64,000 nucleotides of DNA from assembly GCA_046563655.1 (NCBI GenBank), contig CM102283.1, positions 7,626,001 to 7,690,000 on the forward strand, written 5' to 3'. Below are positions 1 through 64,000 of the stretch, in pieces. The DNA comes from Yuukianura sp. NJ FZ-2021 (taxonomy: Eukaryota). Positions within the stretch are counted from its first letter, which is position 1. The number at the start of each line of letters is the position of its first letter. A program made the translations under genes and the position numbers. Below the pieces are notes generated by a model. That model did not search any database. It was given only the letters and a program-made list of their open reading frames with translations, and was not told the DNA's origin.

Positions 1-908
1 CAGTGGTCAACTTCCTGTTCCTCGTTCCACTGCTGTTCAAGATTTTTAAACCCAAATGTTGGTTGACCGGGACAAGTACGGAAGATCCAGCAATTTTGAT
101 CCCGCTTACCCCTTCACCTCCACCAAAGAAGTCAAGCTCCAGACTGAGCAGTAGAAACGGATCTTCCGGGAGGTCGAGCAGTAGAAATTCGAGAAGTAAC
201 AGCTACCATCAACCTCCGCCGTACTCTGCAAGAGGTTCCAGTTCCTCAAGGTCGGCTGGTTACAGTAGGAACTGTACACATAATCGGGCTCCAAGTGAAA
301 ACAGTCTGTCTACCATCACTGAAGAGCCAACTTCGTGTGCTACGAGAAGGTACGTTGACATTGACAAAGCTTTGATTTCTATGCTGGTGCTTGCTTATCT
401 TTTACTACTGTTGACTTCAAGACGAGTGCTGTCTGTACCTGGCTAACTAAAAGTGCTGGAGTGACCAATGGTGTGGTGTGTTTCATGGACATTGCTGGTG
501 ACATGCTTCTTTCTCTTTCGCTTTTGCTGTATTCCTGTGCACATTGACCATGAGAATTAACAGTGTTTTGTTTGTTTTTTACACAGAAGTTCTGAAATAG
601 TCGTTCAACCGCAAGTAGTCGTTGAAACTTTCGGCGGAAACGGAGACAACGGCTCCATGACAAAGACTAAAGTCTCGGCTAAGCTAAAAGTCGAAGTTCA
701 CTCTTCGTTACATAGCAATCCTCAGTCAAGCCTGCATTTGTAAGTGAATAATCTTTTAACATAAATTATTTGGAGTGTACAGGAATAAACATCTTATGTA
801 ATCTATTGCTATAATTACAGAAGTGAAAATTCAGGCACCTCCGCCTCAACGTCAAGTTCCAGTTCAAATTCTTCATCGCCTTCTTCCTCAACGTCTTCCT
901 ACGAATGA
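1..908 (+). CDS. ptc: Patched (Hedgehog receptor), last TM helix and cytoplasmic tail; 5' part lies outside the window
   Basis: Exons ~1-349, ~587-739 and 821-908 splice to ...VNFLFLVPLLFKIFKP..TPSPPP..PPPY..SLSTITEEPTS..EIVVQPQVVVET..TKVSAKLKVEV..SSYE*. These match the arthropod Patched tail motifs as I recall them (SLTTITEEP, SIVVQPEVTVET, TKVTATANIKVEL). Stop TGA at 906-908. Confidence 0.8.
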
Positions 909-2168
909 ACTAACCAAACGTTGTTACAAGTTCCCCTGTTAGCAAAATCACAAATTATAGATGGTCCAGTTTTATTCAGAAAGGATCAGAAGTCAAGACT
1001 TTTAATATTTACATTAGTAGACTAATCACTGAACAATTAATGTCATATTTAAATACCAGTTCCCATGTACCCGGGTATTCCACGGGTTATTGTCCATATT
1101 TTAGCACTCTGTCCAGAAATGTCTTTTTGTCAACGACCATTGACCATATAAGGTGTTAATGAGTGCCTGCTAGCTTTATCCTCATGAATTGAAGTTAACC
1201 CTACAGTAATTAATTGTACAAAACACTAACATAACATCCTACCATGTTACAGACTGACTCAAACCCGTCCGGAATCAACTAATATTTGGGACCAAGTTCA
1301 GCACAAGATGAAAATCTGAATTTAATTCGGGACGACGACAAGGAATGTGTTCATAAAAACAATAATTGTCTTGTTAATTTAAAGTGTGAAAACACATTTA
1401 CTAATTAAGTAGAGCTAGTCTGAGGGACGATAATTTTTGTAATCGTGTGATTCCAATTACTAAACAACTTAAAATGCCTTTATGAAACTAACTTGCCAAT
1501 GGAGAGTAATAACTGGAACAAAATGGTATTATACACTTCGTGTTTAAGTGGTTGCTAATTTTAATGTAGAAAACAAGAAATGATATTATCAACCATGCAG
1601 TAGCCTCACTAGTATTACTAATATTTGTTTTTTAGGCAAAATTTAATCCAAGGATGGTTAAGTTGTTAATCGGGATTAACTTTGGCTTAACTGAAGCCGC
1701 GTTTTGCTATTGCCCCCACACAGTATCAAATAAAATGGAAATGAAGCTTGCCTCGCCTATAACTTGAGACAGGAAAATGTAACACTTTATTACTTTCAAA
1801 GGTCAACGTTCAAATGATTCCATTTGTGTGCTTAAGGCATTAAAATTAGCAAATTGATAATTGATGTGTGCAAATGGTAAGTTCAAGCAATTTTTCCTAA
1901 TATACATAGAGTATTTGTGGAAGGTCAGACGACAAGGGACAGTGAATAAAATTATTATTGCAAAAATTTATGTAACTAGTAAATAAGTGGATGATTTTAA
2001 GTAAATTGGTGTAGTACATTTAGGATTATGAACTTAATACTTTAGGAAGTTAGGTGTAGAAGGTTTTAACGTGTATGGAATTTGTAGTTTTTAGTTCTTT
2101 TAGCCCCTGCCGCCACCAAGACCAACCAGCTGCTTTCTTAAATGCTGCTCAACATCAAGGTGTACTGT

Positions 2169-4338
2169 TTACGATCCGGATCGGCGGCGCGGACTGCGCG
2201 AGATACTGCGTGACCGACTTCTTGAAACCCGACGACGTGGTGATCTTGAGTAACTGATGATGAAAACAAAATTAAAGAAATCGATTAATGTCAGTTCAGT
2301 TGAAACTTTCAATCAACATGTCCCTGTCATTTGGAAATTTTATACAGAAGGAATACTTCCATTTTTCGAAATTTCAAAAAACAAGAACAAGAGGGACTTA
2401 CATACCCCTGTTGTCCTTAGAATGGAAATATTTTTTCTGATATTAAAGTGAATATAAAATGAAAATCATAAAATGTGTCTCATCGTTAGAAGAAGAAGAA
2501 AGAAGATAATATTGCATAGGCTGATTGAATTCCTGGGTTGAATTTGGATTTAGCCAAGTTCGAAACTGAGACGTAGTACTAAAGATGGTAATTTTGAAAC
2601 GCTGGACGGGGAAGAAAGAATCGCTGCGTGCCGGGTGATTTCTGATTTTGGATTTAGTTGCTTAAAATGAGGTTTTGCAATTTGTTAAGGTAGGGCTGGG
2701 GATGGAAGTTGAGCTGTGTGACTCTTAAGACGTTGACAGACGCTTAAAGTGGGTGTGAGACTAAAAATAAAGAAATTAAATTACACAATTTCTCATTCCG
2801 GTTGACTTTAAAATGAGTGAGACTGGACTCCCTGGCAGCGATGTCAACGTTGTGTTGGTGTTGAAAAGCTAAAAGTTAGGGATGTGTCTACTGCGCAGCA
2901 GAACGTGGGCGGAAGGAAGTGGTGGAGGTGTAGATCTTTATGCTGCTCGTTGTCGGAAGTTAAGGCAGCTCTGTACTCGTAGGGTACTGAAACTGATGGA
3001 CAACCACCAAAAGTAGAGGATGTCAGAGTTTAGCAGTCCACTCGAGTGCCAAGTTGGGACGAGACGAGTAGTAGCTTTTACTAATCGTCCTAAATTGTCC
3101 TACAATTAGCGTAGTCTGAGCTGCGGTCGTGGGGTGGTAATAGCCGAAGAGCAGTGGAGGAGCTGGCGTTGACCAATTCGATGTCGTGGAGTAGCTTTGG
3201 TTGAGATATGCTATCAAAGTCACCAACGAAGAATTTTCAATCAGTTAAAATATTCCTTAACCAGTACTTTGGCTTTGGACCTAAGCTAAAAGCCATTTCA
3301 GACCTGATTTCCTGATGATCAGGCAGGATATCAGGAAATCAGGCAGTTGGGCTTAAGTTAAAATGTTAAAACTGATTGGGTTAGTTAGAGTTTTAACTTC
3401 TTCACTCATCTCAACCAGCAGTATGGAATACGAATATGGGATATGATCAATCAGTTGCCCTAACCGTGAATCATGAACTTTACGTTTTTGAAACTTGGCA
3501 TTTCAAGTTGGCAGCAAAAATAGGAATTGATTAAAACGAAACAAAATAAAGTGTGTTAAATGGGGAGATTAATAAATTCGGATGAACGTAATAGAAATAG
3601 ATGTAACGTGAACACTCACCTCCTGTCAAATCGTCGTCCCCCTCGGGGAGGTCCGCCTCCACCACCACTACCTCCGCGACCTCGAGTTCTTCCACTGGAC
3701 ATTTCAACTCTAATTAGAAACATGCAATTGATGAAACTGCCTTGTGTGCAACGCTTTACATTCACAATTTAATGTCACTAACCTGACCCGAACTCCGCAC
3801 ATGCGTCTAAAAAGTGAAAAGATAATCAATGTTTAGTTAATGGTTAATGCAAACATTTCCTCCGTCAGAATTAAACACTTACGTTCCGTCCAAATGTCGA
3901 ACAGCATCTTCAGCATCTCGCGGATCCTCGAACTCGATGAATGCAAAACCCGGTGGATTCCTGTTGTAAGTAAAGACAGAAGATACTTTATAAAGTTTAT
4001 AAACAGTGTATCAACCCGGGTAGTTAATCAAGTTTATACTGATGTTATAGTTATGATCATACTAATCTTACCTTGCAACCCAAACGTTCTTGAGTGGTCC
4101 GTACTTGTTGAACGCCGACTCTAACTCCTGTTTGGAGGCATTGTTTCCCAAACTTCCTACATAAACCTAACCACCACAATACGTAAAACATCCATTAAAT
4201 TCTTCATTCAACACTCAAGTAATCGTCTAATTCCAAACGGACTACACAGAGACTTAAAAATTAAGCAAATTAAGACAGTGTGTAACTAACTCTGCTAACC
4301 TTGCAACTCAAATCCCAGTCTCGATGTCGGGAGCCCAT
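2169..4338 (-). CDS. Rbp1: SR splicing factor Rbp1 / SRSF3-type (RRM, Gly linker, RS domain)
   Basis: Spliced translation: [135 protein letters not shown]. Six coding exons with GT-AG introns. Confidence 0.95.
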
Positions 4339-5139
4339 CTTTTCGTCCTAGAGGAAATTAGCCCGTCAATTAGTATCCAATTAGGCAAGAAACGTTACAA
4401 TATCGAATTTAAGATGATAAATAAAGTTGATTGAGTTCGTACTTCCATTATTTACCTGTTTTGGTATCTGTTCAATTCGTCAATTGATGAAACCAAAGTT
4501 TGAGTGTCCAGACACAGCAGTTAAGATAGTATACCCCAAATGAAGCTAAATCAATCAATCTCTGAATCTACAAAATAATTATACTTTGAAACTAAAACTT
4601 GGAGTGACCGTTTGAACCTGATAAACGACGAAGATTCTATTTCTGACTCAGAATTTACAGGCAGAACGGCAGAAGAGGTGTGAAAAATTAACAAAGTGAG
4701 TGCTTGTAAAAAGTGGGCGAGGAAAAGAAGCGAGGGAGCAGAAAAAGAAATTGAGTTGGCGCATGCGCTCTCCGGAGACGCCACTCTCAAGCGTCTGTCT
4801 TGCTTATTTCAACGAAAACAATATTGAGGATGTAATTATAATTTCAATTTACATAAAAGTATTTAGTTAATAGTGAAATTGTTCCATTGAATTTAAATTC
4901 GACCAGACGACATTTCGGTAATTTGGGAATTACAAAAGCCATACGGTGTTAGATTTGACAACCACGTTTAAGAAATCTCGGAGATGGACGTGTTGGGCTC
5001 TTCAATCTTAGCATGTTTATATTTGTACATAAATTAATGTTTTTTTTCCATTTCAACAACATGATTAATTAAAAATTAATTTGGACTACTGTTTTTTTTT
5101 CATAACAACTTTCAAATTCCCTCCAGGACGTGAATGAAC

Positions 5140-5859
5140 TCATGAGGAAATTATGGCGGGTACGGTAAAACACATTTCGTTGACCCCTTCGTCACTAATC
5201 TTCACGCGGAGGGTTACCGGCTATAGAATATATTAAATATTATATTAATTCATTTAATATTATTTAAATATTGTTTATTTTATTTTAATAAGTGATATAC
5301 CCCTGTTCCAAGGTCCCTTGACACATCCAAGGGATATGCAAACGCTCCAATCATTCCCTCCTCCACGTCCACCGCCGTATTCAAGCTGATGATCGTTTTG
5401 TTCCGTCGTGCTCCCAAAACCACAAATTCAGCTTCCAGATTTTTATGAAAATTCTCTGAAAAAAACACATAATTTAAATTTAAACGTTTAAATTTTTTAA
5501 ATTCTGAAGTTACTTGAACGGAAGTAGGCTGCCAACATGTAGTTCTGTCCTACAGTAAAATTGCAGGGAGGATGCGGACAGTCTGGAATTGTCACTTGTA
5601 GGATCTCTCCCTCGGAACCTTAGTTAAGAATTAGTTAATTTAAATATTAAAAGTTAAAGTATAATGTGACCTTCTGACCCAAGGATTTGAGCTTTGAAAG
5701 TTTTAGAAAAAAAATTGTGAAAACATTACCGCAATTTGTAAAATTTCGAACCACGCTTCGTCTCACATCCGGTCGTACGCGTGGGGTAGTTCCGAAAACA
5801 AGCTGCGCTGCGACAATCCCAAAAACAATTGGGATGAGAAACTTCATCCAAAGTGACAT
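5140..5859 (-). CDS. Secreted ML-domain (NPC2/MD-2-like) lipid or small-ligand binding protein
   Basis: Signal peptide MSLWMKFLIPIVFGIVAAQLVFG, then NFTNC|GSEGEILQVTIPDCPHPPCNFTVGQNY...|PVTLRVKISDEGVNEMCFTVPAIISS*. The Cys pattern and C-terminal 'CF.VP..I' fit the ML family. Four exons. Confidence 0.7.
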
Positions 5860-6428
5860 TTTTTCAAAATTCTTGTTTTATGATTCCAAAGTTCAAAATT
5901 TTGAAAATAGAAGCAAGGGATAACTATTGAACGTAAGATGAAATTAAAAAGTTGACACTGCGAAGACTCACGGCGAAGGAAATGAAGGAAACGGAGTTTA
6001 TATTTTTGTTTTTAAGCAGCCTTCAAAATTTTGTGCCTGGAAAATTTTTCAAGGATACTCTCATTTGATTAAATTGCTTAACATAGGCACAAGGTCAGTT
6101 TGATTGACTTAATTGTTTATTGTTGTTTGCTACTATTAATTGTGTAGTACAGCCCATGTTCCATGAAATTCTGGAAAAGAGCCTTCTCATTAATCTGTCA
6201 CTTGTAAATACAAATTAACAAAAGAATATGTTAGTTTTTTTTTTCATGGGAAATCCTGTCTTCCTGTTTATGTTTCCTGTTTCAACGCTTTTTGATTAAA
6301 ATTTTGAAACTCATTTTAATAAAAAGAAACCTCAAAAAACGTTTTCAGAAAACGTTTTTTCATCCTCAACAATGTTAACCATAGGCTGTCAAAATCCATT
6401 TTTATAACCAGTAGAAGCCGGTTAAGTT

Positions 6429-7891
6429 TTAAGTACCAGCGTGATTTAGTCTTTCACAAATCATTTTGAAAACTCCTGCCGCTTTTTCAAAATCACTCAA
6501 ATCCGTATAAACTTGAGCCGAGAATCGAACCCACAACTTTCTATTGTGTTTGAACACAAAAGCAAACATGTTATGCTTATTTAGCAATTCATCACGCCAA
6601 AAAAGTAAATCCGAGGCAGGCGCAAGCTCCGGCTTGTCAATTGGCAGTAGTACGTCAACCATGTTGCCAATTTGATCTTCCGTCTGAAGTACTGACGTTC
6701 CTAGTCGCTTAGCCACCAAGGCTCCGCCCCTCACAGCAAGGTTATGTGTATAGTTCGTAAGTGGAGCTTCACCGATTTTGGCGCGAAAAGCAAGCGCTGC
6801 AGGTACAGTCATGTAGGAACTAAAATCCATTGTTCCTGTCCAGTAAAATTCTTTTTGAAAATTGGCGGGCGTGGAATAGTATGTTGAGATTGACGTCGGA
6901 TGGATCCATGCCTTGTGTTGTTTTTTGACGTACATGACGCCTGTTCTTCTAGCGGTGTACAACCATTTGTGACAACTTGCCACGTAGAAGTCTACGTCAA
7001 GGGCCTTGATGTCCACTGGCACGTGACCTACCGCATGCGCACCATCCACCACAATCAAAATGTTTTTGGCTTTTAACAATGGAATTATTCTGGAAATTGG
7101 ATTAATAACGGATGGAACTGACGAAATGTGGTCAATCACTGCAATTCGGATTCCAGAATTTTCGATTTCGTTTAAAAAAATTTCAAATTTTTGAACCAAT
7201 TTGTCGTTGGTTATGGGGTAGTTGACTTTGAATTGAACCAAAGTGACATTCCCGTCGTTAGAGTCCGTGATATACTTTAGCATACCTTGGACTCCTTCGT
7301 AGTATGTACTAAAATGTAAAATTTTGTCACCCCGATGAAATTTTAAACTTCGAAAAATTGCATTTAGTCCTCCCGTTGTATTTGGAACGACGACGAGGTC
7401 ATCGGGGTCATCGGCGTTCAGATATGCTGCTAAATGCTTGCGAACATTTAAAAGTTCATCTAAGACGTCAATTCTCAACCAACGATCAATATTTCTTTCG
7501 GCGCGGTCTTGAAATGCTTGCAACGCAGTTTTAACGTCCCTGGGATAAGGTCCTGAATTTTAAAAAAATCAACTTCAACTTTTAAAAAAATTTTTTTTTT
7601 TTTGAAAACGTTTTAAGGTACCATAGGCTCCATGGTTTAATTGGATAAATTCTGGATCCATCAAAAATTCTTCTCTCATTGCTCGTCCTAGCGGTGGAAG
7701 TTCTCTTACCTTCAATTTCTGTTCTGAAAATTCAGAAAAATTTCAAAAAAAAATTGTGCTTTCGTGATAGGTTTTTTGAAACTTTTAAATTTGAAAAACC
7801 AAAACTTACCGAGTTCATCACCACTGCTAATAGTACTTAATATGCAAAAACCAGAGACAAAGAAGACCCAAGTCCTGTGACAGGGAATCAT
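6429..7891 (-). CDS. PLP-dependent class-V aminotransferase-fold C-S lyase (Egt2/CefD/LolT/L-cysteine desulfhydrase-like), copy 1, with signal peptide
   Basis: Exons 7891-7810, 7723-7622 and 7552-6429 are in frame. Motifs LNHGAYG, IDHISS, DGAHAVG, SCHKW (PLP lysine), WTGTMDFS, WVRFSAQVY. N-terminus MIPCHRTWVFFVSGFCILSTISSG. Confidence 0.9.
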
Positions 7892-8169
7892 ATTGGTGGA
7901 GTAAGGTTAAACAAAATTGAAATTTGAAACTAACTGACCACCGTCATTACTTCAACTAATTAAATTTAACTCAGTTTTCAATTAACATTATCTTAACCTA
8001 CCCCTTGGACAATAAAACTTTAACAATGGAACAATACAAAGACATTGATGTCAAATTATTTTCAGAAATGCGCGGTTTACAAGAGGTCAAGAATTTGTCA
8101 GTTGTCGTCACTGAAAAATGACATTTGAGTTTGCAATTTTTAAATTTATTCAATCAAAATAGCTCAAAA

Positions 8170-9741
8170 TCAATTGCGGCATTGTTCAGTTTTCAATTTT
8201 TTTGCAGTTCCATTATTCAGTTCCTCACAAAGTATTTTGTAAGCCTCTGCAACTTTTTCAAAATCTGTCAAATCGTTATAGATTTGTGCTGAAAATCGTG
8301 ACCAAATTTTCCCATTGTGTTTGTAAGTAGCAGCATAGACGTTGAATCGATTCAGGAGCCCTTCCTCCCAGTACTTTTTGTCAGTAGCTGTGGGGTCATC
8401 GGGGTCATTGACCGGAAGTTGCACATCGACCAGATTGGCAATTTGATCTTCCGTTTGAAGTACTGTCGTTCCAAGGTGATTGGCCACCAGAGCTCCACCC
8501 TTGACGGCAAGGTCATGCGTATAGTTCATAAGCGTCGATTCTCCAATTTTAGCACGAAATGCAATGGCAGCAGGAACGGTCATGTAGGAACTGAAATCAA
8601 TTGTTCCTGTCCAGTAAAATTCTTTTTGAAAATTAGCGGGTGTGGCATAGTCGCTGGAAATTGATGTTGGATGGATAGTTGCTTGATGTTGTTTGTTGAC
8701 GTACATGACTGCTGTTCCTCTGACGGCGTAGAGCCACTTGTGACAGTTTGTGATGTAGTAGTCAACGTCAAGACTTTTGAGGTCAACTGGAATTTGACCT
8801 ATGGCGTGAGCTCCGTCAATGACAACCAAAATATTTTTAGCCTTTAACAGTGGAATCAACTCTTCAATTGGATTTCGAACTCCTGGAACTGATGAAATAT
8901 GATCCACAAGAGCAATCCGAATAGGCGAATCTTCTTGGTGATTTTCGTCCAAAAAGTTTGCAAAATTTTTAACAATTTCGGCATTCGTTATGGGATAGTT
9001 GACTGGAAATTCGATCTTGGTGACATTTCCATCATTGGTGTCCACGATGAACTGGACTAGTGATCTCATCGCTTCATAGACAGTACTGAAGTGGAGGATC
9101 TTGTCTCCACGGTGAAATTTCATACTGCGAAATATGGCGTTCATCCCACCAGTAGTGTTTGGAATGACGACGAGGTCATCCGGGTCATCGACGTTCAGAA
9201 AAGCAGCAAGCTGTGTGCGAACATTGATCATTTCGTTCCACAAGTCGAGTCGCATCCAACGATCCGCATTTCTTTCTGCTCTTGTTTGAAATGAGTTGAA
9301 CGCCGCTTGAACTTCCTTGGGGTGAGTTCCTGAAAAAAATTGAATTATTTTTTTTTACATACTTTTTCAAACAAATTGATGTCAATTACGTTTTTAATTT
9401 TGACTTAAAATTTGGTAAAAATAACCGTAAGATCCATGATTGAGCTGGATAAAATCTGGATCCATGAAGAACTCTTCCCTCATTGGTCTACCGAGTGGTG
9501 GAAGTTGTTTCGGCATTGAATATGATCCCATTGAGGTCACCTCTGAAACAACAATAATCTAATTAATTAAATAATTAAATTCTTATTGTAAAGTTAATTA
9601 CATTTAAAGTTAATTAAGTTACTAGTTTCGTAATAGCTACTTAGCTATTACCATAAATACTTTAGTCTCACCACTCCAAATGAAATTTCGACTACAAATA
9701 ACTGTGGCAATGGCACTGAATATCCAGCTAATCATTGCCAT
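8170..9741 (-). CDS. PLP-dependent C-S lyase (Egt2/CefD-like), copy 2, with probable signal peptide
   Basis: Exons 9741-9672, 9542-9426 and 9329-8170 are in frame. Motifs LNHGSYG, VDHISSVPG, DGAHAIG, NCHKW, WTGTIDFS, WSRFSAQIY. N-terminus MAMISWIFSAIATVICS. Confidence 0.9.
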
Positions 9742-10716
9742 TAATGGCTTTGAGTAATTTCTTATGTAAGTAAAATTTACATTCTAGATTCTGCAGAACT
9801 AAATTGCCTTCGTAAGTTGACATTAAAGTAAACCGAAATGTTAATCTACAACTTTGACCTCAATGACGTCACACATGAATGCTCCACGCCTGCAAGTCGA
9901 TGATAACTTTTTCTTTTCAAAGTTTACAGATTACACTACAGTTTCAACTTAACTTATACTTCAGCTTTGCTTCACTAATTTTACAGAGGAGGCTTTAAAA
10001 GTGAAAACTTAATAAGTGAATACTTTCACCTGGATCATTTGACGCCAAAGTCAAGCGTTTGCCAATGATACTAGATGATGCCAGGAAGTAGAGAATACAG
10101 AATTTTTGCATTTTGTTGTTTTAAAAGCACTGTTTCAGCTGATACCAAGGATACTGTTAAAAAGCCTAATTTTCAAAAACCTAAGTTTTTGTTGTCGGCA
10201 ATTGGGATTTATAACACAAAGAAATGCCTGAAATAATTGGATTACAAAGTAGTAGTGACCTCTGTAGGAGGTCAAGTGTTATGCTTATCATGCTAACCAC
10301 TTAGGCTCAAGGTGAAGCATCGCAATCAGTTTTCATTGTAACATGTCAAACGATGCCGTTTGATCCTAAGTATAGTTTCGATAACAAATTTACGAAAAAA
10401 GGATTAATTTAGTATATCAAAAAATCACCCCTCAAAAAAATTAATCACGATTTGCTTCTGTAATAAACAGATTTTATTTCGGAATTGGTTCACCTTCATT
10501 TAAAATTAAAATTTAAAAAAAAATACGGAATGAATTAATAGGAAAAGCTGTCGTTGCAACAGTCTAAAAAGCGGAGAGCAAAAATGAGAATTAAAAAAAA
10601 ACATATTTCTAATTCCAAAACTTTAGTATCATGCTGTATAAAAACCTAAAGGTAAAAAATAAATTTTCAAAACCACATTTTTTAAGATTCCAACATTATT
10701 TTTGTAACAAAAAAAA

Positions 10717-11997
10717 CTATTGCTTAATAACTTTTTTATGAACACTTCGATTAGTCACAAACGTATTGATTAGAATTCTATTCCAAAGTTCTAAAAATTC
10801 TTTTTCAAATTGACCGCTATGTTCGACCAGAAAAAACAGAACATTGCCATACGCCTTATTGAAAATTGCTGCTCCATCGACTTCACCGTACTTCTTTTCC
10901 GTACTTAACTTCAAAAGCGTTATATCACTAACGCCATTATTCGGATGATACCGGTACCATTTGTAGGAGAAATCCTCCAAGTATATCGGCGCGTCGGTAC
11001 CGTCCGACTCCGAATTGATCCTTGGTGGAAGTATGCCCGTGATGTAAACATCTTCATGTGTCACCAACAGCTCATTCTCTTCGTACATGCCAGTCAACAA
11101 CCTTGGAACAAGTGATGACCTAATGGTGTACCCCACTCCTGCGCAGTGTTTTGGAAAGTTTTTGCCCGGTATCTGGTCATAGGTGACATGGTATCTCTCG
11201 TAAGGCCCCGTCGTATCTCTAATCATTCCTTCATTGTTGTGAATCCAGCATCGGAAAGTATTGGGTCCCTGGGTGGGCGATACGGCAATTTCACTGGTCA
11301 ATTTGAAAATGTTGACAATGACGTCATCGTCTGTTTTGACCACTAGTTCTGGTTGTGTACAGTACATTGACAGCCATTCATAAGCCATGATTGCTTTCCG
11401 AGTTAGATTTCGGTAGGTGTCGGTAAATAGTCCGCTGACAATGTCTCCATATTGGTCAAATTCCTCATCAATTTTCCCGCTAACTTCTGAATTTTCACCT
11501 GTTTGGCCAATGTGACCAAGGAAAAATACTAAAGCAGCTACTGTGACGTCGTTAAAAGTTTTGATGGATCCGTACGTTTCTCGGATAAGTTTTCGTTCAT
11601 TGAAATTTGCGCGAGCGGACAAAACGACGATGACGATGTTTTTGGTGGACGGATCCGTGAAATTACACAAATCCGGGTTGTTTAGCACAAATGTGGTCAT
11701 TTGCACACGCGTGTTGTTGCCGTTGGTCACATTCCCGCCAAATCTTCTGGGAAAACCCGCAGTTCCAGGATCAGCATAACTTAAAAAAACAGAAAGATTA
11801 AGCACAATTTTTGACAAAAAATAATTTCCCAATTTCAGTAATTGTGTAAAGTATGTTTATACTTACATTTCATTTCCAAGTTGTATAAAATTTCTTGTAC
11901 TGTTGTACCAGTAAAATGTACAAATCACATAAAACCCGCCGAAAAGCAAACAAGGTAGAATACAACAAATTGGACGTTTCACAATCTGACTGAACAT
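10717..11997 (-). CDS. GT31 beta-1,3-galactosyltransferase-like type II membrane glycosyltransferase, copy 1
   Basis: Exon 1 encodes MFSQIVKRPICCILPCLLFGGFYVICTFYW (TM anchor) and is followed by one intron. Catalytic exon has RKLIRETYG, EEFDQYGDIV, FTDTYRNLTRK, KTDDD (DxD), FPKHCAGVGY and EDVYITG. Confidence 0.92.
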
Positions 11998-12626
11998 AAT
12001 GTGTCACTGACCAAGAAAAACGAGGCAAAATTCAAACTTTTATTTTCGTTTTGTCGAATTTGCGCTTTAACTTTGGGGTTGGAGCTAAACTTTAAGTTTG
12101 TGTAAAAATTTGACCTAATTTTGAAACTTTGGAGTGCCAAAGTGCAGATTCCTTTTGAAGAATTGAAAGATGTTAATCCAGGACACATCAGCGGATACAA
12201 ACCTAATTGCAGAGCATTTGAAGCAAAATCGAACTCCTAATTGATGTAAACTACCACACAATTTTTTTTTTCAAATACCACAATGCTAAACTGAACTAAT
12301 TTTTATTTTAATGTTTCCTTTAACGCTTTCCACATCTGTGCCGGTTGGTTGGTATAAAAAGAATCACTTCTAGATTGGCAACTAACTAGGGTACTAAACT
12401 ATAGCAAAACTAGCAAAGTTATCTAAAATGCACTTACGCCAGCTAAACTCCAACGTGGATACACTTGAATCCGTCTAAGAGTCGACTTTTATTTTATCTA
12501 AGCGGTCTCTTTTTACGTTGAAATTACGAAAAGCCCAGAGATTTCCAAAAAATCCCACGGAAAATTAGGTTCTATTTCAAACAATTCAGAACACCGAACG
12601 GGATTTGGAAATATGCAAGCTATAAA

Positions 12627-12820
12627 TTTGTAATGAGTTGAATGCTGTAATTAAAACGAAATTTCTAACTAGAAATTTCCCTTTTAATTTATAGCCTATA
12701 AATGAAAAGTGAAATTTCTAGTTAGAAAATTCGTTTTGATTGCAGCGCAGCATTCAATTCATTACAAAATGCTTTGAAAGCGTCGTCGGCTGCCTTCTCA
12801 AAATCACTCAACTCGTTGTA
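12627..12820. repeat. Fold-back inverted repeat (~65-bp arms) built from, and followed by, a degenerate copy of the lyase 3' end
   Basis: 12627-12694 pairs with 12696-12768, centred on tttatag-c-ctataaa. 12752-12820 aligns to the 3' coding end of lyase copy 3 (~17042-17110). Confidence 0.8.
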
Positions 12821-13482
12821 AAAAGCAAAAAAAAAAAAAACGGTGCATAATTTTCCCGGAACTCGATGCCAGGATGTAGAGAGCATAGAATTTTTGCATT
12901 TTGTTGTTCTGAAGTCACTTTTTCACTTTTTGATTCCAAAGATACGGTTAAGTATTACATTTTATAAAATTTCAGAAATGTAAAAATGTAGCACCTTCAA
13001 CAGCTTTTCATATTGGCGTTTCTAAAACAAGAGAAAGTAGATAGAAGAGTAAAATAAGGATGACAAATATTATTCTTATCATATTGACCACTACTAATCT
13101 TAAACCAAGGTTTTGCAATAAGTTTGCATTGTAATCAAAAGTTGTCATTTGATCAAACGTGTATTTTCAACAACAAAAACAGAGCGGCTTGATTAAAAAA
13201 TTACTATTCGAAAAAAAATTATCACAAATCTCCCTATGTAGTACACACATTTTATTTCGGAATTGGTTCACCTTTAATTACAATTAAAATATAAAAAAAA
13301 CGCAAAGACGAAATTTACGAAAGTTCTCGCTGTAAAAAGCCAGTCAAGAAGTGAGCAGAAATTAAAAACAAAAAGTTTTCCAAAACTTTTAGGTCATAGA
13401 GTAATAATAAATGTCTAAAACCCCACAAACAAACTTTCAAAATCGCATTGTTAAAAAACTTCAATTTTACTTTTTACTAAAA

Positions 13483-14756
13483 CTATTGCTTAATAACTTT
13501 TTTATGAACACTTCTGTTAGTCACAAAAGTATTGACTACAATTCTGTTCCAAAGTTCTAAAAATTCTTTTTCAAATTGAGTGCCTTGTTCAACCAGAAAA
13601 AACAGAACAGTACCGTACGCCCTATTGAATATGGCGTCTCCATTGACTTCACCGTACTTCCTATCCGTACTTAACTTCAAAAGTGTTGTATCACTAACGC
13701 CATTATTCGGATGATACCGGTACCATTTGTAAGAGAAATCCTCCAAGTATATCGGCGCTTCGGTACCGTCCGACTCCGAATTGATCCTTGGTGGAAGTAT
13801 GCCCGTGATGTAAACATCTTCATGTGTTACCAACAGCTCATTTTCTTCGTACATTCCTGTCAACAACCTTGGAACAAGTGATGACCTAATCATGTACCCC
13901 ACTCCTGCGCAGTGTCTTGGAAAATACTTGCCCGGTATCTGGTCATAGGTGACATGGTACCTCTGATAAGGTCCTGTTGTGTTTCTAATCATTTCTTCAT
14001 TGTCGTGAATCCAGCATCGGAAGGAATCGGGTCCCTGGGTAGGCGGTAAGGCAATTTCACTGGTCAATTTGAAAATGTTGACAATGACGTCATCGTCTGT
14101 TTTGACCACTAGTTCTGGTTGTGTGCAGTACATTGACAGCCATTCATAAGCCATGATGGCTTTCCGAGTTAGATTTCGGTAGGTGTCGGTAAATAGTCCG
14201 CTGACAATGTCTCCATATTGGTCAAATTCCGCGTCAATTTTCCCGCTAACTTCTGAATTTTCACCGGGTTGGCCAATGTGACCAAGGAAAAATACTAAAG
14301 CAGCTACTGTGACGTCGTTAAAAGTTTTGATGGATCCGTACGTTTCTCGGATAAGTTTTCGTTCATTGAAGTTTCTACGGGCGGACAAAACGACGATGAC
14401 GATGTTTTTGTTAGAAGGATTCGTGAAATTGCACAAATCCGGGTTGTTAAGCACAAATGTGGTCATTTGCACACGCGAGTTGTCGTCGTTGGTCTCATTT
14501 CCGACAAATATTTCAGGAGAAGTGGTAGTTCCGATTTCAGGATTACTAAAAAACATAAAAAAAAAATTGGTAGAATTTTCGAGAAAAATGTGTAAATTTT
14601 AGTAATTCTGGAAACTATTTTTACTTACGTTCGATTAGAAGCAAAACTTTTTATGGTGTTGGACCAATAAAATGTGCCAATTAGTACATAAAACCCGCCG
14701 AATATCAAAAACGGCAAAATACAAAAAACAGGACGTTTCACAATCTGATTGAACAT
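13483..14756 (-). CDS. GT31 beta-1,3-glycosyltransferase, copy 2
   Basis: Exon 1 MFNQIVKRPVFCILPFLIFGGFYVLIGTFYW is in frame with the catalytic exon. Same GT31 motifs as copy 1. Confidence 0.92.
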
Positions 14757-14939
14757 AATGGATTCGGTTTTTTTTTGTAGAATTTCTGTTTTAACTTTGT
14801 ACGTGGAGCGACACTTTAAGTTTGTGCAAAAATTTGACTTAATTTCGAGACTTTGAGTGCCAACGGCAGATTCAGTTTCCAGAATTGAAGGATGTTAATC
14901 CAGGACGCATTAACGGATATAAACTTAATTGTCTAATAT

Positions 14940-15208
14940 GGATGTTGGATATCGCTAGTTGCTTGATGCTGTTTCTAGCCATACATGACTGCTGTTCCTC
15001 TGTGGGCGAAGATCCATTTGTGACAGTTTGTGATGTAGTAGTTAACGTCAAGGCTTTTGAGGTCAACTGGAATTTGAAATATGGTTTCATAATACATTAT
15101 ATTATATTATGGTGTTGGTCTACCCAAAAACAACCATATTTTTGGCCTTCAAAAGTGGAATAAACTCTTCAAATGTATTGCCAACTCCCGGAACAGATGA
15201 AATATGCC
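14940..15208 (-). pseudogene. Degenerate internal fragment of the PLP lyase gene (HISSVPG ... DYYITNCHKW ... ATIHP region)
   Basis: Nucleotide similarity to ~8670-8900 and ~17500-17730 (e.g. ccatttgtgacagtttgtgatgtagtagt, tttgaggtcaactggaatttga), with an AT-rich insertion replacing the DGAH region. No intact ORF. Confidence 0.85.
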
Positions 15209-15329
15209 AGCGAAAATCGTTTTCAAAAACTTTGGGGTTGTAGTGTATAAAAAGAAAGATCTAAACGCTGAAAAGGAAACCCTTCAAAATCACATTCCTA
15301 AAAACTCGACTTTTATTTTTATAAAAAAA

Positions 15330-16610
15330 CTATTCCTTAATAACTTTTTTATGAACACTTCTATTAGTCACAAAAGTATTGATTATAATTCTATTCCAAA
15401 GTTCTAAAAACTCTTTTTCGAATTGAGCGCCATGTTGAACCAGGAAAAAGAGAACTGTACCGTACGCCCTATTGAATATGGCGTCTCCATTGACTTCACC
15501 GTACTTGTTGTCTGTACTTAACTTCAAAAGTGTTGTATCACTGACGCCATTATTCGGATGATACCGGTACCATTTATAAGAGAAATCCTCCAAGTATATC
15601 GGCGCGTCGGTACCGTTCGACTTCGAATTGATCCTTGGCGGAAGTATGCCCGTGATGTAAACATCTTCATGTGTCACCAACAGCTCATTTTCTTCGTACA
15701 TTCCTGTCAATAACCTTGGAACAAGTGAAGACCTAATCATGTACCCCACTCCTGCGCAGTGTTTTGGAAAATACTTGCCCGGTATCTGGTCGTAGGTGAC
15801 ATGGTATCTCTCGTAACCCCCCGTCGTATCACGTATCATTTCTTCCTGGTTGTGAATCCTACATCGGAAGGAATCGGGTCCTTGTGTAGGTGGTAAAGCA
15901 ATTTCACTGGTCAATTTGAAAATGTTGACAATGACGTCATCGTCTGTTTTGACCACTAGTTCTGGTTGTGTGCAGTACATTGACAGCCATTCGTAAGCCA
16001 TGATGGCTTTCCGAGTTAGATTTCGGTAGGTGTCGGTAAATAGTCCGCTGACAATGTCTCCATATTGGTCAAATTCCTCGTCAATTTTCCCGCTAACTTC
16101 TGAATTTTCACCTGTTTGGCCAATGTGACCAAGGAAAAATACTAAAGCAGCTACTGTGACATTGTTAAACCTTTTGATGGATCCGTACGTTTCTCTTATG
16201 AGTTTTCGTTCATTGAAATTTCTACGGGCGGACAAAACGACAATGACGATGTTTTTCGTCAAAGAATTCGTGAAATTGCATAAATTCGGGTTGTTATGGA
16301 CAAATGTGGTCATTTGCACACGCGTGTTATTGCGTATGGTCACATTATTTGTTCCAAATGTTTCAGGAGAAGTCGTAGTTCCGGTTTCAAAATAACTAAA
16401 AAACCAGAAAAAATCTGTAGAGTTTTTGAGAAAAAAATCTCAATTTTAGTAATTCTGAAACCTAATGTTTACTTACATTTCATTTGCAGGTTGTACAGAA
16501 CTTTTTATGGGATTGTACCAATAAAATGTGCAAAATACATAAAATGCGCCAAAAATCAAACACGGCAAAATGCAATAAATTGGACGTTTCACAATCTGAC
16601 TGAACATCAT
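15330..16610 (-). CDS. GT31 beta-1,3-glycosyltransferase, copy 3
   Basis: Exon 1 MMFSQIVKRPIYCILPCLIFGAFYVFCTFYW is in frame with the catalytic exon. Same GT31 motifs. Confidence 0.92.
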
Positions 16611-17012
16611 GGGTTCCCTTTTTCGTTTTGCCGAATTTCTGTTTTAACTTTGTATCATAGAACGTCTTTAAATGCCGAACTGGACTAATGTTTCCTTTAA
16701 CATTTTCCGTATCTGAGCCCGTTGCTTGATATAAAAAAAATCAGTTCTAGATTAGCAAGTAGGACGCTGAACTATTACAAAAACAAAGCTAGCATAGCAA
16801 ACATAATAACAAAACTAAAAGACACTTCAACGTGGATACATTTGGATCTGCCGACTTTTAATTTCTGTTATCTAAAGATAAGCGGTGTTTCTTTGTACGT
16901 TAGACTTACGCAAAGTCCAGAGATTTCCAAAAAACTCATTCAGAAAAGTATTTTCTACTTCAAACAATCCAAATTTTGAATAAAGTTTCCAAATATTGAA
17001 CCTAAAAATTTT

Positions 17013-18355
17013 CTAATTAGAAATTTCACTTTTAGTTGTAGAATTCAACTCATCGCAAATCGTTTTGAAAGCTTCGGCTGCCTTTTCAAAATCACTCAAC
17101 TCATTGTAAATTTGAGCAGAAAAACGAGCCCATAATTTTCCATTGTGCTTGTGCGTAAGGACAAACATGTTAAACCGATTCATCAAAGCATCGTCCCAGT
17201 AGTCTATGTCGGATGCTGGAGCTTTTTCGGGGTCATTGACCGGAAGTTGTACGTCAACCAGATTGGCAATTTGATCTTCCGTTTGAAGTACTGTCGTTCC
17301 AAGGTGATTGGCCACCAGAGCTCCACCCTTGACGGCAAGGTCATGCGTATAGTTCATAAGCGTCGATTCTCCAATTTTAGCACGAAATGCAATGGCAGCA
17401 GGAACGGTCATGTAGGAACTGAAATCAATTGTCCCTGTCCAGAAAAATTCTTTTTGAAAGTTAGCAGGTATGGCATAGTGGCTGGAAATTGATGCTGGAT
17501 GGATAGTTGCTTGATGTTGTTTGTTGACGTACATGACGGCTGTTCCTCTGTGGGCGTAGAGCCATTTGTGACAGTTTGTGATGTAGTAGTCAACGTCAAG
17601 ACTTTTGAGGTCAACTGGAACTTGACCTATGGCATGAGCTCCGTCAATGACAACCAAAATATTTTTGGCTTTCAACAGTGGAATCAACTCTTCAATTGGA
17701 TTTCGAACCCCGGGAACTGATGAAATATGATCAATAACTGCAATTCGAATTCGCGAATTTGGACTTTGGTTGTCATCCAAGAAATTCGCAAAGTTTTGCA
17801 CAAGTTGCTCGTTTGAAATTGGATAGTTTACGGGAAATGCCAAAGTCTTGACGGTTCCCTCATTGAAATCTTCAATAAATTGTAAAACTGCTTTGACTGC
17901 CTTGTAGCCTGTAGTAAAATGAAGAATTCTGTCGCCTTGTTGGAACTTCATACTCCGGAAGATGGCGTTCATGCCAGTAGTTGTGTTGGGGACCAAGACG
18001 AGGTCATCTGGGTCATCTACATTTAGATAAACAGCAAGATGGCGACGTACATTGGCCAACTCTTCCATAATGTCAAAGTTCATCCAGCGGTCGATGTTGG
18101 CCTCTGCTCGGTCATGGAATGCCAAAAAAGCATTTTTGACTTCCTTGGGATACGTTCCTGTTAAGATTTTAAAAACTTCCATTTTGAAATATGTTTTGAA
18201 ACATTTTTAATTTATGAAATATTTTGAAATATTCGTACCGTAGGATCCATGATTGAGTGGAGTAAAGTCTGGATTCATACAGAATTCTTGGCGCATTGAT
18301 TTGCCAAGCGCTGGAAGTTCCTTTGTTGTCGTATAAGATCCCATAGCTGCCAATT
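17013..18355 (-). CDS. PLP-dependent C-S lyase (Egt2/CefD-like), copy 3; 5' end unresolved (possible start MGSY at 18344)
   Basis: Exons 18355-18239 and 18157-17013 are in frame, with LNHGSYG, IDHISSVPG, DGAHAIG, NCHKW and WARFSAQIY. A further 37-nt exon may lie just upstream (~18426-18462). I found no signal-peptide exon. Confidence 0.88.
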
Positions 18356-19826
18356 CTACAAGTTTTTTGCAATTCGCAAATTTGAATTTTTAGGCTTCTC
18401 GAATTAGTCAAAGGCTTAAAAGTACCTAAAATCGCAATATTTGAAAATTCAATTTGTGTTTTCTAAACAAAGTAAAGTAATTTCAGTTTTCAGAGCTGGG
18501 ATGAAGCAGTCATTCGACTAAATTTTATGTTCAGAGCTTCTGAGAAATCTAAAATTATCACATTAACGGTTCCGCATGTAACAAAATGGAAAGATTTTGA
18601 ATTCGAACCCGTTGGGTTTCAGCAGTGTAAAGCTTTGGTTTACGATTACACAAGGTTAACACTTCGTTTGACCCCGATGACATATGTGTCCTTGCTCTTT
18701 TCAGATTTTCTAATTTCAGACGATGACACATTTGACTCAAATTGCTTTTCATCAGCCAAAACCGTAAAGTTAGAACTTCTAAGTTAGAAGTTAGGATGGA
18801 TCTCAACCGTTGTTGTTAAATTTTGAAGCCGTTTATAAAATTTTTGAAACAAAATTTCTAATTTTCCCCACAAAATGTCTATTTTTTGACGAATTTCTAT
18901 TTGGGCAGTTTAGAACTTTCTTTTAGTGAAAAGGTGAAATCAAAACCAAGCTTGATAAAAATAGCAATAAAATATTTCTGATCTCTTGCCAAAATCGGCA
19001 AAAAAAAAATGAAAATTTTGTTTTGGTTTTGGATGATTTTTTGCAGAGAAGGTAGAAAGTATTACGGCACGAATTCATAACATGACAAGATTTCATATGT
19101 CACGATTTATTTTAAGTGATTACTTCATATGGGAGTTAATCGTGTAAAGTTATAAGATTATAAAAAAGTCAAGGTCCATTTGCACATTTAGTACATGTTG
19201 GCTGATGCTTGGAAGAACAAGATGAAGATGCTGATGGTAATCTGGGATTGGCTGAGATTTTGACTGTGCTAATTGTGCAGGATCTTTACTATATGTTTAA
19301 GACGCAAGTAATTGGCTAAGGTGATCTCTAAACTTATCTTCAAGCCTCTTCAAGTCCTTAAGAACTGTAGGATGCCAAAAGTTTTAAGTTCCATTGGAAA
19401 GATGCAATTCCTTGAAGGTTCGAATACCGTAAAACTTCTAGTAGAAGCTCCGGTGCGAATTTGATTTTAGCGTCTCCAGGTCCAGATTCGGCTGTTACTT
19501 AAGCATTCGTTTTTTTAAACCCCGGCGCTTACTGGAAGTTTTACGGTAAGCCGTTCTGTTTGATCTCTTCTTATTCATGATCACCCACCGCATCTCTTCG
19601 TTTTTTTCTTCCTTGTGATTGTTTATCCTCTTGTTGACTCTTTGCCCACATTCACAGAAATGATTCCACAAGTACACGCGTGTAAGTTGGCAATGACGGT
19701 AAGACTTGCATAAAATTAGGTCGTGTGAATTTCGCATTCTGTCTGTGAGCAAATCAGGTTCTCTTGAGATTCAGTAGTAGCAAGATCATCTTCGGGAAGG
19801 ATTTGGCGCTACGTCCAAAAGGGAAG

Positions 19827-21906
19827 ATGCTGCTCGAAGCATTTTTGATCCTCGTGCTGGCTCTGGTAGCCTTTTATGCGTTCCTGTACATTGATTCCGT
19901 CAATCGCCGAAATTCAGTTCCGCCAGGATTTCCGCCTGGTAAGAATTAAGCATCAAAAGATTTTAAAACAATTTAGTTTGCAAAATTTAAAAAATTTGCA
20001 AACTTGAATAATTTTTACCTACCACTTTTTTGTTTGTTATGGTTTTTTTCTTTCAATATTTTTCAGGACCAACGACACTTCCACTTCTGGACAATTTTTC
20101 GTTTTCTAGTTCCAATTTGAGAAAAACTGTTGAAAAACTACGTGAAAAGTTTGGAGATATAATTGGACTTCAGTTTGGGCCAAAAAAGTAAACTTGGGAG
20201 CTTTTCGAAAAAACATTTTCTTTGATAAAGAATCAAAATTTTGACGTTCTTGGTGGAATTTTTTTTAATGCAATAGCGTCGTGATCATCAGCGATTATGA
20301 CTTGATCCAGGATGCCTACAACACTCCAGCGTTATGTGGCAAGCACGTTTCCGAAGTAGACGCCATCATTACACAGAAAAGCAATTTGGGTAAGACAAGG
20401 TTCTGAAAAAACAAAAATGTCAAAGATCAAGATTGAGAAATTTTGTTTTGTTTTAAAATTTGTTCAAATAGGCAGTACAGCCACTCACCCTGGCGGTTTG
20501 GAAGTTGAATGGAGCAATTTAGAGAGAAAGTTCATTTTGAAAACACTGCGTGACTTTGGCTTTGGACCAAAAACGATAGAGTCCATAATTCAAGAAGATG
20601 TGACAGAACTGATCAACAGTTTCAAAACAGTACTTGGGCGTCCAATTAATCCAACATCTTCACTGCAACTGGCAGTATTCAATGCTCTTCTTCGATTCAT
20701 AACGAGTGACGCTCATCAGCAAAAAGACTCCAGCTTGCAAGTTCTCTGGGAACAGTTTGAAACGTAACCTATTCAAAAATTAAATTTTAAATTGTTAGAT
20801 TTTCAAAATTTTTACAAAGTTTACTTTGTTTTTTTGTAGAGTGATGTCAACTGAAAACGTTCAACTTCCAACACTGCTCACTCGATTCCTGCCGCCTCAA
20901 CTCTCCGGAAAGAAGAAATTGGAAAAAGCGGTGATTTTTGTTGAGCAATTTCTTAGACGAAAAATGGTTGAGCACAAAAATAGTACTGTTGGTACTGCCG
21001 ACGAAGATTTTTTTCTGCGTGACTTCATGGATGCTTATTTAGAAGAAATCAAGGACACGCGTAACTCAACGTCGCCGTTTTACGGTGAAGTTGGTGGTAA
21101 GGATTCCTAAAAAAATTCGAATTTTTGAAAATATTTAACAAAAACTTTTAGAAAAACGTTCATCATTTAAATAGAACTTAACCTGCTACTGTCATGCCTC
21201 AACCTGATTGGCGGAAGTAGAAAAACTTGCACCACAATCGTGTGGGCTTTGTATCACATTGCGCAGGATCCAGCAGTGCAGAAGAAGCTCCAAGAAGAAA
21301 TTGACCGTCATATTGGTATCTACAGACTTCCAAAAATCAAGGACAAATTGACGTACAAACATTCAAAATTCAAAAATTCATATATAATATTTCAAAAACT
21401 GAGAAACTTAAGCCTACTTCTTACCTTATTTCAGGATGCCCTACACCGAAGCCCTTATGCTCGAAACATTCCGAATGACTTCAGTGACTCCATTCGGTAA
21501 TCCACACAATTCCACTGAAGAAGTATCGTTCCACGGTTACACCATTCCGCAAGACACTTTAATCTTAACTAACCTCCATGACGTACATCATGACAAGAAA
21601 CACTGGGAAGATCCAGATAGATTTCGTCCAGAACGGTTTCTAACGCCAAATGAAAAGGAAGTTGTCAAAGCCCATCGTCCAGTGATATGGTCCACAATTG
21701 GGAAACGAACTTCACCAAATGAACTGCTGGGCAGTGATAACTTTTTTCTATTCATAACAAGCATTTTCCAAAGATTTACAATCTCTGTTCCCTCTGATAC
21801 GCAACAAGTGACTCCAGTGGGATTTGAAACAGTGCCGAACTTTAAGGTGGTCATGGAAGATCGACTGGAGTTCCTTGACAGAAATGGAAAGCATGAAGTA
21901 GAGTGA
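19827..21906 (+). CDS. Clan-2 cytochrome P450-like protein lacking the heme-thiolate cysteine
   Basis: Seven in-frame exons: TM anchor, PPGP hinge, LRDFGFG, DFMDAYL, VQKKLQEEID, MPYTEA..ETFR (ExxR) and FRPERF. The heme loop reads WSTIGKRTSPNE. Confidence 0.9.
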
Positions 21907-22029
21907 ATTTGAAAATGGAGGCGGGAGAAGTACTCAGAATTCCAAAAAATATTCTTTTAATTTTGGTTTTTCGTTTTAATTACTAATAAGATTCCAATAA
22001 AGCAGTTTTGCTCGTCAAGACGTAATGTT

Positions 22030-23261
22030 TTACATGCGGATAGCAAGAGGAGCTGATGATGTTTCCGGATCTGCGGTGTCAGTTTCAAGACTTCGTTGAA
22101 AAGCTTTCAGACTCTCGGAAATGCCCGTTTCATCCTAATTTGCAAAAATACACAAATTCATTTCAGTGAAACAAGGTTTAAAACTGTTTTTAACCAAGCT
22201 AACTTACTGCACTTAAGTCGGACGCAGAGTCATCAGAAACAGGAGACGGTAAGTTCTTTAAAATTCCGATTAGCTTGGTACCCAACTCTGTCCGAATTTG
22301 TTTTTTGACTCCTGGATATGGACTGGTGTAGATACTGTAGATCACTTGAAGATTTGCAACCATGAATGAATTGGTTTCTGCTGTGTCGATGATAGTGCTT
22401 GCAAACGTTGAGATTTGAGAAAGATCCACTGTAAATATTCAACATAAAATGACTCAACCGTGCCAGAGTTAATTAGAAAAAACTTACGTTTTGCTGTGAG
22501 TGGAACATCTCTGAACATTGACGCAATTATCCGGCCAGTCCTGTTTCTGCTATTCAAATCCGAATCGTCCGTGTACAATTTGAACAAGAACTCAATGCCT
22601 AGCTCTGGATCTTCAAGGACAGACTGTATTCCTGAAGAATTTGAGCTGATTGCACACGATGCAGCGTAAAGCAGTTTGGTCTTGAATGATTTCTGTGTTG
22701 TTCTTGCTGCGGCTTGTAACAATCTTTTCACTAACCCATTTCCATCTGAGTGTGTTTGAAATGTCGGATTGTTTGAGGCAATGTTTGCAATAATATTGCA
22801 TGAGGTTTCCCGAATCATGGGATGATTTGAGTCTAACAGGGAACTACAGAGCTTGATACCACCCAAAGCGATGAATTCTATCGAAATTGTGCATTTACCA
22901 GTATTTTTAAGTCACAATTTCTATGAACCGTGCTCATAGTGAAGCAAAACATTTCAGTCTTACCATCACCAGCATGCAAATCCTCAGTAAGTTCTTCCAA
23001 CAATTCGCTAATTCTCAGTTCCTCTTCAGTTGGCTTCCGAGGCTGTTCGGCACAGAATTTCTCTAAAGTGCGTGCCATCGAGGTTAAAGTATTCCCTGTT
23101 CCATGGCTATTCACTGTTGACTCCAAAGCTGCTTCGATGAATTTCTTGTCCTTAGCGATCCATTAATGATACAACATTAAATCTATGTTATCACTATTCA
23201 CTAAGTGCCAGTTTTGCGGCGGACAGGCATGAAATGGTAACATCCTCACCTCGTCAGACAT
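22030..23261 (-). CDS. HSPBP1: Hsp70 nucleotide-exchange factor HSPBP1/Fes1-like (ARM repeats)
   Basis: MSDE|DKKFIEAALES ... EFIALGGIKLCSSLLDSNHPMIRETSCNIIANIASNNPTFQ ... KTKLLYAASCAI. The 'GG..L...L...R...A.NNP..Q' and 'K.LYA.S' motifs are typical of the family. Last exon ends APLAIRM*. Confidence 0.75.
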
Positions 23262-25048
23262 TTGAGACGATACGTTTTCCTTGTTAAACTTTCCAGTACT
23301 GGCACACTGTATTAGCAGCTGTTTCAGCGATTGTTCCATCGAATCTGTCTGAAGAATAAAAAATGCAGGTTGATTTCATTACAATAATCTTAATGATCAT
23401 TGTTGTGGATGGAATTGCAAGTTGCAAATTGCAACTTGCAATGTGCAACAGCAACTGATTCAACTTATTTACATGTAAATGAATTAAGACCTCTACTCTA
23501 CCAATTACCTCCATCTCCACTACCAAGACCAACCACCACTCTAAACTAAATACGTGATATTAATGTTTTTCTTACAAGCGGAATGTGTGGTGGCAGCGAC
23601 GAACTAATACTATCCTTAGCATTAGTGGAGTTATCCGACTGACCCCCCGAACCGGAACTAGTCGAATTCTGCATTTTTCTAATAAGATCAACGCGCGGAA
23701 AGATTCCTTGAGTATACACTGCCAAAATTTTAAATATGAAATGAAAGCAATTAAAACTAACTTTGTTTTAAACTACTAAGCTTTACCTTAGTTGTGTCGT
23801 GTCTGTGTCCTCCTGAATGAACGAACACTACATGCATAAAGTGACAGATGATGTTGATAATCACATATGACTTCGTCGCGTCAACAACAACGCTTGCTTA
23901 CAAAGCTTTACCTAACGGGGTCTGGCTGAAAGTCGGATTTCGGATTCCTCGGGTTTCTATGAGGGTGTACCCCGATACAAATCTAAATCTAACCCTCTGT
24001 GCGTACGATAATTTACTTCTTATTTCTCAGAATTACTCATTATATTTCCTTATTACTCATTATACAACAGAAGTGTTGAAGTAAACTAAATACTAACTAA
24101 ATTTTACCGAATTTAGTGTCTGGTCGCTTTTTTATTAATTTAGCAATTGGGATATCGTTTGTTTTGCGATTAAGTCCATCAAACTGCTACGTACGCAACA
24201 GTCTAGAATCTTCGGGGGCCCGCAGGTAGCCCAAAATTCTAGCTTTGTAATATTTTGTAAGAATTTAATTTCAAAAAATAAAACCCCACGCCTCTCGAAT
24301 TGAAAAATTGATGTTAAGTTTTCGTTTTCAAGTTCGCAATACGTATTGGTTTGGTATTGCATCACTTGGGTTTCTCCTTATGTTTGGTTGTTATTAGGGA
24401 TTGCTCACATCTCGTTACGTTTTGACGCTTACTAAATCGCATTCTGAAAAATTCTTTCAGAATCGTGCTCAGCATACTCTTATTAGCTTGCAAACTAATT
24501 TTGGTGCAATTCAAGAAAATGAATCGTTTTGAAGTTTATTTTTAAATAGGTTTTTGATTTCCGGTTAAACTTAATTTTTTTTTATTATGAAGATGTAACT
24601 ATATTCAGGGGGTCAAAATATAGGGTCTTTACATAAATTTTCAGAATTTTCAAATTACACTAATTACACTAAAAACTTTTCTGGAGTAAGCTTATGTTTC
24701 ATATTTATGTTTTTTTTGTTCTCGAAAAGATTGTGCTGGACCCTTTAAAAATTGGTTTTTGGTTACCACTTTCCCCGGTCCATTAGTGTACGTCCATAAG
24801 TGGCTGTACCTAAAGGATCCGTTAATCGTTTATATTTCCCAATATATTAACTTCCCAATATTTTAATTTGTTGTAACACAACAATTATTACTAATTCACA
24901 AGTTGCCAATGATTATCATGACTAATACATTCTTGAATCTTAAAAATTGCTAAATTAAATTAATTCTACGGTTTTTTTTCTCTGTTACATATATCGTTTT
25001 ACATCGTACCCTCAACCCTGAAACTTTTTGATGTCAGCTTAAATCCAT

Positions 25049-25661
25049 TCAAGGGAACTTTCCATAGGCTTTCGGATGGATGCACGAACCAAAGGCCCTC
25101 ATGCTGTTCCCCATTGTTTTACCTGCCGGTGCTTTTGGTACTACGCACGGGGGGGCGCTGATGTCAAGGAGACACGGATCTCCTGGTTCGACAGCAAGAG
25201 TCAGACCACTATTATGATTCCACGTACCACAATATTCTAGGGCATAAAATGTGACACATCTTGGTACTATTGCAGACATCACCAAATGCTGCCTCGAGAA
25301 CAAGTCCTTATTCCCGTCGTACGGATGAGGTAGATCGATGCACAATACGTTCGCGTTCGGCGCGAGAAACACGTCTTTAAAAATAAACGAAATTTAGTCA
25401 ATGATCCATACATGCTCAGCTCAATGATACAATGTTTGAAAACCCTAAGCTTTAATTGAATAATTAAAAGTTGTCACAGTAGGGAAACTTCTTACCAAGT
25501 CTCATCCCTTGGAAATTTGCCTTCGAAAAGAACTGGTAGTGATCAGTACATCCCTCATACTTCCCTTCCCCGCATGGAATAACGCTAGTGTTGCCCAAGG
25601 ATACTAGATACGCCAAAGCAAAAGCAATGCTGCCAAGATGAGCAATTGTTAACCCTGCCAT
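25049..25661 (-). CDS. Small secreted Cys-containing protein, possibly beta/gamma-crystallin-like fold
   Basis: Exons 25661-25496 and 25374-25049 are in frame. Signal peptide MAGLTIAHLGSIAFALAYLVSLG. FFSKANFQG, CVTFY..YCG and NSMR resemble crystallin Greek-key motifs; the fold call is tentative. Confidence 0.6.
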
Positions 25662-26434
25662 TGTTGCTCAAAAGATTTCAGTTAGAATCGGTTGCAAAAT
25701 CCGGACTGCGTTAAAAATATGCTGATAGCCTAATTTTTGTACCTTTTAGATGACATTTACAGGCATTGCGTGCTAGCAACGCCTTTGCATTGTCCTCTGT
25801 CCACAAAAAAAGCATTGTCCTTTGTCCAAGAAAAGAAGTTTGACAAATTTTAATTGTTCTGCTAAGACGCTGATGAATCATTAAAATTTTATTGTCGCTC
25901 CTGCCCAAGTTATTTTTGCACTTTTCTAATGATTTCTTAGAAAATATCAGAATTAAAAAAAAACCTAATATGTACACTCTACGTTTAGTTTGGGTTTTTA
26001 ATTTTTCAAGATAAAAAATCGTCGAAAATTTTTTAATACTGACAGCATTCCCGCTATAATGCTGACAAACATTACCAAAGTGAGAAAAAGAAATGTCAAT
26101 TTATTGAATTAAATTATTTGAAACAACTAATTTAATGAAAATTCATCGCAGAGTTGAAAATAAATATAATGTGTAATGTGTCTATTATGCGTAATGGGTA
26201 TAATCCATTACAAAGAGTAAAGTTTAAATTGTTTCCATGAGGATGCCCATACCTGGCTAACACAGGCCGGGCGGGTAACAAGACTGTTTGAAAATAGCGC
26301 GACCTATGAAAAGTAAAGTCATTCTCAATTTCTTTTCTTTGTCTCTCAGTTTACTTCTGCTGTTTGAGCTGACAGGGTCATCTAAGGTCATTTGCTCATC
26401 TTCAACTAACGTTATTCTCATCTGACCTGCTACC

Positions 26435-29166
26435 ATGACCTTTTACATTTACACACTCTTCGTACTCGCTTTTCTCATCGTTAGAGTCCACGTAGCACAT
26501 GGACAAGAACAAAAGACTGTCCTCTATATAGAACGCCTTGGCGAAAATTGCCAGCACAATTTACAAGTATATCGACACTTTCAAGTCGGAATGAAGGGCT
26601 TCTACCTCATGGAATGTAACCCGGAGAAGTACTTGAAGTGCAAGGAACAACTTGAGGGAGGCTGGACTTGCCAGTGCGCTTTCGAACCAGAAGACTACGA
26701 CCCCAACCTTTGCAAAAAGCCACCACCTAGCAGGGATTTTGGCGAATTATGTAGTTTGCTTGAAAGTAAGTCACTTGTGCTAAGCCTAACTTATACTCTA
26801 AATATACTCGAAATTGGTGCATTCACATTCTTTTTTAATTTGCTTTCAGCTTGTCGTAAGCCGTACGTGTGTCCAAACGATGAGAAATCTGTTAGCACAT
26901 GCCGGTGTCCCGCTGACACACCACTTCATAACGAAGAGAAACGTACATGCAACAAATACGGCTATGAAGACACATGTGCTGTAACTACTAGTCCCAATGG
27001 TGTGTGTATAATTATTAATTACCAAGACAATACAACAAACAACTGGAAATGTACGAAAACTAAATATGTAATACTTTTTGTGCAGTTTGTGTGGGAAATT
27101 GTGTTTGTACCGGGGGTAAGTGTACGTGTCCTGCAGGATTGCCTAACTGGAATCCGGATCGCGCAAAGTGTCAGGGGGCGTCTCATGGCGAGGCATGTGA
27201 CGATAAGATACGTAAGTTTTGTTTTAAATAATTCCCGTTAGTTAATATTCGCTTTTCATTTAACCTAATTATTATTTTCAAACTCGAGTAACTATTAATG
27301 TGAATGCATTCCGTTTTCTTTTCAACAGAATGTCACACAGGAGCAGGACTTAGTTGTGAGGCTGGGAAGTGCGAATGTAAGAACCCCAAAAAACCGAATT
27401 GGAACCCGGACAGAAAGGAATGCGATGGGAAGCTCTACAATGAAGCATGCACAAGAGACAGCACAGACGGTGTGTTCAAATTTTTTATGTTTTACATATG
27501 TGTAAGTACAGATTTAGCTCTCAGCTTCACGTCATGTTGCTTTTTGTATGTGCAAATTCAGAGTGCATGGCCATTTTGACTTGTTACGGAGAAAAGTGTA
27601 ATTGCGGCCATACATCTGCGACATACGACGAGGCGACGAAGAGCTGCGTTAATAAACCAAAGTTTGGCGAGCACTGTGACTTCAAAGACCCGGCGTTAAA
27701 TGTACTGGGTAAGTGGTTTGAAAAATTTGGTCAACATCGGGAGTATAAAAACTGAGTATTTCTTTGTTCAGAATGTTCCGACCCTTCGCTTATCTGTGGC
27801 AGCAAAGAATCTCTTTGTATTTGCAAATACGAGTGGCATGGACCGGATAGCACGAAATCAAAATGCGTCACAAAGTTAACACATTCAACTTTCGGCGGAA
27901 CATGCAGCCAGGACGGTAAAAATTCTAAATTGACGGAATTGAAGAAGCGGAAATACTTAATTAGCGAAAAGTTAACTGTTTTTTTTTTAATTTTCAGCCG
28001 ATTGTCTCTCTGGAGCCAAGCTAAATTGTACCGGCAATATTTGTTCTTGTGCATCGGATAGACTTTGGAACCAAATAGAATGTGAACTGAAAAGCAAAAT
28101 GAAAAAATGCGACCCAACCGAAAAAAGTAAGTTAAAAATCGTGTGAGACTATGTAATATGTGTTCGCTGATCGTACGGTGCAATATTGTCAGTTCCAGCT
28201 GGCGCTTGCTTCAATCCGATTGGAGAAAACAGTGAATGTGACGAAAAGGAGAAGTTGTGTCGGTGTGCTAGTAACGCAGTATTTGTCCTCTGGGCCAACG
28301 GATGTAAACTCAAAGCGGGGGAAGACTGTAGTTTCGAGGGCATCAAGTATCATGATTTGTGCGCAAGTCAAGGGTGTGGAAAAGATGGAAAATGTGAGTG
28401 TCCTCTACAAAACGGAGTTCCCGCAGTTTCTTCGTCTGAACCAGGGGAAGGTTGCATCCTCAACTTCCAAGGTCATCCGTGCCATGAGGACAATGGTAAA
28501 CATGCGACAAATGTAACTTATAACTTATCAAGTCATTATCCTTGCTAAATAATTCCAATTTTATTTCCAAATGACTTCATCAAGATTGTAACCCTTCTGC
28601 CAAGAAAAACGCTTCTCGTGCCCTACTCATTTGTAATCCGGAGACCAGCAGATGCGAATGTGGAAGTGGACTCAGCTACTCCCAAGGATACTGCATTCGA
28701 ACAAACATGACCTTTGGAGACACGAAGTGTGACCGCCGTAAGTTAGCATCGACACAGCATTTTCTCTGGCTACCAGCTATTCAGTTACTGTGAACTAAAA
28801 AGTATGATCATCGTGTTCTTAGGGTTTGGTCGTTCATGTGCAATGGACACTCTGACTACGCTGAGTTGCGTTGAAAACAAGGGAACCTATTCGTGTGTTT
28901 GTCTACCAAAACCGATGCTTGACCGCTTCACTGGTGGGAAAAACGTTAAAGTTGCTACGGAGTGGGACGAGGTTGAAAAGAAGTGTGCTTTGAAGAACAT
29001 TGGATCGAAATGTGTCAAAGGATACGAATGCAGGAGTGGAATCTGTTCTTCAAAGGGCTTATGCGTTCCAAAGCCACGTAAACGATCGGGCGTTGGGAAG
29101 CCACTTCAGGGGCCGGCAACTTCCGTGTTGGCCGTTCTCGTCTACTTATACTTCAAAACGTACTAA
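26435..29166 (+). CDS. Multi-exon Cys-rich (EB/EGF-like repeat) secreted protein with hydrophobic C-terminus (GPI/TM), copy 1
   Basis: Signal MTFYIYTLFVLAFLIVRVHVAHG. About 10 short exons each carry C-x-C..W....C modules. C-terminus SGVGKPLQGPATSVLAVLVYLYFKTY. Confidence 0.8.
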
Positions 29167-30988
29167 ATACTCAACACATCAACACTCAATCTTAAACTTA
29201 AGCTAGCACTTTGTATTGAGTACATTGGAGTAGCAACTGTATCAGCGATTGTTCCGTCGAATCTGTCTAATGTAAGATGGCGATCATTAACCTCACTTCA
29301 ATACAATTGCAATTCCTTTATTTTTACGAATTACTACTTACAACTCCAAAAGTGTGATAAATTTTTCTTCTTAAATACAAGCAGAATTGGTGGCGACAAC
29401 GATCGGTGGCGATGCTGATGTCTGATCACTTAGCATTAGCGCTAGCGCAGCTACTCGAGACTAGACTGACCCCCGCACGAACCCGAGCTAAAGTCGAATT
29501 CTCCATTTTATTTTTTATCTAATAAGATCAATATACACCACCATTACCAAATGCTTGGTTGTAAATTGCCAAAATTTTAAATAAGGAATACCGGAAAACA
29601 GTTGAAAAATTGTTTAATTAAAGTTTACCTGAATTTTTTTTAATGTACAATGAAAACCAAGTACAAGTAGCAAGTGAGTAAATGTGACTGATGATGATGA
29701 CATTTGACCTGACGCGAGGTCACGTAGTGCCCGTGTATTCATAGTTTTACAAATTATTTTTTCGTAATAAAAATTAAATTTAAAAAAAAGAGTCTCCCGC
29801 CTCGCCAAAGAGAGACTCCAATTGAAAAAAGTGCAACCAAATTTTGAACTTTGACGACAACCGTGCGGATACGGAAGGACGTATTACATGGAAATTCACT
29901 CGCATTCCCAGCTTTGCCAACTTTATTTGTTTATTTCCTAATTTATTAACTTCCCAGTATTTGAAATAATCCTTAACCTTAGGTCATCTAAATTACAAAG
30001 AAGGTTTTCAAATTGTGTTTTCCTTAGCAACTTTAATTAAATTCGTAGGTTGCCGTAAGGCGGTAAACGAACGTTGTATCACGGTGATTCAACATATGAT
30101 AAACCTGATTTTATAGCTGAAAAAAATCTCACCATTCGTGCGTAACATTTGGTGTAATCCTGAGGCTCGTGTCTTGGGAAAAAATTTCGAGAGTTGGATT
30201 TGAAATGCCGGAAAAATATGAAAAGTTCGTACAAACTTTCAGGGCTTTTATTTTTGAATTTCATACCAACGCCCCAATAAAACCCAACATTCGTGGTAAC
30301 ATTTTCATATAAGCCCGAGGCAATGGCAATAGCAGCTTTTGGGAAAAAATTTCCAAAGTTGGATTGTTAAAAGCTCGACTGAAATTTAACTTTTAAAAGC
30401 AGTTGAATTGTAAAAAATTCAATTGAAATCCAACTGTTGTTAGAAGGATTCGAATTTTGAAAAACAGGCGAAACGTCACTCTTGGGCCTTGCGTTTTGGA
30501 AAATTGAGTCGAAATGCAGGTTTCAGAGAGATTTCATTTTTGAAAGAGCTGAAATTTGCCTTAGAAGCCTTCGAATATTGAAAAAAAAGGTATTACGATG
30601 GTACTACAATGGTGACTTAAACTGTGATTAGGAGGATTGGACGGGTCTGGGGCGGAGCCCCAGCAATCTTTGCGCAGCAAACCTTGTATGATCTAACAAA
30701 AAGAGTAGAGTTTAGATTGCTACTATGACGATGGCCATGCATGTATGCAAAGGTGAACTGTTGTTAGGATACCAACCGAGTTTGTTTGTTTACTTCGCTC
30801 ACCTCAAACACGATGCTTGTTCGATCCCAGTAGTGCAGTAGTAGCTGCCTGTGCAACCGCCAAAAACTAGAGTCATTCTCAATTTCTTTTCTTTGTCTCT
30901 CAGTTTGCCTCTGCTGTTTGAGCTGACAGGGTCATCTAAGGTCATTTGATCATCTTCAACTAACGTTATTCTCATCTGACCTGCTACC

Positions 30989-33761
30989 ATGACCTCTTAC
31001 ATTTACACACTCCTCGTACTCGTTTTCGTCATCGTTGGAGTCCACGTAGCACATGGAGAAGAACAAAAGCTTGTCCTCTATTTAGAAAACATTGGCCAAA
31101 ATTGCCAGCACAACCTACAAGTATATCGACACTTTCAAAACGGACTGAAGGGCTTCTACCTAATGGAGTGTAACCCGGCGAAGTACTTAAAGTGCAGGGA
31201 ACAACCGGAAGGAGGCTGGACTTGCCAGTGCGCTTCCGAACCCGAACACGACAACCCCAACATTTGCGAACGTCCGCCACCTAGCCGGGATTTTGACGAA
31301 TCTTGTGATTTGCTTGAAAGTAAGTCACAAAGCCACTTAACCAAGCCAAGCCATGCCAAGCATCGTCCGAAACTAAATATACTTAATACAAATATAGTTG
31401 ACAAAGGGTGCATTCACATTCTTCTTTAATTTGCTTTCAGCTTGTCGTAAGCCGTACGTGTGTCCAAACGATGCCAAACGACCTATTAACAAATGCGAGT
31501 GTCCTGCTGACGCACCACGTCATAACGAAGAGAAACATACATGCAGCAAATATGGCTATCAAGACACATGTGCTGTAGGTCCTAAGCCTGATGTCAAGGG
31601 TATGTGTATAATTAATTTACAAGACAATACAACAACTGGAAATGTACGACAACTAAATATGTAACACTTTTTGTGCAGTTTGTGTTGGAAATACTGTTTG
31701 TACCGGGGGTAAGTGTACATGTCCTGAAGCATTGCCTAACTGGAATCCGGATCACAAAGAGTGTCAGGGGGCGTCTAACGGCGAGGCATGTGACGACAAG
31801 ATAAGTACGTTTTTTAAAAAATAATTCTCGTTCGTTAATATTCGCTTTTCATGATTACTATTTTCCAACTCAAGTAACTATCAATGTAAATGCATATTCG
31901 GTTTTCCTTTTAACAGAATGTCACACCGCAGCCGGACTTAGTTGTGAGGCTGGGAAGTGCGAATGTAAGAACCCAAAAAAATCCACTTGGAACCCGGACA
32001 GAAAGGAATGCGATGGGAAAGGCTACAATGAAGCATGTACAAAAGACAGTACAGACGGTGTGTTCAAATTTTTTATGTTTTACATGTATACTAACTAATA
32101 CAGATTTAGCTCTGGCTTCATATTGTTGTTTCTTTTTCTGTTGTTTTTTTATGTGTGTGTGCAATTTCAGAATGCATGGCCGTTTTGACTTGTTACGGAG
32201 AAAAGTGTAATTGCGGTCATACATCGACCTACGACGAGGCTACGAAGGACTGCGTTAATAAACCAAAGTTTGGCGAGCACTGTGACTTCAAAGACCCGGC
32301 GTTAAATGTACTGGGTAAGTGGTTTGCAAAATTTGGTCAACCTCGTGAGTATAAAAACTGAGTAATTTCTTTTGTTCAGAATGTTCCGACGCATCGCTTA
32401 TCTGTGGCACCAAAGAGGAGAAATGTATTTGTAAATACAATTGGCAGGAACCGGATAGCACGAAATCAAAATGCGTCACAAAGTTACAGGCAACTTTCGG
32501 CGGAGCATGCAAGGAGGACGGTAAAAATTCTAGTCGGAATTGAAGAAGCCGAAATACTTAATTACCGAAAAGTTAATTGTTTTTTTTTTAAATTTTCAGG
32601 CGATTGTCAATCTGGAGCCAATTTAACTTGTACCAGCAAAATTTGTTCTTGTGCATCGGATAGCCTTTGGAACGAAAGAGAATGTGAGCTGAAGAGCAAA
32701 ATGAAAAAATGTGAGCCGGACGGAAAAAGTAAGTTAAAAATCGTGTGAGACTATGTCATTTGTGTTCGCCGATCATATGGTGCAATATTGTCAATTCCAG
32801 CTGACGCTTGCTTCAATCCGATTGGAGAAAACAGTGAATGTGACGAAAAGGAGAAGTTGTGTATGTGTGCTAGTAACGCAGTATTTGTCCTCTGGGCCAA
32901 CGGATGTAAACTCAAAGCGGGGGAAGACTGTAGTTTCGATGGCATCAAGTATCATGATTTGTGCGCAAGTCAAGGATGCGATGGTAATGGAAAATGTGAT
33001 TGTGATCTACTAAACGGAGCTCCGAGAGTTATGTCGTCTGAACCAGGGGAAGGTTGCATCCTCAATTTCCAAGGTCATCCGTGCCATGATGACAGTGGTA
33101 AACATGCGACAAATGCACTTATCATATCATTATCCTCGCTAAATAATTCTAATTTTTATTTCGAAATGTTTTCATCAAGATTGTAACCCTTCTCCCAAGA
33201 AAAACGCTACTCGTGACCTACTCATTTGTAATCCGGAGACCAGCAGATGCGAGTGTGAAAGTGGTCTCAGCTACTCCCAAGGATACTGCATTCGAACAAA
33301 CATGACCTTTGGAGACACGAAGTGTGACCGCCGTAAGTTAGCATCGACACAGCATTTTCTCTTGCTACCAGCTATTCAGTTACTTTGAACTAAAAATTAT
33401 GATCATGGTGTTCTTAGGGTTTGGTCGTTCATGCGCAATGGACACTCTGACTACGCTGAGTTGCGTTGAAAACAAGGGAACCTATTCGTGTGCTTGTCTT
33501 CCAAAACCGATGCTTGACCGCTTCACTGGTGGGAAAAACGTTAAAGTTGCTACGGAGTGGGACGAGGTTGAAAAGAAGTGTACTTTCAAAAGCATTGGAT
33601 CGAAGTGTGTCAAGGGATACGAATGCAAGAGTGGAGTCTGTTCTTCAAAGGGCTTATGCGTTCCAAAGCCACGGAAAAAATCGGGTGTTGGAAAGCCGCT
33701 TCAGGGGCCGGCAACTATCGTGTTGGCCGTTCTCGTCTACTTTTACGTCAAAACGTACTAA
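30989..33761 (+). CDS. Cys-rich secreted/GPI-anchored protein, copy 2 (tandem paralog)
   Basis: Exon-for-exon and intron-for-intron similarity to 26435-29166. Signal MTSYIYTLLVLVFVIVGVHVAHG; ends VLAVLVYFYVKTY. Confidence 0.8.
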
Positions 33762-34026
33762 ATACTCAACACATCAACACTCAATCTTAAACTTCAACGA
33801 GAATTAATCGAACAAAAGAGAAACAAAATTGTTAGTAATTGTAAACATGTTCAATTGAAACATGTTACATAATAATTCTACATAAGAATCTTCTTTACTA
33901 AATATACAATTCCAAACTGGGATTTCATTTCCTGATCTCAGCGTGGCAGAAAGTTGTGCACAATCATTTTTAATTTTAAATGTAGGATTATCATTTTATT
34001 CAACTTACAGAAATTAGTTTCGTTAG

Positions 34027-35487
34027 TTAACAAAAATTGTCAGTTCCAAGTAGTTCCAAGTAACTTGACCTCAAGTATTTCCAGTCGTACAAATCAAAGT
34101 TTACTGCGCAGGAGAGTGAATGTGGTGCTGGACATGACAAAATTTGTTTTAACTTTGTCAGTAGATCGTCGTCACTTGTGTAAATGCATTCCGAAGATGG
34201 AAATATTTCAGGGTAGACGAGCCGATTTGGACAAAGTGGAAAGCAACCCAAGTACACTGCTTCCATCCTAGTAAAGATTTAAAGCTATTTAGTTACACAA
34301 TTTCTTAAATACTATATTTGAGAACCGTTTGATGCTTTAGTGTACATTGCTACTCCGAAAAACTCATGATGAGCAGTCGACACGACAATGTCGCTTTGTC
34401 TTAGCACATTGTAGTAATCATCTTTCTTTGGTAGATGGCCATAATGGTCAATGAAGTCTCCCAGCTTTGCTTTAGCTTCAGTGAAAACTTCCAAGTTATC
34501 TGTGAAGTTTTCACCAAGTATTGACAACCGAAAATTTGTTACCCCCTGCTCCACCAACTTGTAAATTGTGTTGAAGAAAAGTTCTGGGTTCTTGTCAAAT
34601 TCCCTGTGAAAATCGATGGGTTACGCTTAGCTCACACTTTAATAACAAATCGTACAGTTAACATTGCTAATTTGTTAACTTTGTTACTTACCATCGATGT
34701 GGCCAAACTATTCTGTAGATTCTACAAGTACTATCGGTACTTGTGGTTGGAGGTACGGTACTTGTACTTGGCTGGTCCGCCTTTGACACAATTCTACTTG
34801 AAGGCATAGAATCAAAGCAAATTGGAAAGTACATTACACGACATTTTGGTTCGATGGACTCTCTTAAATTTTTAGGGCGGTAGTCCGGCTGAAGTTTAAA
34901 AAATTTGGTCAAGTTGGCCAAGAATGACTCCATGTTGAATCTGGAATTGAAAACAACCACATCGGCAGCCAGGCTGGAACAAAATCAAACATTCATAAAA
35001 TTCATTTCCAGATTAAAATCTTTTACCAGATCGGTTGAAAATTATTCTTACCAAGACATGACTTGGTTGTACCCATACTGGAAATCTCGGTCTTTGGATT
35101 TCCTAACGGGATAAATCAATTGGTTTTCATGAAAGTATATAATTTTCTTAGCGTTTTGTAAATCCGGACGGAGTCCCAGTAGCTCATGAAGCGGAAGAAC
35201 GCAACTTGCGAATACATGTCTACAAACACAAAATATCGTCAAAACTCAAAATTAAAACGTAATAGTTATACTTTGAAAGTATTTTACCGATAATTGGCAT
35301 TCCTTGGAATGATCTGCGACAAATGAAGAGCGCTAGTTCTGGCTCTCCAGTGCCATTTCTTTCCAGTCATGGTAATCAAGTCAACTGATTCCTTTGACCT
35401 GACATTCTTCAATTCTGAATGGAGAAGGTCAATCAATTGCCGATGTGAGCCGGCGTAGTATGGTTCAATTAACAAAATTCTGTCCAT
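34027..35487 (-). CDS. GTDC1: Glycosyltransferase-like domain-containing protein 1 (tRNA-queuosine mannosyltransferase QTMAN)
   Basis: [112 protein letters not shown]. Confidence 0.95.
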
Positions 35488-35972
35488 TACGAATTATCCG
35501 AATCGGTTCAGCTAAAAGTACTTGAATGCTTCTTCAGCATTCGGAGTCACAAAATACTTCGGAATGTGGTGGTATCCAGAATAGTTGCCCATATCTGTAA
35601 CAATGGTGAGAAATTGTGTGTATGAATTTTTAAACGAACCTACACTGACTTTCGGACACTGGAATCAAGGTAATTTGACTTTGACCTTTGTCAACTCACG
35701 CCCAGTTACTGAAGAGGCTCCAGTTCCAGTCGCTGTACCGCTTCCATCACTTGTCTTCCGGACTCCTTGGCGATACCCACGCTTCGACCGGTAACCAATT
35801 AATAATTGATTGATCTGTCGTTAGTTTTTTGAAATAAAAGTCTGAACTTTTCTTTTTTGAAACTTTAGTTCACGTTGGAAAGTGAAAAACACCTCCTGTC
35901 GCTGTCACCACTCACATCTTCGCAACAATTCGCTTCAGTAGTCACCAATTTCAATTCGTTGGACGAACGATA
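35488..35972. promoter_or_regulatory. Head-to-head intergenic region, probable bidirectional promoter of GTDC1 and Tpi
   Basis: The two ATGs point away from each other and are under 500 bp apart. A Tpi 5'-UTR intron is likely at ~35791-35868. Confidence 0.55.
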
Positions 35973-36887
<915 letters not shown>

Positions 36888-37694
36888 AACGTCAGTCCCA
36901 CTAGTAAGTCCAGTAATTAGTGATCTTGATCTTAGTTTAGTGATAATTGACAACCTATATTTGACTATTTGCTTTAACTCAAATCCGTTGTCCAGAAATT
37001 AATGTGGTAACCAGAATGAGATTTTGGTTACCACTTGACTTTCTAATTTGTTCCAATCAGTATATTACACTCCCCCCTAAAATTTATGACACTAAAAACA
37101 TAAATAATTGTTGTTTTCGAATTAAGTTTTTTAAGGTCACAGAGCTCGTCATTAAGGGATCATGTCACCTCAATCTCTGTTTGACACACTGGCTTAAGCC
37201 AGAAGCTGTTTGTTGTTGGCTACACGCGATTATTTTCATCTGCTTTTAAACCCATCTCCTCTTCATCTTCAATTCGTAATCAGATGCTCAAGGTTTTGCA
37301 CAAAAACTTGGGCTTTACAAAAACCAACCACCAAAAGTCTCCTTACCAGTTGAATTTGCGTCTCAAAGTCCATCAGACGTGGTCCAATTCCTCATTTTTC
37401 GTTTGGGAACACACTATAAGTTCCTCATTTGGGAACAACGCTCTACACATGATCAGTTGAATCTTCATCTTCCTTGACCTTGTTCCTCAACTTTCTACAA
37501 AGTCTTGCATAACGCTCCCCCCAACAAAAGTACCGTTAGCATTTCACCAACTCCCCGTCAATCGACTTCAAAAACTTGTTTTTTACTTTAAATTTTTTTC
37601 AAACTTAAATAGTAAGGCGAGTTTTTAAGATTAGTAGGCTAAACTTCAATTTACATGAGATCTTCACAAAGTGCTTGTTTTAAGTGTCCAAGTT

Positions 37695-39471
37695 TTAGTT
37701 TGGTCCATCCTCAACGACCCAGAGCATTCCAGAGAAAATTGAGTACTTGACTTTATGCTGCCAGTTTTGACCAATGGAGGTTCCTGTTCTGGATTTCGAC
37801 CGGAGGTAAGCCATAAATTCCGTTCTTAAATTCTTGCTCAAAACGCCTTGTTCCTCTTCCTTGGTTCTTTGCTGTACAAATGGTACAGAGTTCAGTTGGT
37901 CTTCACTTAAAGGCTGTCGTGGCAACATGTCAAGGTCAAGAGTTAGAGTGAACACGGCGTCTTCAATTGTAAGAGCGCGAGAATTTGAATTGGACGAGGA
38001 GTCAGTACCGCTGCGATTTGAATTTTTAGTGTTGCCATTGAACTGTTCTTGAGCGTCAGTTGACATTTTAGTGCAAATTAGTGGCGTGGCAGTGGATGTC
38101 AGGGCTTGTCGGATAATCCTCAGTATGTTTCTGTTTTCATTTGAAACTTGGGTAGAGAGAAACAGAAAAGCATCGATACTGTCAATCAGGACGGCTGAAA
38201 TTGATGAATTGGCCAGCAGCATGCGCTCAATCAAAGATTTTTCGGAACCTTTAGAGACGAAGTTTCCTAGAAAGTCTTCTGGTGAGAAACAGTTGATGAC
38301 GAAAATGCGTTTCAAGTAGGCAGTGACATTCGACGTGGAACTTCCAGTACTGGCAGTACTGATACTGGCAGTACTAGTACTGGCCGCGTTGACTTTGAAA
38401 GGTGTGTCCACATTTGGATCCAAGTGACTTAAAATGGAAATTAGGTTTTGAAGGTTAAAGTGATGAGTAGTATTGACGAGAATTGCTATTTTTGTAGGAT
38501 GAAGAAACAAAAACCTGAAAGTAGGAATAAAATTCATTCGTAATTAACAATTCATAATCGTTGTTTGATCGTAAAAACTTAACTTGTTAGGATTAACTTG
38601 GCGTGTGCTTAATGCTTACCTAGCCAAAAAATACGTGAGCAGAAACGTCTTTCCGGTGCCTTCGGATCCTCTTATTCCAACGATGTCACCAGGCTTTATT
38701 CCTGGAAAATTCGAAGGTGTAGTTTTTGCATCAGCATCGGATAAAAACAGCATTCAACATTTTTCAAAAGATTTATTTTTTCTCAAGTTTTTCGGTTTGG
38801 TGTCGCTTTGTTCTTTGTATCCGGTAGAATTAAAGTGGTATTTCCCACAAGGCTAAAAGTGTGAAATCGTTAAGTTCCGCGACGTAAATTTCCCATTTTC
38901 GCAATACAATGAGAAACTAACAAAAGATGTTCTCAAGAAATACTTGATGAAAAGGAAAATGATGATGAGGTTTAATTATCCTCCCACTGAATTTGGTTTG
39001 TCAATTTACATTACAATTGACACTTTTCAGAAACAATTTACAATTATTGAATTCGTACAATTAAAAAGTTTAATTAAAAGTGTAAATTTGTGTATGACAG
39101 AGACACGTTTGTCAAGTATAAACGAATTCGAAATTTAATTTAACATTAATTCAGTAATCTAACTGTGCCTTTAAAATTGGCTAATCAAAAAGAAGGAAAA
39201 TCATTGGTCCAAGGTTCGAAAATGATAACTACTAAAGTAAAAAAAAAACATAAAATTACGCAAATTCGACAATCTTGCCCTGTAAAAATGAAATGTTGCA
39301 ATTTAATTTGTGTGCACTCAAAAAGGATTGTTTCCTGGAACCTTAATACTTAACTACAGTAGTTAATTTCGAAACAATTTCTAAAGAAATCATACCATTG
39401 GGAAAAAACCTTGAGTCCAAATCCAGAAGTATTCTTTTAATGGGTTCAACTGCTGCCGTCGATCCATCCAT
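37695..39471 (-). CDS. XRCC2: RAD51 paralog XRCC2-like
   Basis: MDGSTAAVEPIKRILLDLDSRFFPN|GIKPGDIVGIRGSEGTGKT (Walker A) FLLTYFLA|RFL...VNTTHHFNL...LKRIFVINCFS...VLIDSIDAF (Walker B). Confidence 0.8.
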
Positions 39472-39866
39472 GTTTTAATTATATTCACACAACGTTGGAG
39501 ACAATAACTTGATTTTCTCCCATGAACATTTTGCGGTGCTAAAACTTTTCCGGGAAGTTATTTGTCCTGTAAAATTACCAAAAATAGATCGTTAACAAGG
39601 TTCATTAGAATTCATTCAGTTCCATTCCATTTTAACACATATTTTGATTATTCCATACTTTGAAAAACGTAAGACAATCGACTGAATTGACACTAGTCAT
39701 GTGACCGTTGCCCTTGACCTCAATTCATCCTCGTTTGCGTTTTTAACGTGAGTCAGGCCCAACCGTCCATGCCAGTGTAAATTCCGTAAGTGTAAGGTTA
39801 GTTAGTTAAATTCAAACATTTGGCTAATCAATATAATTAGTGAGTTCATTAATGTAAAGACACTGC

Positions 39867-40409
39867 TTACATTTGGTTTTCCACGTAGAAGTTCCCGGAT
39901 CCGTTCCCTTCCACTATAATGGCTTCTACAAGAGCCTCATTAATGTTTGTAGTTGGAAGAACAGACTTTGGCAATATAGTCGCTTTTGTGATCAAGGGTC
40001 GTCGCCGCTTCAAGATGGTGATTTCGTTTTTCCTGACGGATTCCGCCAGTTGTGCGGCCTCCAACTGTCTTCGGCGAATGGCTATCGGAACCTGGAGCGG
40101 AATACCGTAACAATGGATCTGCTTTCCTTTAGGCGTTGAAACTGTCTTGGTTAATTCATTTTCCGGCGGAAGCACTTGGACGGCACCACCGTTTTGAATA
40201 AATCTAGTAAGGATCTCCCCTGTCCCGGGCTAAAGCAACACAAAATTGAAAGTTTGTAATCTAAGAAGTTGAGTTTCAGCAGGTTTCAAATAAACTATTA
40301 CATTTTGAGGCTCCGTATCTCGCACGTAAGTAAGTTTGTTAAAAAAGAAAATGACACTCTAAAGAAATCTTACCGACATTCCAGTCCGTTCGGACTCGGA
40401 CAAACCCAT
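39867..40409 (-). CDS. Hypothetical ~130-aa protein directly upstream of XRCC2
   Basis: MGLSESERTGMS|PGTGEILTRFIQNGGAVQVLPPENEL...NFYVENQM*, with a good GTAAG donor and an in-frame TTTAG acceptor. No recognisable domain. Confidence 0.4.
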
Positions 40410-41998
40410 GTTAGTCTATTTCTGAAAATCCAAAGTTCCTCGTATTCGTTATAAGTTCAGTTCTTACACCTCGGTTAACCTATACGTTTGGCTTCGTCAA
40501 ATTTGCTGTTAAGATTTAATTAAGAAGACGTAATCAACGTCATAAGTTGAGAATGATTATTATCCCGTTAATATTCAATTCAATTCAATAATTTATTCTC
40601 CTACTAAATGCGCAGGTTTTTCGGAATAAATGTTTTACAAAATTATGAGATTATTACGTTGCTACTGTTATCGGGTGATGGTTAAGAAAAATTATGTGTA
40701 CTAGTTTAAAATTAATAATTTAGCTTTAACATTTCTAGCCAATTGAATTTCCCGCCGTCCGCTAGAGAACCTTTGTCTCTTTGTCTCACTAGTTTTTCGG
40801 GCGGAAATTTTAAAATTTAACCAAAGACAAAATGTAAACAAAAAACAACAAAGTGCAACCACCGAACCTCAACCACCTGACCCGGGCGGAAAATCAACGT
40901 TAATTTTTTTAATTAAAGGTTAATTAGTGAGTGAGAGGTCAGTGACGTCTGTTGTCACTAGTGGAGGTCGGAGGTCTGACGTTAATTTAGCCAGTTGAGC
41001 TCTCTGGAAGTAACTTACTACTGGAACCGGAACTCGTCTCTTTGTAAGAACAGAATTATGAGTGTGAGACGGGCACGAACCGATACAACGTTAGCACCGG
41101 AAGTGGAATCGAGGTCAACGAACGTAAAACGTTAGTCGCTAGGTCAAACTCCGGTGACACACGAAGGGTAACTCATAAAACGGAATCGTTATACATGTTA
41201 GCCTAGACTAATCGAATAATGACAAGGAATTCTGGGATTTGTTTTATTTTGAAAGACATAAACCTACTAATCAGGAAGAGGATGATTGTCCATTGTCCAA
41301 TAGAGGCAACGTATGGACGGTACGGTAACCATAACGAGACAAATTCAGTCTCGTCTCAGTACCTGTCATGCAGAATTTTACATTTTGATCTCATGAGAGG
41401 TTCAAACCCTCCTTGAATTGTTATTACTCTGACAGTGACATCATGTCACTGACATGGGCTTGGAATGAGGTTTTATTTATGCCGTATGTCCATTGTCCAG
41501 CAAGTAAACAAGAGTTTAATGTTCTCTTTCCCCCGTTTCTAGACTATGTCGCGTTGCATGTCCCTTTATCGATTCATTAAAATATTAGAAGAATCGATCC
41601 AGATCTATCAGACGAATTTGTTTGTTCTTGTCGATAAATACCACTTGAGTCGAAGTGCTTGCCAGTCCTATACTGATCCATACTTTCTTTTACTTGCAGC
41701 CATACAGATACTAAATGACTGGACAGACCTTGTCAGCCTCAGGACCTAGGAATTATACATCCCTGCTTCTTCGACATTGCCAACTTCAATTCAACTTCGA
41801 CTAAGCTGCTACTACTGACACTAGTGAGTGATCGCTGGACATCTAGGCAACAAACATTGACAGTTCTCCTCATCACTAACGGCTAACGGATGTCCTAATA
41901 CTCGACGTTGGATCTCCATTGTAGCGTAGCGACAAACCGGCTTCTACTTTCATTTTCATTCAAGACACCGCGAATAAGAAACATCAATCAAATCGGCA

Positions 41999-44900
41999 AT
42001 GTCAACTACTACTGCAAGTCCTAGTCAGCACCCAACCATGTTCAGGTAAGGAACTTCCTTAAATGCTGTTTGAATCCTATACGATAGATAAATGAGGTCA
42101 AATGTCAAAGGAAACAAACTTCCGACTTCGGTTTTGACGTGATCTCAGAACGATCTTTGTTGAATTCACCTCATTCATTTCACTATGACTTTTGCAATTG
42201 AATTCCAATCCAAAGTACATTGTCGATAGTCCACCTCCATGACCGCTAAGGACATAATGGAAATGTGTGAACCAACTTAAACAATGATGTTATTTTTGTT
42301 GGACATGTCAAGTATTCTTGTTGCATAAACTAGAATTTATGCAAACAACTCATGTTGTAATGATAGTACTGCTTGTGCTTCACCTGAATTTAAAGTATCT
42401 AGCGGAATTAATAATTGTTTACATTTCATCTTTCCTAAAAATTACGTCAAACGTAAACTTAATAGTTATTATTTAGAACTCTATTGATTAACCCGGCTTG
42501 GATTATAATCGATTAATTTGAGTGTACTCGATTTTTTCGTCCGATTGTCAGCTGATGTGGAAGGGCGGGAATTGAAAATTTCAAAAATAACAACAGTGGG
42601 TGGTGATGGTCGGGTGGAGGGAGCAGATTAATCCAAGAGAATCGTGGTTTTTGTGGATTCTTTTTTGGCCGATTATAATCCAAAAAGTGGCGCACTGCGC
42701 CTGCGCACCACCTCAGATTAATCTGGCTTGGCAGATTAATCTGAAAAGCGATTATAATCGCTTTATTTGAAACAAGCTAGTATTTCGTATTCCAAAGTAA
42801 ATTGTCGATAGTCCACCTCCATGACCGCTAAGGACATAATGGAAATGTGTGCACCAACTTAAACAATGATGTTATTTTTGTTGGACAGGCCAAGTATACT
42901 TGCTGCATAAACTAGAATTTATGCAAACAACTCATGCTGTAATGATAGTACTGCTTGTGCTTCACCTGAATTTAAAGTATCTAGCGGAATTAATAATCGT
43001 TTACATTTCATCTTTCCTAAAAATTACGTAAAACGTAAACTTAATAGTTATTTGATAAACATCACCTTCGCTTAAACAGGATCACCGAAGCTTACTCTTA
43101 TGCTTTTCTTTTTGCTCCTTACTAAAAATTCTCTTTTGAAAGGAAACGCTGAAACACGCAAAGGGCAATAATGTCATTGCCCGTTTCGTTTGAACAATTT
43201 TAGACACCAAAGAGCAAACTAAAAACACAGCTTAATAATTTATAAGCAAAAAGCTGAGGAAGCAAACCCTTCTTGTCTTCTTTTGACGCCCAAAAAAATT
43301 TAATAAGTTGCTAGTGCTACTTTAAGTGAATGACAACAAAATTGTTCCGTTTTTTGCTAAAGAGCTAGCAATTTGGACCTAAACTTGTAAGGTACTTTGA
43401 ATTTATTAATGACAAATTAGCAAGCTTCTCAAAATTTTGACGGACTCTCATTTTGATGCCATGTTTTTCATGTCAATGCCAAGTCAAATGAGTATTTTGA
43501 CTTTCATTTTTTGTCGTTTGATTTGCTTGGTGAAGTTGAATTTGTTCCTTTTTTAGGAGTGACATTTGAATTTTAAGCTATTCATTTTGCAGTTTTTGGT
43601 TTATGAATTTTCATTAAGTAGAATGTTTTAGCATAGTTTTGGTTCTTAAATATGCCAGTAGTATGCCCACTTTCAAAGACCTTGGTCTTCTCCTTGGCGT
43701 TTAAGTTTGTTTTTGAGACGAAGATGCTGTTATGTATTTTTAGATTTGTAAGGTACAAGGACGCCCGCTTGTTTTTCTGCTCAATTCTATTCTTTCCGAA
43801 TTTAGTTCTTTTCTTGTTTGAATTGAATCTTTCAAGATTTACAAGATTTAGGTCATCTCGAGATCATTTTTGTTACAGACTTGATTCAATGAGGTTTGAA
43901 TGTGAAATTTGAGTGAACTTTAACCTTTATTTTTCGTTAGAACATAAAAAATATAAGAAAAAGTAACTTAAGAAATTCTGTTTTGTTAAAGTGAATTATA
44001 GTATCCATCCGCTAAATTTTGCAGGTGAATCCATGAGGTAAGAGGAGTGACATTACCAGTGTCAGACCGATTCCAAGTCGAATAGTTTTTCTTCATGTTT
44101 CGATAAGTTTTAAAAGAGGTTTTGAGTAAAAAAAAAAGTTAATTTTTTTTTGATGGGAAGGCCCCCCTTCCCCTTGGAGAGGTGTGTTAAGGTACCTCCC
44201 TTTACTTTAGGTAGGTGTATGACAATTGTTTCTGTTGCGTAAATTTGTTCGATGGCAAGGTTATTCGTTATTCCCAAACAGCTACTTGATGAAGCTGCTA
44301 AACATGCTAATAGCGAAACCGATCCCTGAGGGATGATCTTTGGTAATCTGTGGTGTGTGTTTGTTAACGTTAGTTTGGGATATGGTTTTGATCTGCGCGT
44401 AACTATAACATAGATAGATCTTTTGGACTTTTGGACAGGTCACACAGTTTACGCAAGTTATGAAAACAATGCCATGTTAAGTTGTTTCGAAGGTTGTTTC
44501 AGGGTGGTGTTGATGTTAAGATGTGGTTTGAATCTTTTATTGAATCTTTCGTTGAGCAACTACATCAACGAAATGCAACTTGAGTGACCTATTAACGAAA
44601 ATGTTGAACATTCAACTTGAAAATTTGTGCAAGATCAAATCAAGTCATTAGGTCATTGGCCATTGCGGGTACTTGACTTGAGTCATTGCGTGTGGATGGT
44701 CCTTCAGGTCGTGGTCAACTGCTAAATGTTGCAACTGATTTATACGTCACATAGGTCAAGTTGATTATGAATGATAGAAATGTATCTTATTAATCGATTA
44801 ATGCACGCTTCGTTTTTAAGAATGTCAAACCTGGTGAATTTTTGGAGAGAAATTGCAAATTTTTGAACCTTCAGCAATTGGTGGGCGGTGGTGGCGTCAA

Positions 44901-47900
44901 TTAGTGCTAATTTTTGGCATTCTCGCGAAACGTCTTCGGGTTAGTAAAGATGCTAATCCATAGTTATTTGGTCATTTGGTGATTGTATAACTTCCGAGGT
45001 GTGAAATTGTGTAAGATTTTTCTTTTCTTTAGTATTTCGTTTTCCTAGGAGTTTCTAAGCGTCGTTTACTTAGAACTTATCTTCAAGTTGTCGTTTAATA
45101 CTGAATTATTTATTGCAGTGGCAATTTAATGGAGAGGAGGGAACAATCAATTAGTTGGTTGCACGCATGCTCCATTAAATCCAATTCGTTTACCTCCCTG
45201 GGAGCTAAACGAACCATTGTTAGCGAGAATAAATTTGCAATTGCAACAAAAAATTGCACTTTGTGGCTATCCTGTGGTTTTTGCATTTTTTACACTGTAC
45301 TATTTGGTTTGGATGTTAAGAATTCTTTTGTTACTTTGGAGTTTAGACTGACGAGGATGTTCTTATTTGCACTTTCGATTTCATCCAAGCATCTTCCCTA
45401 GTCGAAGTTTGTGTTCTAATGCTAAAAGTTTAGTTGTAAAGTGGAAAGTGGGGTGAAAAGCTTTGTTTCAATTGTAACTTCTGAAGTGGGATTTTACTAC
45501 AAAATAGTCATGGACGGTTTATGAGATTACTTGAAGTGGTGGTGTTTTGCAGAACAACCTTTTGGATTTTGTACCTTGGAAGTTTGGTTGCATGAGCTGG
45601 AAGCTGAGTAATAATCCAAGCTTCATGAACTTTTAGTTTGTTTAGTGACGACTTTCCTCAAAGATTTTTTAAATGATGATGGTTATGATGAGAGTGAACT
45701 TAAAGTGGAAAAACCTTTATAAATAGTTTGCTGGGAAAGATGCTTTTATATCATTTGAGAAATTTTGGAGCATCACGCTAGTACTTCTGCACAAAGTGCT
45801 TTTAAAGGTTCGTTTTTCGGTGAACGAAAAAATACTTTTAGTTTCGACTGGTGCAGCTAATTTATCGCTGCAAATCTTACTAAACTGGACGTCCACATAG
45901 CTCGAAGGTTGGTAAAATCATGATCTTCCCAAAGTTAAACTTAATTTCTCCACTTTCACCTTCCAGAGATCTGTAATCATTTTAATTGTATTAGTTCTAA
46001 ACATTAGCCAGCTTTGTTGTATGGAAATGTCTGCGCAATATCATTTTTTGGCAAAGCATGGAAAGACAAGTTGAGGTGACGCACAAACGTGAGAATTTTC
46101 TGATCATAATTATGTTATGCCAGGAAAATTTCGTGTGTACAAATTGAAATCCGCTGAAACGTAAATATGGTTCTGGGAAATTGAAGATGAAAAATGCTAG
46201 TGTTTTTTTATTCCCAACAATAATTGTAAGAAATCTTCGGTAAATTTTTTGTTAAATGTTGTGAAAAATTAGTCCAGAAAATCTATAATAGAGGAAAATT
46301 AGACAAATTAGTGTTTGGCGTCTGCTTTGTAACACTCAAAAATCAGTCTTTTGGAAATCAGGATTCAGAAATCAATTGATCTTTCCAAAAATTCTTGTTT
46401 CCTTTGCTCAAGTTGGGGGCAGTGACATGTCGCAATATGATTGTAACTTTTTGAAGATAAATGTCTATTGTTAATATTAAATTTTTCAGTAAGGTTGATG
46501 GGGCATTTTAATTGCACCAAGGAACTTTGTTTTCGTTTTCCTGTTAAATCTTGATGTTGTTGGTGAGAACGGATTTGTTCTCAAGATATTGCCTACAGAC
46601 GCAAAACCGGCATTTTCTAGTGAAAATAATAAAAGTTATACTCGAATTCATAAATATAGTTTTACTTTTTGTGAAATGGCACGCCAAATACTATGGAAGT
46701 GTTGGATGCAAGAAATCCGAATGAAGAGCTCTTTGTCTCAAGGATTATTTCGGTAATTGCCAGGATTTACACAGTAGCTGGACGCGGAACTTTTAACGTT
46801 ATGAGAATATTTTGTTCTTTCGTCATGTTTTATTACGCACATACGAAGTAGGAAAAGCTTGGGAACAATTTGTTTCACTGAAAAATATAATTTGAAATTT
46901 AATTTAAAGTTAAGAAAAAACTAATAATTGCATTGTTTTTGTTATTTCCAGCTCAGCGGCCAGGTTGGACTCCTCGACCTGCTCGAAGGATCCAGCAATT
47001 CGCAGTAGTCACTCGTCCAAATCCAATGGAGTTTTTAATACAACAGGATCCACACTTGCCACTACCAAAATTTCAGTAGCTGCAAATACTCCTGTCAACG
47101 GAACCAATCATATTATCCATGCAAACGGATTTTCAAAATTACAAAATGGCACCAACGGAATTAGTTTAGCACGCAAGACATCCAATGGTCACAACAGTAG
47201 CAGTCCAGTCACATTTCAAGAAGTGAAATTCCTCAACACAAAGTCAGACTCTAGAAATTCTACAAGTACAACAAGCAAAAGTGACGCTGAACAGTACGTT
47301 CCACTTTCAACTGACCCCGGCATCAGTCTCTTCAGTACTCAAGCAGTGATTGGCGTAAGTTGGAAATCTAAAATTTTTTAATTTCAATATTTCTAACCAA
47401 ACTCGCGGTTTGTTGTAGTTTTTTGGTTAAGATCTGTGCCTAAGAGAAAATTTTGCACTCAACCTAGTACATGCACTTCGGAGTTGTTACCCGCTTTTTT
47501 TGTCAACCGCAATTTTCTGGCTTGCATTCATCCGGAGGTTTTTGGCCTTACTCGTGTTTCTCGATAATTGTCAAAATGATAGAAAAGAAGCCTTATATTT
47601 TTCTGTGGTAAAGGAATGCTCCGCCTTCCCGGAGATTGCGTGCACACAATAGTTCTAGTTCATTTAAGTTCAAATTTTTGTAGTTTGGCAGTAGCAGTAG
47701 CTTTCCGCACAGTTGACACAAAAAGTTTTTTGGAACAGAGAGTTTATGCGGCGATTTTAATTAAAAATGAAAAGTTTGCGTAGGAGAACGTTGTTCTATT
47801 TTTAGCATCCGCCTCATCATGTTCTTCTGTGCACAGATCTTCCTCTTTTTTTGAAGTTGTGCAACGTGAAATATATTCGCTGGCAAAAAACTGAATTTTT

Positions 47901-50900
47901 TGCAACGGTGAAACCACGATTCTCTTATTACAGCACTTTTCGCATGTGTTTTTGGTCTTCAGTTAATCTTGTACTAATCCTTAAGCACGGGGCGGTGTTA
48001 CGGTGTGGCCGCCGGCACGAAAGTGAAAGTGAAAATTGCAATTTACAATCAATTCAAACTGAGTTTACAAAGGTGACAAGGAAAGGCCTGAAAAGTTTTT
48101 AAATGAAATTTTTTTATCATCTTTGAATCAAAGTTTCAGTTTGTACAAAGACAAGTTTGGATTTGGATTTGGAAAGTGGTGGACGTGTGAAAAAGTTAAA
48201 ACTTTTTTTTTGAAACCTTGGACGTACTTAATCTTATCGAGACTCCTGAAGTGCACTTGATGCAACTTTTATAGTGAACATTTTTTTTTAAGTTTAAAAT
48301 GTCAAAAGGTCAACGTAAAATGCTTTCCTGTCAGTCACTGTCTTGATGTAAGGTTTTTACTGCTGAATGGGAAGTTTAAAGTTTAACTTTTCCATGGATG
48401 ATTCTGATTCTTTTAAAAAGTGATCACAAACCTTGCTCTTTCTTGTATTTAAAATCAGGACTTTTTTAGTTGAGAGTTTTTCTTGGAATTATTGTTTCTA
48501 TCCACGAAACTGAAACGGGAAACGTAAACAATTTAAAAGTTAAAGTTCTGGAAGAAATTGAATTGTTTTTAATTGGTGAGTGTTAATGTGAGGAGTGAGG
48601 TTTCAGGTTAAAAGTTGCTGAAACGTGCTGTAAAAAACACACATTTTACATAAAAAGTTAAGTAATTTACCCTATTTGTCAAAATTTTGATTTTTTGGGT
48701 TGGATTTTTTCACATGCTAGGAGAATTTTGCACGTTACACAACTGTTTTTAGAGGCAGATTTAGATATGTCAGAAGATAAGATCTGCGAGGTCAAAGATT
48801 GAGCGATTCAGGTGTGAAGTTGAAGAGGTTTTAAAAATTGTGAAATTTTTGGATTCAGGTGATTTTGAGCAGTGTAGCAGTGACAATGGCAGCGATTGGA
48901 ATTACAAGCGCAGAAGACTGGTTGGCGTTCCTGGTCATTTCGGGTCAACTGGGACTTATTTTCCTGTGTCTCTTTTTGATCTATCACTACAGGGCATTCT
49001 ATATTGTGTACAAAACTGTATTTCGGGATATCAAGTAAGCATACTTTCACTGTACTGAATTTTATTGTTTTTGAGATGTTGAATTCTGAATTTTGAAATA
49101 TTTTGAAATTTTGCAGGGGAGGATATAGGTATGCGAGGATTTTAATTAGTGTAGCAAGTGCCCAAAGGAGTAACGCCACAGTTCACAAAATATTTGCGAA
49201 GAATGTCAAAAAACATCCCAACAAAGTCTGCTTTTACTTTGAAGATGAAGTGTGGACATTCAAACAGGTAAAAAATAGAAAAAGAGAGGAGAAAGCGTCT
49301 TATTGAATTTGTGTCAGAGTTTTACAAAAATGAGTGGATTTTTTTCCATAATTTTAGGTGGACGATTACAGTAGTCAAATTGGAAATTATTTTACGAAAC
49401 AAGGACTTATGAAGGGAGATGTCGTGTCGATTTTTATGGAAAATCGACCACAATATGTTTGCCTGTGGCTAGGATTGTCTAAGGTAAAAATTTTGAATTT
49501 CAGACAAAATTCATTTTTGTAAAGACGTTTCATTAACAAAAAATTGGTATGACAGATTGGAGTAGTTCCTGCTTTAATAAATTTCAACTTAAGACTTCAA
49601 CCGATGAAGCATTCTGTGGAAGTAGCAAAGTCCAAAGCTCTCATTTACGGACATGAGCTGGAGAATGGTAATTGAATTAATTAATTTATTATTTCATATT
49701 TAATTATAGTAATTAATTAAAAATTTGAATTTAGAACACTGAAAGGATTTAATATTTGATTACTTAAGAAATTTTGTTGTGTTTTTTTTTATAGCGGTTC
49801 AGGAAATTCTGGACATGGGAGGACTGGAATCTCTGCCATTGTATTGCTCAGGTCACGCCGGAGCTAATTTATTACCGAACGCTATTGACCTTGACGGGGG
49901 ACTCAAAATTGCTCCAACGACAAGTCCAGTTCCATCCGCACCCATAAACTTTACGGACAAATTGCTCTACATTTTTACTTCGGGCACAACCGGTCTTCCC
50001 AAGGCTGCTGTCATCAAACACTCACGGTATGTTTATGAATTTGGAAATAATTTTAATTTTTGAACTCATAATTTTGAATTTTTTAACTTATTTTGATATT
50101 ATTTTGACTTTGACAACTCCAATTTTTCCATACTTTGTCCATTTTTCGATTTGCATGACCAGTTACATAATGGCTACTACTGGTAGTCACGTTATGTCCA
50201 GCTTGGTTTACAGAGACGTTGTGTATGCTCCTCTTCCACTTTACCATACAGTAGGAATTGTACTGGGCGTTGGACAGAGCATGCTCTTTGGATGTACTGT
50301 TGTCTTGCGACGCAAGTTCTCTGCTACCAACTTTTGGAGAGACTGTGTTCAGTACAAAGTGACGGTAGGACTGATCGACGGTTCTTTTTTTTTCAATTTT
50401 CTATGCCGGCGCTGCTTTTTTCAAGTTTTAAGTTTACAACTTTTAACTTTCTTGACTTTTACTTCTTGTACTTTGGGCTTGACACTTTGAGGTGGTGGTA
50501 GGTCATGGACTAATTTACGGAATACGGACTTTATCTTACGTCAAAACGTAAAAAAAACTTCGGATTTTCTTTTTTCAAAGTCTTGTGGATCTTTTTGTGT
50601 AGATTTCTTTTCTTCACGATGGGAATTCATAACTTTGTTGGGATTTCGAATAATGAGGTTATTTACGATCCTTTGCCAATGTACCACACTGCGGGTGGGA
50701 TGGTAAGGTTCCAATTCTATTCCATTTTCAATTAGTACTTAACTTTTTTTATTTGTAAAGTTAATAGAAAGAGGCATTCTTTCAAAGCTAAACTTTTTTT
50801 TAGAAACACTTTTAGTTGTTTTTTTTTTCTTCAATTTCCCAAAAAAAAAAGTTTGTTCAGACGAGAATTTTCATTTAATTTTTTGGCAGTATTCAAAGAA

Positions 50901-52383
50901 TAAGAAAATTTATTAGTGCATTGTTTAAAATGGAAAACTACTTGTAGTACTTGACAGTATTTCACAACTTCTTGAATTTCTTTGTAATAGTTGGGAGTGG
51001 GTCAAGCACTAATCCATGGCTGTACGGCAGTTTTACGACGTAAATTTTCAGCGAAAGCATACTGGGCAGATTGTGATCGATACAAATGCACGGTATATGA
51101 TCTTCTTAACACTTTTCATTCTTCTGCTATCTTTGCAAGTTGCTTTTTAGCAATAACTAACTGGAAACTTGACTAATTCAATTTGGTGGGTTCTGGGTGT
51201 TGTAGGCTGCGCAGTACATTGGAGAAATTTGTCGCTACTTGCTATCTCAACCGCCTAGTCCCGAAGACACTAAGCACCGCGTGAGACTCATGTTTGGAAA
51301 TGGCCTCCGTCCACAAATCTGGAAAGAATTTGCCAAGCGATTCAAAATTAAAATTATCTCTGAGTTTTATGGAGCCACTGAAGGAAACTGCAATATTGGT
51401 AAGCTCAATTTAGATTTCCAGATTTTGGGAAAGTGAATCTAATTTTTGATTTGGTTTTTGTTTTTCAGTAAATATTGACAATCATGTGGGTGCTGTGGGA
51501 TTCATCTCCCGTATTATGCCATTCATTTATCCTGTGACGCTGATCAAAGTAGATGAAGTAACTGGAGAACCAATCAGAGATCCGAGAACTGGACTTGTAA
51601 TTAGATGCCGTCCAAATGAAGACGGAGAGTTAGTAGGAAGAATTGTAGACAATCATCCTGTCAGAGAGTTTCAAGGGTAAGTGAATTTGAAATTTTAAAA
51701 ATTGAATATGAAAAATTCTGAAAATGCTTCTTTTGAATTTTTGTAATTGAGTTTCTTTTTTTTTCCTGCAGATACGCCGATTCCACTGCAACTAACAAGA
51801 AAATTGTTCACAACGTGTTTCGGAAAGGAGATGCTGCTTTCCGAACTGGTGATATGTTGATGATGGATCAGTTTGGCTACTTCTACTTCAAGGATCGAAC
51901 TGGGGACACTTATCGATGGAAGGGAGAAAATGTGTCGACGTCTGAGGTGGAAGCAGTAGTAAGTACTGCCTGCAATCTCAGAGATGCTGTCGTCTATGGT
52001 GTTGAAATTCCTGGTTCGGAGGGAAGAGCCGGAATGGCAGCCATTTTAGACCCGCAGGAGTCACTAGATTTTGAAAAATTTACGCATCTAATTTCAAAAT
52101 CACTTCCCTCCTATGCGAGACCAGTATTTGTTAGGATAGTGAAGCAATTGGACATGACAGGTAAGTAGTTCAACAGTTCAAGTAACATTTTTTTTATTGA
52201 TATGCGTCGCTTTAACTCTGTTTTCTATTAGGAACGTACAAAATGAAGAAAGTTGATTTACAAAAAGAAGGATTTGACGTGACGAGAGTAACAGACAAGA
52301 TTTATGTTTTCTCCAATGGAAAATATGTTCTTCTAGACCAAGAACTCTACTCAAAAGTGACCGCAGGTCAACTAAGAGTTTGA
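41999..52383 (+). CDS. Fatp: Long-chain fatty acid transport protein / very-long-chain acyl-CoA synthetase (SLC27A1/4-like)
   Basis: AMP-binding [50 protein letters not shown] and FATP signature [31 protein letters not shown]. Upstream exons 41999-42045, 46952-47354 and 48860-49034 splice in frame. Stop at 52381-52383. Confidence 0.95.
42209..43052. repeat. 262-bp direct repeats (42209-42470 and 42791-43052) flanking a ~320-bp insert in Fatp intron 1
   Basis: Near-identical copies running from tccaaagta.attgtcgatagtccacctcc to aaacgtaaacttaatagttatt. Confidence 0.95.
42471..42780 (+). mobile_element. Probable non-autonomous Helitron-like element
   Basis: Ends in a perfect 20-bp palindrome aaagcgattataatcgcttt (42745-42764), 12 nt, then CTAG followed by T, which is the Helitron 3' signature. 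Internal repeated gattataatc/gattaatc. The 5' A|TC end is not clearly seen. Confidence 0.55.
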
Positions 52384-53789
52384 GTAAACTGCTCATTGAC
52401 AGTTGCAAAAGCGGGAACGTCTGAGACTTAAGAAAAGAAGAGTCCAGTACTTGCTAATTTGTTTATTTTCAATTAATCCAATACTTAATAGCATCTCGTC
52501 CTCATCCAAGTTACGTTTTGTATATGACTGATTTAAACTTAACATCCTAAGTTCTCCCTTGCATCTTTTCGGTTATGTATATTTTGGTTTTGCTAAATGA
52601 TATGATATAAGGTACTGCGTTAGTCAATCAGAAATCAATATTATGTAAACCACTCCTGTTTCTGGAGCGTGGTATCTAAATTACTAATTTGTTGCACTTT
52701 GCACTCTGCTCAATAAGCAATCAATGCGTCTAGGTCGTATGATGTACCGCGGCTTTTCGGCAGTGCCTCTCTTGAACTTAAAATTATGGAATTGTGATGG
52801 AAGAAATTAAGATGTGACATTAGCGGTTTGTTAAAAGGCTTCAGACTTTAAGTTAAACTAAATAAGAGATTTATGATAAGGCTCTATTAGAAGCAGTGCA
52901 AAATGTTGTAATGATGACCCACAAAAAGAGTATTCAATTGAAATTATTATATGAATCAACAATAAAAGTTGAATAATTGTTTTGTAGCTTTTAGTTAAGA
53001 AATTAATGTTTTGGTTGCCAAAGGTTCATCGGTGAAGGAACAAGAGGGCATATATGCCAATTTCAACATCGAGAAACCCAGTGACCTGATTGAAGCAGAA
53101 AAAATCCATGACTTCAAGCTGTTTTTGTGGGTGAGTGATTTTAATTTCATAATTTTTTGTGCCTTTTGTTTAGTGTTACATCTGCTTTTTTTTAGGCAGT
53201 GGGACAAAAAAATTCAAGGTCCGTGACGAGCCTTTGGCCATCATCGGCATCATTGAAAGACAAAAGTTGTATCCTGTTTAGGTTTCGTGAAATTAGCATT
53301 GCTTGTCCGAAAACTTTTTATAGATCTTTCCTTATCCAGCTTTTAATAGAAAAAAATTTCCAAGAGACCTAAGTGGTCACTTTTTTGGAACACGCTAATA
53401 TTTTACAAACTTTTTGCGTGGAGCGTTGCAGACGTTTTAGTTTGAGGTGGACACGGTGAGACTTGATACAGTATTTGTAAATTCTATTTGGAACAGTACT
53501 TTGTATTGGCAAAAATACATTTTTTTTTCTAGGTATGGCAGCGATTTGGTCGTATCTTATCTTAGCCACTAATTCCAACTTGACATTTTATTTTAGCATA
53601 GGTTTTGTCTTGAAATTGTGTTGAGAACTAGCGTGTCCAACTGGATTTGATAAGGCGCGTGTGAGTGGTATTGATTTTTGTTAATTCTGTGTTTGTATAA
53701 TGGTTTTTTCAGATTGGATTCAAAGTAAACTCAAGAGGAACAAAACTCAAGTTTTAAAAACACCGGAGAAAGTGCAAGGTCAGCAGAAA

Positions 53790-54237
53790 ATGACGCACGG
53801 AAGAAAGGTCAAAGTTGTGTAAGTTCATAATGTTTAGTTTAACTTTTAAGTTGATAGATTTGAGCAAAGCTAATTGTTGTTTTTTTTTTTACCTTAGACT
53901 TCGGTTTCACCAAGATGTCACTGACATAATCACTTATCTGGAACTGAACATGGAAAACAAGCCAGCGTGGGTTCTGGAAATTACTGGACTGGATGAAGCA
54001 GAGCGTGACGTTCTGCATTTGAAGTATGACCGTCTAAGACGTCCAAATGAGGAATGGGTCACAGGGGTCACTGCTCTCTATGACATTCATGATGGAGACG
54101 TCACTGAATTCCATGACGTGACGCCATTCTTTGACGTTCTACGTGACTTCAACTACAAACCAAGTGCCAACAATCCTCTGCCGAATACTGCTGGTTTCCA
54201 GCCAAAGGAAGTACGGGAATGGAATTTCAGCAAGTGA
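53790..54237 (+). CDS. Hypothetical protein of at least ~120 aa; may extend into upstream exons at 53000-53790
   Basis: MTHGRKVKVV|LRFHQDVTDIITYLELNMENKPAWVLEITGLDEAERDVLHLKYDRL...WNFSK*. GTAAGT/TTAG intron in frame and coding-like composition. Confidence 0.55.
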
Positions 54238-54415
54238 TGTTTTGCCAAAATACGTTTTCATTCACAAAGGAACAAAGTAAGTATATTTTTTGTCATTCTC
54301 ATTTCTATATTTTATTTTAAAAAATATCCATTATTGCTGAGCTGTCCTATGTTGGACATTTTCAGGATATTTCCAGTGTGGTGTGGTTCTGGAATTTGGA
54401 TATTTTTCAATTTTA

Positions 54416-56018
54416 CTACATTGAGGCACGAGCCACATAGGATCGATCAATGTCTCTCAAATCCGCCACACCTACAAAGTCAATAAGACATTCAAGATAC
54501 AGTTAATCATAGTTAATGTAGTAATTTCAAAATGTATACCACAAAGTGCCATAGTTAAGTCCAGTTCTTCGCGCAAAATTTCATGGATCTTGCGCGCTCC
54601 AGCTTCCCCTCCAACCGTTAGACCCCAAAGAAATGGCCGTGCAGCAAAAACCTAAAAAGCATATTTTTAAAATCAAAACTATAAAGAATTTTTTAAACAT
54701 TTTAAAAACAAGTTCTGTTTTACCATATTTGCTCCCAGCGCAAGCGCTTTAAAAATTGCTGACCCAGTGTATACACCGCCATCAAAATAAACTTCACAGC
54801 GCCCGCGTACTTCTTGAACAATTTCTTCGAGGACGTCGATCTAAGAAATTTTTATAGTAAAAACAGCCAAATGAAACTCTTATCTTGTTTTGTTTCACTT
54901 ACGGTTGAACTGACAGTGTCACATTGTCTCCCGCCATGATTTGAAACAAAGACAGCAGCAACGCCATGTTCAACTGCTATTCGAGCATCTTCCGCAGTCA
55001 TAATACCTTTGACTATGATTGGCAGTCGCGTGATGCTTTTGAGCCAATCAACGTCTTTCCATGTAAGACTTTGGTCCATCAAATTTTCTATGTAGTCCTT
55101 AGACGCTGAGCCACCACTGGACTTTCCCTGTCCAACACTATTTTCACTTCCTTCTTCAAAGTTGGCCATTCTACATAAATTAAGGAAGTTAGCGCTTGAT
55201 TTGGTCGATCGCTGGTTTATAAGCGATTAGGCTAACGATAAGTGCTAACTTGAGGTGTTTTGGTAAGACAAATTTGTTGCGAATGTTTGCACGATGTTTG
55301 CCAAACCGTGGTGCGTCAACGGTGAGCACCAAAGCTTCGAATCCAGCAGCTTCAGCACGCCGAACAAATCCTTTGGAAACTTCTCTGAAATTTTATAACG
55401 GTACGTGGAAATTTTTTGAATTTTTGAATTTCTAGATTTAAGTACTGACCTGTCTTTGTATACATAAAGTTGAAACCATTTCCGCCCTCTTGGGGAAGCA
55501 GCAGCAACTGCTTCCAGTGCTGTGGTAGAAAATGTGGCTAGGATGTATATGGTGTTCATAGATTCTGCAGCTAAACATTTAAAAAAAAAGAAGTTTATGA
55601 GTTAGAGTTTTTGAAATTTGGAATGGATTTCGGTTTATATACCTCGTGCGTTTCCACATTCGCCATCTTCGTGTGCCACTTTTTGCATGGCGGATGGCGA
55701 AACGCCAAGCGGATATGCAACTGGCTTCCCAAGGACCAAAGTAGCAAGGTTTCTGGACGAAACGTCTCTGAGCACGCGTGGACGGATGTTCCATCTTTAA
55801 AAAAATATTTGTATACTTTGAATATTTTATATTTTGACGCCAAGTATTGTTGATCTTTTGACCTCGTTTTAGTCTTTAAGGTACCTGTTAAATGCATTTT
55901 TGTTATCCCGCAGCGTTTGTTCTGAATCAGCTCCGCTTTTGAAGATATCCAGTGTGCTTTGATTCAGCATCTGATGAGCCCGTTGTTCAAAATCTTCGAC
56001 ACAAACCAACTTGTCCAT
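54416..56018 (-). CDS. HAO: FMN-dependent 2-hydroxyacid oxidase (HAO/glycolate oxidase family), divergent copy
   Basis: [59 protein letters not shown]. Ends ARASM*. Confidence 0.93.
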
Positions 56019-56497
56019 AGTTTATTCTGTTTTAAAACTTGGAAATCAATTGATGAAACGTTGCTACTGGAGTACTATTTTTATGTTGGTGGCCTTACTG
56101 CGCCTTAGACCCGTCTTTTCTAGAACTGACTAATTATATCCCAGCCACTTAAATACTTGTACATAGAGGACGAACTGCAGAAGTGTGAGGATAACCCACT
56201 TAAATCTAGTGGTCCATGGGGTGTACACGCATGCGCTGTGCTAGGGTTTTGGAAAGCTATAATAACCTGTGGTTGCAATCTTATCAATATCACTGTTTGT
56301 CGACATTGTTGACCTCTGGAGTGACCTAAATTCTAAAAAGAGGAACCCCCGAGTTCTCCGAATGTTAAAAAATAGCATCAGGTAGTATGAGCCTGAGTTA
56401 GTGAAAAGGCGGATTGTTTAATGTGCTATATTGGACATTTTAAAGATATTTCCAGTGTGGTCGGAATCCTCTGCTGGATTTTGGATATTTTTCAGGT

Positions 56498-58096
56498 TTA
56501 CAACATTGAGGCACGAGCCACATAGGATCGATCAATGTCTCTCACATCCGCCACACCTACAAAGTTAATAAGACAATCGAGATAGAGTTAGTTAATTTAG
56601 TAATTTCGAAATGTATACCACAGAGTGTCATAGTTAAGTCCAGTTCTTCACGCAAAATTTCATGAATCTTGCGCGCTCCAGCTTCTCCTCCAACAGTTAA
56701 ACCCCATAGAAAAGGCCGTCCAGCGAAAACCTAACATGAGGTTTTTTTAAATCAAAATTATGAAGAATTCTAAAAATATGTTTTAAGAGAAGTTCCAGTT
56801 TACCATGTTTGCTCCCAGCGCAAGCGCTTTAAAAATTGCTGACCCAGTGTATACGCCCCCGTCTAAGTACACTTCACAGCGCCCTCTAACTTCTTGAACA
56901 ATTTCTTCCAAGACGTCGATCTAAGAAATTTTAATAGTAAGAACAGGCTTTTTGAAACTTTTGTCTTAATTTGTTTCACTTACGGTTGAACTGACAGTGT
57001 CACATTGTCTGCCGCCATGATTTGAAACAAAGACAGCAGCAACGCCGTGATCAATTGCCATTCGAGCGTCTTCGGCAGTCATAACCCCTTTGACTATGAT
57101 TGGCAGTCGCGTGATACTTTTGAGCCAATCAAAGTCTTTCCACGTAAGACTTTGGTCCATCAATTTCTCTACGTAGTCATTAAGCGCTGAACCACCAGTG
57201 GACTTTCCCAGTCCAACACTATTTTCGCTTCCTTCTTCAAAGTTGGCCATTCTACATGAATGGAGGAAATTAACGCATGAGCATTAGCTTGATTACTGCT
57301 TTGTAAACGATTTGGCTAAAAATAAGTGCTAACTTGAGGTGTTTTGGTAAGACAAATCTGTTGCGTATGTTTGCACGACGTTTGCCAAACCGTGGTGCGT
57401 CGACGGTGAGGACCAAGGCTTCAAATCCAGCAGCTTCAGCACGCCGAACAAGTCCTTTGGAAACTTCTCTGAAATTTTGAAACGGTACGTTGAAATGTTT
57501 TGAATTTTTAAATTTCGAAATTTAACTACTGACCTATCGTTGTATACGTAAAGTTGAAACCATTTCCTTCCTTTCGGGGAAGCAGCAGCAACTGCTTCCA
57601 GTGCTGTCGTAGAAATTGTGGATAGTATGTATATGGTGTTCATAGATTCTGCAGCTAAAAATTTTAAACAAAAACGGAAATTTTGTGTTAGAGTTTTTGA
57701 AATTTGGAATGGGATTTCCCTACCTCGCGCGTTCCCACATTCGCCATCTTCGTGTGCCAATTTTTGCATGGCGGATGGCGAAACGCCAATCGGAGCTGCA
57801 ACTGGCTTCCCAAGGACCAAAGTAGCAAGGTTTCTGGACGAAACGTCTCTAAGTACGCGGGGACGGATGTTCCATCTAAAAAAAATTGTACTTTATTTTG
57901 TGTTCTGAAGTCAAGTAATTGTTGACCTTTTGTCCTCGCGTTAGTTTTTAACGTTTTTGTACCGGTAAAATGCATTTCTGTTATCCCGCAGTGTTTCTTC
58001 TGAATCAGCTCCGCTTTTGTAGTAGTCCAGCGTGTTTTGATTCAGCATCTGATGTGCCTGTTTTTCAAAATCTTCCACACAAACCAACTTGTCCAT
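56498..58096 (-). CDS. HAO1: FMN-dependent 2-hydroxyacid oxidase (HAO1-like), canonical copy
   Basis: Same exon structure as the downstream copy. [34 protein letters not shown]. Ends ARASML*. Confidence 0.93.
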
Positions 58097-58981
58097 TGTT
58101 TCTGTTTTAAAACTTGGAAATCAATTGATAATTGATGAAACCTTGCTCCTGGAGTACTATTCTTATGTTAGTTGTCTTACTGCGCCTTTAGAACCGTCTT
58201 TTCTTTGTAAACTGGCCTGATGATTTCCAAATCGCTTAAGTATTAGTACACAGAAAACAGCAGAAGCGCCTGTGAGGATGACCCACTTAAAATCTAGTTG
58301 TGGTCCGTGGTGTATGCGCGGTGGCGGTGCTAGGATCTTTTGGAAAGCTATAATGAGTTGCGGCTGAAATCTTATCACTGTTTGTTTTGACCTTATAACC
58401 TTTGGATGAACCTAAATTCTAAATTGGTTGAGGAAGAGGAATAACAGTCGAGTTTTAAAAAATGGCATCAAGTATGTGTATGAGCATGTATTAGTAGAAC
58501 GGCTTGTTTAATAGAGCTTAACTTTTAATTTATATTAATCTACTGCTTGTATCTCTCCAACTAGGCTCGGTTTAATAATAAGTGTCACGTAAATTCAAAA
58601 TACATAAAATATTTTATGTTAACAAGAATGTTAACAAGAATTACTTAATTTATTGTATGATGAAGCTTTCACCCAGCAGCATAAATGTTGGGGACACGGA
58701 CAATAGGATAAGAGAGGAGACGCTATTTAGTCACGCGGGAGGGGGGCGGCTAAAATTCAAACTTCAAATTTTTTCTTTACGGTTTTCTTTCCTCTCATTC
58801 GCTTTCGCTAATTTATAATTGCTGTTCGTTCATTGAAGAATTTTCCTTGCTTGCTTGCTCGCGGTGGAAGAAGTTCGTGGGATCGGCTTACTCCGATCTT
58901 GAAAATTTTTAGTTGCACCCGAATTCCGTCGCTGGACGTTTCACCTCTTACCTCAACGCTAGGAACTTCGTCACTTGCAAA

Positions 58982-59607
58982 ATGGCAAAAGCTATCGCTT
59001 CGCTCCAGAGCCAAATCCCTGCGCTAATCAACTGTAAGTATCAGCTGGCAAGTACACTTGTAAACTACGGTTTAGTTAATAAGTCGTTACTAAACGAGTC
59101 GTTGGTATATTCGGTAATGGGTCGGTAATGTACCTGCCAAGGTCAAGGTAACTGTTGTAACAGTTAGGAGTTCGTGTTCAACCGATGCAAAAGTCTAATT
59201 CGATGGTTATGATTATGGATTTTAGGCAATGATTCGGTTCATTTCGTTTTTCAGATACTATCCGAGAAGGTAAACCTCGATTTGCTACTTTTATGAAGTA
59301 TGCTAAAGTCGAATTGGCACCTCCAACCCCGGGAGATATTCCGAAAGCCATCGGCGGAATCAGGGATATCATGTCATCTTTTAGAACTGGAAGATACAAG
59401 CAGCTCACAGTAAAGGTAGTCTTTATTAGATTTACTTATCTTATGGATCGGGTGAGGCAATGTTCTGAATAAGTTAATTTTTACCATGGTTTTCCTTTTC
59501 AATTTCAGGAGGCTTGGCTGAACACGTTGGTAGCGGCGGAGGTTGGATTTTGGTTCTTCATCGGTGAATGCATCGGGAAACGACACCTTATTGGATATAA
59601 GGTGTAA
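58982..59607 (+). CDS. ATP5MG: Mitochondrial ATP synthase subunit g
   Basis: Three exons: MAKAIASLQSQIPALIN|YTIREGKPRFATFMKYAKVELAPPTPGDIP...YKQLTVK|EAWLNTLVAAEVGFWFFIGECIGKRHLIGYKV*. Confidence 0.97.
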
Positions 59608-60765
59608 AATCAAGTTGAAACTTACAGTTTGAAAAGTCAGTCCATCATCACTACCATGTACAATAGCAGTCGCCGCTCATTTCAAGTTGAATACTGAAAT
59701 CTGGATAATATAACCAATTGGTGTAGTCGAAACATTAAGTAAATTGAATACATTCGTCTGCTGAAGTTAAGTCTACACATAATGTAGCGAGCACAACGCC
59801 TGATAACTAGCAAATTCTAATTCTAGGGACAAATGACAAATGGAGTCTTATGTTATTTTAGTAGTTATACTTATACTTTATTAATTTGGCAGTGCTTAGT
59901 TTAGTTAGTATTGCGGAAACCAGAGATGGAGACGTTATGTAGCATAAAGTATCCTGCAAGAACACCAAATACGAACTGTCCACAGATTTAGTCAAATATA
60001 TTTAGCATTTGTTGGCTTAATTCATAGGTTGATGAAGTATTGCACATTACCGGGATTACGGAGCCTCATCATTTTTGTATCATTCGGTGAGATTTAAGAA
60101 TCTCTACTTGCATTTTGCATACAAAGTCCACCGTCTCAATTTTCTCTCGGACTAGGACTCGGAGTCGAAGTTTAGCATTGAGTTTTTATCTGTGAACCTG
60201 TGGACCATCTTCACTGTGTGTGTGTCTCTGTCTCATTCTCTTTTCGTTTGCATTTGCTGTTTGAGCCTTCCGTCGTTCCGTCTATGTGAGTCTCCCTCTT
60301 TGTTATTCTGTCATCTCAATTGAACTTTGTGTTTTGATTTTTGTTTATAATCGTTTAAAACCACTGTTTACATCTTTGCAGGAGCTATAAATTGAAATCC
60401 CTGGCCTTCTCAACAGTCCATTGTTTGCTGTCGTTTGTGTGACAGGATCCGACGTGACCTTTCTCTTGCGGTGCGGTTTCTTTAGCTTTTGATCTCTTTG
60501 CCGGAAGGTAATGTTATGGAATTGTTTAATGATCAACGTATTTTATCGAATCAAAACCAAACACTTATCTAGGGAACAATTAATCATTTGTCTATTTCTG
60601 TTAGTTAGTACTTGCGACAATCGGTTTTGTCAAATTCATAAACAGCTGATGCTGCAGAGCTGAACATTTGGGAAAAATTGACCTTGCCCCTTGCGAATTT
60701 CCTATCTTATATTTTATTAGTACATCAATTGTTATTCTTTTTATTATGTTAGCACCGGAAACGAA

Positions 60766-61755
60766 ATGTCGGACAAGAAGAGGTCTAAGAGTTCCTCCAA
60801 GAAAAAGAGCGTGCAAAAAGAAGATGAGTACGTTGTTGAAGCCATCTTGAAGAAGCGAATAGAAGGAGGGCAAGCGGAGTACTTGGTCAAATGGAAAGAT
60901 TGGCCCCAGTAAGCATTTGTGGATAGTTTTATACACTAGGTGTTCAACTGTGCCTTTCTGTTAAATGAGAACTTTGCCTATTTTTTAAAGCTCTTCAAAT
61001 ACATGGGAACCTGTTGGAAACCTTACTGGATGTCCGGAGATGCTGGAAGCCTTCGAAAGAAAACAATCAGCCCAAAATGATTCTGAAGACGGATCTGTCA
61101 GAGGAGGACCTAAAAAGAAACCAAAACTGTCCAGCACGAAGAAGGAGACGGACAGTTCCTGTTACGATTCGGACGTAGAGAATGACACCATAGCAAAATC
61201 CAACTCAATTGTAAACTCTGAATTTCATACTAGCCAAAAGTACCTGGATAAAGAGTCTATACTATTCCATTGTTTGCTCATTATTGCTTTCTTCTTTTGT
61301 AGGATGTGGACGTCCTGGAAGAATGCCCAAAGGATAGAGTGCCAGAAGAGCTTCTCGGGGTTGTTCCGATCAACAAAATCATGACGTACCTCGTCAAATG
61401 GAAACCTCGACCTCGAAGCGGCGGAAGCGCTCCTGTTGAGGATGACATGAATCTCGTCAAGGGTGACGTCTTCAAAGAATACTTTCCGCAAATTGTCATC
61501 ACTTTCTACGAGAAGCACATCATTTGGGCTCGCGATGATCGAGCAAAACAAGACTTCATCAAGGATGCCATGCTGGAATTGGACAAGAGCAAGACTAAAA
61601 AACCCGATGCTTCAGTGTTCCCTCAAACGACTCCGCACATCAAAATCAACAAAACTCTTGCAAATCCTGCGGATATGTCATCAAGTGGCGAGGAATCGGA
61701 ACATGATTCTGACGACGGTTCAACCATGGAAGTTGATCCCACTGTCAGTGCATAG
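60766..61755 (+). CDS. HP1/CBX-family protein (chromodomain, hinge, chromoshadow domain, long acidic tail)
   Basis: EYVVEAILKKRIEGGQAEYLVKWKDWP|HSSNTWEP..NL.GCPEMLEAFE. Shadow domain PEELLG...YLVKWK...PQIVITFYEKHIIW. Confidence 0.9.
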
Positions 61756-62119
61756 TTCTTACATGGATCACATCTATTATAATACTAAATACGAATTCCT
61801 CGGTTTAAGTATTCTCTTCTAATAGACTTTTACATTGGAATTAATATTTTTGGTAAGTCTTTAGTTGCGACGTTATTATCTACAGTCTGTGTAAAGTACA
61901 GTCATAGGAATCACAAGTTAAGCGCAGCAGTTTTGAAAAATGAATTTACCTTTGGCAGTTGCCTTCACCAGCGTCTTGGAGCCTGCCATTATTATAAACT
62001 ACATCCATAGGATAACTTTTGGCGCAATAAATTGACTAGTGCAGCATATTAGAAAGCTTTAAACCAATGTTACTTGCTAGATAAACGGTATTTGCGAAAA
62101 TTCTTCATCGTTTTTTTTT

Positions 62120-64000
62120 TGGAAAGTCCATGTTTTGTTTTTTCCAAAAGACGAAAAACTTGATGTTCCATTTTGGAGTTTTCAGAATTTCTAAAAATTC
62201 TTCATAGTATTTGAAAGTTTTTCGCGAAGAGATTAGATCTCTATCGCTTTCCGTTGACCAGATATAAATTTTCAAAGTTTTATTTTAATTTTCAAAAACT
62301 TTCAAAATTCATAACTCGGGAACGGAAAGTGATAGAAAGGTAAACTCTTCACTCCTGAGCTCACAAAAATATACAGTATTTTTAGAAAACATAAAAAGGT
62401 ACCCTCAGATTTTGACGAAATTTCGAAAAAATCCATGGACTATAGTCCATGGTTTTTTTCAAAATTTGACGAAAAACTTGATGTTAGATTTTGGAGTTTT
62501 TAAAATTTCTAAAAATTCTTCATATTATTTGAAAGTTTTTCGCGAAGAGATTAGATCTCTATCGCTTTCCTTTCACGAGATATAAATTTTCAAAGTTTCA
62601 TTTTAATTTTCAAAAACTTTCAAAATTCATAACTCGGGAACGGAAAGTGATAGAAAGGTAAACTCTTCACTCCTGAGCTCACAAAAATATACAGTATTTT
62701 TAGAAAACATAAAAAGGTACCCTCAGATTTTGACGAAATTTCGAAAAAATCCATGGACTATAGTCCATGGTTTTTTTCAAAATTTGACGAAAAACTTGAT
62801 GTTAGATTTTGGAGTTTTTAAAATTTCTAAAAATTCTTCATATTATTTGAAAGTTTTTCGCGAAGAGATTAGATCTCTATCGCTTTCCGTTCACGAGATA
62901 TGAATTTTCAAAGTTTCATTTTAATTTTCAAAAACTTTCAAAATTCATAACTCGGGAACGGAAAGTGATAGAAAGGTAAACTCTTCACTCCTGAGCTCAC
63001 AAAAATATACAGTATTTTTAGAAAACATAAAAAGGTACCCTCAGATTTTGACGAAATTTCGAAAAAATCCATGGACTATAGTCCATGGTTTTTTTCAAAA
63101 TTTGACGAAAAACTTGATGTTAGATTTTGGAGTTTTCAGAATTTCTAAAAATTCTTCATATTATTTGAAAGTTTTTCGCGAAGAGATTAGATATCTATCG
63201 CTTTCCGTTCACGAGATATGAATTTTCAAAGTTTCATTTTAATTTTCAAAAACTTTCAAAATTCATAACTCGGGAACGGAAAGTGATAGAAAGGTAAACT
63301 CTTCACTCCTGAGCTCACAAAAATATACAGTATTTTTAGAAAACATAAAAAGGTACCCTCAGATTTTGACGAAATTTCGAAAAAATCCATGGACTATAGT
63401 CCATGGTTCTTTTCAAAATTTGACGAAAAACTTGATGTTGGATTTTGGAGTTTTTAAAATTTCTAAAAATTCATCATATTATTTGAAAGTTTTTCGCGAA
63501 GAGATTAGATCTCTATCGCTTTCCTTTCACGAAATATATATTTTCAAAGTTTCATTTTAATTTTCAAAAACTTTCAAAATTCATAACTCGGGAACGGAAA
63601 GTGATAGAAAGGTAAACTCTTCACTCCTGAGCTCACAAAAATATACAGTATTTTTAGAAAACATAAAAAGGTACCCTCAGATTTTGACGAAATTTCGAAA
63701 AAATCCATGGACTATAGTCCATGGTTTTTTTCAAAATTTGACGAAAAACTTGATGTTAGATTTTGGAGTTTTTAAAATTTGTAAAAATTCATCATATTAT
63801 TTGAAAGTTTTTCGCGAAGAGATTAGATCTCTATCGCTTTCCTTTCACGAAATATAAATTTTCAAAGTTTCATTTTAATTTTCAAAAACTTTCAAAATTC
63901 ATAACTCGGGAACGGAAAGTGATAGAAAGGTAAACTCTTCACTCCTGAGCTCACAAAAATATACAGTATTTTTAGAAAACATAAAAAGGTACCCTCAGAT
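62120..64000. repeat. Tandem satellite with a 318-bp unit, about 6 copies, running off the window end
   Basis: ggtaccctcag recurs at 62398, 62716, 63034, 63352, 63670 and 63988, an exact 318-bp period. The first unit is degenerate. Confidence 0.98.

Follow-up and report, generated by a model that had tools for sequence, protein, structure and literature searches.

Genes A, B and C (Table 1), three genes in the window, the 64,000-nucleotide stretch of DNA analysed here, code for PLP-dependent enzymes of fold type I (class V) that belong to the Egt2/LolT/LCD/CefD group. They are genuine nuclear genes, under constraint, in a springtail-like hexapod, and the lyase gene is not private to this genome but common to Folsomia, Orchesella and Bradysia. 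We consider it likely overall that the array derives from a fungal gene that entered the animal lineage by an old transfer and expanded locally into a set of Egt2-group enzymes, some copies of which are predicted to be secreted. Transfer from a fungus and subsequent local expansion are supported by the phylogenetic and positional data below.

Table 1. Features of the lyase array and interleaved genes (window coordinates).
Feature	Position	Strand	Details
Gene A, class-V PLP enzyme	6429-7891	-	including candidate first exon
Gene A core exon	6429-7552	-	PYPRDV to C-terminus; DHISSVPS, DGAH, SCHKW (PLP lysine), WTGTMDFS, RFSAQVY
Gene A exon with ELPPLGRAMREEF...NHGAYG	7622-7723	-	donor GT 7621-7620, phase 1
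Gene A candidate first exon (predicted)	7810-7891	-	ATG 7891, hydrophobic leader, GTAAGT donor, phase 1
Gene B, class-V PLP enzyme	8170-9741	-	including candidate first exon
Gene B core exon	8170-9329	-	PF00266 E 1.2e-29; 1160 nt including stop
B/C gene-conversion tract, gene B side	8430-8880 (approximate)	-	partner in C ~17260-17710
Gene B exon with (VTS)MGSYSMPKQLPPLGRPMREEF...NHGSYG	9426-9540	-	ATG 9531
Gene B candidate first exon (predicted)	9661-9741	-	ATG 9741, signal-peptide-like leader
Galactosyl_T paralog 1	10717-11856	-	Pfam PF01762 E 3.4e-27; 80-87% DNA identity to other two copies
Galactosyl_T paralog 2	13483-14598	-	ORF and self-BLAST: 87.7% DNA identity to copy 3, 80.6% to copy 1
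Relic of fourth lyase copy	14938-15206	-	ISSVPG...NCHKW...QHQAT; self-BLAST and three-frame translation
Galactosyl_T paralog 3	15330-16439	-	ORF and self-BLAST
Gene C, class-V PLP enzyme	17013-18344	-	
Gene C core exon	17013-18157	-	PF00266 E 5e-31; 1145 nt including stop
Gene C exon with MGSYTTTKELPALGKSMRQEF...NHGSYG	18239-18344	-	ATG 18344

Stop-to-stop reading frames on the minus strand span 6429-7559 (376 aa) in A, 8170-9354 (394 aa) in B and 17013-18206 (397 aa) in C, and each matches Pfam Aminotran_5 (PF00266) above the gathering score (E = 1.3e-28 for A; B and C in Table 1). After splicing, the models encode proteins 393, 421 and 416 aa long. As the original prediction had it, about 1.1 kb of core lies in a single exon (1124, 1160 and 1145 nt with the stop codon) and the 5' introns are host-style, a short GT..AG intron of phase 1 being located 3' of NHG(S/A)YG in all three genes (69, 96 and 81 nt). 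The seven motifs listed there were likewise recovered in every copy, with residue variants: NHGAYG, DHISSVPS and SCHKW in A correspond to NHGSYG, DHISSVPG and NCHKW in B and C, and DGAH, WTGT(M/I)DFS, LAV(R/K)GGALVA..LGT and RFSAQ(V/I)Y are found in each.

The description of the three paralogs as intact holds for B and C. Gene A has no ATG at the B/C start position (MGSY...) and is therefore intact only if translation starts at an internal Met (ATG at 7679) or if the candidate exon at 7891-7810 is used. The exon containing this Met has an AG acceptor just 5' of 7723, and in a computed splice the candidate exon joins it in frame and without stops. In gene B, the NHGSYG exon follows a polypyrimidine tract and an AG acceptor ending at 9541, and in-frame joining of the candidate first exon is obtained only with a CAGAG acceptor. 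In gene C, an AG lies 9 nt 5' of the ATG, and a hydrophobic-start scan of the 2 kb upstream found no signal-like exon.

The core exon of gene C served as the query for homology searches, including that of the PDB, and as row 1 of the alignment behind an AlphaFold model. The best PDB sequence match was fungal Egt2 (E = 5e-51), followed by LolT (8e-41) and cysteine desulfurases (~1e-16). The model (pLDDT 95.9) was compared with Egt2 (TM 0.91), LolT (0.88-0.89) and SufS (~0.80). Together with the PF00266 match, Egt2 ranking first in both sequence and fold confirms the predicted group membership. All 47 aligned sequences have the lysine of (S/N)CHKW, and a tyrosine is present at the position aligned with the Y134F site of PDB entries 5v12 and 5v1x. 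Despite these likenesses, Neurospora crassa Egt2 (PDB 5uts, 5v12, 5v1x) is only ~30% identical to the window protein and has insertions that appear as alignment gaps in the window proteins; this genome moreover has three paralogs, whose activity is predicted.

LolT (PDB 8dl5, 9aza, 9azb), the PLP-dependent Mannich cyclase of loline biosynthesis, is the second-best PDB group, and the Folsomia homolog is named 'lolT1-like' by NCBI, but the chemistry of LolT itself is C-C bond formation. SufS/CsdA/NFS1, the C-DES cystine lyase and PvdN have the fold (TM 0.75-0.81) and the Pfam family in common with the window proteins, which score 82-91 bits against an NCBIfam cut-off of 475 for SufS, 80-92 against 650 for PvdN and 28-32 against 400 for EgtE. 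The window proteins also differ from SufS in their C-terminal conserved block, RFSAQ(I/V)Y, which has no cysteine; we take this block to correspond to the region of the SufS persulfide cysteine.

In contrast to fungal Egt2, arthropod homologs, probably including A and B, appear to have acquired a leader at the N-terminus that resembles a signal peptide. A leader was scored where the Kyte-Doolittle 11-residue maximum exceeded 2 within the first 35 residues, a threshold picked after the values were known. It was present in 7 of the 19 arthropod-clade rows of the careful tree described below (Bradysia, Folsomia, two from Orchesella, P0003, P0009 and P0060), as against none of 13 metazoan-clade rows and one of 31 fungal rows, the other 30 having none. 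The extended models of A and B both score as leader-bearing (2.33 and 2.21). Among the 12 arthropod-clade rows scored as leaderless, five do not include the N-terminal region and the others have their start 8-32 residues ahead of NHG, among them the MGSY start of B and C and the MGSI start of L001; for some copies, the cytosolic form may thus be the real one. The leaders suggest that at least some copies probably act in the secretory pathway or extracellularly, the gut being one candidate site, and not as part of an ergothioneine pathway in the cytosol.

By analogy with the family, A, B and C are predicted to be C-S lyases acting on a cysteine-derived substrate. The lysine of (N/S)CHKW would hold PLP as an internal aldimine; a thioether, sulfoxide or disulfide of cysteine would form the external aldimine; and beta-elimination would break the C-S bond, releasing pyruvate, ammonia and a thiol or sulfenic product, while the conserved tyrosine (the Egt2 Y134 equivalent) would act on the leaving group. 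This assignment of chemistry is a family-based one, since the family also includes a Mannich cyclase (LolT), an epimerase (CefD) and desulfhydrases.

Within this chemistry, at least one copy (C, which is leaderless) could be a cytosolic hercynylcysteine sulfoxide lyase of the ergothioneine pathway, with an Egt1-type sulfoxide synthase encoded elsewhere. Egt2 is the closest characterised protein by sequence and fold, both the PLP lysine and the counterpart of Tyr134 are retained, and the fungal relatives are orthologous to Egt2, one Yarrowia cluster member being named hercynylcysteine sulfoxide lyase. This role nonetheless seems unlikely to us: the leaders on many arthropod homologs speak against a cytosolic pathway, the three paralogs have diverged to only 66-75% pairwise identity, N. 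crassa Egt2 is as distant as stated above, and the literature searched yielded no paper tying ergothioneine synthesis to springtails.

The careful tree comprised 77 rows and 411 columns, with no LolT sequence among them. The window genes group with Folsomia, Orchesella and Bradysia in a clade of 19 rows (support 100/100), labelled 'arthropod' on the basis of these named members and the window genes. It lies within a 50-row clade (100/98) whose remaining 31 rows are all fungal Egt2 homologs. Among the best 120 of 1094 matches, the named best ones were Bradysia (54%), Orchesella (52 and 51%) and Folsomia (47%), and the next named ones were Mortierellomycota (40-47%), then Glomeromycota, Mucorales and bdelloids (35-38%). 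A search of 1.84 billion cluster representatives returned no fungal relative closer than the one at 47%. Clade homologs already stand in public annotation as 'hercynylcysteine sulfoxide lyase-like' or 'lolT1-like'.

The original prediction held that nesting within a vertically inherited metazoan clade would speak against transfer. Such a clade, broad and apparently vertically inherited, exists in the superfamily and contains molluscs, a brachiopod, annelids, echinoderms, hemichordates, amphioxus, tunicates, sharks, cnidarians, sponges, a placozoan and bdelloids; the best 120 of 3546 matches included no arthropod. The window genes fall outside this clade, and their forced union with it was rejected (delta lnL 153.8, p-AU 5e-05). 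The metazoan and plant proteins named 'L-cysteine desulfhydrase-like' or 'isopenicillin N epimerase-like' resemble the window proteins in Pfam family and superfamily branch and occur in many marine animal phyla, but they form a separate clade (100/99), on average 29% identical to the arthropod clade, and have a conserved N-terminal RDFGSFHSSN extension absent from the window proteins. The fungal grouping and the rejection of the metazoan union support horizontal transfer from a fungus.

Statistically, the tree settles neither nesting among fungi nor the donor nor, in the strict sense, the direction, because forcing the 31 fungal rows into one clade was not rejected (delta lnL 1.2, p-AU 0.495) and the two trees differ: the arthropod clade is sister to the other fungi in the careful tree (96/84) and to Mortierellomycota in FastTree (SH 94). 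Since fungal monophyly without the arthropods is thus not rejected, we infer the fungus-to-animal direction from parsimony and distances. An arthropod clade sister to all sampled fungi is the opisthokont topology, as expected if an Egt2-type gene of the opisthokont ancestor had been kept in fungi, springtails and sciarid gnats (perhaps mites) and lost elsewhere, and the lyase genes are host-like in composition and introns. Vertical inheritance of this kind is very unlikely, however. It would require many independent losses; no further named animal falls in the arthropod clade among the best 120 of 1094 matches; the widespread animal homologs belong to the different clade whose union was rejected; and Bradysia does not branch as an insect sister but falls in a subclade that holds springtail sequences. 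Moreover, the arthropod clade is no farther from Mortierellomycota, Glomeromycota and Endogonales (mean identity 40-41%) than these are from one another (40-44%), and nearer than they are to Dikarya (34-38%); its identity to the metazoan clade is far lower (29%). Most likely, the lyase lineage was acquired once by a soil arthropod from a fungus of Mucoromycota grade, and several springtails and the sciarid gnat Bradysia carry it today; its occurrence in Folsomia, Orchesella and Bradysia indicates that the acquisition is old.

The main text of PMC5490193 gives 809 'foreign' genes for the Folsomia genome, of which 87 had their best hit in Glomeromycota, and that of PMC11665903 describes canonical terpene synthases (TPS) common to Sciaridae, Collembola and mites (Acariformes). 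As far as these main texts go, neither of which discusses the lyase family, the acquired springtail and sciarid genes (Folsomia IPNS/ACVS; TPS) resemble the window lyases in the type of event and in the odd soil-arthropod host range; the nearest relatives of the window lyases are, in contrast, fungal and not bacterial. Folsomia candida has IPNS and ACVS according to the main text of PMC5490193, and some relatives of the lyases are named 'isopenicillin N epimerase' in public annotation, as would suit a CefD-like epimerase serving an acquired springtail beta-lactam pathway. This is highly improbable, given that the nearest relatives are fungal Egt2 homologs and not bacterial CefD, that Bradysia has the gene too, that no IPNS or ACVS domain was found among the window ORFs scanned, and that the same main text does not mention such an epimerase or aminotransferase.

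The host is an animal: identity of the Tpi exon at 36.5 kb is 86% with the springtail Allacma fusca and does not exceed 79% with any other named taxon. The array had been placed between ptc/Rbp1 and Tpi. Tpi was confirmed, although at 36.2-36.9 kb, away from the array and not adjoining it; for ptc/Rbp1, the left flank showed only an RS-rich reading frame without a Pfam match. The array is followed in window order by a P450, and GC content stays at 0.34-0.41 throughout the window, showing no shift at the array. An identical phase-1 intron site was found in a metagenome contig 65% identical, where the neighbouring gene is an intron-bearing TFIIH p62 gene. Fungi do occur in springtail samples and the matching contigs are short, none covering the whole array, but contamination, or a chimeric assembly misjoining fungal to arthropod DNA, is extremely improbable, as was argued from the outset: besides the introns, the P450 and the springtail-type Tpi, the three lyase copies are interleaved on one strand with three animal-type Galactosyl_T genes, the composition of the array is that of its flanks, the short intron is common to the second, independent contig, the Bradysia, Orchesella and Folsomia orthologs are on contigs 2.6-15.9 Mb long, a contig from a separate study bridges gene A and its flank (5162-7271), and fungal proteins are at most 47% identical among the best 120 of 1094 matches.

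In the careful tree, genes A, B and C form a group of their own (100/94), which supports the predicted local expansion, as do the conversion tract and the relic copy. Their dN/dS of 0.13-0.24 indicates that they are under constraint. They are not adjacent as a set, the three Galactosyl_T paralogs separating B from C, and growth to three genes and one decayed fragment proceeded by tandem duplication that included the neighbouring galactosyltransferase. A recent gene conversion between B and C exchanged ~450 bp: at the DNA level the two are 93-100% identical within the tract and 58-74% identical outside it, and dS is 0.105 versus 1.94. The fourth-copy fragment has ~75% DNA identity to B and C and carries a frameshift and stop codons.

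Genes A (6429–7891), B (8170–9741) and C (17013–18344), three class-V PLP lyase-like genes, share a common layout. A short exon ending in NHG(S/A)YG is followed by a phase 1 GT...AG intron (69, 96 and 81 nt in A, B and C, respectively) and a long exon of 1124, 1160 and 1145 nt. The spliced models comprise 393 amino acids for A, counted from an internal Met, 421 for B and 416 for C, and contain every motif that the original prediction had listed. Open frames, Pfam matches, spliced models and motifs thus confirm the three lyase paralogs it described. B and C start with MGSY..., and gene A has no ATG at the equivalent position. A pyrimidine-rich AG acceptor is located a few bases upstream of the MGSY-equivalent point in all three genes. 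Hydrophobic mini-exons located 90–120 nt beyond this acceptor, upstream, are candidate 5′ exons of A and B, as inferred from their ATG and in-frame joining. For gene C, no signal-like exon was found within 2 kb upstream at either of two thresholds. N-myristoylation of the MGS start was considered and dropped, since C alone fits the consensus.

Features of the lyase array and its surroundings (window positions)
Feature	Position	Strand	Basis or remark
Gene A long open frame	6429-7559	minus	Pfam Aminotran_5 match
Gene A candidate hydrophobic mini-exon	7891-7810	minus	ATG-initiated, joins in frame
Gene B long open frame	8170-9354	minus	Pfam Aminotran_5 match
Gene B candidate hydrophobic mini-exon	9741-9661	minus	ATG-initiated, joins in frame
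Galactosyl_T paralog 1	10717-11856	minus	Pfam PF01762 on this copy
Galactosyl_T paralog 2	13483-14598	minus	self-comparison
Relic of fourth lyase copy	14938-15206	minus	270 bp, ~75% identical to middle of B and C
Galactosyl_T paralog 3	15330-16439	minus	self-comparison
Gene C long open frame	17013-18206	minus	Pfam Aminotran_5 match
Cytochrome P450 exon	21412-21906	plus	Pfam on single ORF
Triosephosphate isomerase (Tpi)	36225-36887	plus	Pfam, E 1e-52
AMP-binding / AMP-binding_C gene	49.7-52.2 kb		Pfam on single ORFs
FMN-dependent dehydrogenase	55.2-57.9 kb	minus	Pfam on single ORFs
Chromo-shadow protein	61303-61755		Pfam on single ORF

The three proteins belong to the aminotransferase class V family of fold-type I PLP enzymes (Pfam PF00266), with 100.5, 103.9 and 108.4 bits against a gathering cut-off of 21.5 (E 1e-28 to 5e-31). 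The Schiff-base lysine of the (N/S)CHKW motif, K197, is invariant in all 47 aligned sequences. An AlphaFold model calculated from this alignment has a pLDDT of 95.9 and a pTM of 0.93, and every top match in a fold search with the model is a class-V enzyme. The model superimposes on Egt2, the fungal hercynylcysteine sulfoxide lyase, with a TM-score of 0.91, on LolT, the Mannich cyclase of loline biosynthesis, with 0.88–0.89, and on SufS, PvdN and C-DES with 0.75–0.81. The best sequence match in the PDB is likewise Neurospora Egt2 (E 5e-51), followed by three LolT entries (E ~1e-40) and cysteine desulfurases (~1e-16). Egt2 is therefore the closest characterized homolog by both sequence and structure, and A, B and C cluster with fungal Egt2 homologs (50-row clade, 100/98). 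The Tyr of HFTTGYKAV in gene C aligns with a column that differs (Y vs F) between two deposited Egt2 sequences, the entries being titled Y134F; Tyr occupies at least 90% of this column (Y84) across the 47-sequence alignment.

None of the NCBIfam equivalogs comes near its cut-off for A, B or C. The EgtE profile TIGR04343 gives 27.8–32.4 bits against a cut-off of 400, the cysteine desulfurase profiles SufS, CsdA and IscS give 82–91, 50–70 and 34–47 bits against 475, 494 and 643, respectively, and PvdN gives 80–92 bits against 650. The reaction inferred from homology would be beta-elimination of a cysteine-derived C–S compound; the family also includes a Mannich cyclase (LolT), epimerases and desulfhydrases.

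A protein search with the gene C core exon returned 1094 proteins at E ≤ 0.001 among 2943 candidates; identities were taken from the best 120. The top matches are three metagenome proteins, 58–65% identical to gene C, followed by Bradysia coprophila (54%), Orchesella dallaii (52% and 51%) and Folsomia candida (47%). Next come the fungi, with Mortierellomycota (31 rows among the best 120 of 1094) at 40–47%, Glomeromycota at 39–42% and Mucorales and allies at 35–40%, and bdelloid rotifers at 35–38%. The Bradysia and Folsomia proteins are publicly annotated as 'hercynylcysteine sulfoxide lyase-like' and 'lolT1-like', respectively. In the ESM Atlas, the nearest cluster is dominated by Mucoromycota at 0.98, which serves as a lead only, since a bacterial cluster also scores 0.98. 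The metagenome scan yielded a single related locus, contig L001 (4429 bp, GC 0.45). Its protein is 65% identical, starts with MGSIGKEM and has the same phase 1 intron after NHGSYG, and the opposite strand carries an intron-bearing TFIIH p62 gene (PH_TFIIH E 2e-22, BSD 2e-10).

A library-wide HMMER scan recovered 9815 representatives at E ≤ 0.001. Cluster look-ups placed Saitoella, Rhodosporidiobolus, Mrakia, Boeremia, Vezdaea and Yarrowia on the Dikarya side of the family, a Yarrowia cluster member being annotated as hercynylcysteine sulfoxide lyase. The other side contains protists (Gymnodinium, Nonionella, Pelomyxa) and a limpet. A search with the limpet protein led to a large animal clade of molluscs, Lingula, annelids, a nemertean, echinoderms, hemichordates, amphioxus, tunicates, cartilaginous fishes, cnidarians, sponges, Trichoplax and bdelloids. 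Arthropods are absent from the best 120 of the 3546 matches. Animals therefore possess a homolog that looks vertically inherited, and the question is whether A, B and C belong to it. Four long representatives, P0242 (1041 aa), P0245 (806 aa), P0285 (1071 aa) and P0362 (1420 aa), have the lyase domain within a larger protein or two matching stretches and may be fused or tandem forms.

Phylogenetic analyses place the three genes with fungi. In a FastTree phylogeny of 213 rows (210 of 261 family proteins, those of 330–520 aa, plus the three models), A, B and C fall with Folsomia, Orchesella, Bradysia and further sequences into a 19-row clade (SH 99), hereafter the arthropod clade, which is sister to Mortierellomycota (SH 94). 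A more careful tree of 77 rows by 411 columns combined A, B and C with 74 of 399 family proteins, hand-picked per group; it was estimated with PMSF under LG+C20+F+G4, using 1000 ultrafast bootstraps. Here the arthropod clade (100/100) lies within the 50-row clade, in which fungi make up all of the remaining 31 rows. Its sister (96/84) is a group of Glomeromycota, Endogonales/Bifiguratus, Mucorales and Dikarya (100/96); Mortierellomycota fall outside these two. The animal clade is separate (100/99) and contains 13 animals, two bdelloid sequences and Balamuthia.

A position beside the fungi rather than among them fits the data nearly as well. The careful tree nests the arthropod clade among fungi and the FastTree position differs; constraining the 31 fungal rows to one clade, with the arthropod clade as sister, costs 1.2 lnL (p-AU 0.495), so that fungal monophyly is not rejected and the exact position is not fixed. 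Membership of the animal clade, by comparison, is rejected, as joining the arthropod and animal clades (34 rows) costs 153.8 lnL (p-AU 5e-05). On average, the arthropod clade shares 40–41% identity with Mortierellomycota, Glomeromycota and Endogonales, 34% with Dikarya and 29% with the animal clade, and the first three fungal groups are 40–44% identical among themselves. The arthropod clade behaves as one further Mucoromycota-grade lineage. Together with the patchy animal distribution, these identities make an old transfer from a fungus the most economical reading; its direction and donor rest on parsimony. No fungal sequence more than 47% identical was found among the matches listed (best 120 of 1094) or in the library-wide HMMER scan, suggesting that the donor is unsampled or the event old. 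The original proposal of a fungal-type enzyme that was transferred and then expanded is thus supported.

Both subclades of the arthropod clade include springtails. Folsomia and A, B and C are in one and Orchesella in the other, with Bradysia inside the Orchesella subclade. This suggests that a duplication predates the split of the springtail lineages and that Sciaridae would have gained the gene by a separate route. The springtail and Sciaridae host range recurs in canonical terpene synthases, which occur in Sciaridae, Collembola and Acariformes and for which transfer within arthropods has been proposed (PMC11665903). The host range hints at common donors or at arthropod-to-arthropod transfer.

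The array is physically integrated in the host genome, as indicated by host neighbours, introns and composition; sequencing contigs add partial support only. GC of the window is 0.34–0.41, and the array causes no step. Over its last exon (141 aa), Tpi is 92% identical to a metagenome protein and 86% to the springtail Allacma fusca, the next named matches being at most 79%; on this one gene, the window is read as springtail or a close relative. Single-ORF Pfam scans of the left flank, where the original prediction named ptc/Rbp1, gave no match. RS-dipeptide-rich and RGG-rich frames at 2169–2312 and 3616–3768 (minus strand) are compatible with an SR-type RNA-binding protein. A small ORF directly downstream of gene A (5647–5877, minus strand) has a hydrophobic, signal-like start (MSLWMKFLIPIVFGIVAAQLVFG...) and no Pfam match.

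All 30 bins of 4–22 kb are covered by contigs from a single sample, sequenced in three runs and possibly the source of the assembly; no sequencing contig spans the array. Short-sided joints in run X3 (side of 20–22 letters) were set aside as repeats or other organisms. In X5, a run of another study, a 2137-nt contig covers 5162–7271, corresponding to the 3′ two-thirds of gene A and its flank; the match has 84 mismatched letters and 29 gaps. X5 depth is ~350 up to 7271 and ~0–13 for 7272–22000, and the contig stops at 7271 with unlike sequence. The X5 organism seems to share the 3′ part of gene A and the flank at ~95% identity, and the remainder not at ≥90%.

Self-comparison of 6–19.5 kb showed that A, B and C are 70–78% identical in DNA. 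The three Galactosyl_T genes between B and C are 80–88% identical to one another, and their duplicated blocks exceed the open frames (10266–12209 matches 13057–14931; 13375–14801 matches 15219–16654). The relic of a fourth lyase copy translates to ISSVPG...NCHKW...QHQAT, disrupted by a frameshift and stops. Because it is located between two Galactosyl_T copies, the duplicated unit probably carried the lyase and Galactosyl_T together. Across ~450 nt of the core exon, B and C are 93–100% identical, compared with 58–74% on the flanking sides, and dS is 0.105 within this tract versus 1.94 outside, indicating recent gene conversion. All three genes are under purifying selection, with pairwise dN/dS of 0.17 (A–B), 0.13 (A–C) and 0.24 (B–C) at dS near saturation.

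N-terminal leaders were scored as the Kyte-Doolittle 11-residue maximum in the first 35 residues, with a threshold of 2 chosen after the values had been seen. Seven of the 19 arthropod-clade rows score above 2 (Bradysia, Folsomia, both Orchesella, P0003, P0009 and P0060), as do both extended models of A and B. The twelve other rows comprise five that lack the whole N-terminal region and seven that start 8–32 residues before the motif. Elsewhere, values above 2 occur in 1/31 fungal rows, 3/3 rows of the first bdelloid group, 0/2 of the second, and 2/9 protist and other rows. No animal-clade row (0/13) exceeds the threshold; that clade instead has a conserved N-terminal RDFGSFHSSN extension. The pattern suggests that the arthropod lineage acquired a secretion leader after the transfer, and A and B probably carry one. 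The alternative MGS... starts of B, C and L001 would yield cytosolic proteins.

Fungal genes domesticated by soil arthropods thus gain a further example, an Egt2-type lyase that has become fixed, has duplicated and is kept under purifying selection in springtails and a fungus gnat. It joins the hundreds of candidates for horizontal transfer already known from this group, and its orthologs are already named in public annotation. The more interesting features are the springtail-plus-sciarid range and the apparent leader gain, in which a seemingly cytosolic fungal enzyme seems to have been fitted with a secretion leader after transfer. According to the Folsomia genome paper, 809 genes of that species are foreign, and 87 of these have their best match in Rhizophagus (PMC5490193). 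Its main text makes no mention of an aminotransferase, cysteine desulfurase or desulfhydrase (PMC5490193); the supplementary lists may well include the Folsomia ortholog. Literature searches returned no report that connects horizontal gene transfer to hercynylcysteine sulfoxide lyase and none of Egt2 in springtails, and a wider search gave none on this gene, as judged by the titles listed.

Ergothioneine in animals is generally held to come from the diet (PMC7653990). A far-reaching and, in our estimate, very improbable reading is that springtails make it themselves. C would act in the cytosol as the Egt2 partner of a fungal-type Egt1, the sulfoxide synthase, encoded elsewhere in the genome, A and B would be secreted derivatives that cleave sulfur compounds of the fungal diet, and the module would have spread between soil arthropods. 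Such a spread, in springtails and sciarid gnats, would resemble that proposed for canonical terpene synthases. An ergothioneine role requires the Egt1 partner, and a search for it in these genomes would bear directly on whether a fungal-type thiohistidine pathway exists in any animal.

Several minor observations concern the remainder of the window. The region of the multi-exon AMP-binding/AMP-binding_C gene, 44000–54000, shows a strongly positive GC skew of up to 0.2. This gene was considered as an NRPS/ACVS and rejected, because only those two domains were found, in short exons; it looks like an ordinary acyl-CoA-synthetase-like gene. At 62289–63857 (plus strand), five successive open frames of 98–105 aa at 318-nt spacing occupy the lowest-GC part (0.293) and look like a tandem repeat.

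Other observations concern the wider family. Bdelloid rotifers have two unrelated forms of the enzyme. P0504 and P0512 lie within the animal clade; P0093, P0101 and P0108 have a signal-like leader and cluster with protists, suggesting a separate transfer. The taxon range of the animal clade (P0311, P0398–P0515; sponges to sharks, arthropods being absent from the best 120 of 3546 matches) is nearly identical to that of the ovothiol synthase OvoA, which is reported to be lost in arthropods, nematodes and bony vertebrates (PMC4768315). The animal-clade protein could be the missing animal sulfoxide lyase of the ovothiol pathway. The RDFGSFHSSN-type extension is present in all 13 sampled animals except Nematostella, whose N-terminal region aligns poorly. 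The amoebozoan Balamuthia mandrillaris protein (P0509) falls among the animal-clade sequences (100/76 and 100/99) and carries an animal-type GFGSFHS extension.
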